Part shown: positions 1 through 64,000 of the stretch, in pieces | Numbering within the stretch: the first letter of the stretch is position 1 | Layout: each line of letters opens with the position of its first letter | Position numbers and translations under genes: made by a program | NCBI GenBank assembly: GCA_050176585.1 | Contig: JBFXHX010000021.1 | Location: 1,172-65,171, forward strand | Length of the DNA stretch: 64,000 nucleotides | Reading direction: 5' to 3' | Source of the DNA: Candidatus Binatia bacterium | GTDB taxonomy: Bacteria; Desulfobacterota; Binatia; HRBIN30; CADEER01 | Notes under the pieces: generated by a model | Databases searched by the model: none | What the model saw: the letters and a program-made list of their open reading frames with translations, nothing else | What the model was told of the DNA's origin: nothing

Positions 1-102
1 CGGTATTCCGGAGTCGGTCGATATGCCAGCGCCGGTCAGCACGACGATGTGGCGGGCTTCGCGAATCCACCCGCGGACCGTTGCGATTTCCGTGTCGTAC
101 AT
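1..102 (-). CDS. cobB: NAD-dependent deacylase (Sir2/CobB family), 5' end only; gene runs off the window
   Basis: Manual translation from ATG at 102: MYDTEIATVRGWIREARHIVVLTGAGISTDSGIP, the sirtuin GAGISxxSGIP motif. Not in the ORF track. Confidence 0.85.
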   Translation of the reverse strand, partial: MYDTEIATVRGWIREARHIVVLTGAGISTDSGIP

Positions 103-239
103 CGCGGTTCCGGAAACCAGATCATAGACGCCGGCGCAAGGACACTGGGTACCGGGCCGCGGCAGCTCGAGCCGGCTCCAGATCCGGCGCGGCTGCGCGC
201 GGTGGAGCGCACCCGCACGTCGCGCTAGTGTGCTGCACC

Positions 240-887
240 ATGCGCGAGCCACTCGTGCTCCTGCTGATTGCGACCGCTGGCGTGGTGGTATCCGGCATCG
301 GCCCGTATGACCGCATCACGTGGTGGCTGGAAGTGGCACCGGTGCTCGTCGGCGCGCCCATCCTGGTGGCGACCTACCGGCGCTTTCCGCTCACACCGCT
401 CGCCTATCGGCTGCTCTGCGCGCACGCGCTCATCCTCTGTCTCGGCGCGCACTACACGTACGCCCGCGTGCCGCTCGGGTACTGGGCACAGGAGCTGTTC
501 GGCTTCGCGCGCAACCACTACGACCGGATCGGCCACTTTGCACAGGGCTTCTCTCCGGCGATCGCCGCCCGCGAGGTGCTGCTGCGCACGTCGCCGCTGC
601 GGCCGGGCAAGTGGCTGGGCTTCCTGGTCACATGTGTGGCCCTGGCGATGAGCGCGTTCTACGAGTTCATCGAATGGTGGGCGGCGCTGCTCGGCGGGGA
701 ATCGGCCGCGGCGTTCCTCGGCACGCAGGGCGATCCGTGGGATACACAGTGGGACATGTGCATGGCGCTGTGCGGCGCAGTGCTCGCACAGCTGCTGCTC
801 AGCCGGCCACACGATCGGCAGATTTCGGCGCTTGCGCATGGCGCAGGCGCGGCGCCCGTGCGCCGGATCAGCACGCAGGCCTGCTGA
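240..887 (+). CDS. DUF2238/YjdF-like inner membrane protein
   Basis: Hydrophobic; TWWLE, HYTYARVPLG, RNHYDRIGHFAQG and GTQGDPWDTQWDM motifs; start moved to ATG 240 (MREPLVLL). Confidence 0.85.
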   Translation: MREPLVLLLIATAGVVVSGIGPYDRITWWLEVAPVLVGAPILVATYRRFPLTPLAYRLLCAHALILCLGAHYTYARVPLGYWAQELFGFARNHYDRIGHFAQGFSPAIAAREVLLRTSPLRPGKWLGFLVTCVALAMSAFYEFIEWWAALLGGESAAAFLGTQGDPWDTQWDMCMALCGAVLAQLLLSRPHDRQISALAHGAGAAPVRRISTQAC

Positions 888-895
888 CGACTCTC

Positions 896-1426
896 CTAAC
901 GCTGCTTCTCGTACGTGCCGATCAGCTCGGTCGTTTGCAGCACGTGACTGCGCATGAACTCCTCGACTGTGCCCTTGCTGGCCGCGCCGAGGTCGGGTAG
1001 CGGGGCGCCGAGCGCGTAGAGCTTGAAGCTGTATCGGTGTTTCCCGGTCGGAGGGCACGGGCCATCGTACACCGGGTTGCCGAGCTCGTTGACGCCCGCT
1101 TGCGCCCCGTCGGGCAGCGCGCCGCCCTCGGGCAGCTCGCGGGCGCTGGCGGGGATGTTGTAGATCACCCAGTGCACCCACGGAGTCTTCCTCGGTCGGA
1201 GCGGATCCGGGGCGTCCGGATCATCAGCGATGAGCACGAAGCTCTTCGTGTCCGCCGGCGGCGCGTCCCACTTCAGCGGCGGCGCGACGTCCGCGCCCTC
1301 GCACGTGTACTTCGCGGGAATCGGCCCGTTGGGCTCGAATACCTTCGAGGTGAGCGTGAACGCGCCCGCCGCCGCCGGGAAGAGCGCGGCGCATGCGAGC
1401 GTCACCTGCCACATCTGGACAGTCAT
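896..1426 (-). CDS. YbhB/YbcL family (PEBP/RKIP-like) secreted protein
   Basis: Signal peptide, DPDAP, WVHWVIYNIP, GPCPPTGKHRY motifs. Confidence 0.92.
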   Translation of the reverse strand: MTVQMWQVTLACAALFPAAAGAFTLTSKVFEPNGPIPAKYTCEGADVAPPLKWDAPPADTKSFVLIADDPDAPDPLRPRKTPWVHWVIYNIPASARELPEGGALPDGAQAGVNELGNPVYDGPCPPTGKHRYSFKLYALGAPLPDLGAASKGTVEEFMRSHVLQTTELIGTYEKQR

Positions 1427-1920
1427 GCCTTGGTCCCCTTTGTCCGCTTCGCCGGCTCCGCGCGCTCCAGCGCCTGCTTGAGATTCTGCATGTACCGGTT
1501 CGCGACGCGGTCCGCCTCGCGCTCGGCTACTGATTTCACCATGCGCTGCAACAGCGCGGGAACCGGAGTGTTCGGCGCCAGCGTTTGTCGCAGCGCGATG
1601 CGGGTGCCATCACCGGCGGATTCGAGGCGGAGCTCACCGTCGACTTCGGTGTTGTCCTCCGGCGCATCGACGCTCGTGAACCGAATCACCCGCTCGCCAT
1701 CGCCTTCATACCGTGTGGTGTAGCGGACGGCCATGCTCACGCCGGCGAGCGAGACTTCGCGGTAGGCGAAAGCGTAGGTCTGCGGGCCGACGCGCGTGCA
1801 GCGGGCCAGGCCAGGGATGCACGAGGAAGAGCCCACCACGTCCCACAGCATCGCATACACCCGCGCGATGGGGACGGCGACCGTAGTCGCGCTCTCCATC
1901 GCGGTCGGAAATTTCGCCAT
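1423..1920 (-). CDS. SRPBCC/CoxG-like ligand-binding protein
   Basis: MAKFPTAMES...LWDVVGSSSCIPG resembles the SRPBCC/CoxG N-terminus; 4-bp overlap with the next gene. Confidence 0.65.
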   Translation of the reverse strand: MAKFPTAMESATTVAVPIARVYAMLWDVVGSSSCIPGLARCTRVGPQTYAFAYREVSLAGVSMAVRYTTRYEGDGERVIRFTSVDAPEDNTEVDGELRLESAGDGTRIALRQTLAPNTPVPALLQRMVKSVAEREADRVANRYMQNLKQALERAEPAKRTKGTKA

Positions 1921-2023
1921 CGCGCGCTCCTGCCCCGAACAAGGAAACCACACATCCGCGCGAATGCACACAGCGCGCCCGGCGGGTGTTGCGGCCGGCG
2001 CGGCTGTGGTTTGATCGCGCACG

Positions 2024-2581
2024 ATGGTGCAGAGACGCGCCGACGCTCCCGCGCGCCCGAGCAACCGGCGCCGGTCCGCGCGGGCGCCGACGCGAGGGCG
2101 GCGCCCGCAACGAAATCGTGCGGCGAAGGTGATCGGCCTGATCTCGGATACGCACGGCCTTGTGCGGCCGGAGGCTCTACGGGCGCTCGCCGGGTGCGAC
2201 CTGATCATCCACGCGGGCGACATCGGATCGCCGGCGGTGCTGGCGGCGTTACGAGAGCTGGCACCGGTTCGCGCCGTGCGCGGCAACAACGACCGGGATG
2301 CATGGGCGAGCGATCTGGCCGAGGTGGAGGTCGTCCACATCGCGGGCGTCCGCCTCCTGGTCGGGCACGATGTGCGCGCGCTCGACGTCCAACGAGCGCC
2401 TGGGCCTTGCGCCGCCGTGATCGCGGGGCACTCGCATCGCCCCGCGATCGAGGAGCGGAGCGGCACGCTGTACGTCAATCCCGGGAGCGCCGGACCGCGC
2501 CGGTTCTCGCTACCGGTCGCGGTCGGCAAGCTGTACATCGCCGGCCGCGGCGTACGCGCGGAGTTGATACGGCTCGCCTGA
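2024..2581 (+). CDS. Metallophosphoesterase, YfcE/MJ0936 family
   Basis: SDTH, HAGD, RGNND, GHSH, NPGS motifs. Confidence 0.92.
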   Translation: MVQRRADAPARPSNRRRSARAPTRGRRPQRNRAAKVIGLISDTHGLVRPEALRALAGCDLIIHAGDIGSPAVLAALRELAPVRAVRGNNDRDAWASDLAEVEVVHIAGVRLLVGHDVRALDVQRAPGPCAAVIAGHSHRPAIEERSGTLYVNPGSAGPRRFSLPVAVGKLYIAGRGVRAELIRLA

Positions 2582-2652
2582 GGATGGGCCGCCGAGACCT
2601 CGCGGTGGCGGCGAGGAATTATGGAGGCCGAGCGCTCGCGGCGCGACGAGAC

Positions 2653-2913
2653 CTAGTCTTTCACGTCCTGACCCGCGTCCTCGAGCTTCTCTCCGGCCCT
2701 GTCCAGACCTTCGCCGGTCTTTTCGATTACCGTGCCGACGCCGTGCTTGGTCGAATCCTCGGTCGCCTCGTAGCCGTGCTTGACGTCCTGTTCGATCGCC
2801 TCGCCGACTTCCTTCGCGCCTTCCTTGATGGAGGGCTCATCTGCCGCGCGAACCCCTCGGACGGCGAGGAAGCTCAAGGCGATGAAGAGTGCGTGCATGC
2901 CGACTGAGCGCAT
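2653..2913 (-). CDS. Small secreted charged protein (LEA/stress-protein-like composition)
   Basis: GGAGGAGG RBS before ATG 2913, signal peptide ending VRA, repetitive KEGAKEVG/GEKLEDAG helix. Confidence 0.6.
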   Translation of the reverse strand: MRSVGMHALFIALSFLAVRGVRAADEPSIKEGAKEVGEAIEQDVKHGYEATEDSTKHGVGTVIEKTGEGLDRAGEKLEDAGQDVKD

Positions 2914-2966
2914 GTTCGTTCCTCCTCCGAGTTCGCGAAACGCCGGCCCGCGCGGCGCACGCGCCA

Positions 2967-4925
2967 TTAGCTTCCGGTGACCAGTCGCACGGGAGCGGCC
3001 GGTCGCAGCGCGTCTAGATGCGCGCTCACGCGGGCCGTGAGCTGCTCCACGTCCAGCCCGGCGTGCGCGAGTTGTTCGCTGCGCTGCCCGTGATCGATGA
3101 ACTGATCCGGCAGCGCAAACGGCATCACGCGATCGGCTTCGAGATCCGGCCGGCTGCGGGCGAATTCCAGCACCGCAGATCCGAACCCCCCGGCCAGGAC
3201 GTGATCCTCGAGCGTGAAGACCACCGGTTGACGTTTCAGCTCGGCCGCGATGCGCTCTTCGTCGAGCGGTTTGACGAACCGCGCATTCACGACCGCCAAA
3301 TGGCGGCCGGAGGCTTCGGCCACGCGGCGGCGGACTTCCAGGGCGGCGTACACCAAGGGGCCGTAGACCAGCAGGCAGCCCTCTTCACCCGGCGCGAGTA
3401 TCTCAGCCGCGCCGACGCCGAACGGCGCGTGCGGCAGCTGCACGTCGGGCTTGGCGCCACTGCCGCGTGGGAAGCGAATCGCGGTGGGCCCGTGAACGGT
3501 GGCTGCGAGGTCCATCATCTGCACGAGCTCGCCGGTGTCACGCGGCGCCATCAGCACGAAGTTCGGCAGGCAGCGCAGGTACGCGATGTCGAACACGCCG
3601 TTGTGCGTGGCGCCATCCGACCCAACCAGCCCACCGCGGTCCAGGCAGAAGATGACGCGGGCGTTCTGCAGCGCCACTTCCTGGAACGCTTGATCGTACG
3701 CGCGCTGCAAGAACGTCGAGTAGATGGCACAGATCGGCAGCTGGCCGGCCAGGGCGAGCCCCGCGGCGAGGCTGACTGCGTGCTGCTCGGCCATGCCGAC
3801 GTCGAGGCAGCGATCGGGGAAGCGTTCCTGCACCTTCGTCAGGCCGGAGCCGTCGAGCATCGCCGGCGTGAGCACGAACACGCGCGGATCGCGCTCGAGC
3901 ATCCTCGCTGACTGCTCGGCGAATGCCGCGGCGAAGGTGGGGCCGCCTTGATCGGGGTACTCGCTGGCACTCGCGCCGGGCGGGAGTTTTCCGCTCGCGG
4001 CGTGATAGCAGGTCGTATCCGGGATGTCGTCCTTGTAGCCGCGACCCTTCTTGGTGACGACGTGGATCAGCACCGGGCGGCGCATCCAGCGCGTGGCGCG
4101 GAACGCGGTCCGCAGCGCCTCGATGTCGTGGCCGTCGATCGGACCGTAATAGAAGAATCCGAGCTCTTCGAAGATGATCCCGAGCCCATGCTGCGGGATG
4201 ATGCCCTGCAGCGAGTGATACCAGCGCTGAAGCACGTCCTCGACGTCGTCGCCGATGCGTGGAATGCGGCGGATGGCACCCTGAATCGTGCGCAGCCGCT
4301 GGTTCAGCCACGTCGAGCTGCGCGCCCGCGATAAGTAGGCGCTGAGCGCTCCTACGCTCGGGCTGATGCTCATGTTGTTGTCATTGAGCACCACCACGAG
4401 CTCGAGATCCTTGAAGGACCCGCCGTGGTTCAAGGCTTCGAACGCGTTGCCTTCCTGCAGCGAGCCGTCGCCGATCACGGCCACCGCTTTGCGTCCGGCG
4501 GTCTCCGGCTCCTCGCGCCAGGCGAGCGCAAAACCCATGGCCGTAGAGATGCTCGTCCCGCCGTGCCCGGTCTTGACCGTGTCGTAGGGCGACTCGGTCG
4601 GATCGGGAAAGCCAGACAGCCCCCGCCACTGCCGCAGGGTGGCGAACTGCGAGCGGCGACCGGTGAGGAGTTTGTGCGGGTAGCACTGGTGGCCCACATC
4701 CCACACCAGCTTGTCGCGTTCGTTGAAGTGGTACTCGGCGTACAGCGCGAGGGTGAGCTCGACGACGCCCAAGCCGGCGCCGAGATGTCCTCCGGTCGCC
4801 GTGACGGATTCGATGATGAACGCACGCAACTCCGCGGCGAGCTCGCGCAGGCCGTCGGCGTCCATGTCCTTGACGTCGTCGGCAGACGCCAGCGCGTCGA
4901 TGAGCGGATAGCGCGGCTCGGGCAT
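2967..4925 (-). CDS. dxs: 1-deoxy-D-xylulose-5-phosphate synthase
   Basis: GGHLG, WDVGHQ.YPHK, GDG...NDN TPP motif, GPIDGHD, DVGMAEQHA, IYSTFLQRAYDQ, DGATH; start 4925 or 4931. Confidence 0.97.
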   Translation of the reverse strand: MPEPRYPLIDALASADDVKDMDADGLRELAAELRAFIIESVTATGGHLGAGLGVVELTLALYAEYHFNERDKLVWDVGHQCYPHKLLTGRRSQFATLRQWRGLSGFPDPTESPYDTVKTGHGGTSISTAMGFALAWREEPETAGRKAVAVIGDGSLQEGNAFEALNHGGSFKDLELVVVLNDNNMSISPSVGALSAYLSRARSSTWLNQRLRTIQGAIRRIPRIGDDVEDVLQRWYHSLQGIIPQHGLGIIFEELGFFYYGPIDGHDIEALRTAFRATRWMRRPVLIHVVTKKGRGYKDDIPDTTCYHAASGKLPPGASASEYPDQGGPTFAAAFAEQSARMLERDPRVFVLTPAMLDGSGLTKVQERFPDRCLDVGMAEQHAVSLAAGLALAGQLPICAIYSTFLQRAYDQAFQEVALQNARVIFCLDRGGLVGSDGATHNGVFDIAYLRCLPNFVLMAPRDTGELVQMMDLAATVHGPTAIRFPRGSGAKPDVQLPHAPFGVGAAEILAPGEEGCLLVYGPLVYAALEVRRRVAEASGRHLAVVNARFVKPLDEERIAAELKRQPVVFTLEDHVLAGGFGSAVLEFARSRPDLEADRVMPFALPDQFIDHGQRSEQLAHAGLDVEQLTARVSAHLDALRPAAPVRLVTGS

Positions 4926-5047
4926 GATCATTGATCCCTCCACGCTACACTTCTCACCCCGGGCCGCAATGGCGCAAGCGCCCGGCCGCTCGTCGGTCGC
5001 GACCTGGCACCGCCCGGGAGCGAAGCCGTCTCGACGAGCACCACCGG

Positions 5048-5356
5048 TCAGACAGCGGGCGCGGCGCCCAACCAGCCGCGACTCACGACGTCCGACATGG
5101 TGAGCGCGATCATGATGGCGAGGAAGATGAAGCTCGACCCCATGACGGCCCACGTGAGGCGCGGGCTGTCGCGCAGATCCATGAAGTAATACATCACCAG
5201 GAGCGACTTGACGGAGGCGATGCCGAGCGCCACCGGGGTGTTCAAGAATGCCATGTCGAGAAATGCGGCGCCGACGGTCACGCCGGTGAGCGCGAGCAGC
5301 GCCGTATAAATGCCGAAGAGGGTTGCGACCGAGGCGCCATGCGTTTCTTGCGACAT
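5048..5356 (-). CDS. ctaF: Cytochrome c oxidase subunit IV (caa3-type)
   Basis: Three TM helices, IASVKSLLVMYYFMDL motif, last gene of the cox block. Confidence 0.88.
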   Translation of the reverse strand: MSQETHGASVATLFGIYTALLALTGVTVGAAFLDMAFLNTPVALGIASVKSLLVMYYFMDLRDSPRLTWAVMGSSFIFLAIMIALTMSDVVSRGWLGAAPAV

Positions 5357-5364
5357 GTCGGGCC

Positions 5365-6012
5365 TCAATGCCGTCCGAGCAGGTACAGCAGTGGAAAGAG
5401 CCATATCCACACGATGTCTACGAAGTGCCAGTACAAGCCGCACATCTCGACCGGCGTGTAGTAGTTGCGGTTGAACGCGCCCCGGTAGGCGCCCACCAGT
5501 AGCCAGATCAGCAGCCCCGCGCCGACGATCATGTGCAAGGCATGCAGCCCGGTCATGGCGAAGTACAGCGAGAAGAAGAGCTGGGCGTTCGTCGGATCGG
5601 GCCCGTGATAGGCGAAATTGGGTCCCGGGATCAGGTGCTCATGCCACTTGTGCGTGTATTCGTAGGCCTTCACGCCGAGGAAGACCAAGCCGAGGATCAA
5701 CGTGAGCGTCAGGTTGATCATCAGCCGCACGCGCTTGCTCACCTGCGCCGCGTGCACCGATAGCGCCATCGTCAAGCTGCTCGTCAGCAGGACGACAGTG
5801 TTGAATGCCCCGAGCTTGATGTCGAGGTGATGGCTGGCTCCGTGGAAAGCCTCCGGATAGAGCGACCGATAGGCGACGTACGCCGTGAAGAGGCCGCCAA
5901 AAAACATGACCTCGTTGACGAGGAACAGCCACATCCCGAGCGACGACGCGTCGCGCTGCTGCTCAGCGTCATCGAACTGGTGGGCGACGTACGGTGCGGT
6001 CTGCTCAAGCAA
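5365..6012 (-). CDS. ctaE: Cytochrome c oxidase subunit III
   Basis: [35 protein letters not shown]; TTG start at 6012 behind AGGAGG. Confidence 0.95.
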
Positions 6013-7660
6013 CGCGGACCTCCTCTGTCGGGACGTCGTGCGACGTGTACATGTACGGCTCTTCGGTGACGATCGGTGTCTGCACGAAGTTTTCCGTCGG
6101 CGGTGGCGAGCTCGTCCGCCACTCCAGACCGGTCGCATGCCACGGATTCGCGACGGCGCGTTTCCCGCGCTTGAGCGACCACAGGAAGTACGCGAGGGGC
6201 AGCAGATAGCCGACCGCGAGGATCGACGCGCCGGCCGATGACAACACGTTCAGTACCTGAAACTCGTCGGGGTAGGAGTGATACCGGCGCGGCATACCGA
6301 GGTAGCCGAGCACGAACTGCGGGAAGAACGTCAGGTTGAAGCCGATGAAGACGATGATCGCCGCGATGCGCGCCAGGTTCTCCGGGTACATGCGGCCGAA
6401 CATCTTCGGCCACCAGAAGTGCAGCCCGCCGAGGAACGCCAACACCGCGCCACCGACCATGATGTAGTGGAAGTGCGCGACCACGAAGTAGGTGTCGTGC
6501 ACGTGCAGGTCGAGCCCCATGGCGGCCAGAAAGAGGCCGGTCAGCCCGCCGATCGTGAACAAGCCAATGAACCCGAGGGCGTAGAGCATCGGCGCTTCGA
6601 AGCTCACCGCGCCCCTGTAGAGCGTCGCCGTCCAGTTGAAGACCTTCACGGCGGACGGAATCGCCACCAGGAACGTCAGGATCGAGAAGACCAGGCCCGC
6701 GTATACCGACTGACTGCTGGCGAACAGATGATGGCCCCACACCAGAAAGCCGAGCACGGCGATGGCGATGCTCGAGAACGCGATGAAGCTGTAGCCGAAG
6801 ATCGGTTTGCGGGCGAAGGTGGTGATAATCTCGTTGATCACACCCATGCCCGGCAGAATCATGATGTAGACCGCTGGGTGGGAGTAGAACCAGAACAGGT
6901 GCTGGTACAGCACCGGGTCACCGCCCAGGGCGGGATCGAAGATGCCGATGCGCAGCCCGCGCTCGAGCGCCAGGAGCAACAAGGTGATCGCAATCACCGG
7001 CGTGCCCAACACCATGATCAAGCTGGTCGCGTAGTGCGCCCAGATGAACAGCGGCAGGCGGAACCACGTCAGGCCCGGCGCCCGCATGCGGTGGATGGTC
7101 ACGATGAAGTTCAAGCCGGTGAGGATGTTCGAAAAGCCGTTGATGAAGACGCCGACCGCGGTCAGCATCACGTTCGAGTTCGAAAAGGTGCTGCTGTAGG
7201 GCGTGTAGAAGGTCCAGCCGGTGTCCACGCCGCCGGCGATCATGGCGGCCATAGTGAACACGCCACCGACCATGTAGATGTACCAGCTCAGCAGGTTGAT
7301 CCGGGGGAACGCGAGGTCGCGGGCCCCGACCATCATCGGGACCAAGAAGTTACCGAGCGTGGCGGGGATGGACGGCAGCAGAAAGAAGAACACCATGAAC
7401 GTGCCGTGCATGGTGAAGAACTTGTTGTACGTGTCGGCCTGCAACAGATCGCCCTTCGGCGTGAGCAGCTCGAGGCGTATGCCGGCCGCGAAGACCGCGC
7501 CAAACGCAAAAAAGGCGACGACGGAGATCAGGTAGAGAACCGCAATCCGCTTGTGGTCCTTCGTCAACAGCCACGACTTGATGCTGTAGTCGGCGTTCAA
7601 ATAGTTTTTCTGCGGCTGCTCGACAGCCTGGAGCGCGGTTTCGGTCGCTGGGGATGCCAT
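6005..7660 (-). CDS. ctaD: Cytochrome c oxidase subunit I (A2 type)
   Basis: [20 protein letters not shown] (YS motif of A2 oxidases), [22 protein letters not shown]. Confidence 0.98.
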
Positions 7661-7672
7661 GATCTCGTCCCC

Positions 7673-8707
7673 TTACAAAGCGGTGTCGGGGGCGCTCGGC
7701 GCGCTATGCGCCACGCCTTGCGGCGCGCCCGAGTCGGTCTTGAGCGACTTGATGTACTGAATGAGCTGCATCAGCTCCTCTTCGTTCAGCTGACCTTGAA
7801 ACGTCGGCATCACCGGCTGGTATCCTGCCACGACCTTACCGGCCGGGTTCAGAATCGACTCGCGGATGTACGCCTCGTCGGCCTGCACCGTGCTGCCGTC
7901 GGCGAGCTTGACCGTGGAACCGAAGACGCCGACGAGCGAGGGACCGAGGGCCCCGCCTTGCGGCTGGTGACACGTCGCGCACGCGTTCCGGTTGAAGAGC
8001 GCCTCGCCGGCAGCGGCCGGCGAACTGCTCGGCCCGAGCGACGCGACGACGGCGCCCGGCGGCGAGGGCGGCGGTGGCTGCTCTTCGAGCCAATTCTGAA
8101 AATCCGCCGGCTCCATCACGATGACCTTGCCGATCATCCCCGAGTGCTCGGTCCCGCAGTATTCGGCGCAGAAGAGGTGGTACTCGCCGACCTTCGTCGC
8201 GTGGAACCAGGTCGTCGTGTAGCGGCCGGGCACCACGTCGAATTTGACCCGGAACGCGGGCACGAAAAAGCTGTGGATCACGTCCTCGGACGTCATCGTC
8301 AGCTTGATCGACTGTCCGACCGGCACATGCAGCTCGTTGATCTCACGCCGGCCTTCCATGTGCTGGAGCTTCCACATCCACTGCTTGCCGACCACGAATA
8401 CCTCGTGGGCATTGTCCGGCGGACGTGCGAAGACGAAGAAGAGCCACGCGCCCCAGATGAACATGACCATGGTGATGCCGAACGGCACCACCGACCACGC
8501 CACCTCGAGCAGCGTGGAGCCGTGAATGGGATGCCCGATGGTATTGCCGGGCCGGCGGCGGAACTTCACTGAGAAGATGAGCAGGCAAACGGCTATCGCC
8601 CCGGTGAAGAACACCGTGATCGCGACCATGAACAGGAAGAGGTAGTCGACATGGGCGGCCATGCTCGACGCTTGTTCCGGAAGGAAGAAGAACGGGCTCG
8701 CGTGCAT
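7673..8707 (-). CDS. ctaC: Cytochrome c oxidase subunit II with fused cytochrome c domain (caa3)
   Basis: DVIHSF, CAEYCGTEHSGM CuA motif, C-terminal CATCH...MP heme c domain. Confidence 0.96.
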   Translation of the reverse strand: MHASPFFFLPEQASSMAAHVDYLFLFMVAITVFFTGAIAVCLLIFSVKFRRRPGNTIGHPIHGSTLLEVAWSVVPFGITMVMFIWGAWLFFVFARPPDNAHEVFVVGKQWMWKLQHMEGRREINELHVPVGQSIKLTMTSEDVIHSFFVPAFRVKFDVVPGRYTTTWFHATKVGEYHLFCAEYCGTEHSGMIGKVIVMEPADFQNWLEEQPPPPSPPGAVVASLGPSSSPAAAGEALFNRNACATCHQPQGGALGPSLVGVFGSTVKLADGSTVQADEAYIRESILNPAGKVVAGYQPVMPTFQGQLNEEELMQLIQYIKSLKTDSGAPQGVAHSAPSAPDTAL

Positions 8708-8721
8708 CGTCGTATCTCTCA

Positions 8722-9555
8722 CTACCGGCGGGCCGTCGCCTGCCCGGGGGCCGTCGCGCTCCGCCCGCGGCGCCAGCTCCACAACACGAAGCTCACGAAC
8801 GCGAGGACGGTTGCCGCGCCGCCGAGGCGCACCGCGCCGAGCACGACGTTCGAGTACCGGCCGGTGGCGGGATCGTAGCTGTAACAGAACAGCATCAACT
8901 GATCGACGGGCGAGCCGATGCGGTTCTCGGCCGCTTCCATGAGCCCGAACTTCACATCGCGCGGCGCGTATTCCACCCCATAAAAATATCGGGCCAACAC
9001 GCCTTTCGGCGTTAGCACCATGATCGCCGAAGCGTGGGCGAACTCGTTCTTCTCGGGCAGGTACTGGTATCGGAAGCCCACGGCTTCGGAGAGCTGCTTG
9101 ATGGACGCTTCGTCACCGGTCAGGAAGTGCCAGCCTTGGGCGGCGCCGTCGCGCCCGTATTCCGCCAGGTACTTCGCCTTCTTCTCGGCCGCCAGCGCGG
9201 GCGTCTCGTCCGGATTGAAGCTGACCGTGATGACGTCGAACTGTTGCCCGGCATCGAACGGCAGCGCCTTCATGGACCTGACCAGCCCGTTCAGCACCAG
9301 CGTGCACAACATCGGGCATTCGTAATAGACGAGCGACAAGATCACCGGCTTGTCGCGCATCAGGCTACGCAGTGTGACGGTCTCACCAGCTTCGTTCCGA
9401 AAGCGGAGGTCCAGCGGCACTTGCTCGTTTAAGCGCTGCTCGATGCCGACCTCGCGCAACGCGGCCGGCCGCGTGTCCGCGGCGCCACGCACGGCGGTCG
9501 GAACATGGGCAAGCAGCACCCCGACGAGCAGGGCAGTGATGCGCCAGCGCTTCAT
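8722..9555 (-). CDS. SCO family copper chaperone
   Basis: Signal peptide, YYECPMLC (CxxxC), FAH, C-terminal CYSYDP plus TM. Confidence 0.92.
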   Translation of the reverse strand: MKRWRITALLVGVLLAHVPTAVRGAADTRPAALREVGIEQRLNEQVPLDLRFRNEAGETVTLRSLMRDKPVILSLVYYECPMLCTLVLNGLVRSMKALPFDAGQQFDVITVSFNPDETPALAAEKKAKYLAEYGRDGAAQGWHFLTGDEASIKQLSEAVGFRYQYLPEKNEFAHASAIMVLTPKGVLARYFYGVEYAPRDVKFGLMEAAENRIGSPVDQLMLFCYSYDPATGRYSNVVLGAVRLGGAATVLAFVSFVLWSWRRGRSATAPGQATARR

Positions 9556-9947
9556 CGCGCCGTGGCCTCCGGCTTCTGCCCGGCGCGCTCGGCGAGCAAG
9601 TCGATCGCGCGCGCTATGGGAATTCGGACGACACCCGCGTCCTTGTCCACCCAGCCGTACGAGTTGAGCGTCTCCTCTTCCGCGGCGCGCAGATCGTGAA
9701 GGTCGCGAAGCGGATGCGCCTGCAGGCGCGGTTGGGGCGGCATGCGCCGTCCTTCGACCGCAGCGAGCGGGTTGGCCGGCGGGCTCGAGCGCGCCTCGTA
9801 CAGGGCCAGGCGTTCGAACAGCCCGAACATCAGCGCGAAGGTCATCAGCAGGATGATCAGCAGGGCGAAGCCCGCCCAGACCACGGGCTTCAGGTAGATG
9901 TCGCGTCTTTCGTGCGTGTGTTCGGCGTCGTGTGTAATGGTCGTCAT
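9552..9947 (-). CDS. ActG-like single-TM subunit of alternative complex III
   Basis: One TM, PRLQ...YGWVD...RIPI.RA motif, sits between actF and sco. Confidence 0.7.
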   Translation of the reverse strand: MTTITHDAEHTHERRDIYLKPVVWAGFALLIILLMTFALMFGLFERLALYEARSSPPANPLAAVEGRRMPPQPRLQAHPLRDLHDLRAAEEETLNSYGWVDKDAGVVRIPIARAIDLLAERAGQKPEATAR

Positions 9948-11131
9948 ACCGACGCCTCCAGCGGCAACGCGGGATCATGCAGCGGCAGCACCGGTCGGCC
10001 CTGCAGGTTCCAGAGGAACGCCGCGAGCCAGATGCCGCCCACGCCCACCATCGCCGCGATATCCATCCAGTGGAACGTAAACTTTCCCGGCGAGAAAGCG
10101 GGCATGATCATCCAGTAATCGCCGACCCAGCGCATGAAGAGCAGCAGGACCGCGACGAACATGAGCCGGCGCGCGTTGCGCTTCAGGCTGCGCGACAACA
10201 GGATGAAAAACGGCAGAAAGAAATGGAACAGGATCAGGGCGATCGCCAGGACTTCCCATCCGCCGGTGACGCGCTTCAGATACCACGGCGTCTCTTCGGG
10301 GAGGTTGCCGGACCAGATGATCAGGAATTGCGAAAAGGAGAAGTACGCATACAGCATCACGAACGCGAACAGCATCTTGCCGAGATCGTGAAAGCGATCC
10401 GCGGTCGCCACGCGCCGCACCGGATCGTATGCGGTGAGCAGCGTCAGGATGGTGATCGCGAACGTGAACGCGGTCATGATCTGGCCACCGATCACCATCA
10501 GCCCGTAGATCGTGGAGTACCAATGCGGCTCGATGGACATCATCCAGTCGACCGACGCGAATGTCATGGTGAGCACGTATACGAGCACGGCCCCCGAGCC
10601 GAGGAGTTGAAACTTGCGCACGTAACCGGGATCGCCGGTTGCGTCCTGCTGGGCCGACCAGCGTAGCAACACGCCGGCGAGCACGAACCAGATGATGAAG
10701 TAGAGCGCCGCGCGCAAGATGAAGAACGGAACGTTCAGGTACCACGTCTTGTACTGCAGCACCGGGTCGTGCGCGACGTGCTCCGCATGCGTCCACTCGT
10801 AGAGATCGTGCATGCCGAACAGCAACGGCACGAATAGGACCGCGACCAGTGGCAGCGTGCGCATGGCCGCTTCGGCTGCGCGGCGGATCACGATACCCCA
10901 GCGGCCGCCGGCGATGTGATTCATCGAAACCAGGGCGAGCGATCCGATCGCGATACCGCCCCAGAAGACGAACGCGACCAAGTACGAGCGGAAGAATTGC
11001 GCGTGGTCGACGAGCGCGCCGGCCCCCGCGATCGCGAGGCCGATCACGCCGAGCCCGAGCAGGGCGCGGGGGCTGCGGTTGAAGACGTGGTCTGCGGGCA
11101 GCGCGTAGAGGGTGCGCAGATCGCCGCTCAT
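9944..11131 (-). CDS. actF: Alternative complex III membrane subunit F
   Basis: About 10 TM; DWMMSIEPHWYSTIYG, HDLGK, SQFLIIWSGNLPEE motifs. Confidence 0.93.
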   Translation of the reverse strand: MSGDLRTLYALPADHVFNRSPRALLGLGVIGLAIAGAGALVDHAQFFRSYLVAFVFWGGIAIGSLALVSMNHIAGGRWGIVIRRAAEAAMRTLPLVAVLFVPLLFGMHDLYEWTHAEHVAHDPVLQYKTWYLNVPFFILRAALYFIIWFVLAGVLLRWSAQQDATGDPGYVRKFQLLGSGAVLVYVLTMTFASVDWMMSIEPHWYSTIYGLMVIGGQIMTAFTFAITILTLLTAYDPVRRVATADRFHDLGKMLFAFVMLYAYFSFSQFLIIWSGNLPEETPWYLKRVTGGWEVLAIALILFHFFLPFFILLSRSLKRNARRLMFVAVLLLFMRWVGDYWMIMPAFSPGKFTFHWMDIAAMVGVGGIWLAAFLWNLQGRPVLPLHDPALPLEASV

Positions 11132-11712
11132 GGTTGTGCTCCGAGCTTCGCGCGCTCCGCGTCCGGGACGTCCGCAAGGGTGGCGTGCTGGCTGAGTTGC
11201 AGCGCGCGGATATAGGCCACGATCGCCCAACGATCGCGCGCGGGCACCTGCGCCGCATACGCGGGCATGGTGGCGTAGCCGTTGGTCTGCACCTGAAACA
11301 GATGTCCGTCGGGCATGCGCTGCAGACGCTCCTCGTGGAACGAGGGGGGCTGCTTGTATCCGCGCTGCACGATCATGCCTTCGCCACTGCCGGTGCGGTC
11401 GTGGCACGGCGAGCAATAGACGTTGTAGCGCTCCTGGCCGCGCAACAGCACTTCACGCGTCATCCCGAGCGGGTTGGTGGCGAGCGGAGCACCATCGCCC
11501 TTGCCTTGATAAAAGGCCGGGTCCTCGTCGAGATGGCCGCGAGGGACTACCCCCGGGACGAGCGGGCGCGACGCGCGCTGGTCGGCGAAAAAGCGGTTCT
11601 GCTCGAAGGCTTGGTACTTGGGCTGATTGTGCATGTCCTGACGGCAGCCAGCGAGCCCGGCGAGCAACGCGGCCGCGGCCATGCCGCGCCAGATGTAGGA
11701 GAGCCGGCTCAT
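11128..11712 (-). CDS. actE: Alternative complex III monoheme lipoprotein subunit E
   Basis: Lipobox LAGC followed by RQDMHNQPK, CSPCH, MPAYA. Confidence 0.93.
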   Translation of the reverse strand: MSRLSYIWRGMAAAALLAGLAGCRQDMHNQPKYQAFEQNRFFADQRASRPLVPGVVPRGHLDEDPAFYQGKGDGAPLATNPLGMTREVLLRGQERYNVYCSPCHDRTGSGEGMIVQRGYKQPPSFHEERLQRMPDGHLFQVQTNGYATMPAYAAQVPARDRWAIVAYIRALQLSQHATLADVPDAERAKLGAQP

Positions 11713-12272
11713 TGCTCGACCAACGACACCTGCCGCGGGTGGAGTCGCGACAGGAAGCTCCAGGTCTCGTCCACGTCGAACAGCGGATCGCGGGACTCGA
11801 TGCAGAGGAAGAAGCGATCGCGCGACGCGAGGGCGAAGCGCGACACGTTGAAGACCGGATGATAAGGCATCGGAAAGCCGTTCAGGCCGAGCATCCCGAA
11901 CACCGCGGTGAGCGCGGCGGCGAGGATGGTGCATTCGAACGTCACGGGGATGAACGCGGGCCAGCTGTTGAGCGGCTTGCCGGCGACGTTGATCGGATAG
12001 TCGATCACCGAGGTCCAGTAGCAAAGCGCGAAGCCGCCGAGGCCACCGAGAATCCCGGCGATCAGCACCAGCGCCGGCAGCCAGTTGCGCTTGTGCGGCA
12101 TCACCTCGTGCAGCTCCTCGATGGGGAACGGCGTGTAGCAGTCGTAGTACCGATACCCCGCCTCGGTGGTGACGCGCGCCGCTTCCACGAGCTCGTCGGC
12201 GGTCTGGAACTCGGCCATCAGCCCGTACAGCAGGGGATCGCTCGCGGCGCGAGCAAGCGTGGCGGTGCTCAT
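11709..12272 (-). CDS. actD: Alternative complex III subunit D (DUF3341)
   Basis: GLMAEF, YTPFP, YPINVAGKP.NSWPAFIPVTFE motifs; two TM. Confidence 0.93.
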   Translation of the reverse strand: MSTATLARAASDPLLYGLMAEFQTADELVEAARVTTEAGYRYYDCYTPFPIEELHEVMPHKRNWLPALVLIAGILGGLGGFALCYWTSVIDYPINVAGKPLNSWPAFIPVTFECTILAAALTAVFGMLGLNGFPMPYHPVFNVSRFALASRDRFFLCIESRDPLFDVDETWSFLSRLHPRQVSLVEQ

Positions 12273-13666
12273 CCGTGCGTCCCTTCCGCCTTCACCTTCA
12301 TCTTTACCTTCGCCTCGGGCAGCAGCGTGCGCATCTCCGCGATGGAGATCATCGGCAGCAGGCGGATAAACAGGAAGAGCAGCGTCGTGAACAGCCCCAT
12401 CGAGCCGATGAGCGTCGCGTATTCCCAGAAGGTCGGGTAATACATGCCCCACGACGACGGCAGGAAGTCGCGCGAGAGACTCATCGGAATGATGACGAAG
12501 CGCTCCAGCCACATGCCGATGCTGACGTCGATCGAAATCAGGAATAGCCAGCCGAGGCTCGCGCGGATGCGGCGGAACCAGAGCAGCTGGACGACGATGA
12601 CGTTGCACAGGATCAGTGCCCAGTAGAACGGCGCGTACGGCCCGCGGAACCGGTTCATCATGAGCGCGAGCTCGAACTGGTTGCCACTGTAGAACGCCAT
12701 GAACACTTCGATCATGTAGCCGTAGGCGACGACCAAGCCGGTCGCCAGCGTGACGCGCGCCATGTAGTCGAAGTGCCGCATGGTGATGAAGTCCTGCAGC
12801 CCGTAGAACTTGCGCAGCGGAATGGCGATGATCATCACCATCGCGAAGCCAGCGAAGATGGCGCCGGCGACGAAGTACGGCGGGAAAATGGTCGCGTGCC
12901 AGCCGGGCACCTGGCTGACGGCGAAGTCGAAGCTCACCACGCTGTGCACGGACAGCACCAGCGGCGTCGAGAGCGCGGCCAGAAGCAGATAGGCGGTCTC
13001 GTACCGGTGCCAGTGCTCGGCCGAGCCGCGCCAGCCCATCGCGAGCATACCGTAGATCACCCGGCCGATGCGGCTCGGCGAGCGGTCGCGCAGCGTCGCC
13101 AGGTCGGGGATCATCCCGACGAACCAGAACAGCATGGAAACCGTGGCGTAGGTCGACACCGCGAACACGTCCCAGATCAGCGGGCTGCGAAAGTTCGGCC
13201 ACACCTCCATCGAGTTCGGATACGGCAGCAGCCAGTACGCGAGCCACGGGCGCCCGGTGTGAATGACCGGGAACATGCCGGCGCAGGCGACGGCGAAGAT
13301 CGTCATCGCCTCGGCGAAGCGGTTGATCGACGTCCGCCAGGCCTGCCGGAACAGCAACAGGATGGCGGAGATCAGCGTGCCGGCGTGGCCGATGCCGATC
13401 CACCACACGAAGTTGATGATGTCGAAGCCCCATCCGACCGGGACGTTCAGACCCCAGATGTAGATGCCCTTGTAGAAGAGGTAGCCGACCGAGATGGCGA
13501 GCAGTTGCAAGCCGCAGAAGCCGATTGCGAAGCCAAATACCCAGCCGAGCGGAGTTCGCTTGGTCAGGACGGCATCGCTGATCTTGTCGGTGATCGAGCC
13601 GTAAGTGTGCCCCGGTTCGATGACCGGCGGCCGCGGGCGTGGTTGTTGTTCTTGCGCGGCGGCCAT
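12269..13666 (-). CDS. actC: Alternative complex III quinol-oxidising subunit C (NrfD/PsrC family)
   Basis: WGFDIINFVWWIGIGHAGTLISAIL, HTGRPW, NFRSPLIWDVFAVSTY, SVHSVVSFDFA. Confidence 0.96.
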   Translation of the reverse strand: MAAAQEQQPRPRPPVIEPGHTYGSITDKISDAVLTKRTPLGWVFGFAIGFCGLQLLAISVGYLFYKGIYIWGLNVPVGWGFDIINFVWWIGIGHAGTLISAILLLFRQAWRTSINRFAEAMTIFAVACAGMFPVIHTGRPWLAYWLLPYPNSMEVWPNFRSPLIWDVFAVSTYATVSMLFWFVGMIPDLATLRDRSPSRIGRVIYGMLAMGWRGSAEHWHRYETAYLLLAALSTPLVLSVHSVVSFDFAVSQVPGWHATIFPPYFVAGAIFAGFAMVMIIAIPLRKFYGLQDFITMRHFDYMARVTLATGLVVAYGYMIEVFMAFYSGNQFELALMMNRFRGPYAPFYWALILCNVIVVQLLWFRRIRASLGWLFLISIDVSIGMWLERFVIIPMSLSRDFLPSSWGMYYPTFWEYATLIGSMGLFTTLLFLFIRLLPMISIAEMRTLLPEAKVKMKVKAEGTHG

Positions 13667-16600
13667 TATGTCCTCGCGAGCTCGGGGTTGGGGTTGCGCA
13701 CGCCGGCCAGATACGTGGTGCGGGGCAGCGTCCCCAGCTCGTTGAGCAATACGTAGTTGCGCGGGTCCTTCGCCAGGGCGGCCACGCGGCTGGCGGGATC
13801 GTTCAGGTCGCCGAAGGTGATCACGTCGGCCGGACATGCCTGCTGGCAGGCCGTCTGCACCTCGCCATCGCGCACCCGGCGATCCTCCCGCTTGGCGCGA
13901 ATGCGCCCGTAGTTGATGCGCTGCACGCAGTACGTGCACTTCTCCATGACGCCGCGGCTCCGCACGGTGACGTCCGGATTGAAGACCATCTCCTCCACGT
14001 CGGAGCGCGGGTCGCTGTATAAGGTGAAGTTGAAGCGGCGGACTTTGTACGGGCAGTTGTTCGAGCAGTAGCGGGTCCCGACGCACCGGTTGTACACCAT
14101 CGCGTTGAGGCCTTCGTCATCGTGCACGGTGGCGTTGACCGGACACACGGCCTCGCAGGGGGCCTGCTCGCAGTGCATGCACGGCACCGGCTGCATGACC
14201 GTGGTCGGCGCGTCGAGGTCGCCCTCGAAGTAGCGGTCGACGCGGATCCATTGCATCTCCCGCCCGCGCGCCACCTGATCCTTGCCGACCACCGGGATGT
14301 TGTTCTCCGCCTGGCAAGCGATCACGCAAGCATTGCAGCCGATGCACGCGCCCACGTCGATCGTCATGCCCCACGCGTAGCCGGTGTACGCAAAGCCCGG
14401 GTACATCGACTTATCGCGTTCGCTGTGAGTGTGGGCGAAGGCCGGGTTTGCCCGATATTCCTCCAGCGTGCCGACTCGGACTAGGTCGCGCCCCTCCATC
14501 GAGTGATGGTCCTGCGTACAAGCGAGCCGGTAGTGCCGCCCGAGGTTCACGAGCGTGGCGCCGCTCGCGCTCCACGGATGATCGCTCGTGCGGAGCTTGT
14601 ATGTGTCGAATCCGACGTCGGTGCCCACCTGCCCCGCCCGGCGGCGACCATAGCCGAGGAACAGCGTGATCGCGTTCTGCGCGTGCCCGGGCTGAATCCA
14701 AACCGGCAGCTGCAGCGTGCGCCCGTTGAGGGTGACCTCGACCATGGTCCCCTGATCGAGGCCCAGGCGTTCGGCCGTGGCCGGCGCGATCAGGGCCGGA
14801 TTATCCCAGGTGAGGCGCGTAATGGGTCGCGGAACTTCCTGCAGCCAGCCGTTGTTCGCAAAGCGGCCGTCGTAGAGCGCCGCATCGGGGCGGAACACGA
14901 CGTCCAGACCGGCGGTGTCGGCGGCCGGCGGCGGCAGAAGATCCTGCCCCCAGTTGCTTGCCGTGCTCACCCATGTGGCTGCGGCCGCGGGCGCACGCGA
15001 GCCGTCGGGCGCGACACCGTCGTGCACGGCCTTGCGCCACTGCGCATCGAAATTCCCCCCGGCCCACTGCGACTGCCAATACTCGCGCACCAGGTCATAC
15101 GCGGGACGCGGCTGTCCGATCATCGCCGCCAGCAACTCCGCCATGGTCTTGCCGTCATACAGCGGCGCGATCAGCGGCTGCTGGATCGTTACCGTGCCGT
15201 CGAAAGCCCGCACATCGCCCCATGATTCGAGGTAGTGCGTCGCCGGGACGTGCCAATGGCTGAGCTCCCCGGTTTCGTCGTAGTAGAGCCCGTAATGGAC
15301 CCGCATCCCGACCTTGTCGAGGTGCTTGGTGAACTCCAGGTCGGCTGGCGCGTCGTAGACGGGGTTGACCTCCAGCATGATCAGCATCTCGACCTGTCCC
15401 GCGGACATGGCGGCCACCAGGTCGCGCATCGACTGGGTCTGATCGACCGGATCGGCCGCGACCGGCTCGACGTACGAAACCGTCGTGCCCTCATTGCCGA
15501 GGGCCTGGTTCATCGCATATGCGAGCAGATGCACTGCGGCTGGCTGGCCGTCGCCGGCGATCACGAGGCTCGCACCGCGATGCGCTTGCAGGTCGCGCAC
15601 GACCGCCGCCACCCACTCCCGGTGCGCCTCCATGCCGACCGGAGCGCGCCCCGCGATCCCGAGGCCTAGCGCGACGGCGAGCGCGAGCTCGCCGATCTCC
15701 GCCGGACGCAGAGGGAGGCGATGGTCAGCGACGGCGCCGGTGTTCGTGGGAGTCGTCTCCGCAACATAAAGCCGGTTCATCGAACCGCCACCCGCATCGA
15801 CGCGTCGGCGGCTGCTGATATCCTTGGCCGCGCGCACCATGGTCGGCCCGACGCCGAGGAAATCCGCGTCGAGCGACAGAATGCGATCCGCCTTGTCGAA
15901 GTGGTACTGCACCTGGAGCGGCCGGCCGAACGCCGTGCGAGCTGCCGCCAAACCATTGTCGCCGTTCACCGGTTGGTACTGGTGCCACTTCGCCTGCGGA
16001 TACTTGGCCAGAAAATCGCCGCGCAGCTTCGCCACCGTCGGCGAGGTGATGGCCCCCGACAGGACGCGAATGCCTGCGCCCTGCTTCGCCTCTTGTACCG
16101 CGAACACCTTCGCCAGCCCGCTGCTGAAGTTGCGCCAGGTCTGCACCTCGCCGATGTGGCGGACGACCTGGGAGCGGTCCGGGTCGTAGAGCGTCAACAC
16201 GGACGCCTGGGCGAGGACATCAGTCGCGCCGAGGCTGGCGGGATGTTCCGGGTTGCCCTCGATTTTGGTCGGGCGCCCCATGTGGCTCTCGACCAATAGG
16301 CCCATGCCGAAGCCATCGAGCGGCATCGCGGTCGCGAAATAGAGCGGCTCGCCGGGCACGATGTACTCGGGCGCTTTGACGTACGGAAAGACTCTTTCCT
16401 CGGGCTGGCGCGTGCAGGCGCTTACCCCGGCGAGCGCCAACGACGCCCCCATGAGCTTGAGCACCGTCCGCCGACCGACCGGGTCGAGCAGGTGGGGCGC
16501 CTGCTCGGGAAACTCGGCGTTTAGGAAGTTGCGGAAATCCGGGCTATCGGCCAGCTCGTCCAGACTCCGCCAGTATTGCTTCCCCGTTTGGCCCTCGAGG

Positions 16601-16686
16601 CGCGCGCGCAACGCGGGCAGGTCGAGCGCGGAGCGCGGCTTCGCGCTGCTCAGCTCGGCGGTTTGCTCTTCCCTGATGCCACTCAT
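13666..16686 (-). CDS. actB: Alternative complex III subunit B (molybdopterin-oxidoreductase-like plus Fe-S domains)
   Basis: Extended Tat leader YWRSLDEL...RRTVLKLMGAS...SAC, GRPTKIEGNPEHP, CIGCNACVIAC, CMHCEQAPC, CVGTRYCSNNCPY, EKCTYC. Confidence 0.96.
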   Translation of the reverse strand: MSGIREEQTAELSSAKPRSALDLPALRARLEGQTGKQYWRSLDELADSPDFRNFLNAEFPEQAPHLLDPVGRRTVLKLMGASLALAGVSACTRQPEERVFPYVKAPEYIVPGEPLYFATAMPLDGFGMGLLVESHMGRPTKIEGNPEHPASLGATDVLAQASVLTLYDPDRSQVVRHIGEVQTWRNFSSGLAKVFAVQEAKQGAGIRVLSGAITSPTVAKLRGDFLAKYPQAKWHQYQPVNGDNGLAAARTAFGRPLQVQYHFDKADRILSLDADFLGVGPTMVRAAKDISSRRRVDAGGGSMNRLYVAETTPTNTGAVADHRLPLRPAEIGELALAVALGLGIAGRAPVGMEAHREWVAAVVRDLQAHRGASLVIAGDGQPAAVHLLAYAMNQALGNEGTTVSYVEPVAADPVDQTQSMRDLVAAMSAGQVEMLIMLEVNPVYDAPADLEFTKHLDKVGMRVHYGLYYDETGELSHWHVPATHYLESWGDVRAFDGTVTIQQPLIAPLYDGKTMAELLAAMIGQPRPAYDLVREYWQSQWAGGNFDAQWRKAVHDGVAPDGSRAPAAAATWVSTASNWGQDLLPPPAADTAGLDVVFRPDAALYDGRFANNGWLQEVPRPITRLTWDNPALIAPATAERLGLDQGTMVEVTLNGRTLQLPVWIQPGHAQNAITLFLGYGRRRAGQVGTDVGFDTYKLRTSDHPWSASGATLVNLGRHYRLACTQDHHSMEGRDLVRVGTLEEYRANPAFAHTHSERDKSMYPGFAYTGYAWGMTIDVGACIGCNACVIACQAENNIPVVGKDQVARGREMQWIRVDRYFEGDLDAPTTVMQPVPCMHCEQAPCEAVCPVNATVHDDEGLNAMVYNRCVGTRYCSNNCPYKVRRFNFTLYSDPRSDVEEMVFNPDVTVRSRGVMEKCTYCVQRINYGRIRAKREDRRVRDGEVQTACQQACPADVITFGDLNDPASRVAALAKDPRNYVLLNELGTLPRTTYLAGVRNPNPELART

Positions 16687-16710
16687 CTTATGAGACCCTG
16701 GTTGCGGCGC

Positions 16711-17397
16711 CTAGCGGTGGCACGCAGTACAGTCCTCCCGCCCGTCGATCTTGTGGGCCGCGAGTAACTCCGCGCCCGTCTCCGCGTGACCATCGGACTT
16801 GCCATCCGAGTGCCCGTTGGAGTGCCCATTCGCAGGCTGCCACGCCATGTTGAAGACCTCGCTGCGCGGCCGCACGTTGGGCGCCGGATTGCGGTGGCAG
16901 TCGAGGCACCACCCCATCAACAGCGACGGCTCCTGGTACGTCAGGTTCATCTGGTCGATGCGACCGTGGCAGCTCACGCAGCCGATGCCCTTGGCGACAT
17001 GGATCGAGTGGTCGAAGTAGACATAGTCCGGCAGGTCGTACACCTTGGTCCACTCGATCGACTCGCCGGTCCGCCAGCTCGCGCGCACAGGCTCGAGCAC
17101 GGGACTCTGTGCCCAGATCTGCGAATGACAGTTCATGCAAGTCTGGGTCGGAGGGAAACCGGCTTCGGCGGAGACCTCCACCGAGGTATGGCAGTACCGG
17201 CAATCGATGCCGAGCTCGCCGACATGATGCTTGTGGCTGAACGGCACCGGCTGCTCGCGCACCACGTACTGCTGCGTCGTGTACGAAGAGCGGAAGAGGC
17301 GGTCGAGCGTGAAGAGCCCGCCGCCGACGACCAATGCGAGGCCGACGACGCTCGCCTTGGCTACGACATTCGAATAGCGGTGGAAGACTTGCGACAT
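16711..17397 (-). CDS. actA: Alternative complex III pentaheme cytochrome subunit A
   Basis: N-terminal TM; five CxxCH (CRYCH, CMNCH, CVSCH, CLDCH, CTACH). Confidence 0.95.
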   Translation of the reverse strand: MSQVFHRYSNVVAKASVVGLALVVGGGLFTLDRLFRSSYTTQQYVVREQPVPFSHKHHVGELGIDCRYCHTSVEVSAEAGFPPTQTCMNCHSQIWAQSPVLEPVRASWRTGESIEWTKVYDLPDYVYFDHSIHVAKGIGCVSCHGRIDQMNLTYQEPSLLMGWCLDCHRNPAPNVRPRSEVFNMAWQPANGHSNGHSDGKSDGHAETGAELLAAHKIDGREDCTACHR

Positions 17398-17760
17398 TGG
17401 TCGGATGGGATACTAGGGAAGCGGCCGGTTGCGAAGCAATATAAGCGGATAGGAAATCCGCTGCGCTGCTGGTTTAGGTTTCCTTATTGGATGGCGGCGC
17501 ACCCGCGCGCCTGGTCTGCGGCGTGGTCGATAGGAGCAACGGCGGTGCGATGGGCTGCGAAGCGCAGCGACCTCGGCGCTGGCGCGCGGCAGATCGCGCG
17601 CACCGCGCACTCGCATTCCCCCATCCGCGGCACGTCGGCACTCGACGCACACGGGCGATCGAAGTACCCACGACGGGCGCACGCATACCGAGCCGATGAG
17701 TCATTTGCGATCTGCAGTCTCTGGATAGCCGTTCGATAATCGCGCAGTGAGGTGAGCGCC

Positions 17761-17796
17761 CGTGCTTTATCGAGTTGAAATAAAATTGCAAGCACG
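17761..17796 (-). promoter_or_regulatory. Candidate promoter/operator of the act-cta operon
   Basis: AT-rich island bounded by CGTGCTT/AAGCACG inverted repeat; minus strand TTGCAA-N16-TAAAGC. Confidence 0.3.
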
Positions 17797-18089
17797 CGCC
17801 GCGCGCCAACGCCGATCCGTTATCAACGGTACAGGATTCGCACTCCACTCGTGCGATCGCACGCGTTCACGCGTACTGCACATGGCAGTCGCTCGCGTTG
17901 CAAACGCGAGTACGAGCCACGGCCTTACGTTGCGCCGCCGCATACGGCGTGGTCGGAACTCGCCAGCGCACGCACGTCGCACCATAATGACGCGCCGCCG
18001 CTCGGGACGTTATGAGCGCGAATGCGTCGGGTGTTGCGACTCTGCGCTGCAGCAGCGCTGGCGCGGCTCACGCCGCGCACGAGCGCAGT

Positions 18090-19637
18090 TCACTGCGGGC
18101 GCCGGCGCAGCACGAGCAGCGCGACGGCAAGGCCCACGACCGCCCACGCGAAGAGGTCGCCGGTGCGCGTGTACACCGTGCGGATCTGCAGAGGTCGAAT
18201 CTCGGCCTGCAAGGTCTCGGGCGTAAACAAACCGAGGCGCTCGATCACGCGCCCGAAGGGATCGACCACCGAGCTCACTCCGGCGTTACCCACGCGCATG
18301 AAGTAGCGGCGGTTCTCCACCGCGCGCCAGACCGCGATCGCCTCGTGTTGATACGGCGCCATCGAACGGCCGAACCACGCGTCGTTGAACAGAGTCAGCA
18401 GGGCCTCGGCGCCGACCTGCGTCATCGCGCGGGCAATCTCCGCGGGCGTGTCCTCGTAACAGATCAGCGGCGCCAACCGGATGCGGCCGGGGACGTCGAG
18501 GGTAGCGATGCGGGCGCCAGGGGTAAACTGCCCCGTGCGCGGGCTGAACGCGTGCAATCCCGGAAACAGCGAGGCCCCGGGGAGGTACTCGCCGAACGGA
18601 ATCAGCACGCGCTTGTCGTAACGGCCGTATACGCGTCCGCCGCCATCGATGAGAAAAGCGCTGTTGTACGTTCGCGGTTGACCGCCACCGGCAGCGCGCT
18701 CGTAGGCGAGCCCGCCGTAGACGAGGAACGTGGAAACGCCGACGTATGGATTGTACTCGGGCGGCAGGAGCGGAAGGTCTGCTCGCACCCACTCCTGTGA
18801 GACCGACTCGGGCCAGATCAGCACATCGACGTGCGACTGCAGCGGCTCGGAGAGCTCGCGATACGCTTGGAGGTTGATGTCGAACAGCGCGACGTCATCC
18901 TTCTCCTTGATGCCGATGTTGCCCTGCACGAGCCCGACCGCGACGGGAGGAGCCGCGTCGATCGCCGCCTGTACCGTCGGCATGCGCCACGCGCCGTACG
19001 CGATCAGCGCGACCGCGGACAGCGCGGATGCCGCGAGCGGCGCGAGCCGCCGCGGCTGGCGCAGCGCCAGAACCATTCCGGCGTTCGTCCACACCATCAC
19101 GAAGCTCAACAGATAGGGTCCCGTGAGATCGCCAGTCTGCAGCAGCAGCGGCGCCTCCAGTTGGCTATTGGCGAGCCGCCAGGGGAAGAGGTTCGGAAAC
19201 AGAAACTCGAGCGAGACCCACAGCACCGGCGCCGCGAGCGCGTACGGACCAAAGCCCAGCGCGCGCAGCCCCCACCCGAACAGCGCGAACTGGACCGCGG
19301 AATACGCCGAGAGGCACGCGTAGAACACGACCGCGAGCGCGTACGGAAACCCGCCGAAGACGTGGATCGTGTACACGAGCCAATAGAAAGCGGGCACATT
19401 GGCGCCCAGCCCGGCCAGGAACCCCGCCCGCAGCGCGGCGCGGCGCGTCGGTGCATCGATCACCGCCCAGATGAGCGGCGCAAACGCGACCCAGGCGAGC
19501 GGATACAGTGAGAAGTCGAGCCACGGCGCGGCGACCAGGAGGCCAGCGGCGATGGGCGCCAGTGTGGTCCGCCACAACGAGGCAGTGGCGGGGACGCTCA
19601 GGGCGGTGGAGCGCACCGCATCAGGGCGTGTCAGCAC
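18090..19637 (-). CDS. lnt: Apolipoprotein N-acyltransferase
   Basis: N-terminal TMs, VQGNI, IWPES, YNSA, YDKRVLIPFGEY, ICYE, NDAWFG, RAVENRR. Confidence 0.95.
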   Translation of the reverse strand: MLTRPDAVRSTALSVPATASLWRTTLAPIAAGLLVAAPWLDFSLYPLAWVAFAPLIWAVIDAPTRRAALRAGFLAGLGANVPAFYWLVYTIHVFGGFPYALAVVFYACLSAYSAVQFALFGWGLRALGFGPYALAAPVLWVSLEFLFPNLFPWRLANSQLEAPLLLQTGDLTGPYLLSFVMVWTNAGMVLALRQPRRLAPLAASALSAVALIAYGAWRMPTVQAAIDAAPPVAVGLVQGNIGIKEKDDVALFDINLQAYRELSEPLQSHVDVLIWPESVSQEWVRADLPLLPPEYNPYVGVSTFLVYGGLAYERAAGGGQPRTYNSAFLIDGGGRVYGRYDKRVLIPFGEYLPGASLFPGLHAFSPRTGQFTPGARIATLDVPGRIRLAPLICYEDTPAEIARAMTQVGAEALLTLFNDAWFGRSMAPYQHEAIAVWRAVENRRYFMRVGNAGVSSVVDPFGRVIERLGLFTPETLQAEIRPLQIRTVYTRTGDLFAWAVVGLAVALLVLRRRPQ

Positions 19638-19674
19638 GGGCGCCCCGCCGACGGTCGGCAGTACCGAATGCCGT

Positions 19675-19878
19675 TCACCGGGGTTTCAGATTGAAGGCCT
19701 GCGGCCCCTTCTCACCGCGGCGCACCTGGTATTCGACCTCGTCGCCCTCGCGCAGATCCTCGAAATACACCTTCGGCGCGAGTCGCGAGCGATGGAAGAA
19801 CACCTCGTCGCTGCCGTCATCCGGGACGATGAATCCGAAGCCCTTATCCCTCGCGATGCGCTTGATCGTTCCGAACAT
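19675..19878 (-). CDS. Cold-shock domain protein
   Basis: KGFGFI (RNP1), VFFH (RNP2), KGPQA; 67 aa; overlaps the helicase 3' end. Confidence 0.92.
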   Translation of the reverse strand: MFGTIKRIARDKGFGFIVPDDGSDEVFFHRSRLAPKVYFEDLREGDEVEYQVRRGEKGPQAFNLKPR

Positions 19879-21196
19879 GGCCGCTCCCGCCCAGGCGCCG
19901 GCGGCGACGGCGGGACGGGCTCGCGGTCTCGCCGTCCCGTTTGTCGTCCGCACTTTCGCCGCGGCCGCGGCCGGAGCGGTCGCGCGAGGAGGAATCCCGC
20001 CGCCCCGCGTTCCGCGCGCGATGCGACGGCGGCATGGGCTTCAACAACATGTCGTCTTCGACATGCACCGAAGGCAGCTTGAAACCGATCAGCGTTTCGA
20101 TCGCCTCGAGCGCCATCACGTAGGTCTCGCAGGCGAGTGTCAACGCCTTGCCCGAGGCGCCGGCGCGCGCGGTCCGCCCGATGCGGTGCACGTAATCCTC
20201 CGGGTCCTGCGGCACGTCGTAGTTGATGACGTGGGTCACGCCCTCGATGTGCAGGCCGCGCGAGGCGACGTCCGTCGCGACCAGAAACGGCAACGCGCCC
20301 CCCTTGAACTCGCGCAAGACGCGCAGCCGCACGCGCTGGTGGAGATCGCCCGTGAGTGCCGCGGCGTGGTACCCGTGGTCTTCGAGGCGCTGCGCGAGCC
20401 ACTCGGCTTCGCGCTTCGTGTTCACGAAGAAGAGCGCGCGCTCCGGGCGCTCGCGCGCGAGCAGGCCGAGCAGCAGCGGCAGCTTCTCGTGGCGGCCGAC
20501 GTGAAACAGCACGTGCTCGACTTTCTCGGCCGTGACCTGCTCGGGCTCGATCGCGACCTTGACGGGATCGTTCATGTGCTCGTAGGCGAGCTCCATGACG
20601 TCCCAGTTGAGCGTCGCCGAGAACAACATGGACTGGCGCTGCTCTACCGGCGGGAGGCGTCGCAGCAGGAATCGCAGATCGGCGATGAACCCCATGTCGA
20701 ACATGCGGTCCGCCTCGTCAATCACGAGGACCTCGACGTGCCGCAGCGTGTACACGCGCTGTTTGAAGTAATCGATGAGCCGTCCCGGCGTACCGATCAG
20801 TACGTCCACGCCGCCGCGCAGCGCCTCGCGCTGTTTCGCATAGTCGACGCCGCCATAGACGGCTTGGAAGGTCAAACCGGTGAAGGCGCCCAGCGCCTCG
20901 GCGTCATGGAGTATCTGCACGACGAGCTCCCGGGTCGGGGCGATGATCAACGCGCGGGGCCCGTCGCGGCGGTCCGGATGCTTCAGCAGGCGGGTGAAGA
21001 TCGTGATCAGAAAGGCTGCCGTCTTGCCGGTGCCGGTTTGCGCCTGTCCGGCCACGTCCTTGCCGGCCAGCGACAGCGGCAGCGACCGCGCTTGGATGGG
21101 CGTGCAGACCTCAAAGCCCACCGATTCAATGCCCCGCATCACCGGCTCGGCTATGGGCTGCGCGGCGAACGCGACGGGCTGGTCGAGAAACCCCAT
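19844..21196 (-). CDS. DEAD-box RNA helicase (RhlB-like)
   Basis: TPIQ, AQTGTGKT, PTREL, DEAD, SAT, SRGLH, HRIGRTAR; basic tail. Confidence 0.95.
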   Translation of the reverse strand: MGFLDQPVAFAAQPIAEPVMRGIESVGFEVCTPIQARSLPLSLAGKDVAGQAQTGTGKTAAFLITIFTRLLKHPDRRDGPRALIIAPTRELVVQILHDAEALGAFTGLTFQAVYGGVDYAKQREALRGGVDVLIGTPGRLIDYFKQRVYTLRHVEVLVIDEADRMFDMGFIADLRFLLRRLPPVEQRQSMLFSATLNWDVMELAYEHMNDPVKVAIEPEQVTAEKVEHVLFHVGRHEKLPLLLGLLARERPERALFFVNTKREAEWLAQRLEDHGYHAAALTGDLHQRVRLRVLREFKGGALPFLVATDVASRGLHIEGVTHVINYDVPQDPEDYVHRIGRTARAGASGKALTLACETYVMALEAIETLIGFKLPSVHVEDDMLLKPMPPSHRARNAGRRDSSSRDRSGRGRGESADDKRDGETASPSRRRRRRLGGSGHVRNDQAHREG

Positions 21197-21293
21197 GCAA
21201 GTCCGACGCTAGCGGAGTAGCGGGCGGCGGCTCAAGAGCACTGGTGCGAATAATGCCCGGGGCGCTGGCAGGCCGGATAATGAAGCGGCACGC

Positions 21294-23078
21294 TCAGTGC
21301 ACCTCGCGCATCGCGGCCAGCATCTCGTCCGGGCTCACGTAGCCCACCAGACGGCGCCGTTCGTCTCCGCCGGGCGTGAACAGGATGACCGTCGGCACGC
21401 CTTTCACATCATAGCGCGACGTCAATGCGTCGTTGTGCTCGCTCTCGCTGGTTATGTCGGCGCGGACCATGCGGAATCGCCGCGCCTCGCGCACGACATC
21501 CGGATCGACGTAAGTAGTCGCCTTCATCTCCCGACAGGGGATGCACCACTCGGCGCCGAAGTCCACCAATACGGGGCGCGCGTCAGCCGCCACTGCCGCG
21601 CTGTCGAACGGCTCCCAGGTGATCGCCTGCGCCGGCTGGGCTGACGGTATCATCCAGACAGCGACCGCGAGCGCAAGCACGCCAGCGGTCGCCTTGAAAC
21701 CCACGAAAGCGGGTCGCGAGCGCCCAACGGGGTCGAGAAAGCCCAGGTAGATGCCGGACGCCGCCACCGCCACCGGCAGCGCCCAGGCCTTCGCCGGCAA
21801 GGGCAGGAGTGGGGCGACGTAGTAGACCGCCAGGCAGATCAGCACACAGCCGAACAGGTGCTCGCTCCAGCTCAGCCACTCCCCTGAGCGCGGCAGGCGC
21901 CGCAGCGAGCCCGCGAGCAGCGCGAGCACCAGATAGGGCGCGCCCATACCCAGGGCGAGCGAGAAGAACAAGGCGAATCCGAGCCCTGCGTCCTGGCGCG
22001 TGCCGACGAAGACCAGCAATCCGACCAAGATCGGGCCAACGCACGGCGCGGCGACCACGCCCATGGTCAAGCCCATGAACAGGGCGCCCGCCGCGCCGGT
22101 TGCCGCGCCGCCGGCCCAGCGCAGCAGCACGGTGGGCGGCCGAAGCTGGTAAAGGCCGAAGCTGCCTGCCGCCAGGATCAGCAAGACGGCAGCGATGCCG
22201 AGGAGCACCGCTGGGCGCTGCAGGGCGGAGCCGATCACGCCGCCGGATAGCGCCGACAGCAGGCCGAGGGCGGAGAACGAAATCGCGATGCCCAGCACGT
22301 ATACGGCCGCGAGAAGCACGGTGCCTCGGCGGCTTCGCGTCTGACCGCCGAAATACGCAACGGTGACCGAGATCAGCGGGTACACGCACGGCGTCAGATT
22401 GAGGGCGACCCCCAAACCCAGCATGACGAGCGCGGTCAGCAGCAGACCATGGCGCTGCAAAAGGTTCTCGAAATAGCCGCCTCCTTCGCGGTTCAAAGCC
22501 GCCAGCGCTCCGCCGGCATCCAACAAGGTGGCCTCGGGCGACGGGGGCATGCCGCCAGCGGCCGCGTGTTCGCGCAGCGGGATGTCGCGCTCCACGCGGG
22601 CGGTGGTGGGCGGCAGGCACGTCGTGTCGTTGCACGCCTGGTAGCGCAGCTCGGCGACGAGGCGAAGGGCGGGATCGGCGAAATCAGCGGGGATGCGCAG
22701 CCGAGTGTTGATCGGGACCTCGCCCTCATAGACCGACAGTTGCTCGTCGCCCGCGAAGGAGAAGGAGCGCGTCAGCGGTTCCGGATAGCGCGGGTCGTCT
22801 GCGGTGACACCCGCGGGCAGCGCCAGCTTGAGAGTCGTGGGGACGAGGAACGGTTGCTTGGGTTGGTGCGCGTTGATGTGCCAACCGGGTGCGATCTTAG
22901 CGGCGACGGTGAGCCCGACCGTTCGCCCCGATGCCTCCGCGCTCGACACCGGCGCGGGCTCGACGGACAGCTCGACTTTGGGCTCGACCGCACGCCCCGT
23001 TATCGGCGAACAGAGCGCGCTTAGCAGCAGCAGGACGCCCAGGAACTGACGGGGCATGATGCACACGGATGCTCGCAT
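21294..23078 (-). CDS. dsbD: Thiol:disulfide interchange protein DsbD
   Basis: N-domain YQACNDTTC, TM domain LTPCVYP and APCVGP, thioredoxin WCIPC. Confidence 0.92.
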   Translation of the reverse strand: MRASVCIMPRQFLGVLLLLSALCSPITGRAVEPKVELSVEPAPVSSAEASGRTVGLTVAAKIAPGWHINAHQPKQPFLVPTTLKLALPAGVTADDPRYPEPLTRSFSFAGDEQLSVYEGEVPINTRLRIPADFADPALRLVAELRYQACNDTTCLPPTTARVERDIPLREHAAAGGMPPSPEATLLDAGGALAALNREGGGYFENLLQRHGLLLTALVMLGLGVALNLTPCVYPLISVTVAYFGGQTRSRRGTVLLAAVYVLGIAISFSALGLLSALSGGVIGSALQRPAVLLGIAAVLLILAAGSFGLYQLRPPTVLLRWAGGAATGAAGALFMGLTMGVVAAPCVGPILVGLLVFVGTRQDAGLGFALFFSLALGMGAPYLVLALLAGSLRRLPRSGEWLSWSEHLFGCVLICLAVYYVAPLLPLPAKAWALPVAVAASGIYLGFLDPVGRSRPAFVGFKATAGVLALAVAVWMIPSAQPAQAITWEPFDSAAVAADARPVLVDFGAEWCIPCREMKATTYVDPDVVREARRFRMVRADITSESEHNDALTSRYDVKGVPTVILFTPGGDERRRLVGYVSPDEMLAAMREVH

Positions 23079-23129
23079 AGGGGTCGAGCGGTTGCAAATT
23101 ACCCTGATCGCAGATAAGCGCCGCCGGAC

Positions 23130-23993
23130 ATGTTTGCACGCGTGTTGTGGATGTTTGCCGCCGCCCTGGCGGTTCCTGCCATGGAAGCGCGGGGTGAATG
23201 GCTAGCGCCCCTGTACGCGGAAACGGCGGAGACGGTCGGATCAGGCAATGCGGAAGTGGGGCTCGGCGCCAGCTACTTCAACGGCAGACGTTTCCCGCCG
23301 TTCACTCCGCAGGGTTTCATCCGTTCGCAGGACCTCGTGACCGGGCCGGAGTTTGGATTCCGCGTCGCACCCGCCGACGCGGTCGAGATCCAAGCCAGTT
23401 ACGAGCTCATCTACTTGAACGAGGACACGACCAACGGTCACAACTCCGAGTACGGCGGCGGCGACGCGCGCCTATTCACCAAGATCTGGGCGGTGCGGGA
23501 GCGGAAGTGGATTCCCGGCACGGGCGTGCGGTTCGGCGTCAAGCTGCCGAACGCGAGCAAGGAAAAGCGGCTGGGAACGGACGAAACCGACTTTTACATT
23601 CAGGCGCTGGGTTCGAAGCGATTCGGCCAAATCGCCACGCACCTGAATCTCGGGCTCGCCATTCTCGGCAATCCCGGCTTCGGCACGAACAGTTCCGACG
23701 GCCAGGACGACCTGTTCATCTATGACTTCGCAGTGGTCTCGCCGACGTTTGGCCAACGCGCCGCGGGCTGGGCGGTGCGCGGGCTGCTCGAAATCTCCGG
23801 CGCGACCGGTTCGCGGTTCGACAACGACTTCACCGAGTTCCGCGGCGGCCCCCAGGTGATGTACGGCAATTGGACCTTCTACTTGGGCGGCAGCGCCGGG
23901 CTCGAGGGAGCGGCGGCGCACTACGGGGTCTCAGGCGGCGCGTTCTATACCTTCGCGCTGGAGCGCTTGGCGGCTCTGTTCGACGAGGACTGA
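23130..23993 (+). CDS. Putative outer-membrane beta-barrel (SphA/phenol-MetA-like)
   Basis: Signal peptide, alternating aromatic strands, GGGDARLFTK...VKLP...LGTDETD pattern. Confidence 0.55.
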   Translation: MFARVLWMFAAALAVPAMEARGEWLAPLYAETAETVGSGNAEVGLGASYFNGRRFPPFTPQGFIRSQDLVTGPEFGFRVAPADAVEIQASYELIYLNEDTTNGHNSEYGGGDARLFTKIWAVRERKWIPGTGVRFGVKLPNASKEKRLGTDETDFYIQALGSKRFGQIATHLNLGLAILGNPGFGTNSSDGQDDLFIYDFAVVSPTFGQRAAGWAVRGLLEISGATGSRFDNDFTEFRGGPQVMYGNWTFYLGGSAGLEGAAAHYGVSGGAFYTFALERLAALFDED

Positions 23994-25198
23994 GCGCGAC
24001 GCACCGGGGCGCCGCCCGCGCGGCGCGCGCGCGGCGCCTTGGCGCCGACTTTGATCGGCACGCACTCGACGATCTCCAACCCGTAGCCGGGCAGGCTCAC
24101 CATCCGCCGCGGGTAGTTGGTGATCAGGCGAATCTTTCCGAGGCCGATGTCGCGCAGAATCTGCGCACCGACGCCGTATTCGCGGAAATCGACGTCGCGG
24201 TTGGTCGACTCCGTACTCGGACGGCGCGCCGTCTCACGCGGGCGCGCGCTGTCGAGCAGCTCCACGCCCTGCGCATCGCGGCGCAGGTACAGAATGACCC
24301 CGCGTCCGGCTTGATCGATCATCTCCATTGAGCGGCGCAGCAGCGCCGACGTGTCCCGGTCGGCGGACCCGAACACATCGCCCGGCAAGTACTCCGCGTG
24401 CGCGCGCACCAGCATCGGCTGGTCTGCGTCGATCTCGCCCTTCAACAGCACGAGGTGCTCACCATCGTCGACGTCGCTGCGGTAGACGTACGCCTTAAAG
24501 GACCCGCCTGCGCGCGTCGGCAGCAGCGACTCGGCGACCCGATGCACGAGGGAGTCGCAGCGCAAGCGGTACTGCACGAGATCGGCGATGGTGCAGATCT
24601 TCAGGCCGTGTTCGGCCGCGAACTGCTGCAAATCCGCCATGCGCGCCATCGTCCCATCCGCGTTCATGATCTCGCAGATGATCGCCGCCGGCACGAGGCC
24701 AGCCAGACGCGCCAGGTCCACGCCGCCTTCCGTCTGCCCGGTCCGCGCCAATACCCCGCCGCGGCGCGCGCGCAGTGGAAACACGTGCCCGGGCGTGACG
24801 ATATCTTCGGGACCCGCGCCCGGGCGCATCGCCGTGCGGATGGTGACCGCGCGATCGTGGGCGGAGACGCCGTTGGTGATGCCGGTGCGCGCGTCGATCG
24901 AGACGGTGAACGCAGTCCCGAGCGGCGCCCGGTTCTCGCTGACCATCATCGACAACCCGAGCTGGCGAATCCGCTCTTCGGGCAGCGCAAGACAGATCAG
25001 ACCCCGTCCGTATTTGGCCATGAAATTGATCGCCGCGGGTGTGACCTTGGTGGCCGCCATGCAGAGATCGCCTTCATTCTCGCGCTGCTCGTCGTCCATC
25101 AGGATCACCATCTTGCCCGCTTTGATGTCGGCGATGGCGTCCTCGATGGCACTGACCTGGCGTGCCCGTCGGGCCGGGGCGCGAAAAATGGTGAACAT
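23945..25198 (-). CDS. ribB: DHBP synthase RibB fused to a degenerate GTP cyclohydrolase II domain (RibBX type)
   Basis: DDEQRENEGDL, GLICL, TAFTVSIDA, PGHVFPL, GQTEG, ICEIMN; C-terminal domain lacks the Zn-binding cysteines. Confidence 0.92.
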   Translation of the reverse strand: MFTIFRAPARRARQVSAIEDAIADIKAGKMVILMDDEQRENEGDLCMAATKVTPAAINFMAKYGRGLICLALPEERIRQLGLSMMVSENRAPLGTAFTVSIDARTGITNGVSAHDRAVTIRTAMRPGAGPEDIVTPGHVFPLRARRGGVLARTGQTEGGVDLARLAGLVPAAIICEIMNADGTMARMADLQQFAAEHGLKICTIADLVQYRLRCDSLVHRVAESLLPTRAGGSFKAYVYRSDVDDGEHLVLLKGEIDADQPMLVRAHAEYLPGDVFGSADRDTSALLRRSMEMIDQAGRGVILYLRRDAQGVELLDSARPRETARRPSTESTNRDVDFREYGVGAQILRDIGLGKIRLITNYPRRMVSLPGYGLEIVECVPIKVGAKAPRARRAGGAPVRRAQSSSNRAAKRSSAKV

Positions 25199-25245
25199 CG
25201 TCGGCTTCCTATAGCGCGCGGGTGGTGGGCGCGAAAGCTCGACGT

Positions 25246-26760
25246 TCAGCGCCCGCGCGGCTTCGCGCGGCCACCACTTTTCTCCCTCGCACGCGGTCCA
25301 GTCGCGGCGGTCGGGGACCGCTCTTTGCCGCCGGCCTGTGCCGCCGGAACAGCGGACGCTCCGGAGGTTTTTCTCTGCCGGAAGCCGGCGACCCATCCCG
25401 GCCGTTCCATCTGCTGACGGGGGTTGAACGCCAAGGCACCCGGGGAAACGTCCCGCCGCACCGTGGTGGCCGCACCGATGTAGGCGTCATCCCCCACCCG
25501 TACCGGTGCCACGAGGGTCGTGTCGCTCCCCACCTGCACGCGCTCGCCGATCACCGTCCGATGCTTGACGAATCCGTCGTAGTTGCACGTGATCGTACCC
25601 GCGCCGATGTTCGTCCCATTGCCGATGTCGGCGTCGCCGAGGTACGCGAGATGGTTGGCTTTGGCGCCGCGGCCCAGGCGCGCGTTCTTGGTCTCGACGA
25701 AGTCGCCGATATGGACCTCTTCCCCGAGCTGCGTGTGCGCGCGCAGATGCGCGAATGGACCCACGATCGCCCGTGCGCCGACGTCGACCTGGGTCATGAC
25801 TACGCCGAACTTGACGTGCACGTCCTCCGCCAGCGTGCTGTCGGTGATGAACGCGGAGCCGTCGATCCGACACTGCGCACCGATCGACGTCCGGCCGCGC
25901 AGGTGGACATTGGGGCCAATGATGGTGTCCTCGCCGATGGTCACCTCGGGGTCGATGTACGCGCTATCGGGGTCCACCAGCGTGACCCCGGCGTCCATCC
26001 ATCGGCCGCAGATCTCGGCGCGTAGCTGCTTCTCCATGGCGGCGAGCTCCCGGCGCGAGTTCACCTGCGCGACCTCTGCCACATCTACGGGGACATCGGT
26101 AACAGCCAGACCCTCTGCGGCCGCGAGCGCGACGATGTCGGTCAGGTAGATCTCGCCCTGGGCATTGTCCGGCGTGGCGCGCTCGATCAACTGAAACAGC
26201 AGCGGCGCGCGCACGCAGTAGAGACCGACGTTGACCTCATTTATGGCGCGCTCCGCCGGATTGGCGTCGCGATCCTCGACGATGGCGCGGACGCGCCCGT
26301 CGGCGCGCACGATCCGGCCCCACCCCCCGGGATCATCGACGTGCCCGGTCCCGAGCGTGACCGCTGCGCGGCTCGCGCGGTGGGCATCGACCAATCGCTG
26401 GAGGGTCTGTGCTCGGAGCCGCGGCAGGTCGCCGTGGACGAGCAGCACACTTCCGCGAAAGCCCGCCAAGTCCCCCGCCGCTGCCAATACCGCGTGCCCG
26501 GTGCCCTGCGGCTCGCTCTGAACCGCGAAGCGCACCCCAGCTCCACAGCTCGCGCGCACCTCGTCCGCGCCGGGCCCGACGACGACGACGATCGGGTCGA
26601 TGTCGAGGCTCCGCAATGCGCCGAGCGGCCACTGGATCAGCGGGCGGCCACCGACTGGATGAACCAGCTTGGAACGCGCGGAGCGAAAGCGTCGGCTGCG
26701 CCCCGCAGCGAGCACGATCGCGCCGACGGGCGCGTCCGAAGCGCTCAGTTTGCTCTCCAC
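25246..26760 (-). CDS. glmU: Bifunctional UDP-GlcNAc pyrophosphorylase/acetyltransferase
   Basis: LAAG.S.RF.S...K, Q..P.GTGHA, NAQGEIYLTD, hexapeptide repeats, HLAYLGD, GAGTITCNYDG. Confidence 0.97.
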   Translation of the reverse strand: MESKLSASDAPVGAIVLAAGRSRRFRSARSKLVHPVGGRPLIQWPLGALRSLDIDPIVVVVGPGADEVRASCGAGVRFAVQSEPQGTGHAVLAAAGDLAGFRGSVLLVHGDLPRLRAQTLQRLVDAHRASRAAVTLGTGHVDDPGGWGRIVRADGRVRAIVEDRDANPAERAINEVNVGLYCVRAPLLFQLIERATPDNAQGEIYLTDIVALAAAEGLAVTDVPVDVAEVAQVNSRRELAAMEKQLRAEICGRWMDAGVTLVDPDSAYIDPEVTIGEDTIIGPNVHLRGRTSIGAQCRIDGSAFITDSTLAEDVHVKFGVVMTQVDVGARAIVGPFAHLRAHTQLGEEVHIGDFVETKNARLGRGAKANHLAYLGDADIGNGTNIGAGTITCNYDGFVKHRTVIGERVQVGSDTTLVAPVRVGDDAYIGAATTVRRDVSPGALAFNPRQQMERPGWVAGFRQRKTSGASAVPAAQAGGKERSPTAATGPRAREKSGGRAKPRGR

Positions 26761-26948
26761 TTTCGCTCTGCGTCGGCTGCCGGCGGCTCACGGCACAGCG
26801 GGCCACCGCCAGCAAGACATGATTCGGACCGAGAAGGCAACAAGCACCCGCCGAGATCGTAGCGCCGGTGTTCGGGTGCGCTCGGTCGCACACCTCGGGC
26901 GGCGCCAGCGACCGGGCCGGCGGCCATCGCCGGCCCGGTCGCGCGAGC

Positions 26949-29366
26949 TTAGCGCGAGCGCCGTCGCCGCCAGGCGAGCAGCGCCGGCGGCAGCAGCCAC
27001 AGCGCGCTGGTCGCGCTGGACAGCGGCGCGGGATCCACCGCGCAGCCGCCTCCGCCGGACGACGGCCGTCTGGTCGGGGTGCGTGTCACCGTCGCGGTGG
27101 CGGTCGCGGTGTTCACGAGAGTGGGCGTCCTCGTCGGCGTGGTGGTGAAGGTGCTGGTAGGCGGCACCGGCGTGTGGGTCACCGTCGGCGTGTGGGTCGG
27201 CTGTGGCGTGTCGGTCGCTGTGATCGTGGCCGTGGCCTCGCCGGTAGGCGTCGCGGTCGCCTCGGCACTGGGCGTGCCGGTGGCTGTGGCTGTGGCCCCG
27301 CCCACGGACGTCGCAGTCGCGGTGGGCTGGCCGGTGAGCGTCGCAGTCGCCGTTGCCTCGCCGGTCGCCGTCACGGTCGCGGTGGCGGCCTGCTCGCTGG
27401 GCGTGGCAGTCGCGGTGGCCTGCTCGCTGGGCGTCGCAGTCGCGGTGGCGGCCTGCTCGCTGGGCGTCGCGCTCGCGGTGGCCTGCTCGCTGGGCGTCGC
27501 AGTCGCGGTGGCCTGCTCGCTGGGCGTGGCGGTCGCGGTGGCCTGCTCGCTGGGCGTCGCGGTCGCGGTGGCCTGCTCGCTGGGCGTCGCAGTCGCGGTG
27601 GGCTGCTCGCTGGGCGTGGCGGTGGCGGTGGCCTCTTCGGTGGGAGTATCGGTGGCGGTGCTTTCACCGGTGGCTGTAGCGGTCGCGGTTGCCGTGCTTT
27701 CGCCAGTCGGCGTGTCCGTCGCGGTTGCCGTAGCGTCCGGAGTGGACGTGCCCGTCGGCGTGCTGGTCGCGTCCGGCGTCGCGGTATCCGTCGCCGTAGC
27801 GGTGTTTTCCGGAGTCGCCGTCTCGGTCGGGGTCGCCGTCTCGGTATTCTCCACTGTCGCAGTCGCGGTGGCGGTTGCGACCTCGGTCGGGGTATTGGTG
27901 ATGGTCGGGCTGTCCTGTGGAGTGGCCGTCGTGGTGGCGGTGGCGCTCGCCTCCGCGGTGGAGGTGGCCGTCGGCTGGGCGGTGTCGGTCGGAGTGAGCG
28001 TGCCGGTAGGGGTCGCCGTGTTCACCGGGGTCTGCGTATCAGTGGTAGTAGCCGTCGCCGTGTTGATCGGCGTCTGACTGGGAGTAGCTGTCGAGGTTGG
28101 CGCGGGCGTGTTCGTATCCGTTGGCGCAGGCGTCGCCGTCTCGGTGGGCGTGGCGCTGGCGGTAGCCGACGCCGTGTGCTGTGGAGTGTGGGTCGGGCTG
28201 GCGGTACCACTCGCGGTGGCCGTCGGCGTCCGCGTCTCGGTCCGAGTAACCGTGGCCGAGGGCGTGAAAGTCGCGGTGGCCGTGCGGGTGGCAGTGCCGG
28301 TTGCCGTACTCGTGGGCGGGACTGGCGTCGCGCTGGGCGTGCTGGTCGGCGTCGGTGTCTCGCCACTGATGTCGGCGATGTCGATGCCGCCCGGGTTCAC
28401 GCCCGGAAGAGAAATTGTCGTGACCGCGTGGCTCGCTGTGTTTATTACCGAGAGGTTTTGGGTTTGGCTGTTCGTCACGTATACGCGGCCGCCGTCGAGC
28501 GTAGGCGCGAGGTCGAGGGGCAGGCCGCCGACAGGAACGGTGGTGAGCACCGACGGAGGCGACGCCAGCGCATCGATCACCGACACCACCCCGGACATCA
28601 GCGCGTGTACGACGTAGGCGCGGGCGCCGTTCGGCAGGAACGCGACGGCGAACGGGCCGCCGCTGACCGGGATCGTGTTTACGACTGCCGGCGGATTGCT
28701 CTGTGTATCGATGACCGACACCGTGCTGCCGGCGAAGTTGGTGACGTATGCGCGCTGGCCATTGGGCGAGAATGCGACACCGGTGGGCTGCAAGCCGACT
28801 TGGATGTCTCCCACGACCTGGGGCGGGGAGACGGTGAGATCGATGATGGCGACCTGGGTGGCTGACCGCCTCGTCACGTAGGCAACCGCCCCGTCCCGCC
28901 GGACGGCCACGTCCCACGGCTGACCTGAAACGGGCACGGTAAATAGGACGAAGCGCGATGCCGTGTCGATGACGGATACCGAGCCGGAGCGATTGGCAAC
29001 CAGCGCAGTCGCACCACCGGGGACGAATGCCACGCCGTATGGAAGACTGCCGACCTGAATGGTGTCGATCTCGGCGTTCAGCATCGTGTCGATCACGGAC
29101 GCACTGGCAGGCGCGCCCGGGGTAGGCTGCGTCGCCTGCTGGTTCGTCATGTACGCGACTGACCCGTTGGGGCTGACCGCAACCTGTGCAGGATTCGCTC
29201 CCGCGTCGATGGAGGTAATCACCGGTGTCGGCGACGTAGTCAGCACCTCGAGTGTGCCGAGGCTGTTGGTGACGAACACGCGCTCCTGTGCCCAACCGGG
29301 CAGCGCGAGCGCGATCGGCGCGAACGATAAGATGAGGAATCGGGCCATGCGGCGAGCTTCAGTCAT
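26949..29366 (-). CDS. YVTN/YncE beta-propeller surface protein with long Thr/Pro stalk and MYXO-CTERM-like tail
   Basis: Signal peptide, about 7 AYVTN-type blades, more than 400 aa T/A/P linker, tail SSGGGGCAV...WLLPPALLAWRRRRSR. Confidence 0.88.
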   Translation of the reverse strand: MTEARRMARFLILSFAPIALALPGWAQERVFVTNSLGTLEVLTTSPTPVITSIDAGANPAQVAVSPNGSVAYMTNQQATQPTPGAPASASVIDTMLNAEIDTIQVGSLPYGVAFVPGGATALVANRSGSVSVIDTASRFVLFTVPVSGQPWDVAVRRDGAVAYVTRRSATQVAIIDLTVSPPQVVGDIQVGLQPTGVAFSPNGQRAYVTNFAGSTVSVIDTQSNPPAVVNTIPVSGGPFAVAFLPNGARAYVVHALMSGVVSVIDALASPPSVLTTVPVGGLPLDLAPTLDGGRVYVTNSQTQNLSVINTASHAVTTISLPGVNPGGIDIADISGETPTPTSTPSATPVPPTSTATGTATRTATATFTPSATVTRTETRTPTATASGTASPTHTPQHTASATASATPTETATPAPTDTNTPAPTSTATPSQTPINTATATTTDTQTPVNTATPTGTLTPTDTAQPTATSTAEASATATTTATPQDSPTITNTPTEVATATATATVENTETATPTETATPENTATATDTATPDATSTPTGTSTPDATATATDTPTGESTATATATATGESTATDTPTEEATATATPSEQPTATATPSEQATATATPSEQATATATPSEQATATATPSEQATASATPSEQAATATATPSEQATATATPSEQAATATVTATGEATATATLTGQPTATATSVGGATATATGTPSAEATATPTGEATATITATDTPQPTHTPTVTHTPVPPTSTFTTTPTRTPTLVNTATATATVTRTPTRRPSSGGGGCAVDPAPLSSATSALWLLPPALLAWRRRRSR
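27388..27630. repeat. Coding tandem repeat, 8 units of 30-33 bp (TATATPSEQA)
   Basis: gcctgctcgctgggcgt(c/g)gc.gtcgcggtg units at about 27388, 27418, 27451, 27481, 27511, 27541, 27571, 27601. Confidence 0.95.
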
Positions 29367-29614
29367 TGAACCACGCTTTCCAGGAACGGAGTCTCAGATT
29401 TCACACGCAGCGGCGCCTGTGATGGACGTCCGCGGACACAAGACCCGTGCGCATATCGGAATGGCACGTCGACCGTCAAGAAAAACCAGCCGACTCTGGC
29501 CCGATCTATACCAGCCTTAGACAGCGGTTGCCGCAAACGAGCGCCGAGAGCGGCACCGTAATGCGCGCAAGCGACGATGGCGCGCCGCTTCGCCGAGAGG
29601 CAACTCACCAAATA

Positions 29615-29646
29615 CAAAGGGCCCCCGGTTACCCGGGGGCCCTTTG
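29615..29646 (-). terminator. Intrinsic terminator
   Basis: Perfect 14-bp inverted repeat caaagggcccccgg-ttac-ccgggggccctttg, T-rich run on the minus strand, just after the stop at 29672. Confidence 0.85.
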
Positions 29647-29671
29647 ATTGAGGCGGTGCCGGCTTACGAAC

Positions 29672-31126
29672 TTAGGCGCCGAGGCGCCCGAGCCGGCGCA
29701 GTGCCCACAGCAAGCCGATACCCAGGCCGCCAATCAGCACGAGACCCGCCGGGCTGGCCGGCGACGGTACGACCGGTATGGGCGGACGAGTGCGCGTCGG
29801 GGTCGACGTAATCGTCGGCGTGTTGGTCGGCGTCCTTGTCGGCGTCAACGTCGGCGTATTCGTCGGCGTGTTGGTCGGCGTATTCGTCGGCGTATTTGTC
29901 GGCGTATTCGTCGGCGTGTTGGTCGGCGTATTCGTCGGCGTATTGGTCGGCGTGTTCGTCGGCGTGTTGGTCGGCGTATTCGTCGGCGTATTGGTCGGCG
30001 TGTTCGTCGGCGTGTTCGTCGGCGTATTCGTCGGCGTATTCGTCGGCGTATTGGTCGGCGTGTTCGTCGGCGTGTTCGTCGGCGTGTTCGTCGGCGTATT
30101 CGTCGGCGTATTCGTCGGCGTGTTGGTCGGGGTGTTGGTAGGCGTAGCCGTCGGCGTGTTCGTGGGCGTGTTGGTCGGGGTATTCGTGGGCGTCGCCGTC
30201 GGCGTGTTCGTCGGCGTATTCGTCGGCGTCGGAGTGTTGGTCGGCGTATTCGTCGGCGTGCTGGTCGGCTGCTCCGGCGGCCCTTGGCTATTGTTCGCGC
30301 CGTTGGCACTCACGACTTGGTTCGTACCCGAACACGGCGCCGAGACGTCAGTGGTAATGCCGAAGAAGTTCGCCGCGATCGCAAACGAGTTCATTTGCAG
30401 CGAGCTGTTGTACACGAACACGATCACTTGACCGTTGTCGAGCGAGAACCCGTCCGTAGGCTCCGCCGCGCACAGCGTCGTGTTCACGGTCACGTTGCTA
30501 GAATTGTCGCAGACGTTACTGGTGGCCGGCAGATTGAACGCGAAGGCGTTTCGCAGATTGGTCCCGTCGCAGGCGGCGTTGAGGTTCTCGGCAATGCAGG
30601 CCGGTCCGACGCTGTCGTTCGTGTCCAAGGGAACCAGAGGTTGGACATTGGACTGGCCCATACAGTCGAATGCATTACCGCAGATGTTCAGCGCACCCGC
30701 CCCCGACCCGAGCGTGACCCGGCCGCCGAAGGAGTTGGTGAAGGAGATGTTCATGCTGTTGGGCGTTAGCTGAACGGTGCGGCGGATTTGCCCGTAGGGA
30801 AAGAGGATCTGTGGTGGGACGTTGTTGGGCAGCACGCCGCCGATGGCTGACGTGAGCTCACCAGGGCTCATGCCTGTGCCGTTGCACGAGCCAGCGCCGA
30901 CGATGGAGCCGGCCACAGTGGTGATCCGCAGACGTTCTGCAGCGCCGAGGTTCTCCGCGCTCAGGACCTGATAAGCAGTGCCATCTGCCGCGCGGAACAG
31001 CGCCTCCACGCCTTGCGCATTGGCGTTACTCACCAGCCACACGCACGCGACCAAGGCCGCCGCCGCGTGTGCTGCCAGTGACCCGAGCGGGCGGCTGGGA
31101 AAGGACCTCTTTATTGTGGTGACCAT
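29672..31126 (-). CDS. Secreted Cys-rich surface protein, long TNTP stalk, IPVVPSP-type C-terminal anchor (copy A)
   Basis: GGAG RBS, signal peptide ending ANA, about 250 aa head with 8 Cys, about 40 PT(N/A)T units, tail [23 protein letters not shown]. Confidence 0.85.
29800..30265. repeat. 12-bp coding minisatellite (PTNT)n, about 38-40 units
   Basis: tcggcgt(a/g)tt(c/g)g repeated continuously. Confidence 0.95.
30250..31021. repeat. About 770-bp direct repeat, copy 1 (second copy at +1362)
   Basis: Line-by-line comparison with 31612-32383 shows about 6 substitutions. Confidence 0.93.
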
Positions 31127-31167
31127 CTGGTTTCTCCACCTCCGGTTACGCGGCTTCGACCCGCCTC

Positions 31168-31196
31168 GAAGTACACAGAGCCTCAACCCTGGTCAA
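31168..31196 (-). promoter_or_regulatory. Candidate sigma70 promoter for copy A
   Basis: TTGACC-N17-TACTTC on the minus strand. Confidence 0.35.
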
Positions 31197-31270
31197 GTCA
31201 AAATTCGCGAGGTCGGATGAGAGTGGATGACCCCTAAAGTCGTCATTCGCATCGACCTCTTAACCGGACG

Positions 31271-32482
31271 CTATTTGGTCAGTGCCATACGGCGGAGGGC
31301 CCACAGGAGTCCCACACCGAGGCCGATAATCATCACCACGCCCGCTGGGCTGGCCGGCGAGGGCACCACCGGGATCGGCGGACGCGTGTTGGTCGGCGGC
31401 GGGGTGTTCGTCGGCGTATTCGTCGAGGTTCTAGTCGGCGTCAGCGTCGGCGTGTTCGTCGGCGTATTCGTCGGCGTATTCGTCGGCGTCAGCGTCGCCG
31501 TGTTGGTCGGCGTATTCGTTGGGGTATTCGTGGGCGTATTCGTCGGCGTATTTGTCGGCGTGTTCGTCGGCGTCGCCGTCGGTGTATTCGTCGGGGTGTT
31601 GGTCGGCGTGTTCGTCGGCGTGCTGGTCGGCTGCTCCGGCGGCCCCTGGCTATTGTTCGCGCCGTTGGCACTCACGACTTGGTTCGTACCCGAACACGGC
31701 GCCGAGACGTCAGTGGTAATGCCGAAGAAGTTCGCCGCGATCGCAAACGAGTTCATTTGCAGCGAGCTGTTGTACACGAACACGATCACTTGACCGTTGT
31801 CGAGCGAGAACCCGTCCGTAGGCTCCGCCGCGCACAGCGTCGTGTTCACGGTCACGTTGCTAGAATTGTCGCAGACGTTACTGGTGGCCGGCAGATTGAA
31901 CGCGAAGGCGTTTCGCAGATTGGTCCCGTCGCAGGCGGCGTTGAGGTTCTCGGCAATGCAGGCCGGTCCGACGCTGTCGTTCGTGTCCAAGGGAACCAGA
32001 GGTTGGACATTGGACTGGCCCATACAGTCGAATGCATTACCGCAGATGTTCAGCGCACCCGCCCCCGACCCGAGCGTGACCCGGCCGCCGAAGGAGTTGG
32101 TGAAGGAGATGTTCATGCTGTTGGGCGTTAGCTGAACGGTGCGGCGGATTTGCGCGTAGGGAAAGAGGATCTGTGGCGGGACGTTGTTGGGCAGCACGCC
32201 GCCGATGGCTGACGTGGGCTCACCAGGGCTCATGCCTGTGCCGTTGCACGAGCCAGCGCCGACGATGGAGCCGGCCACAGTGGTGATCCGCAGACGTTCT
32301 GCAGTGCCGAGGTTCTCCGCGCTCAGGACCTGATAAGCAGTGCCATCTGCCGCGCGGAACAGCGCCTCGACGCCTTGCGCATTCGCGTCGCTCACCAGTG
32401 AGACAAGTACGACAACGGCGAAGCCGATTTGCATCGCGGCGACGGCCATGCCACGGTAAACGCAGTCAATTCTCCGGCCCAT
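31271..32482 (-). CDS. Secreted Cys-rich surface protein, short TNTP stalk, IPVVPSP-type C-terminal anchor (copy B)
   Basis: GGAGG 9 nt before ATG 32482; different signal peptide, same head as copy A, about 20 PTNT units, tail [23 protein letters not shown]. Confidence 0.85.
   Translation of the reverse strand: MGRRIDCVYRGMAVAAMQIGFAVVVLVSLVSDANAQGVEALFRAADGTAYQVLSAENLGTAERLRITTVAGSIVGAGSCNGTGMSPGEPTSAIGGVLPNNVPPQILFPYAQIRRTVQLTPNSMNISFTNSFGGRVTLGSGAGALNICGNAFDCMGQSNVQPLVPLDTNDSVGPACIAENLNAACDGTNLRNAFAFNLPATSNVCDNSSNVTVNTTLCAAEPTDGFSLDNGQVIVFVYNSSLQMNSFAIAANFFGITTDVSAPCSGTNQVVSANGANNSQGPPEQPTSTPTNTPTNTPTNTPTATPTNTPTNTPTNTPTNTPTNTPTNTATLTPTNTPTNTPTNTPTLTPTRTSTNTPTNTPPPTNTRPPIPVVPSPASPAGVVMIIGLGVGLLWALRRMALTK
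31385..31627. repeat. 12-bp coding minisatellite (PTNT)n, about 20 units
   Basis: Same unit as 29800-30265. Confidence 0.93.
31612..32383. repeat. About 770-bp direct repeat, copy 2
   Basis: Near-identical to 30250-31021. Confidence 0.93.
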
Positions 32483-32552
32483 AGCGCTCATCCTCCAATC
32501 TCCACGCGGCGCAGCATCGGGAGAGAGTTCTCCCGAGTCGACCGGCAAGCGG

Positions 32553-32580
32553 ATTACCACCGGCCCCCGCTAGCTGTCAA
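32553..32580 (-). promoter_or_regulatory. Candidate sigma70 promoter for copy B
   Basis: TTGACA-N16-GGTAAT on the minus strand. Confidence 0.35.
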
Positions 32581-33141
32581 GTACAAACGATTGGCGGCCG
32601 CAGAATATTGCGCTGCCGCCCGCCGCCCCCCACACCGGCAAGAATTAGTCGGGAATGGCCATCTCGCCTGCTGCGGGAAACTCGGATCAGTCCTCGCAAC
32701 ATATTTACTCCCCACAGCATCCACCGGGTGGTGCCTACGCCTCCTGACCACCCGCACGCGACCTCGAACGGAAAGCAGCTGGGCAACACGTATAAGGGTT
32801 GGCCGAGTCCGTAATCCGGCCGACGACCAACGGCGAACGAGCTTTAGCTCACACTCAAAGAACAGCGAATGCCGGCGAGCTCCCGACCAGCACCACCGCG
32901 TCCCCAGCAGTGCTCGCCGTCCCAGAACTACGCGGCAACAGCGGCACAATTTTGGCCACTGAACGCGTTACTGGCGGGGAACTGTCGTTCGCCGAGCGCC
33001 GGCTCTTGCCTCGCGACTGCCCATTATCTAGAAGGCCACGCGGCTCCGACGCTCGGCACCGCTGGCACACCACGTGCTCCGACCGCTTGGGCGGTGGGTA
33101 GTACACGAAAGGGACGGGAAACCGGTTGGAAAGTGGTGGCA

Positions 33142-36100
33142 ATGCGGATTAGAACACAAACTTGGCTCGCGGGCGTCCTTGTCGTCGCCGCCTCTCTCGG
33201 CGGTGGCGTCGTCCGCGCCCACGCCCTCTCGGGCATCATCGATACCTACGTCGGCGGCGGCAACGGCGACGGCTCGGCTGCGCAAGGCGCGATCATCGAC
33301 CCGCGCGGCTTCATCGCCGTGGGCTCGGAGTCGGCGCCCGACTTCTACATCGCCGACAGCCTCAACAATCGCGTGCGGCGAGTGGACGGGAATACCGGCC
33401 TCATCGAAACCATCGCCGGCAACGGCGAGCGCGGTTTCAGCGGTGATGGCGGCAGCGCCGTCAATGCAAAGCTCGCGTCCCCGCTCGATGTGGCCCGCGA
33501 CAGCGCCGGCAACGTCTATATTGCGGATACACAGAACAACCGCATCCGGAAGGTGACACCGAGCGGGCAAATCTCGACGTTCGCGGGCACAGGCGTCCTC
33601 GCTTACAGCGGCGACGGCGGTTTGGCCACGCAGGCAGCCCTGTACAACCCGCAAGGCGTCGCCGTCGGGCCGGACGGTTACGTCTATATCGCCGATAACG
33701 GCAATAACCGCATCCGCAGCGTCGGACCGCCGGGGTGTGGTCCCTCGACCTGCGTGATCACCACGGTGGTCGGCACAGGCACTGGCGGCTTCAGCGGCGA
33801 CGGCGGACCGGCCAATCTCGCGATGATCCGCAATCCCGCCGACGTCGCCTTCGACGGCGCCGGCACCATGCTAATCGCCGACTTCTCCAATCACCGCATC
33901 CGCAAGGTCGTCAATGGAGTGATCCTGACGATCGCCGGCGGCGGCACCGGGTTGAACGGCGCGATTGGGGACGGCGGCCCGGCGCTGACGGCCGTGCTGC
34001 GTTACCCGACCCAGGTCGCTGCCGATAATGCCGGGAATGTCTATATCGCGGACAGTCAGAACCGGCGCATTCGCGTCGTGCAGGCCGCCACCCAATTCAT
34101 CGTTACGGCGGCCGGCACAGGTACCTCTGGCACCACTGGCGACGGCGGGCCGGCCGAGAACGCCAGCATCCAAAATCCGTTCGGCGTCGCCGCGATCGGC
34201 AAGACGATGTGGCTCAGCCAAACGGTGGCGCAGCAGAGCTCCCGGCAAAACCGCGTGCGCCGCGTGCTCGACGGGGTAATCACGTCCGTGGTCGGCGGCG
34301 ACCTCGGCGATGGCGCGCCGGCGTATGATGCTTTGGTCGACCCGCGCGGCGCGGATGCCAAAGCCGGCGACGGGGCGGTTCCCGACCTGTATTTCGCCGA
34401 CAGCTCCGACAACCTGGTCCGTTTCGTCGACGGCGCCACTGCCACGATGCAGATCATCGGTGGTACGGGCGCAGCCGGGTACTCCGGCGACGGTGGTCCG
34501 GCGACCGCGGCCCAGCTGCGGGCGCCGTCGGACGTCGCGGTCGACAATGACGGCAACGTGTACGTCGCCGACACCGCCAACCACGCCGTCCGGCGCATCG
34601 ATCCCGAGGGCAGGATCACCACGGTTGCCGGAAAAGGCACGCGCGGCGCCAGCGGCGACGGTGGGCCGGCGACCTCCGCGCTGCTCGCGTCACCGACCGG
34701 CGTGGCGATCGACGACTTTGGGCGGCTGTTCATCGCCGATATGGAAAATAACCGTATCCGGGTGGTGATTGGCGGCGTCATCGAGACCTTCGCCGGCACC
34801 GGAGAATCCAACTACGGTGGCGACGGCGGTGCGGCGGCGGCGGCCAAGCTGCGGTTCCCGAACGACGTGGCGGTCGCCAAAGACGGCACTGTGTATATCT
34901 CGGATACCTTGAGCAACCGCATTCGCCGCGTCGATGCCCGGGGAATCATCACCACGTACGCCGGCGTGGGCACCGCGGGATACAACGGCGACGACATCGC
35001 CGCGACCAGCGCGCGCCTGAACTCGCCTTTGCAAATCGCCGTGGACGACACCGGCAACCTGTTCATCGCCGACTCGCGCAACCTCCGCATCCGCATGGTC
35101 GACCCGGCATCGGGCGTAATCTCGACGGTCGCCGGCAACGGCCAGAGCGGCGATACCGGCGACGGTGGGTCGGCAACCGCCGCATCGTTCAGCGATCCTT
35201 CCGGTATCGCGGTCGATCCGTTGACCCGCGCGCTGTTCATCAACTCCAAGCCGGATACGCGCGTGCGCATCGTCGAGTTTTCGGGCGCCTCTCCGCCACA
35301 ACCGACGGCTACGCCGACTGCCACGTTCGCCCCGCCCACGGCTACACCGACCTTCACATCGATCCCACCCACGGCGACCCGGACGCCTACCAACACCGCG
35401 CCCGCGCCGACCAACACCGCGCCCGCGCCGACCAACACCCCGCCGCGCACGAACACCCCGGGTTCCTCCACGGCCTCGGTCGCCGGCGTGGTGAAGTACT
35501 ACGCCAACTCGCAGATGGTCAGCTCGGTGGACGTCGCCGTCACCGGCTCCGCTAATATGACCGTGCGGACTAATGGGCAGGGAAGCTATGCCGCCACCGG
35601 GCCCGATGGCACCTGGGCACTCGAGCCCCGGAAGACAGGCGCTTTCGGCAACGCGGTGAGCTCGCTCGATGCCGCTCGCGTCCTCCAAGCCATAGTGGGC
35701 AAGACCCAGCTGTCCCCCATGCAGCGCCTGGCCTGCGACGTCACTGGCGATGGCACGCTCAGCTCCTTCGACGCCGTGCACATCCTGCAGCTCAGCGCGG
35801 GCGTGATCAAGCGGTTCCCGGCAGCCACCAACTGCGGTTCGGATTGGCTGTTCTACCCCTCCCCGGTGACCATTGCCGGACAGCAGATCGTCGAGCCGAG
35901 CTTGACCGGCGGTACATGCCGGCAGGGCGAGATCGTCCTGAGCGCGCTGAACGACTTCGTACAGCGACAAGACTTTGACGCCATCCTGTTCGGCGATTGC
36001 ACCGGCAACTGGACGCCGACCAGTGGCGCGCTGCGCCAGACCGCCGGCAACCCCAACGTCAAGGCCGGGCCGCCCCGGTACGCCCGCGGCAACCGCGTGC

Positions 36101-36390
36101 TGATCCCGATCTTCGTAACGGGAACCCAGGAGTTCGACGCTCTCGACCTCGCCATCAGCTTCAATACCGCCGAAGGCGAGTTCATCGATGCGCGGCTCCG
36201 CAACGATCCCGGCGATGCCCTGCTAAACGTCACCCGCGAACAGGGGCAGATCACCATTAGCATCGCCAGCGGCTCACCGATCCCGGTCAGCGGGGGCCCC
36301 GTGCTGCTTCTCGCGTTTACCGCCGACGGCGACGCCGACCTCGGATTCAACCTCGACGGCGCATCCGTCGACGAGCAACTCGCGCGCTGA
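33142..36390 (+). CDS. Secreted multidomain protein: NHL-repeat propellers, PT linker, beta-sandwich, dockerin-like, C-terminal cohesin-like
   Basis: Signal peptide ending AHA; repeated GDGGPA...P.DVA.D..GN.YIAD..N.RIR blades; SSLDAARVLQ...ACDVTGDGTLSSFDAVHILQ dockerin pattern; C-terminal VLIPIFV...LDLAISFN...ITISIA...GPVLLLAF; no TM anchor. Confidence 0.85.
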   Translation: MRIRTQTWLAGVLVVAASLGGGVVRAHALSGIIDTYVGGGNGDGSAAQGAIIDPRGFIAVGSESAPDFYIADSLNNRVRRVDGNTGLIETIAGNGERGFSGDGGSAVNAKLASPLDVARDSAGNVYIADTQNNRIRKVTPSGQISTFAGTGVLAYSGDGGLATQAALYNPQGVAVGPDGYVYIADNGNNRIRSVGPPGCGPSTCVITTVVGTGTGGFSGDGGPANLAMIRNPADVAFDGAGTMLIADFSNHRIRKVVNGVILTIAGGGTGLNGAIGDGGPALTAVLRYPTQVAADNAGNVYIADSQNRRIRVVQAATQFIVTAAGTGTSGTTGDGGPAENASIQNPFGVAAIGKTMWLSQTVAQQSSRQNRVRRVLDGVITSVVGGDLGDGAPAYDALVDPRGADAKAGDGAVPDLYFADSSDNLVRFVDGATATMQIIGGTGAAGYSGDGGPATAAQLRAPSDVAVDNDGNVYVADTANHAVRRIDPEGRITTVAGKGTRGASGDGGPATSALLASPTGVAIDDFGRLFIADMENNRIRVVIGGVIETFAGTGESNYGGDGGAAAAAKLRFPNDVAVAKDGTVYISDTLSNRIRRVDARGIITTYAGVGTAGYNGDDIAATSARLNSPLQIAVDDTGNLFIADSRNLRIRMVDPASGVISTVAGNGQSGDTGDGGSATAASFSDPSGIAVDPLTRALFINSKPDTRVRIVEFSGASPPQPTATPTATFAPPTATPTFTSIPPTATRTPTNTAPAPTNTAPAPTNTPPRTNTPGSSTASVAGVVKYYANSQMVSSVDVAVTGSANMTVRTNGQGSYAATGPDGTWALEPRKTGAFGNAVSSLDAARVLQAIVGKTQLSPMQRLACDVTGDGTLSSFDAVHILQLSAGVIKRFPAATNCGSDWLFYPSPVTIAGQQIVEPSLTGGTCRQGEIVLSALNDFVQRQDFDAILFGDCTGNWTPTSGALRQTAGNPNVKAGPPRYARGNRVLIPIFVTGTQEFDALDLAISFNTAEGEFIDARLRNDPGDALLNVTREQGQITISIASGSPIPVSGGPVLLLAFTADGDADLGFNLDGASVDEQLAR

Positions 36391-36750
36391 GCGCGCACGC
36401 GACGGGACGGCGCGCCGATCTGGGCGCGCCGTCCGGTCGGCCGATCCGCCTGCTTCGAAGCGTGTTACCAGAGCGCACGTGCGACTTGCACGGGCGCTAT
36501 CGCGCTTCCTGGGCAACGTACCGGGTTGAGGGCGCATCGCGGCAGGCGCTTCACGAACTACTGGCGGCGCCGGCCCGATCAGCGGAGGGCGCGGCACCTC
36601 TACGCGAAACCGGCGACACGGACGTCGACTTGGCTTCAGTCGGGGCGGCGCCGTGTACGAACGGGTTACGCCTCAATCGCAGACGACCTCCTCCGTAAGG
36701 CGCATTGATTGCCGCGGCTGCAGAAGCAGTCCGCACGGCGCTTTCTCACT

Positions 36751-36818
36751 TTGACATTGACTCAGTGCCAAATAACACCATTATCCACTTGACTTCGACA
36801 CGGTGGTCGCCCTAAAAC
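36751..36818 (+). promoter_or_regulatory. Stacked sigma70-like promoters
   Basis: TTGACA (36751), TTGACT (36757)-N16-CATTAT, TTGACT (36789)-N18-TAAAAC in an AT-rich island. Confidence 0.5.
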
Positions 36819-36883
36819 GTGCGCGAGATTTGAGGCATGACACGCGTCGTGTCCGGCGCGTATGGCTGTTCGGAGGGTTGGGA

Positions 36884-37993
36884 ATGGGTCTCATGATGGC
36901 GCGTATGGGGAGGAGCGTTGTTCAGTCTGTCCTCATGCTCGCCGTCCTGCTGAGCGCGGGCGAAGGGTGGGCCGTTCAAGTGGCATTGCCCGACGCAACG
37001 GTGGCCATGGGAATGTCCACGGATGTTCCTGTGACGATTGCGGACAGCAACGGCGTCCTGAGCGTGGCTTTGTCTTTCACGTACACCGCCGCGATAGCGA
37101 CCGCCACGCAGGTGTCGGGTACACCCGCGACGAGCGGGTGCACGATTCAGCCGAGCCTCACACCGAGTATGGTCACCATTGTGGCCGCTTGTCCGAACGG
37201 GATCGGAGTTTGCAGCAACAACCCAAACCAAGGCTGCAATCCGAGCGCGCCGAACTGTGGCTCGGGTAACACGTGCACCACCGGCAACCTGCAGCTATTC
37301 AACGTCACGTTTTCGGGCGATTCGCCGGGGATGACGCCTCTGATGTTCGCCGCCACTCAGACGATTCCCAACGGCTGCCAGCTGAACGAGGGCACGCCGT
37401 CATGTGAACCCGACAACGGTTCACTTACGGTAACTGGCGAGGGGCCAACTGCCACCGCGACATCGACCTCCGTGGCGACCAGCACAGCCACGAGCACGGC
37501 GATCGCCACCAGCACCGCGACTAGCACAGCCGTGGCCACGGCTACCAACACCTCGACGGCGATCAGCACCCCGTCGAGCACGGCCACGCCGGTGGTGACG
37601 AGTACGGCGACGCTGACCAACACTATCGGCCCGTCACCCACCCTCACCAACACCGCACCCCCCACCAGCACGAGTACGCCTATCAATACCGCAACCACGA
37701 CGCAGACGAGCACGGTGACAGGCACGGTCACCAATACGCCGCTGGCCACGAACACCGTGACAAATACGGCCGTAAACACCCCGACCGGCACGCCACAAAA
37801 CACTGGAACGGCGACGATCACCCGGACACCGACCGCGACCCGCACGGTAACCAATACCCGTGAGGCGACCTCCACGCGTCCGGCTATTCCGGTCGTGCCC
37901 TCGCCGATGAGCCCCGGTGGCGCGGCAATGATCATCGCACTCGGCGGCGGATTGTTCTGGGCGCTGCGCCGCATGGCGCGAATCGGCGCGTAA
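36884..37993 (+). CDS. Cohesin-like domain on a Thr-rich stalk with IPVVPSP-type C-terminal anchor (scaffoldin-like)
   Basis: GGAGGG RBS, signal peptide ending GWA, VPVTIADSNGVLSVALSFTY...LFNVTF...TPL cohesin pattern, about 145 aa Thr stalk, tail RPAIPVVPSPMSPGG-TM-FWALRR. Confidence 0.8.
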   Translation: MGLMMARMGRSVVQSVLMLAVLLSAGEGWAVQVALPDATVAMGMSTDVPVTIADSNGVLSVALSFTYTAAIATATQVSGTPATSGCTIQPSLTPSMVTIVAACPNGIGVCSNNPNQGCNPSAPNCGSGNTCTTGNLQLFNVTFSGDSPGMTPLMFAATQTIPNGCQLNEGTPSCEPDNGSLTVTGEGPTATATSTSVATSTATSTAIATSTATSTAVATATNTSTAISTPSSTATPVVTSTATLTNTIGPSPTLTNTAPPTSTSTPINTATTTQTSTVTGTVTNTPLATNTVTNTAVNTPTGTPQNTGTATITRTPTATRTVTNTREATSTRPAIPVVPSPMSPGGAAMIIALGGGLFWALRRMARIGA

Positions 37994-38026
37994 CTACAGA
38001 CCGAACGCGGAAAACCTCTAGCCGTG

Positions 38027-38058
38027 CATGCCCCGATGAGCTACACCGTCGGGGCATG
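38027..38058 (+). terminator. 12-bp stem-loop between the anchored and free cohesin genes
   Basis: catgccccgatg-N8-cgtcggggcatg; no U-tract, so possibly a stabilising or processing hairpin. Confidence 0.45.
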
Positions 38059-38073
38059 GAAATACGCTATGCC

Positions 38074-38628
38074 ATGCGGGCAAGAGGTAATTCGGATACT
38101 GTTCGCAGCGCGCGGCGCCATCCCGCCGCGCGCTGGCAATTCAGCGCAGTCGCAAAAGCCACGACCAGGATGCTCGCCGCCTCGGTGTTGATGGCGGCCG
38201 GTGCGGCCTCGGGCGTGGAACTGCGGCTCCCAGAGAACGCGGCAATCGACGCGGTCGACGGCACCACCGTGGTGCCTATCACGATTGCGGACACGGCAGG
38301 TGTCCAAGGCATCGCGATCTCGCTGACCTACGCTGGCGACATCGCTACCGCGACGCAGGTCGTGAGCTCGCCGGTGGCGTCGAAATGCACCGTCATGCCC
38401 GGCCTGGCGACGCCGGGTATGATCACGATCGTTGCCGCCTGTCCGGGCGGTCTTGCAGAGGGCACCGACGTCCCCCTGTTCCAAGTGAAGTTCAAAGGAA
38501 ACCGAGGCGGCGTCACGCCGCTGTCGTTCAGCGCCGCACCAAACATTCCGAACGGGTGCCTCCTCAATGAAGGCGCACCGACCTGCGAGCCCCACGGCGG
38601 ACAGCTCACCGTCCGCGGCGGAGCGTAA
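38074..38628 (+). CDS. Stand-alone secreted cohesin-like protein, paralog of the upstream domain
   Basis: VPITIAD..GV...SLTY...IATATQV...C...TIVAACP...PNGCLLNEG.P.CEP aligns with the 36884 protein; start uncertain (38056, 38074 or 38170). Confidence 0.75.
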   Translation: MRARGNSDTVRSARRHPAARWQFSAVAKATTRMLAASVLMAAGAASGVELRLPENAAIDAVDGTTVVPITIADTAGVQGIAISLTYAGDIATATQVVSSPVASKCTVMPGLATPGMITIVAACPGGLAEGTDVPLFQVKFKGNRGGVTPLSFSAAPNIPNGCLLNEGAPTCEPHGGQLTVRGGA

Positions 38629-38935
38629 TTCGCTCCGGACCTGCTCTACATCGACGTCGACTTGCAACGGTACCGCGGTGGCGGTAACCCGCCGAGCGTG
38701 ACTCCGCGCGGCGATCAAACCCCTCGCGCGCGGCTGAGCTGAGCCGCGCCCCTTTATCGCAACCGGCGGCGGGTGCACGCCACCCGCGCCGGTCTGCGTC
38801 AGCCCGCGTAGCGGGATCTCACACGGGCCCCTTCTTCCGGCGTCGCGGCACCGATGGCCCATTCGGCGCGGTCCGCTGCGCGTGGCGGCCCGAACCGTCT
38901 GGCTGCTCCCCCTGCGATCCGCTACACCTCGGCAC

Positions 38936-41491
38936 ATGAGCGATCGCGATTTCCGCCTCCCGCGCCATGTCAGGCCGCGGCGCTATGCGCTGCGCATCGA
39001 CGTCGACCTCGACGCCTGGCGCTTTCGCGGCAGCGAGGAGATCGAGCTGCACCTCGACGCCCCTTCCGAGGCGATTGTTCTGCACGCGTGCGAGCTCGAT
39101 ATCTCGTCCGTGCGCGCCGAGCTCCCCGAAGGCACTCAGCTGATCGGCAGCGCGAGCTTCAACCCCGTCGCCGAGACCGCCACGCTGAGCTTCGGCCGCG
39201 AGCTGCCCGCCGGGCCGATGCGGCTCTCGCTCGACTTCAGCGGCACGATTCTCGCGCGTTTGCGGGGGTTTTACCGCTCGCAGAAGGACGGCCTGCGGTA
39301 CGCCGCGACACAGTTCGAAGCCGCCGATGCTCGCCGCGCCTTCCCCTGCTTCGATGAGCCGGAGTTCAAGGCTCGTTTCGCGGTCACATTGATCGTCCCC
39401 GCTTCCGCCGTGGCGGTCGCCAACGGTGCTGTCGTACGCGAGATCGACCTCGGCGATGGGCACAAAGAGGTGCAATTCGCGGAAACGCCGCCGATCTCGT
39501 CGTATCTGGTCGCCTACACGGTCGGCCCGTACGAGGCCACCCCGGTCACTCACACCGCCACCGGCTGGCCTGTGCGCGTCTTTCTGCCTCGCGGGATGGC
39601 GGACAAGGGCCTGTACGCGCGCGACGCCCACGCCCGCTCGCTCGAGTATCTGGAGGACTACACCGCGATCCCGTATCCGTACGTAAAGGTCGACGCCATC
39701 GGCGTGCCGGACTTCGAGGCGGGCGCGATGGAGAATCCCGGCGCCATCACCTACCGCCTGACCGCGATCGCCGCCGACGCGGCGCGCGCCTCCACACCAG
39801 CGCTGAAGGGCATCTTCTACACGGCCGCCCACGAGCTCACCCACATGTGGTGGGGAGACCTGGTCACCATGGCGTGGTGGGACGACCTCTGGCTCAACGA
39901 GTCGTTTGCCACCTTCATCGGCTACAAAGTGGTCGCCGATCTCATGCCGGAATGGGGAATGTGGCGCGACTTCGTGGCCACGCTGGCGCGCCCGTTCAAT
40001 CTCGATGCGCTCGCCTCCACACATCCGGTCTCCTTCGAGGTGAAGAACGCGAAGCAGGCGACCGAGCGCTTCGACGTGATCACCTACTGGAAGGGCGCGG
40101 GCGTGGTGCGCATGCTCGAGGGCTTCATCGGGGCCGAGGCATTCCGGACCGGCGTGCGCGCTTACCTCGACCGCTACCGCGAGGCGAACGCCACCGCGGA
40201 CGATTTCTGGCGCGAGCTCAGCACCGCGTCGGGCCGCGACATCGCGAACATCGCCAACACCTGGATCAAGCAGGCCGGCCACCCGTTGCTGTCGTTCGAC
40301 ACGCGCGGCGACGAGTTGCTCATCCGCCAGCGGCGCTTCTTCGCGGACCCCGAATCCCTGCCCGACGCTGACGGCGCGCTGTGGCCCACCCCGGTCGTGA
40401 TCAAGTACGGTACGGGTTCGACAATCGATCAGCTGGTTGTGGTCATCGACCGCGCCGAGCAGCGCGTCGCCCTCCCCGGCGCCGAGTGGTTCTACCCGAA
40501 CGGCGACGGTGCCGGCTTTTTCCGCTTCGCACTGGACGACGACGCCTTCGCCCGCCTGGTGCCGGAGGTTCAGCGCGCGCTCAACGCACCCGAGCGCCTC
40601 GCGTTGATCGGGAACCAATGGGCACTGGCGAAGAGTTGCAAGATCGATCTGGGGCAGTTCGTCGACATGCTCGGCGGCTTTCGGAACGAGACCGATCGGG
40701 CTGCCCTGTCCGCCATCACCGAGCGCCTGTACTGGGTGGGAACGCATCTGGTCGACGACCCAGACCGCCCGCTCTTCGAGCGATTCACCGGCGCGTTCTT
40801 CAGTCCACACGTCGCCGCGCTCGGGTGGGATCCGAAGCCCGGCGAGAGCGCCGACGACCGATTGCGACGCGCTACCGCGATCGCGGCGCTCGGCGAGCTG
40901 GCAGAGGACCTCACCGTGATCGCCGAGGCCCGCCGGCGCCTGGAAGGCTATTTCACCGACCCGTCGACCCTCGACCCGAACCTCGCCTCCGCGGTCGTCA
41001 ACATCGCGGCGCGGCGCGGCGACGCCACCCTCTACCAGCGATACCTGGAGCGCAAGCGCGCCGCCGCCACCGACCCCGAAGAAGAACAGCGCTTTCTATT
41101 CGGCCTCACCTCCTTCGAAGACGCCGCGCTGATCAGGCGGACCCTGGACCTCACCCTCACCGAAGAGGTGCGGCCCCAAGACCGGCCGCACCTCTATGCC
41201 CGGCTGCTCGGCTCGCGCGCCGCGCGTTTGTCCACCTGGGCCTTCATGCGCTCGCGTTGGGAGGAGATCACCTCACGGCTCGATCCCATGCTGCAGCAGA
41301 ACATCATCCGCGCGCTTGCCCAGCTGACCCCCGAGCCCGCTGCGAGCGAGGTTCGCGCGTTTCTGCCCGCGCGTGCCACTGACGAGACTCGGGAGACGAT
41401 CGCGCAGACGCTCGAGCAGCTCACAATCGACGCCGCCGTGTGCAAGCGCCTCACGCCAGTGGCGGGCGCCGCGCTCGCGCGAGCTCGCTGA
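38936..41491 (+). CDS. M1 family zinc aminopeptidase with ERAP1-like C-terminal domain
   Basis: [33 protein letters not shown]...WLNESFA. Confidence 0.96.
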
Positions 41492-41496
41492 GCGAC

Positions 41497-42036
41497 ATGC
41501 AACGCGACGATCACCTGGTGTGGATGGACCTCGAGATGTCCGGCCTCGACCCCGACCGAGATACCATTCTAGAGATCGCCACCCTGATCACCGACGGCGA
41601 TCTCCGGGTCGTCGCCGAGGGCCCGGTCCTGGCAGTACATCAATCGGACGCGGTGCTCGACTCGATGGACGAGTGGAATCGCGAGCACCATGGCGCCTCC
41701 GGCCTGACCGCGCGCGTCCGCAGCTCGGCGCTGTCGGTGGCGGAGGCCGAGCGCCAAACGCTCGCGTTCGTTCAGCAGTACTGCCCGAAGCGGACTTCTC
41801 CGCTGTGCGGCAACTCCATCCACCAGGATCGCCGCTTTCTCGCCCGCTACATGCCGCAACTGGAAGCGTACCTCCACTACCGCAACATCGACGTGAGCAC
41901 CCTGAAGGAGCTCGTGCGGCGCTGGTATCCGGGCGGTCCCGCAGCGCCGGAGAAAAAACACGCGCATCTGGCGCTCGACGACATCCGCGAATCGATCGAC
42001 GAGCTGCGCTTCTATCGCGCGCATGTCTTCCGGTAA
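41497..42036 (+). CDS. orn: Oligoribonuclease
   Basis: [49 protein letters not shown]. Confidence 0.97.
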
Positions 42037-42090
42037 GCGCGCGCCGCAAGTTGATTCGCGCCTGCCCGTGCTCTACCGTGCCGGCGCGCG

Positions 42091-42723
42091 ATGATCCGAC
42101 CGGTTCGCCTCGCGGTGCTCGTGTCCGGTAGCGGCACGACCCTGCAGAACTTGCTCGACCGCGTTGCCGCCGGCGCCTTGAGCGCCGATGTCGCTGTCGT
42201 CGTCTCCTCGCGCCCCGACGTGCTGGCCATCCAGCGAGCGCGCCGGGCGGGCATTCCCGCTACCGTCGTCGCTCGCAAGGATCATCCAGATGCGACCGCG
42301 TTCAACGACGCGCTCCACGCCGCGCTCGAACCGTACGACGTCGAATTGGTGGTGCTCGCCGGCTTCTTGTCGCTCTTTCAACCGCGCGCGCGATACGCCG
42401 GGCGCGTCATAAACGTCCATCCCGCGCTGATCCCCGCCTTCTGCGGCCAGGGCTTTTACGGGCACAAGGTGCACGACGCCGTGCTCGCGTCCGGCGTCAA
42501 GGTGACGGGGTGCACCGTGCACTTCGCCGATGACGCATACGATCACGGTCCGATCATCCTGCAGGGCTGCGTGCCCGTGATGGACGACGACACCGCCGAA
42601 ACGCTGGCGGCCCGGGTGGCCGCGCTCGAACGGGAACTCTATCCGCAGGCGATTCAGCTGTTCGCGGAAGGACGCCTGCAGGTACACGGCGGTCGCGTGC
42701 GCGTGTTGCCTTCAGCTCAGTAG
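42091..42723 (+). CDS. purN: Phosphoribosylglycinamide formyltransferase
   Basis: VLVSGSGTTLQ, LAGF, NVHPALIP, GCTVHF...D.GPII. Confidence 0.96.
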   Translation: MIRPVRLAVLVSGSGTTLQNLLDRVAAGALSADVAVVVSSRPDVLAIQRARRAGIPATVVARKDHPDATAFNDALHAALEPYDVELVVLAGFLSLFQPRARYAGRVINVHPALIPAFCGQGFYGHKVHDAVLASGVKVTGCTVHFADDAYDHGPIILQGCVPVMDDDTAETLAARVAALERELYPQAIQLFAEGRLQVHGGRVRVLPSAQ

Positions 42724-42796
42724 TGGCACTAGCTGCTGCCACGCGCCGCGTGGCGCTATGGCGCGACGGTGAGCCCGCGCACCATGCAGGACGACT

Positions 42797-43465
42797 CTAC
42801 GCCTGGGGCCCGGCCTCGACCTTGGAATCGGCAGCGCTTTCGGTCGGAGGCGGAGGGGATGAAGCGCCAGTCGCGGGCTTCCCGGCTGCCGCCGCCGGCG
42901 TTTTCTGAGCGGGCTTTTTGCGCGAGGGCGCGAGCACGATTCCCATCATGCGCCCTTCCATCCGCGGATCCCCTTCTGCGATCGCCACGTCTTTCAGCGC
43001 TTCACACACGCCCAGAAGCTTCTCACGGCCCAAATTCTGGTACGCCATCTCGCGCCCGCGAAACCGCAGCAGGAACTTGACCCGGTCCCCCTCATCGAGG
43101 AATTGCCGCGCCTTGGCGATCTGGCGGTCGATGTCCCCGTGGTCGGTCCGATAGCCGAGGCGTAGCTCTTTGACCTGCGTGACGGTCGCCTTCTTCTTCG
43201 CCTCGGATTCTTTCTTGTGCTGCTGGTACTTGAACTTGCCGTAATCGAGAATGCGGCACACCGGCGGCTGAGCCTTGGGCGCGATCTCGACGAGATCGAG
43301 GGCCGCCTGCTCGGCGAGGCGTAACGCCTCATCGATCGGGACGATGCCGATCTGTTCGCCGTTTGTGCCGATCAGCCGCACCTGCGGGGTGCGGATTCTA
43401 CGATTGATACGATGGGTTTCCTCGGGCGGGGGAACGAAACGTGGGCCACGACCGCGATACGCCAA
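42797..43465 (-). CDS. infC: Translation initiation factor IF-3 with C-terminal extension
   Basis: RIN..IR...VRLI, LDLVEI.P...PPVCRILDYGKFKY, GDRVK..LRFRGRE; TTG start behind GAGGAGG. Confidence 0.95.
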   Translation of the reverse strand: MAYRGRGPRFVPPPEETHRINRRIRTPQVRLIGTNGEQIGIVPIDEALRLAEQAALDLVEIAPKAQPPVCRILDYGKFKYQQHKKESEAKKKATVTQVKELRLGYRTDHGDIDRQIAKARQFLDEGDRVKFLLRFRGREMAYQNLGREKLLGVCEALKDVAIAEGDPRMEGRMMGIVLAPSRKKPAQKTPAAAAGKPATGASSPPPPTESAADSKVEAGPQA

Positions 43466-43491
43466 ATGACCTCCTCTTCTGCTTCGACGTG

Positions 43492-43606
43492 GAGAGCCTA
43501 CACCGCTGCCGGTTGACGGGTCAATTAGAGTACGCTGTGACCTGCAGGACCCGAGGAACGCTCCGAGGGTCGGCGGCGCGGTAACCAGCGGCTCCTGCCG
43601 AGCCCC
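43492..43606 (-). ncRNA. Candidate structured RNA in the infC 5' region
   Basis: Nested complementary segments GAGCC/GGCTC, CGCTG/CAGCG, GGTT/AACC, GACCC..GGA/TCC..GGGTC; no family recognised. Confidence 0.3.
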
Positions 43607-44031
43607 CTTGACAGGGGTTGGAACGCGCGACTCACTCGCGATCTCTCGCTCTCGTACTGCTGCGGGCCAGGGAGCAAACCACGTCGCTGCCAGGTATACG
43701 AGTTTTCCATTGCAGCGACTAGTCGAGCAAGTCGCGAACCAGGGACTGCTTCCAGCCGCTCGGCCTCTGGGCTCGAAGCCGCGCAGATTTCCGGCAGGGC
43801 GACTGTAGCTATTCCAGTCTCCGGCCCGCGCGGCAGGAGGTATTCCAAGGTGGCACGCTCTCCATGGCCGGACCGCGTAATATCTGCACGGCGGTACCGA
43901 AGCGGCAAATCTCGACGCCCGTTCAGCGTTCGCGTCGACGGCTCGGCTCGCCGGAACGGACTTTGCGTGGAGCTGTCCTCCAGACGTTCGCGGTTGCCGC
44001 AGGCAATCGGGACAGCGAAGGGAAGACCATC

Positions 44032-44670
44032 ATGAACCCAGACGTCAGAGCCACACGAGCGCTTAAGAGCTTGATCCTCGGGGCAGCGACATTGCTCACG
44101 GCGCTGACTCCTTCAGCGCGCGCAGCCGTGCTCCGCGTTCCCGACATCGCCATAGGTTTAGACACTCCGAACGCCGTCGTAGCGATCTCGATCGACGATG
44201 CATCCGGGGTGGAGGAAGTCGATCTCGTCGTCGGTTACGACCCGCTGCTTCTGTCAGTCTCGACCCCGGTGCTTTCGACCGACCTGTCGTCCGGCTGCAT
44301 CGTCGCATCCAACTACGACACTCCGGGCATCGTGTACGTCAGCGTCGCATGCCCGGAGCCCATGAGCGGCAGCGGCGCGCTGGTCTCCGTACCCGTACAG
44401 CCGCTCAAAGCCGGTACCGGTACGTTGGACGTGCGTTGCGAGCTCAACGGCCTGTCGCTCCCGTGCGACGTGGGTATGGGGTCGGTCACGATCGAAAACG
44501 AGCCCCGGCCAGCCAAGTTCGACATGAACGTCGGCGAAGCACACCGCGCCCCGGTGGAGTCGGCCCGCCGGATTTTCGGCGCGCCGCGCAGCCCTGAGCC
44601 GGCGCGAGATCGCCGCGCGCTGTGGGTCCGAAGGGTTTCGCTGGAGCTTGGACGGCCGATGGAGCTGTAA
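44032..44670 (+). CDS. Secreted cohesin-like protein (third member of the 4-Cys type)
   Basis: Signal peptide ending ARA; VAISIDDASGV...LVVGYDP cohesin pattern; SGC...VAC...CELN...C spacing matches the 36884 and 38074 proteins. Confidence 0.7.
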   Translation: MNPDVRATRALKSLILGAATLLTALTPSARAAVLRVPDIAIGLDTPNAVVAISIDDASGVEEVDLVVGYDPLLLSVSTPVLSTDLSSGCIVASNYDTPGIVYVSVACPEPMSGSGALVSVPVQPLKAGTGTLDVRCELNGLSLPCDVGMGSVTIENEPRPAKFDMNVGEAHRAPVESARRIFGAPRSPEPARDRRALWVRRVSLELGRPMEL

Positions 44671-44759
44671 CTCTGACAGGCGCTTCAGCTCGTCGCGGCA
44701 CCGACGCTCGCCCGGGGGAGAGCTGTCGAGCGGCGCGCTGATTGCACCCACGGATGCCC

Positions 44760-46397
44760 ATGCAAGCCGGGAAGGCGCACGGTGCAAGCGTCGGACCGAG
44801 GGCAGAGCGCGTGTCTGTCGGCCAGCTCGGCAAACGCCGGCGCATCCTGCGCTATTTCGGTTTGGGGTTCCTGGTACTCGCAGTCCTGGTAATCGCCATC
44901 GCTTCTCAGATCGAAGAGCCCATTCGCCGCAGCATGGAGGCCGAGCTGAATAAACACCTGCGCGGGTATTCCGCCGAGCTTCCGGGGCTCGACATACACC
45001 CGTTCAGCTTTTCGCTCACCCTGCACAATCCGGTCATCCGCCAACAGGCGCATCCCGATCCGCCCGTAATGGTGATTGAGGAGCTACATGCCGGCGTGCA
45101 CTGGCGGGCGTTGCTATCGCTGCGCCTCGTGGCCGATTTCACCTTCGGCTCGCCGCGGCTGCATATTAACCGTCCACAGCTCACCGCCGAGGCGCGGGAT
45201 GAGGTGCCGGTCAATCAGAAAGGTTGGCAGGAGGCACTGGAGTCGATCTATCCGCTCAAGATCAACGAGTTTCGCGTCAATAACGGCGCGCTGACGTATA
45301 TCGACGACGATCCCAAACGGCCTCTGCGGCTGAGCAAGATCAGCTTGGTGACCACCAACATCCGCAACATCCGCAATCCCGAAGTGCCATATCCCTCCCC
45401 CGTGCACCTGCGCGCCGTCATCTTCGACAAGGGGCGGCTCGAGCTCGACGGCGAGGCGAACTATCTCTCCGAGCCCCAACCCACCGGGCGCGCCGAGATC
45501 GACATCTCCCAAGTGCCGCTCGAGCGACTGAAACCCGTCACGACCAACGTGAACGTGAACATCCGCGGCGGTATCCTCTCGGCGCGCGGCGAAGCGGAGT
45601 ACGGCAAGAAAACGCGCCGCGCGCATCTGCGCTGGGCGCGGATCGATGAGATCGCGGTTGATTACGTGCACAAACCCCACACCGCAGCCGAAGAGGCGCG
45701 GCGAGTGCAAAAAGTGGAACAGGTCGCCACCGAGCTGGCGGGTGCGCCGGAAACGGTGGTGCGCATCGATGAGCTCGAAATCCGCAAGGCGGAGCTCGGC
45801 TACATCGATCAGACGACCAATCCGCCGTACCGCGTCTTCCTCTCGAACGCGGACATCACCATCCGCGACATCTCGAATCAGGCCGAAGCGAACCCAGGGC
45901 GCATCGAAGCAAAGGGCCTGTTCATGGGCTCGGGTCAAACTGAGCTGATCGCCACGTTCATGGCGCGACGCCAGAATCCGCAACTCGAGCTTTCCCTGCG
46001 GATAGAGAACACCGACTTGCGTGCCCTGAACGACCTGTTCCAAGCATACGGAGATTTCGACGTGGTCGCCGGGCGCTTCTCTCTCTACACCCAGTTGCGT
46101 ATCGCCAACGGTGAAGTCGAAGGATACGTCAAGCCGTTCTTCGCCGACATCGACGTTTATGACTCGGAACAGGACGCCGAGCAATCGCTGCCCAGCAAGA
46201 TCTACGAGGGCATCGTCGGCGGCATCTCCACCCTGCTCGAGAATCCTCGGGATGAGGTGGCCACGCAGGCAACGGTCAAGGGCTCCACGACCTCACCTGA
46301 GCTGAGCACGTGGGAGGTCATCATCAACTTAATCCGCAACGCGTTCTTCAAGGCGATCCTGCCGGGTTTCGAAGCCGCCATGCGCGAGCGGCGCTGA
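44760..46397 (+). CDS. DUF748/AsmA-like domain protein
   Basis: N-terminal TM, repeated beta-rich units, YGDFDV..G.FSLY...GYVKPFF, IRNAF..AI.P; start uncertain. Confidence 0.75.
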   Translation: MQAGKAHGASVGPRAERVSVGQLGKRRRILRYFGLGFLVLAVLVIAIASQIEEPIRRSMEAELNKHLRGYSAELPGLDIHPFSFSLTLHNPVIRQQAHPDPPVMVIEELHAGVHWRALLSLRLVADFTFGSPRLHINRPQLTAEARDEVPVNQKGWQEALESIYPLKINEFRVNNGALTYIDDDPKRPLRLSKISLVTTNIRNIRNPEVPYPSPVHLRAVIFDKGRLELDGEANYLSEPQPTGRAEIDISQVPLERLKPVTTNVNVNIRGGILSARGEAEYGKKTRRAHLRWARIDEIAVDYVHKPHTAAEEARRVQKVEQVATELAGAPETVVRIDELEIRKAELGYIDQTTNPPYRVFLSNADITIRDISNQAEANPGRIEAKGLFMGSGQTELIATFMARRQNPQLELSLRIENTDLRALNDLFQAYGDFDVVAGRFSLYTQLRIANGEVEGYVKPFFADIDVYDSEQDAEQSLPSKIYEGIVGGISTLLENPRDEVATQATVKGSTTSPELSTWEVIINLIRNAFFKAILPGFEAAMRERR

Positions 46398-46540
46398 GGA
46401 GCCTGCAGCGGACGCCGCGCTCGATCACGCATGCGGTAAATCGTCGGAGGACCGCCCGCGTTCCAAGGAGCCCAACGACGCGGCGCCGGACCGAGTGGAG
46501 GCGCAGGCGGCGGCGCAGCAAAGCTGCCCGAGACGATACG

Positions 46541-47536
46541 TCAGTGGCCGCGGGCCAGGCGCTCGACCGGCCGGCAGCTGCCGAGCGCGCCGCGGCGCTC
46601 GACGAAGTCGATGTCGAGCAGCGCGCCGGTCCGGCCGGCGTACGGAGCCACTCGTATGCAGCGGCAACCGCCGTCCGCGAGCGTCGCGTTGAGCAGCAGG
46701 TACTCCGTGACCACAGCTTTCCGCAGCGCCTCCGTCGCGGTGAGCGGTGCGCCGCTGCCACTGCCCCGTACCGATAACCCGAGGCCGCTGAAGCTCGGAA
46801 AGATGCCGTAGCGCTGGCGCAACACGCCTGCGAGCTGCGCATCGGCGACCATCTCGCTGCCCACCGTAAAGGCACCGAGCAGCGCGAGTGTGGCCTCGGG
46901 CTCGGGCGGATCCGCGAATGTGCGCGCCAGACAGAGGAGCGCGTTCTCGGCAGAGCCCGGCTGCGGCGGGCACGTAAACCGCGAGCCTAAATCGAGTTCG
47001 ATCACCCGAAATGTCTCGGGCCAGCTGGCCAAGCACGCATCGAGCGCTGCGGCGGTGTCCGGCCGGCAGCGCATGACCAGCAACTCGCGATCGGGGTCGT
47101 CGGCGATGCCAAAAAAGTCGGCGACATCGACCAGCGGCAGCGGCGGATCGAACATGGCTGCTGCGCCGGCAAACACGCGGACCGCGCTCGGCGCTCCGAG
47201 CCGGCCGCTGGGCTCGACGCCGTGCGGCAGATATACCAACCGCAGGAAGTCATTGGAGGCCTGCGGATCGCGCGTGCGATCCACGACCCGCGCGGGCGCG
47301 TCAGCGCCACTCGTATCGGCTCCCGCCCCGCCGCACGACACCGCCGCGCAGAGCGCGATCAGGATGAGGAGTGGTGAACTCGCACGGCCGAAGCAGCGCA
47401 CCGCGAGCGGGCGCCCTTGGCCAAGCGTCGCGACTCCGGCGCGCGGCGCATGAACACCAGCGGCCACTCGCATCCTCCGCGCGATTCCTGCCAGCATAGG
47501 CCGGTGCGGTTTGGCATACGCGATTCGCGGTCGCAA
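46541..47536 (-). CDS. Hypothetical Cys-containing lipoprotein
   Basis: LLILIALCAAVSC-GG lipobox-like segment followed by globular-looking sequence; real start probably later than the ORF start. Confidence 0.5.
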   Translation of the reverse strand: MRPRIAYAKPHRPMLAGIARRMRVAAGVHAPRAGVATLGQGRPLAVRCFGRASSPLLILIALCAAVSCGGAGADTSGADAPARVVDRTRDPQASNDFLRLVYLPHGVEPSGRLGAPSAVRVFAGAAAMFDPPLPLVDVADFFGIADDPDRELLVMRCRPDTAAALDACLASWPETFRVIELDLGSRFTCPPQPGSAENALLCLARTFADPPEPEATLALLGAFTVGSEMVADAQLAGVLRQRYGIFPSFSGLGLSVRGSGSGAPLTATEALRKAVVTEYLLLNATLADGGCRCIRVAPYAGRTGALLDIDFVERRGALGSCRPVERLARGH

Positions 47537-47684
47537 CCTGACGCACTGCGGAGAGCCTCAGCCATCGGGCATCAGCGCACCACCGGCATTGGCGGCGGGA
47601 GCTGCCGGGGGCTTGCTGCCGTGCGCGCAGTGCGGTGAGATGGAAGGCTCGCAATGAGTGCCTTGGCAGAAGAAGGGGGACGCG

Positions 47685-47960
47685 ATGTTCTTTGCCGTGC
47701 TGTACCACGCTGCGCCGGGTGGCCAGGAGCACAGGGCGGACGTGCGACCGCTGCACCGCGGCTATCTCGATCCGATCGTTCGCGAAGGTCGAGTCGCCTT
47801 CGCCGGGCCGTTCATCGACGGATCCGGTGACGGCTTGATCCTGCTCGAAGCGCCGTCGCTCGGCGACGCATGGAATTTCGTGTCCGGCGACCCGTATGTT
47901 CGCGAGGGCATCGTGAACGTCGTCGAGGTCCGCCCAGTGGAAAAGGTATACCCGAGCTGA
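47685..47960 (+). CDS. YciI family protein
   Basis: R..H..YL, AGP...G..G.I, DPY..EG motifs; 91 aa; GGGGA RBS. Confidence 0.85.
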   Translation: MFFAVLYHAAPGGQEHRADVRPLHRGYLDPIVREGRVAFAGPFIDGSGDGLILLEAPSLGDAWNFVSGDPYVREGIVNVVEVRPVEKVYPS

Positions 47961-47986
47961 ACGCCAGCCGCGACGTTAGGACGACG

Positions 47987-50900
47987 ATGAGATCTGCCCA
48001 TGAGCCCCAAGCCTGGCTCGACCGTAAATACCTGCTCGAGAAAGGCCTCATCTATTTGACCGGCCTGCAGGCGCTCGTGCGCCTGCCTATGGATCAGCAC
48101 CGGGCCGACCGCCGGACTGGACTGCACACCGCCACCTTCGTCTCGGGTTACCGGGGATCGCCTCTCGGCGGGCTCGATCGAGCCTTCGAATCCGCGGGAG
48201 GCATAGCGCGCGCACACCAGATCGTATTCGCGAATGGCGTGAACGAAGAGCTCGCGGCAACCGCCGTCGTCGGCAGTCAGATGGCGAGCATCTTCCCCGG
48301 CGCCAAGTACGATGGAGTGCTCGGCATGTGGTACGGCAAGGCGCCCGGCGTGGACCGCGCCGGTGATGCATTGCGACACGGCAACTTCGTCGGCGTGGGG
48401 AGTAACGGCGGCGTGCTCTGCATCGCCGGTGACGATCCCGCCTGCAAGTCGTCGACGCTGCCATCCGCCACGGAGCAGGTGTTCGTCGACGCCATGTTCC
48501 CCGTCCTCTACCCCGGCACCGTCCAGGAGGTCCTGGACCTCGGACGACATGGGTTCATGCTGTCTCGTTATTCGGGCCTCTGGGTCGGAATGAAAATAGT
48601 CTCGGACGTGGCCGACGAGGCCGCCACTGCCGAGGTTGCCCCGGAACGGGTCGCCCCCGTCTTCCCCTCCTTCGACGTAGGCGGTCGGCCGTTCCGGCCG
48701 CGCCTGAACCCGACCCTCCTGCCGCCGAGCACGCTGCACGCGGAACGCGAGATGATCTACGAGCGGCTGGAGGCGGCTCGCTTGTACGCACGCGCAAACG
48801 GTCTGAACCGCATCACCGTGGCACCTGCGTCCGCGCGGCTCGGAATCATCGCCGGCGGGAAAACGTACTACGATCTACGCCAGGCCCTGCGCACGCTCGG
48901 GCTGGACGAACCCGAGCTGCACCGCTTCGGCATCCGCCTCTTGCGCATGGGCCTGCTGCATCCCGTCGAGGGTGAGATCATGCGCGAGCTCGCTCGCGGC
49001 CTCGAGGAGGTCATCGTCGTCGAGGAGAAACGCCCGTATCTCGAGACCGCACTGCGCGATCTTCTGTACAGCGGTTCCGATCGGCCGCGGGTGGTCGGCA
49101 AGTGGGACGAGGAAGGCCGACCGCTCCTGCCGGCGGACGGCGCCCTCGATGTGGATACCATCGCCCGCGCCGTCGGCGGGCGGATCGCGCGCACCATGGC
49201 ACTGGAGAGCGTGCGGGTGCGGCTCGCCGAGCTCGACGCGGCACGGGCGCTCAGCGACGGCCCGATCCGCCGCGCGCCGTCGTTCTGCAGCGGCTGCCCA
49301 CATAATCGTTCTACGCTCGTGCCAGAGGGATCTCTCGCGGGCGGCGGCATCGGCTGCCACGGCATGGTGCTGTGGAAGAACCCGCAACATGTGGGGATCA
49401 CCCAGATGGGAGGTGAGGGAGCACAGTGGATCGGCATGGCGCCATTCACGGAAACCCCCCACTTCTTCCAAAACCTCGGCGACGGAACCCTCGCTCACTC
49501 CGCGAGCCTAGCGATCAATGCGAGCATCGCGGCCGGCGTCAACGTCACGTACAAGATCCTGTACAACTCCGCAGTGGCGATGACCGGCGGCCAAGAAGCC
49601 GCGGGGCTGCTCCCGATTCCCGAGCTGACGCGCTCGTTGGAGATCGCCGGCGTGCGAAAGATCATCATCACGGCGGAAGATCCGCGCCGCTACGCGGACG
49701 CCTCGCTCGCCGGAATCGCCGAGGTCTGGCACCGTGATCGCCTGGACGAGGCACAGCAGACGCTGCGCGACGTGACGGGCGTCAGCGTCTTGATTCACGA
49801 CCAGCGCTGCGCGGCCGAGAGCCGCCGGCTGCGCAAGCGGAAGAAGCTCGCCGAACCGGCGACCCGCGTCTACATCAACGAGGCGGTCTGCGAAGGCTGC
49901 GGCGATTGCGGCAAGAAGGCCAACTGTCTATCGCTCCATCCGGTCGAGACGGAGTTCGGCCGCAAGACGCAGGTGCACCAGTCCTCGTGCAATCAGGACT
50001 ACTCCTGCCTGCTGGGCGACTGTCCATCCTTCATCACGGTCGATGTGGAACCGGCGCGCTCCCCAGGGGCACGGCCGGCGGCGACGGTGGAACACTTTCT
50101 GCCAGCGCCCGTTGCGCGGGTGGACGCCGCGCGCGGCTACCGCGTCTTCATGGCCGGCATCGGCGGCACCGGCGTGGTGACCATCAACCAGATCCTCGGC
50201 ACCGCCGCCGCGCTGGAGGGTAAGCACGTGCGCTCGCTCGACCAAACCGGCCTGGCGCAGAAAGGCGGTCCGGTGGTGTCGAGCCTCCGCATCCTCGACC
50301 ACGACGAGGAGGCGAATAACTGCTTGGCGACCGGTGAGGCCGATCTCCTGCTCGTCTTCGATCTGGTGGTCGGCACGCAGGCGAAGAACCTCGCCAAGGC
50401 GCACCGGTCGCGCAGCGCGGCGGTGGTGAATACCGATATTGCGCCTACCGCCGCCATGATCGGCGACCCCGATGCCCCCCTCCCCACTAGTACGGACCTG
50501 ATCGCGACCCTTTCCGCAGTGAGCCGTCCGGACGCTCTGGTCTCCGTGCCAGCGAGTACGCTCGCCGAGGAGCTCTTTGGCGATCAACTGGCGACGAATA
50601 TGATCTTGGTCGGGGCCGCATATCAATCCGGTTGGCTCCCGCTCGCCGCTGCGTCGATCGAAGAAGCGATCCGCATCAACGGCGCCGCGGCGGAGATGAA
50701 CGTGCAGGCCTTCCGCTTGGGTCGCCGGCTGGTCATCGAGCCCACTGCGGCGGAGTCCGCGCTGCGCCAGCGCGACCAGGCGCTTCCGGCCACGCATTCC
50801 GCGGCCGCGCAGCGCGCGACGGAGATCGTCGAGCGCTGCGGCTTCGACGCGAAGCTTCGCGGCATCGCCGAAGTGCGGGCCCGCGAGCTCGCCGAGTATC

Positions 50901-51541
50901 AGAATTTCGACTGGGCGCGCCGCTATGTCGCGTTCGTCCAAGAGGTGGCACAGGTGGAGCGGCAGCGAGTGCCCGGTTCGACCCGGCTCAGCGAGGCCGT
51001 CGCCCGCTCCCTGTTCAAGCTGATGGCCTACAAGGACGAGTACGAAGTCGCCCGGCTGCACCTCCGCTCCGGAAGCCCAGAGGTCCTGCGGCGGCGCTTT
51101 CCCCGCGCGCGCCGCCTCCGTTGGCACCTCCACCCACCGTTGTTGCGGTCGATCGGCTTGCGCAAGAAGGTGGGCTTTGGCCCCTGGATCACTGGTGTGT
51201 TTCGCGGCTTGCACGCCATGCGGCATCTGCGCGGCAGTTGGCTCGATCCGTTCGGGCATACCGAGATGCGCCGGCTGGAACGGGCGCTGATCGACGAATA
51301 CCGGACGACCATCGCGACCCTCCTCCGCACGCTCAGTCCGGAGCATCACGACGGCGCGGTCGCGATCGCCGAGGCGGCGGAGCTGGTGCGCGGCTACGAA
51401 GAGGTGAAGATCGCGAACGTGACCCGCTACCGCCACACGGTGGCGGAGCTGATGAAGGGCTTCGCGGATCGCCGGCCGCCATCACCCGGCGTCCCTGGAC
51501 GCGTCCTGGCCCCGGCTACATCGGCATCGGAGTTGAGCTGA
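47987..51541 (+). CDS. Indolepyruvate:ferredoxin oxidoreductase family, fused alpha/beta type
   Basis: LTGLQALVR, SGYRGSPLG, NEELAATA, FCSGCPHN, GIGCH, NLGDGT, CEGCGDC...C, GIGGTGV, DQTGLAQKGG, KLMAYKDEYEVARL. Confidence 0.94.
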   Translation: MRSAHEPQAWLDRKYLLEKGLIYLTGLQALVRLPMDQHRADRRTGLHTATFVSGYRGSPLGGLDRAFESAGGIARAHQIVFANGVNEELAATAVVGSQMASIFPGAKYDGVLGMWYGKAPGVDRAGDALRHGNFVGVGSNGGVLCIAGDDPACKSSTLPSATEQVFVDAMFPVLYPGTVQEVLDLGRHGFMLSRYSGLWVGMKIVSDVADEAATAEVAPERVAPVFPSFDVGGRPFRPRLNPTLLPPSTLHAEREMIYERLEAARLYARANGLNRITVAPASARLGIIAGGKTYYDLRQALRTLGLDEPELHRFGIRLLRMGLLHPVEGEIMRELARGLEEVIVVEEKRPYLETALRDLLYSGSDRPRVVGKWDEEGRPLLPADGALDVDTIARAVGGRIARTMALESVRVRLAELDAARALSDGPIRRAPSFCSGCPHNRSTLVPEGSLAGGGIGCHGMVLWKNPQHVGITQMGGEGAQWIGMAPFTETPHFFQNLGDGTLAHSASLAINASIAAGVNVTYKILYNSAVAMTGGQEAAGLLPIPELTRSLEIAGVRKIIITAEDPRRYADASLAGIAEVWHRDRLDEAQQTLRDVTGVSVLIHDQRCAAESRRLRKRKKLAEPATRVYINEAVCEGCGDCGKKANCLSLHPVETEFGRKTQVHQSSCNQDYSCLLGDCPSFITVDVEPARSPGARPAATVEHFLPAPVARVDAARGYRVFMAGIGGTGVVTINQILGTAAALEGKHVRSLDQTGLAQKGGPVVSSLRILDHDEEANNCLATGEADLLLVFDLVVGTQAKNLAKAHRSRSAAVVNTDIAPTAAMIGDPDAPLPTSTDLIATLSAVSRPDALVSVPASTLAEELFGDQLATNMILVGAAYQSGWLPLAAASIEEAIRINGAAAEMNVQAFRLGRRLVIEPTAAESALRQRDQALPATHSAAAQRATEIVERCGFDAKLRGIAEVRARELAEYQNFDWARRYVAFVQEVAQVERQRVPGSTRLSEAVARSLFKLMAYKDEYEVARLHLRSGSPEVLRRRFPRARRLRWHLHPPLLRSIGLRKKVGFGPWITGVFRGLHAMRHLRGSWLDPFGHTEMRRLERALIDEYRTTIATLLRTLSPEHHDGAVAIAEAAELVRGYEEVKIANVTRYRHTVAELMKGFADRRPPSPGVPGRVLAPATSASELS

Positions 51542-51589
51542 GCAGCGCACGAGGCGTCTCGACGGGCAAATGCCAGAGCGGAGGTGACC

Positions 51590-52447
51590 ATGGCCGAAGT
51601 GGAGCACACGCTGGTGCAGCACGGCAGGTTTTCGAGCTGGCTGAACCGCGCGGGGCGCGGCCATTCCGATACGGTGCTGTTCCTCCACGGCTCGGGCCCC
51701 GGTGCAAGCGCGTGGTCGAACTGGATGTACGCGCTCCCGGCCTTCGGCCAGCGTTACGACACTTTGGCGCCGGACTGGATCGGCTTCGGGAAAAGCACGC
51801 ATCCGGATCCTCCCCCGGAGGGGCTCAGCGCGTGGTTGCGCGTCTGGCTGGACCAGATCGTCGACCTCCTCGACGCGCTCGGTATTCGCAAGACGCACGT
51901 CGTCGGCAACTCTCTCGGGGGCGCGCTCGCCCTGCACGCGGTCGCCGAGTATCCCGAGCGCTTCGGCAAGGTGGTGCTGATGGGACCGGCCGCCATGCCG
52001 ATGACGCTCACGCCAGAGCTCGACAAGATCTGGGGCTTTTACGACGACCCGTCGGTGACGCGCATGGCGCGGATGATCCGCTGGTTCGCTTTCGACGAAT
52101 CCGTCGTCGGTGACCGGCTGGACGAGATCGCGCGGATGCGCTTCGAGGCCGCGATGCAGCCCGACGTACGCCGTTCGTACACGTCGATGTTCCCGCCGCC
52201 CAGGCAGCGGCACATGGATGCGCTGGTCGTGCCGCCCGGCGATGTCCAGCGCATGCGCAACCCGGTGCTCCTCGTCTACGGCCGCGACGATCTCATCATT
52301 CCGATCGAGACCGGCATGCGACTCTTGCAAAGCCTGGGCGGAAATGCCCAGCTCCACGTATACGGCCGTTGCCGCCATTGGGTGCAGATCGAGCACCGCG
52401 AGAGCTTTCACCAACTGCTGATGAGTTTTCTCGACATGGAGGAGTGA
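51590..52447 (+). CDS. Meta-cleavage-product C-C hydrolase family (BphD/MhpC-like alpha/beta hydrolase)
   Basis: LHGSGPGA...SNW, GFGKS, VGNSLGG, GRDD, CRHWVQIE. Confidence 0.9.
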   Translation: MAEVEHTLVQHGRFSSWLNRAGRGHSDTVLFLHGSGPGASAWSNWMYALPAFGQRYDTLAPDWIGFGKSTHPDPPPEGLSAWLRVWLDQIVDLLDALGIRKTHVVGNSLGGALALHAVAEYPERFGKVVLMGPAAMPMTLTPELDKIWGFYDDPSVTRMARMIRWFAFDESVVGDRLDEIARMRFEAAMQPDVRRSYTSMFPPPRQRHMDALVVPPGDVQRMRNPVLLVYGRDDLIIPIETGMRLLQSLGGNAQLHVYGRCRHWVQIEHRESFHQLLMSFLDMEE

Positions 52448-52487
52448 CTGCGAGTAGAGAGAAGCCGACACGCTGCGCGGTGATCCC

Positions 52488-53663
52488 GTGAAACCGATGA
52501 CGGACGTCCTTCGCACCGAGGCGCGCCGGTTTAAGTGCTGCACGAGCTTGGCAATCGCGCTGGTCGGCGCCGCCGCGCTGGCTGGCTGCCATCGCAGCGA
52601 GGCCTGGACGATGCCCGTGCGGGACATCGAGCCGCGGGACGCGTTTTACGATATCGCGCGGACTCCGGATGGCGCGGTGGTGATCGCCGGCCGCTACGGG
52701 AAGCTGTTGCGCAGCACGGACTTCGGCGCGCACTGGCAACCCATCTCCACCGGAATGCAGGAGCCGTTGTTCAGCGTCGCGTTCGCCGAGCGCGGTCGGG
52801 GCGTCGCTGTCGGCGCCCATGGCCTGCTGCTCGAGAGCACCGATGGCGGAGAAACCTGGGCGCGGCGCGACTCCGGCACCGAACGAGATCTGCTCAGGGT
52901 GCGGTTCACCGCGCCGCGCACCGGCTACATACTCGGCGAATTCGGCACGCTGCTGCGAAGCACGGACGGGGGCGCGACGTGGAATCCGCTGGAGTTGCGC
53001 TGGGACGAGGTGCTGCCCGAGCTCACGGAGGCACTCGGGACCGTCGAGCCGCACTTGTACGACGTCGCCTCCTGGGGCGGTTTCCGCGCGGTGCTGGTCG
53101 GCGAATACGGGCTGGTTCTCGCGACGGAAGACGGCGGCCTGACGTGGGAGAGGCGCCACGGCGGCGGTGTGTTCGATCCGCATTTGTTCGCCGTCGCGTG
53201 CACCAGAAGCGCGACCGTGCTCGTCACCGGTCAAGGCGGCCAGATCTTCGTCACGACCGATCGCGGCACGAGCTGGCGCGAGCAGCGCGCCACCGGGAGC
53301 GATATTTACGCGTTGATCCCCATTGAAGCGCGCTCGATGGTACTCGCCGTCGGCGACCTCGCCACCGTTCTGCGCTCCGAGTGGCCCGGCGACTCGGGCA
53401 CCTGGCACAGCGTGGTGACGGTTGACTACGGCGCCGGACCGGGCTGGTTCGCGCGCGGCTTGTGGATCAACTCTCGGCTCCTGGTCGTGGGCCGAGCGGG
53501 CGTCCAGCGCTACACGGTGGGAGACGTCACGCCGCCGGAAGGACAGCAGATCGCCGAACGTCAGTCGAAGGGGATCCCGGTGCGCGCGGAGATGTCGCGC
53601 AGGTCGTCCACGACCGCGCGCAGCAGCGGGATGCCGGTCACCGCGCGCTCGGCCTCGCTCTGA
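52488..53663 (+). CDS. YCF48/BNR-repeat beta-propeller lipoprotein
   Basis: Lipobox LAGC, repeated G..G.LL.S/T.DGG.TW Asp-boxes. Confidence 0.85.
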   Translation: MKPMTDVLRTEARRFKCCTSLAIALVGAAALAGCHRSEAWTMPVRDIEPRDAFYDIARTPDGAVVIAGRYGKLLRSTDFGAHWQPISTGMQEPLFSVAFAERGRGVAVGAHGLLLESTDGGETWARRDSGTERDLLRVRFTAPRTGYILGEFGTLLRSTDGGATWNPLELRWDEVLPELTEALGTVEPHLYDVASWGGFRAVLVGEYGLVLATEDGGLTWERRHGGGVFDPHLFAVACTRSATVLVTGQGGQIFVTTDRGTSWREQRATGSDIYALIPIEARSMVLAVGDLATVLRSEWPGDSGTWHSVVTVDYGAGPGWFARGLWINSRLLVVGRAGVQRYTVGDVTPPEGQQIAERQSKGIPVRAEMSRRSSTTARSSGMPVTARSASL

Positions 53664-54643
53664 CGCTCTGGATCGCCGGGAATCAGCGGCCCGTTCGTAC
53701 CGGGCGCCGGCCGCGTCGCGCGAAAGGTGCGGATCCAGTCGTCGATCTGCCGCTTGAACTCCTCCGGTTCGATGAAGCCGTCGATCCGCAGTGCGCCGAA
53801 GAAATGGCCGATGCCCTTGCCGACGCTGCGCGCCGGTATCTCATAGCGCAGCGCGAACGGCGGGGTGAACGGGCCCCAGTTGGCCCCACTCAGCACGCCA
53901 CAGAGCACGTCGACCATGGCCGCCAGCGCATAGCCCTTGTGTCCCGAGCGCTCGCGGTCGCTCCCCAGCGGCAGCAGCGCGCCGCCCTCGACCATCGCCT
54001 GCGGGCTGGTCGTGACGCGGCCGTCGCGATCGATGGCCCACCCCGACGGAATTTGCTCGCCGCGGCGCTGCGCGATCTCGATCTTGCCGAATGCCGCCGC
54101 GCAGGTGGCCATATCGATGACGATCGGCGGTTCTTCGTGCCCGGGAAATGCGATGGCGATCGGGTTCGTACCGAGCATTCGCTCGGCGCCCCAGAGCGGC
54201 GCGACGAGGCTCGTCGAATTCGTCATGGACCAGCCGATGAGATCGCGCTGGAGCGCTTCCAGCACGTAATAGCCGGCGATGCCGTAGTGATTGGTATTGC
54301 GCACGCCCACCCAGCCAGATCCGACGCGCTCCGCCTTGTCCATCGCGATCGCGTTGGCGCGCGGACCGATCACCAGGCCGAGGCCGTTGTCTCCGTCGAC
54401 GGTCGCCGTGCTCGGCGTTTCGCGATCAATCCGCAGCTGCGGCCGCGGATTGATCCGTCCCATCTCGAGCAGGTCGAAGTACGTGCGCAAGCGCGCCACG
54501 CCATGCGAGTCGATGCCGCGCAGGTCGGCGCACAGCAAGACGTCGGCGGCCAGCGCGGCGTCTCCGGTGGGCACGTCGAAGTGGCGAAAGACGGCGGTCG
54601 CAAACTCGCGGAGTCGCTCCGCGGGATACCAACGCAGATCCAT
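53561..54643 (-). CDS. Ldh_2 family oxidoreductase (malate/L-lactate/ureidoglycolate DH type 2)
   Basis: ADLRGIDSHGV, NTNHYG.AG.Y, GTNPIA, DMAT, GHKGYAL, PGDPE. Confidence 0.93.
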   Translation of the reverse strand: MDLRWYPAERLREFATAVFRHFDVPTGDAALAADVLLCADLRGIDSHGVARLRTYFDLLEMGRINPRPQLRIDRETPSTATVDGDNGLGLVIGPRANAIAMDKAERVGSGWVGVRNTNHYGIAGYYVLEALQRDLIGWSMTNSTSLVAPLWGAERMLGTNPIAIAFPGHEEPPIVIDMATCAAAFGKIEIAQRRGEQIPSGWAIDRDGRVTTSPQAMVEGGALLPLGSDRERSGHKGYALAAMVDVLCGVLSGANWGPFTPPFALRYEIPARSVGKGIGHFFGALRIDGFIEPEEFKRQIDDWIRTFRATRPAPGTNGPLIPGDPERQSEAERAVTGIPLLRAVVDDLRDISARTGIPFD

Positions 54644-54713
54644 GTGCTATCCGACGGGCGCTCGCCCGGCCGCCCACCGCCTATCGGCCAAGCGGACCGA
54701 GCCGGCGCCGCGA

Positions 54714-55931
54714 TCACGCGGTCAGCTGCCGCGCCACCCAGAGTGCGTAATCGCGATTGTGTCCCTCGAGCTTGCTGTACTTGCCGCTGGTCGCATGCTC
54801 GCTCTCGAGACCGCGCTGCACGGCGGCGCAGACTCGGGTGTCCTCGCCGTTGAAGAGTTCGGCGTACTTTTCAATCTCGCCGAGCTTTTGGGTGAACTCC
54901 GGGTCCTCGAGCACGTGCGGCGGTACCATGTACTCGAGCGTCATGTGGAGCCGGCCAGGGCCGAGCGGGAACACGCGCATGTACAGGCCGAGATCGGGGC
55001 TCGGGAACACCCAGAAGTTGGGCAAGACATAGAAGAGGCACAGGTTCAGCCGCTGGTTCTCGGTCAGTCCGGTGAGCGGCTTGAACAGCGTCCTGATCAC
55101 CGGCAGTCCGTCTGGCCCGGTGACGATGTTGTTTTCACCGGCGCGGCACCAGATCAGCGTGTAGTGGCCGTTGTTCGGCGAGTCCCAGGCCCCGAGCCCG
55201 GGATAATCCCGCTCGAACGTGCCGCGGTGAATGCCGATATGGTGATAGCAGTCCCCGTTGTCCTGAAAGACCTTCCAGTCCCACGGCAGCTCGCCGAAGT
55301 CCTGGCTCTTCACGACCCTCCACTCGGGAAGGTTGAACTCCTTGAGCTCCGCCGCAAGCGGCGCGAGCCGCGGCTCCAGCGGCTCTGCGTGTCCATCCAA
55401 GTTGACGTACACGAATCCCTGCCACACTTCGTGGCGGATCGACGCCAACCGAATGTCCGCCTTGTCGAAGCCGGGGGTCTCATCCATGCCGGGCGCGCCG
55501 CGCAGCGTGCCATCGAGGTTGTACACCCACGCATGGTACGGACAGGTAAGCCATTTGGCGTTGCCGCTGCCGGTGCAGACTTCCATCCACCGGTGCCGGC
55601 AGACGCGGGACAGGACCCGCAGCTCCCCATCGCGGTCGCGCAGCATGACCAGCGGCTCGCCCACGACGTCGGCGGTCAGGTAATCCCCCGGCTTGGACAC
55701 TTGGTCGGCGCGTCCGATCAGGACCCAGCCCGCCCGGAAGATTTTCTCCTTTTCGAGCTCGAAGATCTCTGGCGAGCGGAACGCGTGCGGCGGGAGCGAC
55801 TGCCACTCCGCGTTGCCGCTCTCGACCATGGCGCGCATCGCTTCCAGGGTCGCCTCGGTTTCGGCTGAATACGCACGGCCGGCGCGCGCCGGCGCAGTCG
55901 CAGCCGAGGTCGCGACAGAGGCACGAGACAT
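54714..55931 (-). CDS. Rieske non-heme iron oxygenase alpha subunit (1)
   Basis: CRHR...CPYHAW Rieske motif; DCYHHIGIH and ED...VQ mononuclear Fe ligands. Confidence 0.92.
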   Translation of the reverse strand: MSRASVATSAATAPARAGRAYSAETEATLEAMRAMVESGNAEWQSLPPHAFRSPEIFELEKEKIFRAGWVLIGRADQVSKPGDYLTADVVGEPLVMLRDRDGELRVLSRVCRHRWMEVCTGSGNAKWLTCPYHAWVYNLDGTLRGAPGMDETPGFDKADIRLASIRHEVWQGFVYVNLDGHAEPLEPRLAPLAAELKEFNLPEWRVVKSQDFGELPWDWKVFQDNGDCYHHIGIHRGTFERDYPGLGAWDSPNNGHYTLIWCRAGENNIVTGPDGLPVIRTLFKPLTGLTENQRLNLCLFYVLPNFWVFPSPDLGLYMRVFPLGPGRLHMTLEYMVPPHVLEDPEFTQKLGEIEKYAELFNGEDTRVCAAVQRGLESEHATSGKYSKLEGHNRDYALWVARQLTA

Positions 55932-55971
55932 CGGGTTCTCCCTTGTGAGTGGGTGCTCGGCCGCTGCCAGC

Positions 55972-56733
55972 TCAAATGATGGTGCGGCCGCCGTCGACCA
56001 ACAGCGTATGGCCGACGACCATGCTCGCCTCCGGCGACGCCAGGTACAGGACGGCTGGCACCAGCTCGGAGAGCTTGCCAATGCGTCCGACGGGCACGCC
56101 GGCGAGCGTGGCGGCCAAATTTTCGGGCACCGACATGTATTCGGCGACCATCGGCGTGTCGAAATCGCAAGGCGCGACCGCATTGACGTGCACGCCGGAT
56201 TTCACCAACTCGACCGCGAACACCTTCGTGATGGCCACCACGCCGGCCTTGCTGGCGCAGTATGCCACCTCTGTCGGCACGGCGTTGAATGCGTCGACCG
56301 AGGCGATGTTGACGATCCGGCCATAACCCCGGTGCGCCATCGCCTTGCCCACCTCGCGGCAGTACAGGAACGTGCCGGTGAGATTGGTCGCGATGGTGTC
56401 GTCCCAGTCGTCGTCGCTGGTCTCGATGGCGGGCACAAAGCGGACGATGCCGGCGGAATTGACCAGGATGTCGATCTGCCCGAAGCGGTCGAGCGTCGCC
56501 TTCGTGGAGCTGCGCACGTCTTCGCGCCGGCGGACATCGGCGCGCAGCCCGAGCGCGCCCACGCCTTCGGCGGCGATCGCGTCACGCACGCGGGCGAGCC
56601 GCGTTTCATCGCGCCCGACCACGGCGACGTTCGCGCCGGCTTTCGCCAGGCCGAGCGCGACCGCTTCACCGATGCCGCTGGTGGCGCCCGTCACGAGCGC
56701 AGTCTGCCCAGAGAAGTTGAATGTGATAGCCAC
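55972..56733 (-). CDS. Short-chain dehydrogenase/reductase
   Basis: TGATSGIG, VNSAG, YCASK, VDGG. Confidence 0.94.
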   Translation of the reverse strand: MAITFNFSGQTALVTGATSGIGEAVALGLAKAGANVAVVGRDETRLARVRDAIAAEGVGALGLRADVRRREDVRSSTKATLDRFGQIDILVNSAGIVRFVPAIETSDDDWDDTIATNLTGTFLYCREVGKAMAHRGYGRIVNIASVDAFNAVPTEVAYCASKAGVVAITKVFAVELVKSGVHVNAVAPCDFDTPMVAEYMSVPENLAATLAGVPVGRIGKLSELVPAVLYLASPEASMVVGHTLLVDGGRTII

Positions 56734-56922
56734 TGTGGGATCTCCGTGATTCTCGCGGCCACAGGCCCGGCGATAGATGAGCGAAGGCCTCGTAGCAGGT
56801 GCCGCGTCGCTCGGTCAATATCGATATCCACCGCCGGTCCGCCACTCGGGCGGGCCCTGGGCGGCGCACGCTTCCGCGGTGGGGGTGTGGCCACGCAACA
56901 ACGGACAGTCTATCTACGCACC

Positions 56923-58119
56923 ATGCCGTCGACGAAAACGCAGGTTCTGGCCGGTGTGCGCGTTCTCGAGCTCGGACAGCTCATCGCAGGACCGTTTTGC
57001 GGGAAGATTCTCGGCGAGTTCGGCGCCGACGTGATCAAGATCGAGCCACCCGGCCAGGGCGATCCGCTCCGCGCATGGCGCATGCTGAAAGACGGAACGT
57101 CGGTATGGTGGCAGGTGCAGTCGCGCAACAAGCGCTCGGTGACCCTCGACCTGCGCTCTCCCGAAGGGCAGGACGTCTGCCGCGCCCTGGCGGGCGAGGC
57201 GGATGTGCTGATCGAGAACTTCCGCCCCGGCACGCTCGAGGGCTGGGGGCTCGGCTGGGAGCAACTCTCGGCGCTCAACCCGAACCTCGTGATGCTGCGC
57301 CTCTCCGGCTATGGACAGGACGGTCCGTACCGCGATCGGCCGGGTTTCGGCGTGATCGGCGAAGCGATGGGCGGGCTGCGCTATCTCACGGGTGAACCGG
57401 GCCGCGTGCCGGTGCGGGTGGGCGTCAGCATCGGCGATACGATTGCCGCGCTGCACGGCGCGATCGGCGTGCTCCTGGCCCTCTATCATCGCAAGGTCAA
57501 CGGGGGCCCGGGCCAGGTGATCGACGTCGCGTTGTACGAGGCGGTGTTCAACTGCATGGAGAGCTTGCTGCCCGAATACAGCGCGTTCGGAGCAATCCGC
57601 GAGCCCGCCGGCAGCGCGTTGCCCGGTATCGCCCCCAGCAACGCGTATGCGTGCGCCGACGGACACGTGCTCATCGGCGGCAACGGCGACAGCATCTTCA
57701 AGCGGCTCATGCAGGTGATCGGGAGACAGGACCTCGGCGCGGATCCGGGTCTCGGCACGAATGACGGCCGCGTCGCCCGCGTCGGCGAGATCGACGCCGC
57801 GATCAGCGCTTGGACGCAGAGCCGCGGCGTGACGGAGGTGCTCGACCACCTCAATGCGGCGCACGTCCCCTGCGGCCGCATCTACTCGGCGAAAGACATC
57901 GCCGAGGACCCGCATTACCGCGCACGCGACATGATTTGCCGCGTCACCACGCGCGACGGCTATGAGCTCGACGTGCCCGGCATCGTGCCCAAGCTGTCCG
58001 CGACCCCGGGAGAGATCCGCCACGCGGCGCCCGCGCTGGGCGCCGATACAGACGCCGTGCTCAGCGAGCTCGTCGGCTGCGACGCGCTCGCGGCACTGCG
58101 CGCCAAGAAGGTCGTATAG
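56923..58119 (+). CDS. CaiB/BaiF family III CoA-transferase
   Basis: LELGQLIAGPF, GADVIKIE, RNKRS, ENFRPG, SGYGQDGPY, SIGD. Confidence 0.95.
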   Translation: MPSTKTQVLAGVRVLELGQLIAGPFCGKILGEFGADVIKIEPPGQGDPLRAWRMLKDGTSVWWQVQSRNKRSVTLDLRSPEGQDVCRALAGEADVLIENFRPGTLEGWGLGWEQLSALNPNLVMLRLSGYGQDGPYRDRPGFGVIGEAMGGLRYLTGEPGRVPVRVGVSIGDTIAALHGAIGVLLALYHRKVNGGPGQVIDVALYEAVFNCMESLLPEYSAFGAIREPAGSALPGIAPSNAYACADGHVLIGGNGDSIFKRLMQVIGRQDLGADPGLGTNDGRVARVGEIDAAISAWTQSRGVTEVLDHLNAAHVPCGRIYSAKDIAEDPHYRARDMICRVTTRDGYELDVPGIVPKLSATPGEIRHAAPALGADTDAVLSELVGCDALAALRAKKVV

Positions 58120-58121
58120 TG

Positions 58122-59039
58122 ATGGGACGCCGCGTGTATATTCAGGAAGTCGCCCCGCGCGACGGGTTTCAGGCCGAATCGATGTTCATCGAAACCGGCC
58201 GCAAAGTGGCGCTCATCGATGCGCTGTCGCGCTGCGGCCTCGCGAAGATCGAGGTCACGTCCTTCACCTCGCCGCGGGCGATCCCGGCCTTGCGCGACGC
58301 TGAGGACGTCATGGCGCGGATCACGCGTGTGCCCGGCGTCTCGTATACTGTGCTCGTGCCGAACGTCCGCGGCGGCGAGCGCGCCGCCGCGTGCCGCCCC
58401 GACGAGTTCAACCTCGTGATGTCGGCCAGCGAGGCGCACAACGCGTCCAACCTGCGCTTGACACGCGAGCAGTCGTTCAGCGAGCTCGAGCGGGTGATCG
58501 CGCTGGCCCACGCACACGGCATCGCGGTGAACGTCTCGCTCTCCTGCTCGTTCGGCTGTCCGTTCGAGGGCGATGTGCCGGCCGACGCGGTGCTCGACTG
58601 GTGCCGCCGCTTTGCCGAGCTCGGCGTCGCCGGCATGTCGCTCTGCGACACCACCGGGATGGCGTACCCGACCCAGGTGCGCGCGCTCTGTTCCGAATTC
58701 CGCTCCCGATTCCCCGCGGTTCAGCTCACGCTGCACGTGCACAACACGCGGGGCATGGGCTTGGCCAACGCGCTCGAGGCGCTCGCGGCCGGCGTCGACC
58801 GCTTCGATGCGTCGCTCGGCGGCCTCGGCGGATGCCCCTACGCGCCCGGCGCCACGGGCAACGTGTGCACCGAGGACCTCGTGCACATGCTCGACCTGAT
58901 CGGTTGCGCAACTGGGGTCGACCTCCCCGCCCTCCTCGACTGCTCGCGGCAGCTGCCGGCGCTGGTCGGCCACGACGTACCCGGCCAGGTCGTGAAGGCT
59001 GGCCGCCGCCTCGATCCCCCCAGGGCCGCGACTGCGTAA
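58122..59039 (+). CDS. HMG-CoA lyase family (DRE-TIM) lyase
   Basis: EVAPRDGFQ, FGCPFEG, DTTG, HVHNTRG, GGCPYAPGATGN. Confidence 0.93.
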   Translation: MGRRVYIQEVAPRDGFQAESMFIETGRKVALIDALSRCGLAKIEVTSFTSPRAIPALRDAEDVMARITRVPGVSYTVLVPNVRGGERAAACRPDEFNLVMSASEAHNASNLRLTREQSFSELERVIALAHAHGIAVNVSLSCSFGCPFEGDVPADAVLDWCRRFAELGVAGMSLCDTTGMAYPTQVRALCSEFRSRFPAVQLTLHVHNTRGMGLANALEALAAGVDRFDASLGGLGGCPYAPGATGNVCTEDLVHMLDLIGCATGVDLPALLDCSRQLPALVGHDVPGQVVKAGRRLDPPRAATA

Positions 59040-59480
59040 TGCACCGCTCCGCTGCGTCGGTTTACGGGCTCTGTGCCACGGCGCAACCTGTCCGCGAACG
59101 CTCGCGGCAACCGCGTGTGCGTCAAGCGCGCGGCGCAACGCTTCTATGCGCCCGACGGTGGCTGTGGCGGCCCGGCGCGCGAAGCGCGCCTTCTTCGTCG
59201 CCCCGCCGGATATAGCCGCGGCACCTGGCATCGCGCAGCGATGCCCGGGTGGAAACAGGCGCAGACCGGCGCGGGCACAGGTCCCGCGGATACATCGAAT
59301 CGGAAGTGGCGGCCGCCATCGCGCAGCGTCGCTCGTCGCGGACGCGCGGCAGAACCCCACCGCTCCGCACCGCCCGACCCGGCACAGGTCCAGGAGATAT
59401 TCCGGAGGCGGTGGCCGTCCACTGTGGACGGACGCGCTGGATTGTGGATCAGTAGCACGTGACGAGGGAGGAGTGATGCG

Positions 59481-60701
59481 ATGAACGATCGAGCGCCGCT
59501 GCCCGCACGCGCCGAACGCGAGTCTGCTCTTCAGCGCACCCGCCATGCTCTGCCGGCCATCCTCAGCGAGTTGGGCGAGATCGCGGCATCCGGCAACGCG
59601 GAACAGAAGACATTACCGCCCGACGTGTACGATTGTGCGGACTTGTTCGAGCTCGAGTGTGAGCGCATCTTCCGCCCCGGGTGGCTCCTGATGGGCCGCG
59701 CGGATCAGGTGGCATCGCCGGGCGATTTCATGTCGGTCGACGTGATCGGCGAGCCGCTGGTCCTCACCCGCGACATGCGCGGCGAGCTGCACGTGTTCTC
59801 GCGCATCTGTCGCCACCGCTGGATGCCCATCTGCCAGGGCAGCGGCAACGCGACGGCGCTCGAGTGCCCGTACCACGCGTGGACATACGAGCTCGACGGC
59901 CGGCTGCGCGGCGCGCCCGAAATGACGGACTCAGTGTCGTTTCGGCGCAACGAGCGCGGCCTGATCCCGATCCGGCACGAGGTCTGGGAGGGGTTCGTCT
60001 TCGTGAATCTGGACGGCCGTGCGGAACCGCTCGCGCCCCGGCTCGAACCATTGCTGGAGGAGCTCAAGGAGTTCCGGCTCTCCGAATGCGTGACGGTCGC
60101 GTCGCGCGACTACGGCGAGCAGCCGTGGGACTGGAAAGTCGCGCAGGACAACGGCGACTGCTACCACCACATCGGCCTGCACCGAAAAACGGCGCAATGG
60201 CTCTGGCCGATTCAAAAAATCTGGTACCGCCCTGATAACGGCCACTACGCCCTGAACGGTTGCGGGACGGCACCGGACGCACTGGTGACCGCAGAGGATG
60301 GCCGGCCGGTGATGCCGGGGCTCTTTCAGCCGTTGCCGGGTCTCACCGCGCACCAGCGCGAGAACCTGTACCTCGTGTTCATCTACCCCAACTACTGGAT
60401 TGGGCCGGGGCCCGACCAAACCCTCGTCACCCGCATGTTTCCGGTGGGGCCGGGCCGCGTGCGCTTCTACACGGACATCCTCTTCCATCGCAGCAATCTC
60501 GACCATCCCGAGCTGCAGGCGAAGATCGACGAGGCGAAGCGGTTCTGGTTCGAGATCAACGACGAGGACTTCTACGCCCACACGGCGGTGCAACAGGCCG
60601 CCAGGAGCCGCTTCGCCGACAGGGGCCCGTTGAGCTCGAAGGAAGACTACGTCCGCGCCTTCGCGAAATGGTATGCCCAGCAAATCAGCGCGGCGCGCTG
60701 A
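59481..60701 (+). CDS. Rieske non-heme iron oxygenase alpha subunit (2), paralog of 54714-55931
   Basis: CRHRWM...CPYHAW, PWDWKVAQDNGDCYHHIGLH, ED...VQ. Confidence 0.92.
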   Translation: MNDRAPLPARAERESALQRTRHALPAILSELGEIAASGNAEQKTLPPDVYDCADLFELECERIFRPGWLLMGRADQVASPGDFMSVDVIGEPLVLTRDMRGELHVFSRICRHRWMPICQGSGNATALECPYHAWTYELDGRLRGAPEMTDSVSFRRNERGLIPIRHEVWEGFVFVNLDGRAEPLAPRLEPLLEELKEFRLSECVTVASRDYGEQPWDWKVAQDNGDCYHHIGLHRKTAQWLWPIQKIWYRPDNGHYALNGCGTAPDALVTAEDGRPVMPGLFQPLPGLTAHQRENLYLVFIYPNYWIGPGPDQTLVTRMFPVGPGRVRFYTDILFHRSNLDHPELQAKIDEAKRFWFEINDEDFYAHTAVQQAARSRFADRGPLSSKEDYVRAFAKWYAQQISAAR

Positions 60702-60980
60702 AGGCGCCGTTCCCGCGCGGACTCTATGCCGGCCGGCGATGGTCTCGCCGCCGTGGCCCGGCGCCCGCACATGTGGGAACGCGACCTCTGCCCCTGCGGA
60801 AAATTTCGTCGCTCACGTCGACGATGGCGGCCGGCACGACTTCCAGGTCGGCCACGCTCGCGCGGTCAAAGGGTCACCTCGCCCGCTCAAGTTGACCGAT
60901 GCCACCCCCCGGGTTAGGAACGGCGCCAAACGCCAACACGCCGCTCGCGAGAGCGCGCTGATACAGCCGGAGCGAAAGTG

Positions 60981-61376
60981 ATGCGCATCCTCCACACGAT
61001 GCTTCGGGTCGGCGACCTCGACCGGTCGCTCGCCTTCTACTGTGACGTCCTCGGCATGCGGTTACTCCGCAAAAAGGACTATCCGGGGGGGCGGTTCACG
61101 CTGGCGTTCGTCGGGTACGGCGCCGAAGACGACACCACTGTGCTCGAGCTGACCCACAACTGGGACACGAGCTCCTACGATCTCGGCAAGGGGTACGGCC
61201 ACGTGGCGATCGGGCTGGACGACATCTATGCGGCGTGTGACCAGTACCGGAAGAAAGGCGCCAAAATCGTCCGCGAGCCCGGCCCAATGGCGCACGGCGC
61301 CACCGAGATCGCGTTCCTCGAAGATCCGGATGGCTATAAGGTCGAGCTGATCCAGCTCCGCGGGCGCGAAGATTGA
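60981..61376 (+). CDS. gloA: Lactoylglutathione lyase (glyoxalase I)
   Basis: MRILHTMLRVGDL, FTLAFVGYG, LELTHNW, YGH.AI, DPDGYK.ELIQ. Confidence 0.96.
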   Translation: MRILHTMLRVGDLDRSLAFYCDVLGMRLLRKKDYPGGRFTLAFVGYGAEDDTTVLELTHNWDTSSYDLGKGYGHVAIGLDDIYAACDQYRKKGAKIVREPGPMAHGATEIAFLEDPDGYKVELIQLRGRED

Positions 61377-61433
61377 GCGCGTCCGGCCGGGAGACCGCGC
61401 ACCGACGCCGAGGCCCCTAGACGCCAGGGGCCC

Positions 61434-62384
61434 CTACTGGTTCGGCCAGCCCGGGCCCTCCACCAGCGCGCGGGCGCGGGCGGGGTCTCCGACCCATAAG
61501 CGGTAGAAGTCGAGCGGGCACTCCGCCACGCCGCCCGGTACGGCCGTATAGCCGCGATGCAGCAGGTTGAAAGAGTGATTCTCCGAACGCCAGTGGCGAC
61601 GAGCGTCCCGGATCGCCGAGATCGAGAGTAGCGCGTACTGCACTTCGCCGGGTGCGCTGCCGCACGCGGCGAGCAGCCGGCCGTCGAAATCGACGATGCA
61701 GGAATCACCGAAATACGAGTATTGCAAATCCCGTCCGGCGAGGTTCGCGACTGCGACGTACGAGAGGTTGTCGAGCGCGCGCACCTGCGCGACCATCCGC
61801 TGCTGCTCGCGGTTGGGATACATGTACCCCTGGATGCGGACGACGAGCTCGGCGCCCTTCGCCACGACATCGCGGACGATCTCCGGCTGGTCGCCGTCGT
61901 AACAGATGATCGGCGCGATACGCAGGCCCTTCGGGCCCACTGCTACCGCGGTGCGGTCGCCCGGGAACCACGGCTCCAATGGGCACCATGGCACGAGCTT
62001 GCGGTACTTCAGGGCGATGTCGCCATTCGCGTCGATCACGACACAGGTGTTGAACGGATTGCCGGCGGGATTGTGCTCACCGGTGAGCGAGAAGACGCCC
62101 CACACGCGGTTGCGCCGGCACGCCTCCGCGAAGATGTCCGTTTCCGGCCCTGGACAGTCTGCGGTGAGCTCGCGCCAGCGGTCCGGATGGAAGCCCTGCG
62201 TGCTGTATTCGGGGAATGCGATGAGATCGAGGCCCGGATACCCGCGCTTCGCGGCGCCGATATAGTGCGCGAGGTTGCGGCAGTTTTCGAGCACTGCAGC
62301 ACGGGTCTCGAGCACTGGCGCAGGATAGTTCACCACCGCCACCCCGACGGTATCGGGAGAAGAGAACACCGTGCCGACGGGCAT
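61434..62384 (-). CDS. Aliphatic amidase/formamidase (nitrilase superfamily, AmiE-like)
   Basis: VGVAVVNY, FPEYS (Glu), KYRK..PWCP.E.W.PG (Lys), ICYDG (Cys), QGYMYP. Confidence 0.9.
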   Translation of the reverse strand: MPVGTVFSSPDTVGVAVVNYPAPVLETRAAVLENCRNLAHYIGAAKRGYPGLDLIAFPEYSTQGFHPDRWRELTADCPGPETDIFAEACRRNRVWGVFSLTGEHNPAGNPFNTCVVIDANGDIALKYRKLVPWCPLEPWFPGDRTAVAVGPKGLRIAPIICYDGDQPEIVRDVVAKGAELVVRIQGYMYPNREQQRMVAQVRALDNLSYVAVANLAGRDLQYSYFGDSCIVDFDGRLLAACGSAPGEVQYALLSISAIRDARRHWRSENHSFNLLHRGYTAVPGGVAECPLDFYRLWVGDPARARALVEGPGWPNQ

Positions 62385-62388
62385 AGCG

Positions 62389-63591
62389 TCAGCCCGGCGA
62401 TCCCGCCGCGGGACGCGCCGCCGGCGGGGGTGTGGCCGGCGCCAAGCAGCGGTCGAGCACGTAGCGGGCGAGCCGATGCGGCAGCGGCTCCTCGACCGAG
62501 AAGCGGCCCGGACGGAAGAACTTCGATCGGTAGCCCTCGGTGGTGAGCGCGGTGATCTCGAGGTCTTCGCGCGTGAAGCCGTCCAGGCCCTCAATTGGAC
62601 CGCGCGTCACTTCCTCGAAATCCGGCCGCGCCTTGAACTTGGCGGGGAAGTACCAATCGCAGACCAGCTTGGTGCGATCGGGGCCGTTCGGCATCATCAC
62701 GTAGAACGTGGCGCCGTCGGGCTGCAGCAGCAGGAGGAAGTTGGGATAGATCAGGATGAAGTGCTGCTCCAGGCGCTCGGCGTCGGTCAGCCCTTCGACC
62801 ACCCACGCCGTCTCGCTGATCGAGCCGGGCTGGTTCATGCTCACCGGCTGACTCGCGGTGAAGATCATGTCGTAGTACAGGCCGGGGCTGCCGTCCTTGT
62901 AGGTCCACCGCTTCATATCCAGGTACTCGGTGCCCGCGGCGCTGCGGTGCGTCGAGCCCACATGGTACGTCTCCATCGCGTTCTCGACCAGCATTTTCCA
63001 ATTGCAGTCGAAATCGTATGTGCGCCGCTCGACGAAGGTCATGTCACCGATCTTGTAGTTGCGGACGTACTCGGGCAGATCGCCGAGCGCGGTCGCGAGC
63101 GGCACGGACGCGGGGTCGAAGGTGACGAAGATAATCCCTTCCCACGTGTCGAGCTTCAGCGGCACCAAGCCGTGCTGCTTGCGATCGAAGCCCTTCGCCT
63201 TCTCCATGTGCGGTGCGGCGATCAGGTCGCCACGGGGCGAATACGTCCAGCCGTGGTACGGGCATTCGAACGCGCGGCAGTTTCCCTCGCCTTTCGCAAT
63301 CACCGCACCGCGGTGACGGCACACGGCCGAGAACGCGTGCAGCTCGCCGGCGAGGTCGCGCGTCACCAAGATCGGCTCGGTGCCGACGGTGAGGGCCAAG
63401 TAATCGCCGGGATTCGGCAGCTGCGCGACGTGGCCGGCCCAGAGCCAGTCCTTCAGAAAGATGCGCTCGATCTCCAGCTCGTGGAAGCGCGGTGAGAGAT
63501 AGTAAGACCCCGGCGGAGAGAAGGCCTCGTCCAGCGGTCTGCGCATCGCTTCGAGCTCGGCCTCGGTGAATATCGCGGTCGATTGGCTCAT
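62389..63591 (-). CDS. Rieske non-heme iron oxygenase alpha subunit (3), choline-monooxygenase/CntA-like group
   Basis: CRHRG...CPYHGW, NWKMLVENAMETYHVGSTH, ED. Confidence 0.92.
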   Translation of the reverse strand: MSQSTAIFTEAELEAMRRPLDEAFSPPGSYYLSPRFHELEIERIFLKDWLWAGHVAQLPNPGDYLALTVGTEPILVTRDLAGELHAFSAVCRHRGAVIAKGEGNCRAFECPYHGWTYSPRGDLIAAPHMEKAKGFDRKQHGLVPLKLDTWEGIIFVTFDPASVPLATALGDLPEYVRNYKIGDMTFVERRTYDFDCNWKMLVENAMETYHVGSTHRSAAGTEYLDMKRWTYKDGSPGLYYDMIFTASQPVSMNQPGSISETAWVVEGLTDAERLEQHFILIYPNFLLLLQPDGATFYVMMPNGPDRTKLVCDWYFPAKFKARPDFEEVTRGPIEGLDGFTREDLEITALTTEGYRSKFFRPGRFSVEEPLPHRLARYVLDRCLAPATPPPAARPAAGSPG

Positions 63592-63900
63592 GATCTCACC
63601 TCAGGGCGGGTCGACGCCCCGCGGACAGCGACCCCGCGCTCGGCGGCGTCGGCAGCGGACCCACTCCACGGGACGCGCCCATATGCGCGGCGCGCGGGCT
63701 CGCTCCGCGCCGACCCGGATGGCGACGATCGGTGCCGCTGCCCGACTTGGTGCCGGTGGTACACTGGGCGGCACCGAGCTGGAGCGCCGCGTCTCGATCT
63801 GCCGATCGCATGTCCTCGTTGCCCAGCGCACATCGTCCAGCAGCGTTCCTCGACGGGTACCGGTACGAACGCGGCTGCTGTCGCACAGTTCTCCGCTGAG

Positions 63901-63923
63901 TGTCAACGCGCTGCTTCTTGACA
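63901..63923. promoter_or_regulatory. Back-to-back -35 hexamers or inverted-repeat operator
   Basis: TGTCAA-N11-TTGACA in the divergent intergenic region. Confidence 0.35.
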
Positions 63924-63974
63924 GCTGGGCAAGAGCGGCGCGATGTCGCAGGCCAATCTCGAGGTGGAGGTGTC

Positions 63975-64000
63975 ATGTCACGCAATGCGATCCCCGCCCC
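63975..64000 (+). CDS. Start of an unidentified CDS running off the window
   Basis: GGAGG RBS then ATG TCA CGC AAT GCG ATC CCC GCC. Confidence 0.4.

Follow-up and report, generated by a model that had tools for sequence, protein, structure and literature searches.

The window, the whole stretch of 64,000 nucleotides from a Candidatus Binatia bacterium that was analysed, contains three genes whose products (here called carriers) end in the same C-terminal tail. A candidate enzyme and its membrane partner lie on another contig of this genome. The features discussed are as follows.

29672-31186, minus strand: carrier 1, an ORF whose translation ends in the sorting tail
29675..29788, minus strand: sorting tail of carrier 1 (motif, helix and RR cluster; profile score 88.8 bits)
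29789..30268, minus strand: stalk of carrier 1, Thr/Pro-rich and repetitive (translation; coordinates from residue numbers)
31271-32560, minus strand: carrier 2, a shorter-stalked paralogue of carrier 1 (translation, head identity)
31274..31384, minus strand: sorting tail of carrier 2 (88.9 bits)
32869..36390, plus strand: NHL beta-propeller protein whose C-terminal module contains a dockerin, without the sorting tail (Pfam NHL/TEN_NHL)
35581..35838, plus strand: dockerin module of the NHL protein (Pfam Dockerin_1)
36803-37993, plus strand: carrier 3 (translation, BLASTP)
36953..37450, plus strand: cohesin-like module of carrier 3 (AF2 model, Foldseek)
37877..37990, plus strand: sorting tail of carrier 3 (92.6 bits)
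38056..38628, plus strand: cohesin-like paralogue of the carrier 3 head that has neither stalk nor tail (BLASTP)
38882..41491, plus strand: M1 aminopeptidase, PepN-like (Pfam Peptidase_M1)
Contig C8, 109368-109889: candidate exosortase (TIGR04178, PF09721)
Contig C8, 109873-110598: membrane partner of about 220 amino acids, overlapping the stop codon of the enzyme gene

All three ORFs end in a 14-residue motif, a hydrophobic helix and WALRR, with 5-9 residues between RR and the end of the protein (n=3), and translation returned exactly the endings written out in the original prediction; that of carrier 3 is RPAIPVVPSPMSPGGAAMIIALGGGLFWALRRMARIGA. The tail positions given there were also right, except that for the two minus-strand genes they took in the stop codons. 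Carrier 1 is built of a signal peptide, a Cys-rich beta-sandwich head of about 250 amino acids, a long stalk of TPTN repeats and the tail; carrier 3 has a signal peptide, a cohesin-like head, a Thr/Ser-rich stalk and the tail. By inspection the N-termini of all three are signal-peptide-like, a hydrophobic stretch being followed by ANA/QG or GWA/VQ. The model of the carrier 1 head has a pLDDT of 92.5, and structure comparison gave no credible fold match for it. Genes of the carrier 1/2 type occur as orthologous pairs in relatives as well. The heads of carriers 1 and 2 are 98% identical, so that the window holds two independent heads rather than three: three tails had been claimed and are there, but their independence was overstated. 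Carrier 3 has in common with carrier 2 only a 31-residue stretch of the tail, at 77% identity (BLASTP), and this, with the many heads found worldwide, bears out the proposal that the tail is a modular unit which the third protein joins to an unrelated head.

The signature reads P-P-[IV]-P-[VLI]-[VI]-x-S-P-x-[SA]-x-x-G and is followed by a transmembrane helix and then a short cluster of basic residues. In an alignment of 37 tails from 24 loci, P12, S16, P17 and G22 never vary, and conservation at P9 and P10 is 90% or more; the hydrophobic stretch of about 17-20 residues is followed by RR, with R39 at least 90% conserved, although some tails have a weak cluster (LSR, LGR, LQR) and a few just a single R. 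At the DNA level the three window tails are 67-78% identical, and the differences in 9-13 of 32 codons are purely synonymous, so the conservation acts on protein. A profile built from these three tails matched the 4.53-Mb genome (completeness 100) at exactly three sites, those of the carriers, with E from 6e-26 to 1e-24. In a six-frame scan of 41,536 ORFs, using a profile of the tails plus one unrelated ORF, the carriers scored 84-88 bits and the next score was 12 bits. The recurrence of the tail in this genome is more than chance.

The original prediction stood or fell with the presence of other carriers in the genome or its relatives, and 46 of the 52 genomes from its own order (Candidatus Binatia by record title) carry the tail. 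It occurs in 0/9 other genomes of the class, and a 301-member sample of the phylum yielded it in two genomes, both of this order. Among 1.84 billion protein representatives, 104 clusters match the tail profile; with about two exceptions, the matches stop no more than about ten residues short of the C-terminus. The 77 clusters of at least 200 amino acids were sorted by head: 14 are of the carrier 1/2 type, seven are cohesin-like, two have both and 54 have neither, two of the last looking like false positives. Ten of these other heads were sampled, and Pfam matches in five were to SdrD_B/SpaA adhesin-type, Dicty_CTDC and Ig-like domains.

Apart from the generic TIGR03382 with one tail, none of the NCBIfam CTERM models reached its cut-off with the window proteins or the 37 tails, and the motif, put forward as unrecognised, is indeed captured by no curated model; the tail was uncatalogued until now. 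IPTL-CTERM (TIGR04174) gave no match to the 37 tails at E up to 10, nor to the window proteins. VPXXXP-CTERM (TIGR04143) is touched by 4/37 tails (best E 2e-4), and membership was rejected at 10.8 bits against a cut-off of 30 for the one tail scored individually. PVV-CTERM (NF051874) was set aside likewise: carrier 3 scores 6.4 bits against 27, and 2/37 tails match with a best E of 1.1. MYXO-CTERM and other Cys-type signals (TIGR03901, TIGR03382) do not apply, the signature region being without Cys in 37/37 tails; in one tail the helix contains a Cys, three of 37 give weak MYXO matches, and one passes the generic TIGR03382 (17.9 against 15.85) through helix residues 18-39 only. Neither a PEP motif nor a PEP-CTERM model match was seen in the tails.

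No sorting enzyme was found in the window, as had been anticipated, and no sortase genes were found in the genome. It has three exosortase-family genes, of the C8, C1 and C13 types, and a dedicated exosortase is probably encoded among them, elsewhere in the genome. The C8 gene belongs to the exosortase/archaeosortase superfamily, with 47.4 bits against TIGR04178 (cut-off 23) and 42.5 against PF09721 (cut-off 25.7). Its clade has an invariant ACSG Cys, N..R and FHxTH; C82, N120, R123, H139 and H142, which we take to be the exosortase catalytic residues, are the same in 20 members. Scores against exosortase H (TIGR04177) are 68.0 bits for this genome's enzyme, 72.7 for that of G024 and 83.1 for that of G018, all below the cut-off of 86, and the XrtX model gives 73 bits (cut-off 170). 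A partner gene overlapping the enzyme stop codon is conserved in the clade, this genome included. The partners of G024 and G018 score 23.5 and 25.4 bits against the model of the exosortase H-associated membrane protein (NF041730), both under its cut-off of 35; this genome's own partner gave no match at E 1. The clade occurs once per genome in 49 of the 52 genomes of the order and in 0/9 outside it, and its profile is bimodal, with at least 243 bits where the clade is present and at most 104 otherwise. Over the 61 genomes, 44 have both tail and enzyme clade, ten neither, two the tail only and five the enzyme only, a co-occurrence that is not independent evidence since tail and clade alike appear to characterise one order as a whole. 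Three of the five genomes with the enzyme alone have contigs that break off shortly after it or within the NHL gene, short of where carriers would be expected; G006 and G007 have no such explanation. The tail-bearing genomes without the clade are G012 (83% complete) and G025 (97% complete).

In 13 genomes, which represent nine genera and families f2 and f4, the contig with the carriers also encodes one exosortase, at a distance of 5.5-15.1 kb. Twelve of these linked enzymes were placed in a tree and form one clade with support of 100/100, inside which the C8 enzyme of this genome falls; the thirteenth (from G051, outside the tree) has a clade-level profile score. In the present genome the enzyme pair has moved to another contig. 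The NHL gene is a conserved partner at the locus, with syntenic homologues in the linked loci. A close homologue of the M1 aminopeptidase flanks the carriers in two of five linked loci compared (G020, G023); homologues are 40-42% identical in L022 and L023, and weak, partial ones (24-28%) occur in L021, L024 and L025. We use this gene as a synteny marker and do not count it as sorting machinery.

We favour, as reasonably probable, the reading that the tail is a tripartite sorting signal read by one dedicated, small XrtH-like exosortase clade with its overlapping membrane partner of about 220 amino acids. Carriers would leave the cytoplasm via Sec by their N-terminal signal peptides, and the C-terminal helix would keep them tethered with its Arg residues in the cytoplasm. 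The exosortase, with its invariant Cys, Asn, Arg and two His, may then cut at or close to the Pro/Ser-Pro/Gly signature on the outward side of the membrane and, by analogy with sortase and archaeosortase A, could hand the mature protein to an acceptor. The head would end up at the cell surface on a long Thr/Pro stalk.

Alternatively, the tail might be a permanent, uncleaved membrane anchor with a conserved proline-rich juxtamembrane segment, maintained by orthology and by packing of stalk and helix. Such an anchor would dispense with tail cleavage, which we infer, and would suit the low copy number, with 1-4 tails in a genome; across the 61 genomes, two or three orthologous genes account for most carriers, so that part of the tail conservation is orthology. 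Nevertheless, the four invariant positions stand amid fast-evolving, low-complexity sequence, the heads and stalks around them having diverged to 28-45% identity. The same tail occurs on many unrelated heads worldwide, and an exosortase is linked to the carriers. Moreover, the layout fits exactly the criteria for tripartite C-terminal sorting signals as section 5 of the preprint by Haft (10.1101/2023.06.07.544157) presents them. The tails are C-terminal, in the window and, with about two exceptions, in the 104 global clusters; they occur several times per genome, at a low level (three here, 1-4 in relatives); they have a conserved signature with invariant P12, S16, P17 and G22, followed by a hydrophobic helix and a basic cluster (37 tails); and, by inspection, they sit on proteins with N-terminal signal peptides (3/3 in the window and most full-length representatives printed). 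Some pairs share the tail alone (carriers 3 and 2; worldwide, 54/77 heads are of neither window type), and a tail-less paralogue exists, ORF 38056-38628, which is 45% identical to the carrier 3 head over 173 amino acids (E 3e-41, BLASTP). We regard a permanent anchor as unlikely.

It is also conceivable, though we would give it little credence, that this is a true exosortase signal processed by the C1 or C13 XrtH-like paralogue, or by all three without preference, and that the proximity of the C8-type gene is inherited gene order. The genome does hold three paralogues of the same build. The linkage has been lost in its own family f1, with enzyme and carriers 149 kb (G003), 1.06 Mb (G011) and 1.24 Mb (G009) apart, and is rare in a metagenome sample of 80 loci found by enzyme profile, where 21 loci have flanks of 6 kb or more and three of these show the tail within 10 kb. 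Nor do enzyme and carriers ever share an operon, large opposite-strand genes standing between them even where they are linked. However, the C8-type is the sole exosortase clade common to the two near-closed tail-bearing genomes: G018 (4 contigs, 99% complete) has this clade and a C13-type paralogue only, and G009 (3 contigs, 100% complete) this clade and a C1-type paralogue only. The linkage also persists across two families and nine genera despite rearrangements inside the locus, and about 20 other IPTL-like tails in the genome would give the other paralogues work. Cutting by another intramembrane protease, a rhombosortase-like rhomboid or a myxosortase-like CPBP enzyme, is very improbable, for although three rhomboid and two CPBP genes are present in the genome, none is near the carriers in the window or was seen in the linked loci (of partly annotated gene content), the tails have neither the invariant Cys of CPBP-type signals nor a GlyGly motif, and both enzyme families are near-universal and so carry no phyletic signal.

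The top listed Foldseek PDB matches to the carrier 3 module (AF2 pLDDT 65) are all cohesin or cohesin-like (prob 0.99-1.00, TM 0.37-0.49); the module has no Pfam match and no PDB sequence match. The isolated region of the NHL protein is a type I dockerin (PF00404, 29.7 bits against 22.9), 16 of 18 homologous regions match, and a profile of it matches solved dockerins with E 1.5e-15. A cohesin-like head on one carrier and dockerins on NHL neighbours in the same locus suggest an anchored docking scaffold. Our tentative extension, possible but doubtful, is that an undescribed exosortase subfamily, its membrane partner and the PPIPVVxSPxSPxG tail together are the anchor of a cohesin-dockerin surface assembly in Binatia, in which stalked cohesin-like scaffolds, fixed by the exosortase, would capture the dockerin-tagged NHL-propeller giants of the same locus. 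This would bring a cellulosome-style docking architecture, with a new type of anchor, to a lineage that is non-cellulolytic and probably diderm, and the cohesin and dockerin content hints at surface docking machinery beyond the cellulolytic Firmicutes.

C-terminal sorting signals are a way in which many bacteria and archaea choose proteins for fixation at the cell surface, and a newly paired signal and enzyme allows surface proteomes to be predicted and anchoring chemistry to be studied. Binatia are abundant, uncultured organisms of soil and sediment, about whose envelope biology nothing is, to our knowledge, established. This genome encodes Lnt, and the bacterium is thus probably diderm. If our favoured reading is right, the tail profile alone would flag Binatia surface proteins, and annotation pipelines would gain missing models for tail, enzyme clade and partner. 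A low-copy, partly syntenic system is also a small, tractable set, of one enzyme pair and two or three substrates, which could address what exosortases attach their substrates to; we know of no bacterial exosortase for which this target has been established.

The original prediction named IPTL-CTERM as nearest analogue, and the enzyme agrees, being best or near-best on XrtH (68-83 bits, cut-off 86), with a partner that weakly matches NF041730. Like XrtH (TIGR04177), which from its NCBIfam description we take to be the IPTL-specific enzyme, the candidate is small (about 170-200 amino acids), has Cys, Arg and His and is immediately followed by a small membrane partner; like IPTL-CTERM (TIGR04174), the tail is tripartite, with a signature that starts I-P and ends in G before the helix. 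In contrast to that system, enzyme and partner fall under the cut-offs, the tails have no IPTL-CTERM match, the signature is longer (P-x3-SP-x4-G), and there are 1-4 substrates per genome in one order only among the genomes searched. With the PEP-CTERM/exosortase A-B system, reportedly described by Haft in 2006 (PMC1569441), it shares the enzyme superfamily (TIGR04178 signature) and three-part signal logic; unlike EpsH-type exosortases, the candidate is half their size, with no polysaccharide locus beside it. The VPXXXP-CTERM/archaeosortase B pair (TIGR04143/TIGR04144) has a similarly proline-rich signature, touched by those four tails, and ArtB is the best model for the C1 paralogue (75.8 bits), but the enzymes score 38-76 bits against 150 and the proline spacing of the tail is different.

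In cellulosomes and amylosomes, anchoring scaffoldins attach their cohesin modules to the cell through SLH domains or sortase signals. Carrier 3 resembles them in its cohesin-like module, long stalk and C-terminal sorting signal, with large dockerin-bearing proteins adjoining; it differs in its predicted exosortase-type anchor, its uncultured Binatia host and its putative cohesin-dockerin binding, and in dockerin proteins that are NHL propellers and not glycoside hydrolases. For JDVT-CTERM/MrtJ, the relevant part of the preprint (10.1101/2023.06.07.544157) takes few targets and a conserved enzyme-target neighbourhood as evidence instead of high copy number. The present system, as far as that account goes, is alike in having few carriers per genome and an enzyme in a conserved neighbourhood, but MrtJ is of the CPBP class and its signal has an invariant Cys, whereas the Binatia neighbourhood is looser (5-15 kb) and lost in some families. 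Taken together, these comparisons lead us to conclude that the signal and its candidate enzyme represent a new variant within the exosortase kind, closest to XrtH/IPTL-CTERM.

The three proteins on which a common C-terminal tail had been noticed do end in it, with the last ~38 residues of each open reading frame (ORF) forming the tail. A tail-less paralogue lies beside the third:

29672-31186, minus strand: carrier 1, ORF ending in the tail
31271-32560, minus strand: carrier 2, ORF ending in the tail
36803-37993, plus strand: carrier 3, ORF ending in the tail
38056-38628: adjacent ORF without a tail, 45% identical to the carrier 3 head

Of the 42 columns in an alignment of the three tails, 24 are invariant. 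Carriers 1 and 2 have nearly the same head (98% identity across 253 residues), and carrier 3 has only a 31-residue stretch of the tail in common with them, so the window contains two independent heads and one tail; the third head is unrelated, as originally described, but three independent heads there are not. The tails are no recent DNA copy of one another, since they have 67-78% nucleotide identity and the differences in 9-13 of 32 codons are purely synonymous. Between carriers 1 and 2 the tails show 78% DNA identity, with 13 of 32 codons synonymous-only, and the stalks are unequal in length; it looks as if a recent gene conversion at 29672-32560 homogenised the heads only.

Across 37 tails, collected at 21 loci besides the window, P12, S16, P17 and G22 are invariant, which gives the signature PP[IV]P[VLI][VI]xSPx[SA]xxG, with a helix and then W/M-x-L-R-R behind it. 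The motif had been called unrecognised, and comparison with NCBIfam release 20 agrees: neither the whole window proteins nor the isolated tails reached any CTERM cut-off, the nearest scores being those of PVV-CTERM (6.4 bits against a cut-off of 27) and a sortase-type LAETG model (20.1 against 30). When the 37 tails were scanned singly, weak matches were found to VPXXXP-CTERM in four (best E 2e-4), to MYXO-CTERM in three and to PVV-CTERM in two, and none matched IPTL-CTERM or PEP-CTERM. Among the ten tails shown individually the VPXXXP score was 10.8 bits against a cut-off of 30, and for one tail the cut-off of the generic helix+RRR model TIGR03382 was exceeded (17.9 against 15.85), the match being confined to the helix. 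Section 5 of the Haft preprint (10.1101/2023.06.07.544157) sets out eight attributes of tripartite sorting signals, and the same preprint describes dedicated systems as having a conserved neighbourhood instead of a high copy number. All eight are seen in the tail, with signal peptides (attribute 6) judged by eye and occurrences per genome (attribute 2) few. What the three proteins share is a genuine C-terminal sorting signal of exosortase type, modular and so far uncatalogued, at which cleavage would be expected. The open-access literature searched contained no description of the tail, no paper on 'Binatia' and 'exosortase' together and no relevant paper on XrtX, XrtY or PVV-CTERM; two relevant papers use XrtH/IPTL terms, and Binatota is mentioned in none of the ten papers listed by a further search.

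In the genome of the window, G000 (4.53 Mb, 104 contigs, completeness 100, contamination 1.22), the tail profile matches at the three window places only, and a six-frame scan of 41,536 ORFs, using a profile that included one unrelated ORF, returned the same three. The profile search that had been proposed for finding other carriers was successful beyond this genome, with matches in 46 of 61 related genomes, all in four families of one order, and 13 further loci by strict pattern. The tail is present in 16 of 18 genomes of family f1, to which G000 belongs, 23 of 26 of f2, all five of f3, two of three of f4 and none of nine from other families of the class. The tail and enzyme counts include the unpublished genome G004, minus which the tail is in 45 of 60 genomes and the enzyme clade discussed below in 48 of 51 genomes of the order; no claim depends on G004 alone. 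There are one to four copies per genome, usually as two adjacent genes, and relaxing the search to E up to 1 in five tail-negative genomes gave a best E of only 0.08. The stalk DNA is highly repetitive (TPTN occurs ~35 times in window 29789-30268) and several tail matches in relatives lie at extreme contig ends (G029:C15:122-238, G036:C709:2-88 and G049:C1114:20-142), so that stalk-bearing genes are likely to be under-assembled in short-read MAGs.

An even sample of 301 genomes across the phylum contained the tail in G000 and G020 only, both of the same order. The strict pattern, run over 185,579 species genomes, came from the three-tail alignment, the 37-tail alignment being too variable, and covers near-exact motifs only; its 13 loci are all in MAGs, titled Binatia, Deltaproteobacteria, Myxococcales or 'bacterium', the last three being older labels for Candidatus Binatia MAGs. 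In the NCBI taxonomy, Binatia belong to Candidatus Binatota. Among proteins, a word-based search with the 45-aa tail found 2 matches only; the exhaustive HMMER search that replaced it covered 1.84 billion representatives and, with E up to 0.001, returned 104 clusters, almost every one matching at the extreme C-terminus. The 77 clusters of at least 200 aa comprise 14 with the carrier-1/2 head, 7 with a cohesin-like head, 2 with both and 54 with neither, 2 of which look like false positives. Ten of these other heads were sampled; five had Pfam matches (SdrD_B/SpaA-type adhesin domains, Dicty_CTDC Cys-rich repeats and Ig-like domains) and five had none. The counts and the varied heads establish the tail as rare, lineage-restricted and modular; among the genomes searched, it is confined to a single order of Binatia. 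Its proposed modularity is borne out by the two heads in the window and the many among the 104 clusters.

The tail had been taken for the substrate tag of an exosortase-like or other intramembrane enzyme outside the window. The enzyme most likely to process it is an XrtH-like exosortase from a clade of its own, accompanied by a membrane partner, the pairing, the cleavage and the acceptor all being putative. In G000 this exosortase and partner pair does lie elsewhere, on contig C8:

C8:109278-109889: exosortase-family gene, the candidate enzyme
C8:109873-110598: partner gene, 34-50% identity to the partners of linked loci
C1:218938-219912: exosortase-family gene, paralogue
C13:70417-71085: exosortase-family gene, paralogue

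All three exosortases carry the general TIGR04178 signature only and fall below every specific model, and the neighbourhoods examined around those on C1 and C13 contain no tail-bearing genes. The G000 genome has no sortase; it has two CPBP and three rhomboid genes, with nothing linking them to the carriers. Cross-referencing tail positions with exosortase gene positions placed an exosortase 5.5-15.1 kb from carriers on the same contig in 13 genomes of nine genera, in f2 (G018, G021, G027, G031, G034, G024, G038, G041, G043, G044 and G051) and f4 (G020 and G023). In a tree of 43 exosortase sequences the 12 linked ones included all fall into one clade on a very long branch (support 100/100), together with the C8 gene, and the thirteenth (G051), found after the tree, has a clade-level score. 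The ACSG Cys, N..R and FHxTH are invariant in the clade profile, which is bimodal: 49 of 52 genomes of the order have a single match, at 243 bits or more, and nothing elsewhere exceeds 104 bits; the clade is in none of the nine genomes outside the order.

Tail and enzyme clade occur together in 44 genomes and are both absent from 10. Two genomes have the tail only (G012, 83% complete, and G025, 97% complete) and five the enzyme only (G006, G007, G026, G045 and G050). The contigs of G045, G026 and G050 stop just past the enzyme or partner, or within the NHL gene, where the relatives' carriers sit; repetitive stalk DNA probably breaks assemblies. Co-occurrence is not independent evidence, because both traits mark the whole order, and the weight of the case for pairing lies in synteny and elimination. 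The near-closed genomes G018 and G009, both with tails, have two exosortases each, and this clade alone is common to them. In f1 enzyme and carriers are 149 kb, 1.06 Mb and 1.24 Mb apart wherever they share a contig. A metagenome scan with the enzyme profile gave 80 loci, 74 at clade-level score, and of the 21 loci flanked by 6 kb or more on one side only 3 had tails in the flank, 4.5-8.4 kb downstream. These three enzymes are 55-59% identical to that of G000, and loci at 79-84% identity, like f1, are unlinked to tails, a pattern loosely consistent with the linkage seen in genomes.

Of 12 linked loci, five (L021-L025, from G018, G020, G023, G024 and G043) could be read for gene order, the GC3-based gene caller giving no usable order for the other seven. 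In these five the exosortase and its partner, a 204-224-aa membrane protein overlapping the exosortase stop codon, are followed by one to several large dockerin-bearing proteins and then by two carriers, and the loci differ among themselves by inversions. In G020 and G023 the carriers have a close homologue of the M1 aminopeptidase (40-42% identity) next to them; in the other three loci, ~870-920-aa genes adjoin the enzyme and are distant aminopeptidase relatives at best (24-28%). The window shares this frame, its carriers accompanied by an NHL protein (32869-36390) and an aminopeptidase (38882-41491).

The NHL protein carries a real dockerin at 35581-35838 (29.7 bits against a cut-off of 22.9), with matches in 16 of 18 homologous regions and an E of 1.5e-15 for its profile against solved dockerins. 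All large proteins of the linked loci have a dockerin-containing end module, up to four per locus. This module, at 35470-36390 in the window (the C-terminal ~300 aa of the NHL protein) and also in L021-L027 and L082, consists of a beta-sandwich, the dockerin and then a ~110-aa domain reminiscent, in its sequence pattern, of the cohesin-like heads. For the carrier 3 head, with its cohesin-like module at 36953-37450, all the top Foldseek matches listed are cohesins or cohesin-like (prob 0.99-1.00, TM 0.37-0.49) on a model of only moderate quality (pLDDT 65); Pfam and PDB sequences gave no sequence-level cohesin support, and a cohesin profile against PDB sequences matched spurious designed repeat proteins only. 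Docking between this head and the NHL dockerin would be attractive, and a cohesin-dockerin complex prediction (score 0.07, mark 0.32) counts neither for nor against binding. The carrier-1/2 head is modelled with high confidence as a beta-rich domain (pLDDT 92.5) and has 17 invariant positions, including five Cys. None of its structural matches is credible: a wide search gave Ig-like and MSCRAMM-type sandwiches and two cohesins with Z at most 7.1, within the background range, and no lead came from ESM Atlas or Pfam. A pore-forming toxin fold was rejected (top Foldseek matches TM 0.11-0.16, rmsd 18-27 Å). Two tail-bearing database representatives, P0047 and P0077, combine a cohesin-like module with the carrier-1/2 head.

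Other sorting signals are also seen in G000. About 20 ORFs have a different tail, often C...(V)PAPALS..G, then a helix and RRRR, with one reading IPTANTWGM; they lie on C29 (four genes, 1-10207), C11, C12, C13:101560-102514, C68, C58, C63, C76, C7, C10, C18, C14 and C44. Weak matches were found in 4 of 20 to the 'midcut-by-XrtH' model (best E 7e-5) and in 4 of 20 to IPTL-CTERM. The C1 and C13 exosortases are XrtH-like, each with a downstream membrane ORF, and this second tail class is plausibly their work. A YncE-like beta-propeller protein (26949-29366, minus strand), which includes ~440 aa of low-complexity sequence rich in Thr, Pro, Ala and Glu, has another, Cys-containing tail at its end (…GGGGCAVDP…WRRRRSR) that scores 17.1 bits against MYXO-CTERM, just under the cut-off of 20, and the CPBP-family genes on C30 and C2 could be myxosortase-like. 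Lnt (apolipoprotein N-acyltransferase; 18090-19637, minus strand) and DsbD (21294-23078, minus strand) are ~7-10 kb from the carriers; the former suggests a diderm envelope, and the latter fits Cys-rich secreted heads.

Among known systems, the XrtH type is the one that the enzyme and partner resemble. The linked enzymes of G024 and G018 score 72.7 and 83.1 bits against the XrtH model, with a cut-off of 86, and their partners 23.5 and 25.4 bits against NF041730, 'exosortase H-associated membrane protein', with a cut-off of 35. These sub-cut-off scores suggest that the pair is XrtH-like in build, with no member passing the cut-offs.

What the first reader, a model, noticed from the sequence alone, without database searches (positions are those of the whole stretch)
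33142..38628. Candidate non-cellulosomal cohesin-dockerin surface-display system in a diderm
Seen: three co-oriented secreted proteins. (i) NHL propellers, PT linker, dockerin-like Ca-loop (ACDVTGDGTLSSFDAVHILQ) and a C-terminal cohesin-like domain, with no membrane anchor. (ii) A cohesin-like domain on a Thr stalk ending in a TM sorting tail. (iii) A free paralogous cohesin. Known: cohesin-dockerin pairs assemble cellulosomes on anchoring scaffoldins in anaerobic Firmicutes, and the domains also occur outside cellulosomes with mostly unknown roles. Inference: (ii) is an anchoring scaffoldin that captures (i) and possibly other dockerin proteins, (iii) is a soluble cap or competitor, and the cargo is an adhesin-like propeller. 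No glycoside hydrolase is visible, and the host encodes an aerobic oxidase and lnt.
Basis: partly seen in the sequence, partly recalled or inferred. Interest (0 to 1): 0.85.

Follow-up and report, generated by a model that had tools for sequence, protein, structure and literature searches.

The report
Non-cellulosomal cohesin-dockerin locus in a diderm
Three neighbouring genes of an uncultured Gram-negative bacterium really do encode cohesin and dockerin modules, the protein "plug and socket" known from cellulosomes, here on non-cellulolytic secreted proteins and conserved as a gene pair across a bacterial family, although their binding has not been shown.

Summary
P1 (33142-36390) is a secreted double NHL propeller with a PT linker and a C-terminal cassette. 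In the cassette, a type I dockerin (Pfam 23.6 bits, cut-off 22.9) sits between the two parts of a CarboxypepD_reg-like beta-sandwich. A true cohesin fold follows it (Z 12.4 to solved cohesins). P2 and P3 are 45% identical and miss the Pfam cohesin model, but they are cohesins by family profile (E 3e-9 to solved cohesins) and by fold (pLDDT 93, TM 0.70). P2 ends in a Thr stalk and a sorting tail, IPVVPSPxSPxG-TM-RR, at the position where orthologues carry IPTL-CTERM.

The system is wider than reported:
- The genome has 11-12 cassette proteins (Matrixin, FG-GAP, GSDH, Laminin_G and other cargos; no glycoside hydrolase).
- The P1-cohesin gene pair is conserved in 9 of 9 relatives' loci examined.
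- Cassette and both cohesin types share one phyletic pattern: two families of one order, and 0 of 300 other genomes of the phylum.

Binding, partner choice (P2, or P1's own cohesin) and surface location remain inferred. The complex prediction gave no verdict. I file it as a new variant of the known non-cellulosomal cohesin-dockerin kind, interest about 0.6.

The parts
33142..36390 (+). P1: secreted NHL-propeller protein of 1082 aa with a C-terminal cassette (sandwich, dockerin, cohesin)
   Evidence: ORF. Pfam NHL, TEN_NHL and Dockerin_1. Orthologues of 1030-1120 aa.
33226..35280 (+). Two NHL beta-propeller regions (about residues 29-713)
   Evidence: Pfam NHL 3.4e-49 in 8 stretches and TEN_NHL 2.2e-55 in 9 stretches. 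The boundaries are approximate.
35281..35469 (+). Pro/Thr linker (residues 714-776)
   Evidence: Located; composition read from the sequence.
35467..35631 (+). N-terminal part of the CarboxypepD_reg-like beta-sandwich (residues 776-830)
   Evidence: AF2 strands E8-61 of the cassette. VIA matches to carboxypeptidase-D regulatory, CnaB and transthyretin-like sandwiches have Z 7.5-8.4 and span model residues 4-192. Paralogues match only positions 3-65 of the 82 in Pfam PF13620 before the dockerin starts.
35632..35844 (+). Type I dockerin (residues 831-901). The second Ca loop, DVTGDGTLSSFD, is canonical; the first loop is degenerate.
   Evidence: Pfam PF00404 23.6 bits against a cut-off of 22.9, and 29.7 bits in the genome scan. 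A profile of 11 paralogous modules hits the solved ScaB dockerin at E 2.1e-8. AF2 helices H72-82, H90-96, H106-116 and H124-129. Loops read.
35845..35994 (+). C-terminal part of the sandwich (residues 902-951), carrying conserved Cys and followed by the GDCTGNW motif (residues 951-957, window 35992-36012)
   Evidence: AF2 strands E133-180. Invariant C124, W128, C152, G177, D178, N182 and W183 in the 11 paralogues.
36040..36387 (+). cohB: the C-terminal cohesin of P1 (residues 967-1082)
   Evidence: VIA Z 12.4 to 2vo8. Rows 1-16 are all cohesins, over model range 198-313. Foldseek's ten best hits are all cohesins.
36884..37993 (+). P2: cohesin on a Thr stalk with a sorting tail (the ORF opens at 36803; the called form P0125 starts at 36884)
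36968..37447 (+). cohA cohesin domain of P2, with a 23-residue Cys-rich insert and four conserved Cys
   Evidence: 45% identical to P3. The family profile hits solved cohesins. Alignment A7.
37448..37876 (+). Thr-rich stalk: 143 residues, of which 59 are T, 20 A, 16 S and 11 P
37877..37990 (+). C-terminal sorting tail: RPAIPVVPSPMSPGG, a hydrophobic helix, then RRMARIGA
   Evidence: Only 3 ORFs in the genome carry this tail, all in this window. The tail is conserved in orthologues, or replaced there by an IPTL-CTERM-like tail.
38170..38628 (+). P3: free cohA-type cohesin with no stalk and no tail (the ORF opens at 38056)
   Evidence: AF2 pLDDT 93.4. All 35 Foldseek rows shown are cohesins; best 6kge, E 2.7e-8, TM 0.70.
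31271..32560 (-). Divergent neighbour: unknown Cys-rich 'X' domain, PT stalk and the same IPVVPSP tail
   Evidence: Conserved upstream of P1 orthologues in 6 of 8 loci. Its domain is fused behind a cohA cohesin in P0128 (52% identity, E 2e-71).
29672..31186 (-). Second X-domain protein with a PT stalk and the IPVVPSP tail. The length of its PT repeat is uncertain.
   Evidence: No contig bridges 29878-30615.
43864..44670 (+). Fourth, divergent cohA-type cohesin protein, with no anchor
   Evidence: cohA HMM E 6e-33; translation.

Best explanation
The locus is the conserved core of a lineage-specific, non-cellulosomal cohesin-dockerin system that assembles secreted proteins.

Shown:
- P1, P2 and P3 all carry signal peptides.
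- P1 carries a dockerin set inside a beta-sandwich, followed by its own cohesin (cohB).
- P2 carries one disulfide-type cohesin (cohA) on a 143-residue Thr stalk. It ends in a tripartite sorting tail that is positionally equivalent to IPTL-CTERM.
- P3 is a stalk-less copy of that cohesin.
- Ten or eleven further proteins of the genome carry the same sandwich-dockerin cassette on unrelated cargos (protease, propellers, dehydrogenase, lectin-like domain).

Inferred mechanism:
- P2 is processed or held by its tail and presents its cohesin at the end of the probably glycosylated stalk.
- P1 docks on P2 through its Ca-dependent dockerin.
- P1's own cohesin then offers a second socket for another cassette protein. 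P1 would thus be an adaptor rather than a simple cargo, and chains or networks can form.
- P3 would bind the same dockerins without tethering them.
- The cargo set points to adhesion and to protein or matrix processing at the envelope, not to polysaccharide breakdown.
For: Domain identity:
- The dockerin passes the Pfam cut-off.
- A profile of the 11 paralogous dockerins hits solved dockerins at E 2.1e-8.
- 23 of the 41 HMMER relatives of P3 carry PF00963.
- The family profile hits solved cohesins at E 3.3e-9, 2e-7 and 1.1e-6, the last being the Archaeoglobus non-cellulosomal cohesin 2xdh.
- Both AF2 models are confident (pLDDT 93.4 and 92.3), and cohesins fill the top of both fold searches.

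Genetic linkage:
- A P1 orthologue (NHL, cassette, cohB) is directly followed by one cohA gene in 8 of 8 fetched loci from seven genera, and in a ninth, more distant genome.
- By coordinates the same triple adjacency is seen in 15 of the 16 published genomes of the same family.

Co-distribution over the same 41 genomes:
- Cassette: f1 17/17, f2 14/15, f3 0/5, f4 0/3.
- cohB: f1 17/17, f2 12/15, f3 0/5, f4 0/3.
- cohA profile: f1 17/17, f2 12/15, f3 0/5, f4 0/3.
- Generic PF00963 is in 38 of 41, so the shared pattern is not a general cohesin pattern.

Modularity:
- The cassette is attached to NHL, SBBP, Matrixin, CAP, PQQ, M28, reprolysin and GSDH cargos in relatives.
- In this genome it is attached to Matrixin, FG-GAP, HZS_alpha, GSDH and Laminin_G_3.
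- In relatives, cohA, cassette and cohB also occur inside single ORFs, for example G010:C6 (568 aa) and G035:C127 (1204 aa).

Anchor theme:
- P2 and three Pfam-type cohesin proteins of this genome all have the layout cohesin, T-rich stalk, C-terminal sorting tail.

A route to the surface is conceivable:
- The S-layer protein of the diderm Methylomirabilis lanthanidiphila has a predicted IPTL-CTERM domain (PMC8671808, passage read).
- One P2 orthologue passes the IPTL-CTERM model at 22.0 bits against a cut-off of 20.5.
- Three exosortase-family genes and two secretins are present.
Against: - No binding has been shown for any pair.
- P1's dockerin has an alternative partner 65 residues downstream, in the same chain. 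AF2 gives the 313-residue cassette a pTM of 0.87, which means a fixed packing of cohB against the sandwich-dockerin body. I could not see which surfaces touch.
- P1's first Ca loop is degenerate (TGAFGNAVSSLD), so P1's dockerin is atypical.
- P2, P3 and cohB all miss the Pfam cohesin model directly.
- About 490 bases separate P1 from P2 (36391-36883), so co-transcription is not evident. The pattern scan gave only chance-level sites.
- A signal peptide with a C-terminal TM tail in a diderm gives, by default, an inner-membrane protein facing the periplasm. Surface exposure needs an unidentified processing and export step.
- The P2 tail itself does not match the IPTL-CTERM model or any other curated sorting model.
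- The co-distribution of cohB with the cassette is partly trivial, because the two are often fused.
Confidence: 0.5

Rival explanations
1. Self-contained cassette, or daisy chain. The cognate socket of the cassette dockerin is the cohB-type cohesin. It acts either in cis, giving a closed and stable C-terminal knob, or in trans between cassette proteins, giving head-to-tail chains. P2, P3 and the other cohA cohesins then serve a different ligand: cassette proteins that lack cohB, the X-domain proteins, or something that is not a dockerin.
For: - cohB always lies directly behind the cassette: 3 of 11 intact cassettes in this genome and roughly half of the matches in relatives, for example 10 against 18 in G005 and 15 against 25 in G035.
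- AF2 packs cohB rigidly with the rest of the cassette (pTM 0.87, although the linker block has pLDDT 57).
- In other genomes cohA is fused to the X domain of the upstream neighbours. That links cohA to those proteins at least as much as to P1.
Against: - The conserved adjacency is specifically between a P1 orthologue and a cohA gene.
- Eight of the 11 intact cassettes in this genome have no cohB, so they need a socket in trans.
- A high pTM from an alignment cannot tell contacts within one chain from contacts between chains, and I could not read the interface.
Confidence: 0.27
2. No plug-and-socket at all. The cohesin-fold and dockerin-fold modules are structural or ligand-binding domains (Ca-stabilised spacers, or binders of glycan or exopolysaccharide) on envelope proteins. 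The gene adjacency would reflect only a shared envelope function or shared regulation.
For: - From recall, most non-cellulosomal cohesin- and dockerin-like modules have no demonstrated partner. That is my recollection of Peer et al. 2009, which I saw only as a reference title in PMC8542988.
- The first Ca loop of P1's dockerin is degenerate.
- The cohesin fold is a common beta-sandwich. In the fold search, unrelated sandwiches reach Z 7-9.
Against: - Both module types are true homologues of binding-competent modules, not mere fold analogues.
- They co-occur, are shuffled together into many architectures and share one narrow phyletic pattern. That is the signature of an interacting pair.
Confidence: 0.13
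3. Same assembly, different place. The complex forms in the periplasm on an inner-membrane-anchored P2, whose tail is a plain TM anchor and is not processed. It is not displayed on the cell surface.
For: - The topology rule for a signal peptide plus a C-terminal TM helix followed by a basic cluster is established knowledge.
- No curated sorting model matches the P2 tail.
- No dedicated sorting enzyme lies in the window.
Against: - The tail has the conserved tripartite form of processed sorting signals. In orthologues it alternates with IPTL-CTERM, and a surface-layer protein of another diderm carries that domain.
- The 143-residue stalk is longer than a periplasmic tether needs (my inference).
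- Exosortase-family genes are present.
Confidence: 0.3

Closest known systems
Cellulosomal type I cohesin-dockerin pairs with anchoring and adaptor scaffoldins (Clostridia; e.g. the ScaB/ScaC complex 4uyp/4uyq and the OlpA/OlpC single-cohesin anchors 3ul4/4dh2)
   Same: - The modules are homologous. The dockerin profile hits the ScaB dockerin at E 2.1e-8, and the cohesin profile and folds hit scaffoldin cohesins.
- The logic is the same: a single-cohesin anchor protein, plus a protein that carries both a dockerin and a cohesin, which is the adaptor layout.
   Different: - No glycoside hydrolase or CBM among the cargos scanned.
- None of the own-genome cohesin proteins examined showed more than one cohesin match.
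- The host is a diderm.
- The anchor is a Thr stalk with an IPTL-like C-terminal tail. From recall, cellulosomal anchors use SLH domains or sortase signals.
- The dockerin lies inside a beta-sandwich and its first Ca loop is degenerate.
- The cohA cohesins carry four conserved Cys.
Non-cellulosomal cohesin and dockerin modules of Archaeoglobus fulgidus (cohesin structure 2xdh) and of Clostridium perfringens glycoside hydrolases (2jh2, 2vo8, 2w1n, 2o4e)
   Same: - These are among the closest structural matches: 2vo8 at Z 12.4, 2xdh at Z 10.9 and Foldseek 4.1e-8, and 2jh2 as the best Foldseek hit of the cassette.
- They are cohesin-dockerin modules used outside cellulose degradation. From recall, proteins of A. 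fulgidus carry both module types.
   Different: - Here the modules form a multi-gene family tied to one conserved locus, with a membrane or sorting anchor.
- The cargo set is propellers, a metalloprotease and a dehydrogenase.
- The cassette architecture was not seen in those systems, but that comparison is from recall. I did not inspect their full-length proteins.
Genome-inferred cellulosome-like complex of Ca. Stygibacter (Cloacimonadota; PMC8542988, abstract and passages read)
   Same: It is a MAG-based inference of a cohesin-dockerin assembly in a non-Firmicute. The dockerins sit on peptidases as well as on glycosidases, and a cell-attached cohesin protein is proposed.
   Different: [quoted passage not shown]
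- Here the anchors have one cohesin each, the tail is IPTL-like, no GH cargo was found, and the dockerin is part of a composite cassette.
IPTL-CTERM sorting domain (NCBIfam TIGR04174)
   Same: - The layout is tripartite: a short motif beginning with IP, a hydrophobic helix, then an Arg cluster at the extreme C-terminus.
- 4 of 8 orthologues of P2 carry an IPTL-like tail at exactly this position. Of three database relatives with the same kind of tail, one passes the model (P0124, 22.0 bits against 20.5).
   Different: - P2's own tail (IPVVPSPMSPGG...) and the tails of the X-domain proteins do not match the model.
- From recall, the sorting enzyme for this class is unknown.

Membership tests
Cohesin (Pfam PF00963; cohesin beta-sandwich fold) | Sequence homology to cohesin modules | tested here: met
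   Direct Pfam scans of P1, P2 and P3 give no PF00963 match, and the genome-wide PF00963 scan has no match in this contig. Homology shows up one step further out. 23 of the 41 HMMER relatives of P3 carry PF00963 (best E 7.5e-62). The family profile A2 hits 22 PDB sequences at E <= 1, of which 21 are cohesins (best 3l8q, E 3.3e-9). The one exception, 8zvk, matches the stalk part of the profile.
Cohesin (Pfam PF00963; cohesin beta-sandwich fold) | Cohesin jelly-roll fold | tested here: met
   P3: AF2 pLDDT 93.4, and all 35 Foldseek rows shown are cohesins (TM 0.70). P1 C-terminus: VIA rows 1-16 are all cohesins, Z 12.4-9.3, over model residues 198-313. P2 was not modelled on its own; it is 45% identical to P3.
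Cohesin (Pfam PF00963; cohesin beta-sandwich fold) | Binds a dockerin | not testable with these tools
   This needs a binding assay or a structure of the complex.
Dockerin type I (Pfam PF00404) | Match to the curated model above its cut-off | tested here: met
   23.6 bits against 22.9 at residues 838-879, and 29.7 bits in the six-frame scan. A profile of the 11 paralogues hits the solved ScaB dockerin at E 2.1e-8 and other solved dockerins.
Dockerin type I (Pfam PF00404) | Two tandem EF-hand-like Ca loops, each followed by a helix | tested here: inconclusive
   The second loop, DVTGDGTLSSFD, has the usual D1, D5 and D12. The first loop in P1, TGAFGNAVSSLD, keeps only D12. Several paralogues keep D or N at positions 3 and 5. 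AF2 places helices after both loops. The canonical positions are from recall.
Dockerin type I (Pfam PF00404) | Ca-dependent binding to a cohesin | not testable with these tools
   This needs ITC, SPR or a pull-down with and without EDTA.
Cellulosome | Dockerin-borne carbohydrate-active enzymes | tested here: not met
   No glycoside hydrolase family was found in P1 or in any of the 10 proteins scanned, nine of them cassette proteins. The cargos found are Matrixin, FG-GAP, HZS_alpha, GSDH and Laminin_G_3.
Cellulosome | Scaffoldin with several cohesins and a CBM | tested here: not met
   The cohesin proteins of this genome show one cohesin match per ORF. Multi-module proteins occur only in relatives. 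No CBM was seen.
IPTL-CTERM sorting domain (TIGR04174) | Match to the curated model | tested here: not met
   P2, P4 and P5 give no match at E <= 0.1. The best match in the genome is 16.4 bits, below the 20.5 cut-off, and lies elsewhere. Relatives with IPTL-like tails score 22.0, 17.0 and 13.1 bits.
IPTL-CTERM sorting domain (TIGR04174) | Extreme C-terminal motif, then a TM helix, then a basic cluster, behind a signal-peptide protein | tested here: met
   Read from the sequences. It is conserved in orthologues and paralogues.
PEP-CTERM / exosortase system | PEP motif tail, and an exosortase gene | tested here: inconclusive
   The tail has no PEP motif and no PEP-CTERM model hit, apart from a weak NF038119 match (E 0.014) on the neighbour P5. 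Three Exosortase_EpsH matches over the cut-off lie elsewhere in the genome. No link between them and these tails was tested.
CarboxypepD_reg (Pfam PF13620) | Match to the model, or to the fold | tested here: inconclusive
   Paralogues score 20.8-28.8 bits, below the 32.3 cut-off, and cover only profile positions 1-65 of 82 before the dockerin. The structural matches (1qmu Z 7.6, 4eiu Z 8.4, 8bdw Z 7.5) span both sides of the dockerin, in the Z range the tool calls common.
NHL repeat (Pfam PF01436) | Match to the model | tested here: met
   E 3.4e-49 in 8 stretches.

The most novel reading that the evidence does not exclude
Two families of one uncultured diderm order have evolved a private building kit for their exoproteome. 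It has three parts:
- a composite tag in which a dockerin is inserted into a beta-sandwich, often followed by a cohesin, so that tagged proteins can plug into one another head to tail;
- single-cohesin anchors on glycosylated Thr stalks, delivered by an uncharacterised IPTL-type sorting pathway;
- the conserved NHL-propeller adaptor P1 as the first link on the anchor P2.
The outcome would be a self-assembling, cohesin-dockerin-linked protein layer or matrix on a Gram-negative surface. That would be a mode of envelope construction with no described counterpart.
Probability: 0.2. Interest if true: 0.8.

Novelty: new variant of a known kind. Interest (0 to 1): 0.6.

Why it matters
From recall, non-cellulosomal cohesins and dockerins have been catalogued in genomes since 2009, yet almost none has a known partner or role. 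This locus offers a compact and testable case:
- a gene pair conserved across a family;
- a defined set of about a dozen dockerin-tagged proteins per genome;
- two cohesin types that share the tag's narrow phyletic pattern;
- an anchor with a recognisable sorting signal.

If the pairs bind, three things would follow. It would show how a Gram-negative lineage organises proteases, propellers and a dehydrogenase at its envelope. It would supply a new set of orthogonal, disulfide-stabilised cohesin-dockerin pairs for protein engineering. And it would give the IPTL-type C-terminal sorting signal a clear set of substrates in which to look for its enzyme.

Tried and rejected
- Complex prediction: the whole P1 cassette (alignment A3) with the P2 cohesin (A4) as partner scored 0.23 and 0.16 against a mark of 0.32. 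That is no verdict and no evidence either way. I included the cis cohesin on purpose, which may have made the test harder. Only one job was allowed, so cohB and P3 were not tried.
- Direct BLASTP of P1 against P2 and against P3 found only low-complexity or chance matches. cohB and cohA are not alike at the sequence level.
- The single-sequence search for cohA in relatives found it in f1 10/17 and f2 0/15. I first read this as a restricted distribution. The profile search (f1 17/17, f2 12/15) and the G009 locus showed that it was a sensitivity artefact, so I dropped that reading.
- I considered the cassette as a C-terminal secretion signal, by analogy with the T9SS C-terminal domains. I rejected this because 2 of the 11 intact cassettes lie far from the C-terminus (at 73-255 of 750 aa and at 362-546 of 783 aa).
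- A tree of 13 cohA domains was meant to date the P2/P3 duplication. It was unresolved, with 0 of 10 inner branches well supported.
- The X domain of the upstream neighbours has no Pfam or NCBIfam family. The ESM Atlas gave no usable hit, and its own model is poor (pLDDT 0.30). Its fold remains unknown.
- Expression: no RNA holder was listed among the 9 runs returned. Seven DNA runs hold part of the stretch, from landfill, sludge, activated-sludge and soil metagenomes. This says nothing about expression.
- The promoter and terminator scan of 32500-39000 gave 1 promoter-like site (mean 0.7 in shuffles) and 2 terminator-like sites (mean 4.1 in shuffles). That is chance level.
- Literature. No paper holds 'cohesin' + 'dockerin' + 'Binatia', 'dockerin' + 'Binatota' or 'dockerin' + 'cohesin' + 'PEP-CTERM'. 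These searches cover only the held open-access library. Peer et al. 2009 (PMC3035643) is not held, so its content is cited from recall only. I did not open supplementary files. The sequence of mela_00855 is in a supplement of PMC8671808, so I could not compare its tail with P2's.
I did not use the look-up of encoding contigs, which was stated to be closed.
- Unpublished genome G004 is included in the tallies. Without it the f1 counts are 16/16 for the cassette, cohB and the cohA profile, and 9/16 for the single-sequence search. I fetched no locus from it deliberately. One search stored one automatically (L009), which I did not use.

Full report
**What is there.** The region holds three co-oriented ORFs.

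P1 (33142-36390, 1082 aa) starts with a Sec-type signal peptide. It matches NHL in 8 stretches and Teneurin-NHL in 9. Its Pro/Thr linker is residues 714-776. Its Pfam Dockerin_1 match is at residues 838-879, 23.6 bits against a cut-off of 22.9.

P2 (ORF 36803-37993; called form P0125 from 36884) and P3 (ORF 38056-38628; called form P0121 from 38170) have no Pfam or NCBIfam family. They are 45% identical to each other (E 3e-41).

P2 continues into a 143-residue stalk with 59 Thr. It ends in RPAIPVVPSPMSPGG, a hydrophobic helix and RRMARIGA. P3 stops right after the domain.

In a run from a different study, contigs cover 35759-37671 and 37723-39500 with few differences. The P2-P3-aminopeptidase order is therefore real.

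**Are they cohesins and a dockerin?** Yes.
- An exhaustive HMMER search with P3 found only 41 relatives among 1.84 billion representatives. 23 of those 41 carry Pfam Cohesin.
- A profile of 24 family members hits solved cohesins: 3l8q at E 3.3e-9, 6kg8 at 2e-7, and the non-cellulosomal Archaeoglobus cohesin 2xdh at 1.1e-6. Of 22 PDB sequences at E <= 1, 21 are cohesins.
- AlphaFold2 on that alignment gives pLDDT 93.4. All 35 Foldseek rows shown are cohesins, with TM about 0.70.
- I modelled the last 313 residues of P1 with 41 relatives (pLDDT 92.3, pTM 0.87). Residues 198-313 of that model match cohesins at Z 12.4-9.3 in the first 16 rows of a search that does not depend on Foldseek. Foldseek agrees.
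- A profile of the 11 paralogous dockerin modules of this genome hits the solved ScaB dockerin at E 2.1e-8, and also other dockerins.

One caveat applies to P1's dockerin. Its second Ca loop (DVTGDGTLSSFD) is canonical, but its first (TGAFGNAVSSLD) keeps only the last Asp.

**A composite cassette.** The dockerin is not free-standing. In the model, beta-strands precede it (residues 8-61) and follow it (133-180).

Structural matches to carboxypeptidase-regulatory, CnaB and transthyretin-like sandwiches align 80-89 residues that span both sides (Z 7.5-8.4). Pfam CarboxypepD_reg matches in paralogues stop at profile position 56-65 of 82, exactly where the dockerin begins.

The most likely reading is a dockerin inserted into a loop of a beta-sandwich. 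The Z values lie in the range the tool calls common, so this is an inference.

The ~185-residue unit has invariant Cys and ends in GD(C/V)TGNW. It occurs in 11 intact ORFs of this genome, plus one that is split over two frames.
- Six of the intact ORFs end right after the unit.
- Three continue into a cohB cohesin: P1, a Matrixin protein and an HZS_alpha-like protein.
- Two carry it far from the C-terminus, which argues against a C-terminal secretion signal.

The cargos found are Matrixin, FG-GAP (twice), HZS_alpha, GSDH and Laminin_G_3. No glycoside hydrolase was found in the 10 proteins scanned. In public data the same C-terminal block is attached to NHL, SBBP, Matrixin, CAP, PQQ, M28, reprolysin and other domains. 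The few names given include Candidatus Binatia.

**Conservation.** I fetched the loci around the cohA match in eight relatives from seven genera. All 8 show the same order: P1 orthologue (NHL, cassette, cohB), one cohA gene, aminopeptidase N, oligoribonuclease, then IF3 nearby. Six of the 8 also have the pair of divergent X-domain genes upstream.

A ninth genome, missed by the single-sequence search, has the same pairing once a profile is used. By coordinates the adjacency cassette-cohB-cohA is visible in 15 of the 16 published genomes of the same family. The sixteenth is not in the truncated listings.

Only this genome has two cohA genes in tandem. The tree could not date the duplication.

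In the same 41 genomes, the cassette, cohB and the cohA profile share one pattern:

| Module | f1 | f2 | f3 | f4 |
|---|---|---|---|---|
| Cassette | 17/17 | 14/15 | 0/5 | 0/3 |
| cohB | 17/17 | 12/15 | 0/5 | 0/3 |
| cohA profile | 17/17 | 12/15 | 0/5 | 0/3 |

Generic PF00963 is in 38 of 41. In an even sample of 300 other genomes of the phylum, the cassette was found in none at E <= 1e-15, with at most 11 candidates scored per genome. These tallies include one unpublished genome, G004. Without it f1 is 16/16.

In relatives the three modules also occur within single ORFs, for example cohA-cassette-cohB in 568 aa and in 1204 aa.

**The anchor.** The tail IPVVPSPxSPxG-TM-LWALRR occurs in exactly three ORFs of this genome: P2 and the two upstream X-domain proteins.
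- Among the eight orthologues of P2, four have this tail and four have an IPTL-like tail (for example AIPSLDQYG...) at the same position.
- Of three database relatives with IPTL-like tails, one passes the NCBIfam IPTL-CTERM model (22.0 bits against 20.5) and two fall short (17.0 and 13.1). None of the IPVVPSP tails matches.
- The S-layer protein of the diderm Methylomirabilis lanthanidiphila is reported to carry a predicted IPTL-CTERM domain (PMC8671808, passage read). Such tails are therefore compatible with an outermost location.
- The genome has LptD, two secretins and three exosortase-family genes. None of them is linked to this locus by any test I ran.
- Three Pfam-type cohesin proteins elsewhere in the genome repeat the layout cohesin, T-rich stalk and sorting tail, with a GGGC-type tail.

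**Link to the neighbours.** P0128 (540 aa) has a cohA cohesin. It is followed by a domain 52% identical to the X domain of the gene at 31271-32560 (E 2e-71) and then by the IPVVPSP tail. P0134 has the same layout by alignment. The X domain has no family and no usable model.

**How it most likely works.**

Shown: homologous dockerin and cohesin modules, signal peptides, a stalked and tailed cohesin, a multi-gene cassette family, a conserved gene pair, and a shared phyletic pattern.

Inferred: P2 presents its cohesin at the envelope. The dockerin of P1 plugs into it in a Ca-dependent way. P1's own cohesin accepts a further cassette protein, so P1 acts as an adaptor. P3 binds without tethering.

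I put this at about 0.5. The main rival, at about 0.27, is that the cassette dockerin is served by cohB, in cis or between cassette proteins, and that cohA has another partner. It rests on two points. cohB always lies 65 residues behind the dockerin. And the pTM of 0.87 implies a fixed packing of cohB against the rest, although the tool does not show which surfaces touch.

Whether the assembly sits on the surface or in the periplasm is a separate open point. The one complex prediction allowed gave no verdict. It is not used as evidence.

**Comparison and novelty.** The modules are members of the cohesin and dockerin superfamilies. The system is not a cellulosome: no CAZyme cargo, no multi-cohesin scaffoldin in this genome, no SLH or sortase anchor.

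Non-cellulosomal cohesin-dockerin modules are a known kind. A cellulosome-like complex has already been inferred from MAGs of another non-Firmicute phylum (PMC8542988, passages read).

Four things appear new here, as far as the held literature shows (searches found nothing):
- the sandwich-inserted dockerin cassette, with or without a trailing cohesin;
- the Cys-bearing cohA type on IPTL-like anchors;
- the family-wide conserved P1-cohA pair;
- the restriction of the whole kit to two families.

I therefore file it as a new variant of a known kind, with interest 0.6.

Noticed in passing
window 29672-31186 (-) and 31271-32560 (-): Two paralogous secreted proteins, each with an unknown Cys-rich ~270-residue domain, a PT-repeat stalk and the same IPVVPSP tail as P2. 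They are conserved upstream of P1 orthologues in 6 of 8 loci. In P0128 and P0134 their domain is fused behind a cohA cohesin. No family or fold was found.
   Followed up: partly
window 26949-29366 (-): An 805-aa YncE-like beta-propeller followed by a stalk of roughly 440 residues rich in Thr, Ala and Pro. Its tail, GGGGCAVDP...RRRRSR, scores 17.1 bits on MYXO-CTERM, below the cut-off of 20. Homologues flank the locus in two relatives.
   Followed up: partly
own genome: C5:1-852, C41:6379-7995, C10:37290-38597: Three proteins with Pfam-type cohesins share the layout cohesin, T-rich stalk and a GGGC-type C-terminal tail. They look like a second set of single-cohesin anchors, parallel to P2.
   Followed up: partly
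own genome, e.g. C9:284-3076 (-) and C10:36802-37665 (+): A second kind of dockerin is present, with Cys-flanked repeats of the form DC.GDG.VTIDELI..VNIALG. It is distinct from the cassette dockerin and accounts for some of the 23 PF00404 matches. Its partners were not examined.
   Followed up: no
own genome: 11 ORFs on C7, C11 (2), C13, C14, C29 (4), C58 and C76: Another class of C-terminal tail, (V)PAPAP(A)LS followed by a TM segment and RRRR, turned up in a loose regular-expression scan. It may be a PEP-CTERM-like variant. Together with the IPVVPSP and GGGC tails, that makes at least three tail classes against three exosortase-family genes.
   Followed up: no
window 43864-44670 (+): A fourth, divergent cohA-type cohesin protein without an anchor (cohA HMM E 6e-33). 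It lies directly upstream of a DUF748/YhdP-like gene at 44742-46397.
   Followed up: partly
L017:10522-11250 (G001, same genus): Two small ORFs are inserted between the P1 orthologue and the cohA gene. By eye they resemble an antitoxin-toxin pair, but I did not scan them against any family.
   Followed up: no
relatives: G010:C6:945250-946509; G035:C127:49548-50807; G017:C80:4171-5484: Single ORFs there contain cohA, the dockerin cassette and cohB in a row, by the coordinates. These are scaffoldin-like or self-complementary proteins and would be good material for binding tests.
   Followed up: no
window 29878-30615: The PT-repeat part of the gene at 29672-31186 is not bridged by any contig of the three runs laid, and repeat-related joints abound there. 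The stalk length in the assembly may be wrong. The long antisense 'ORFs' over the PT and Thr repeats (for example 29648-30769 +) are artefacts of repeat composition.
   Followed up: partly
own genome C4:114770-115982: One cassette is split over two overlapping ORFs in different frames. It may be a frameshifted or decaying copy.
   Followed up: no
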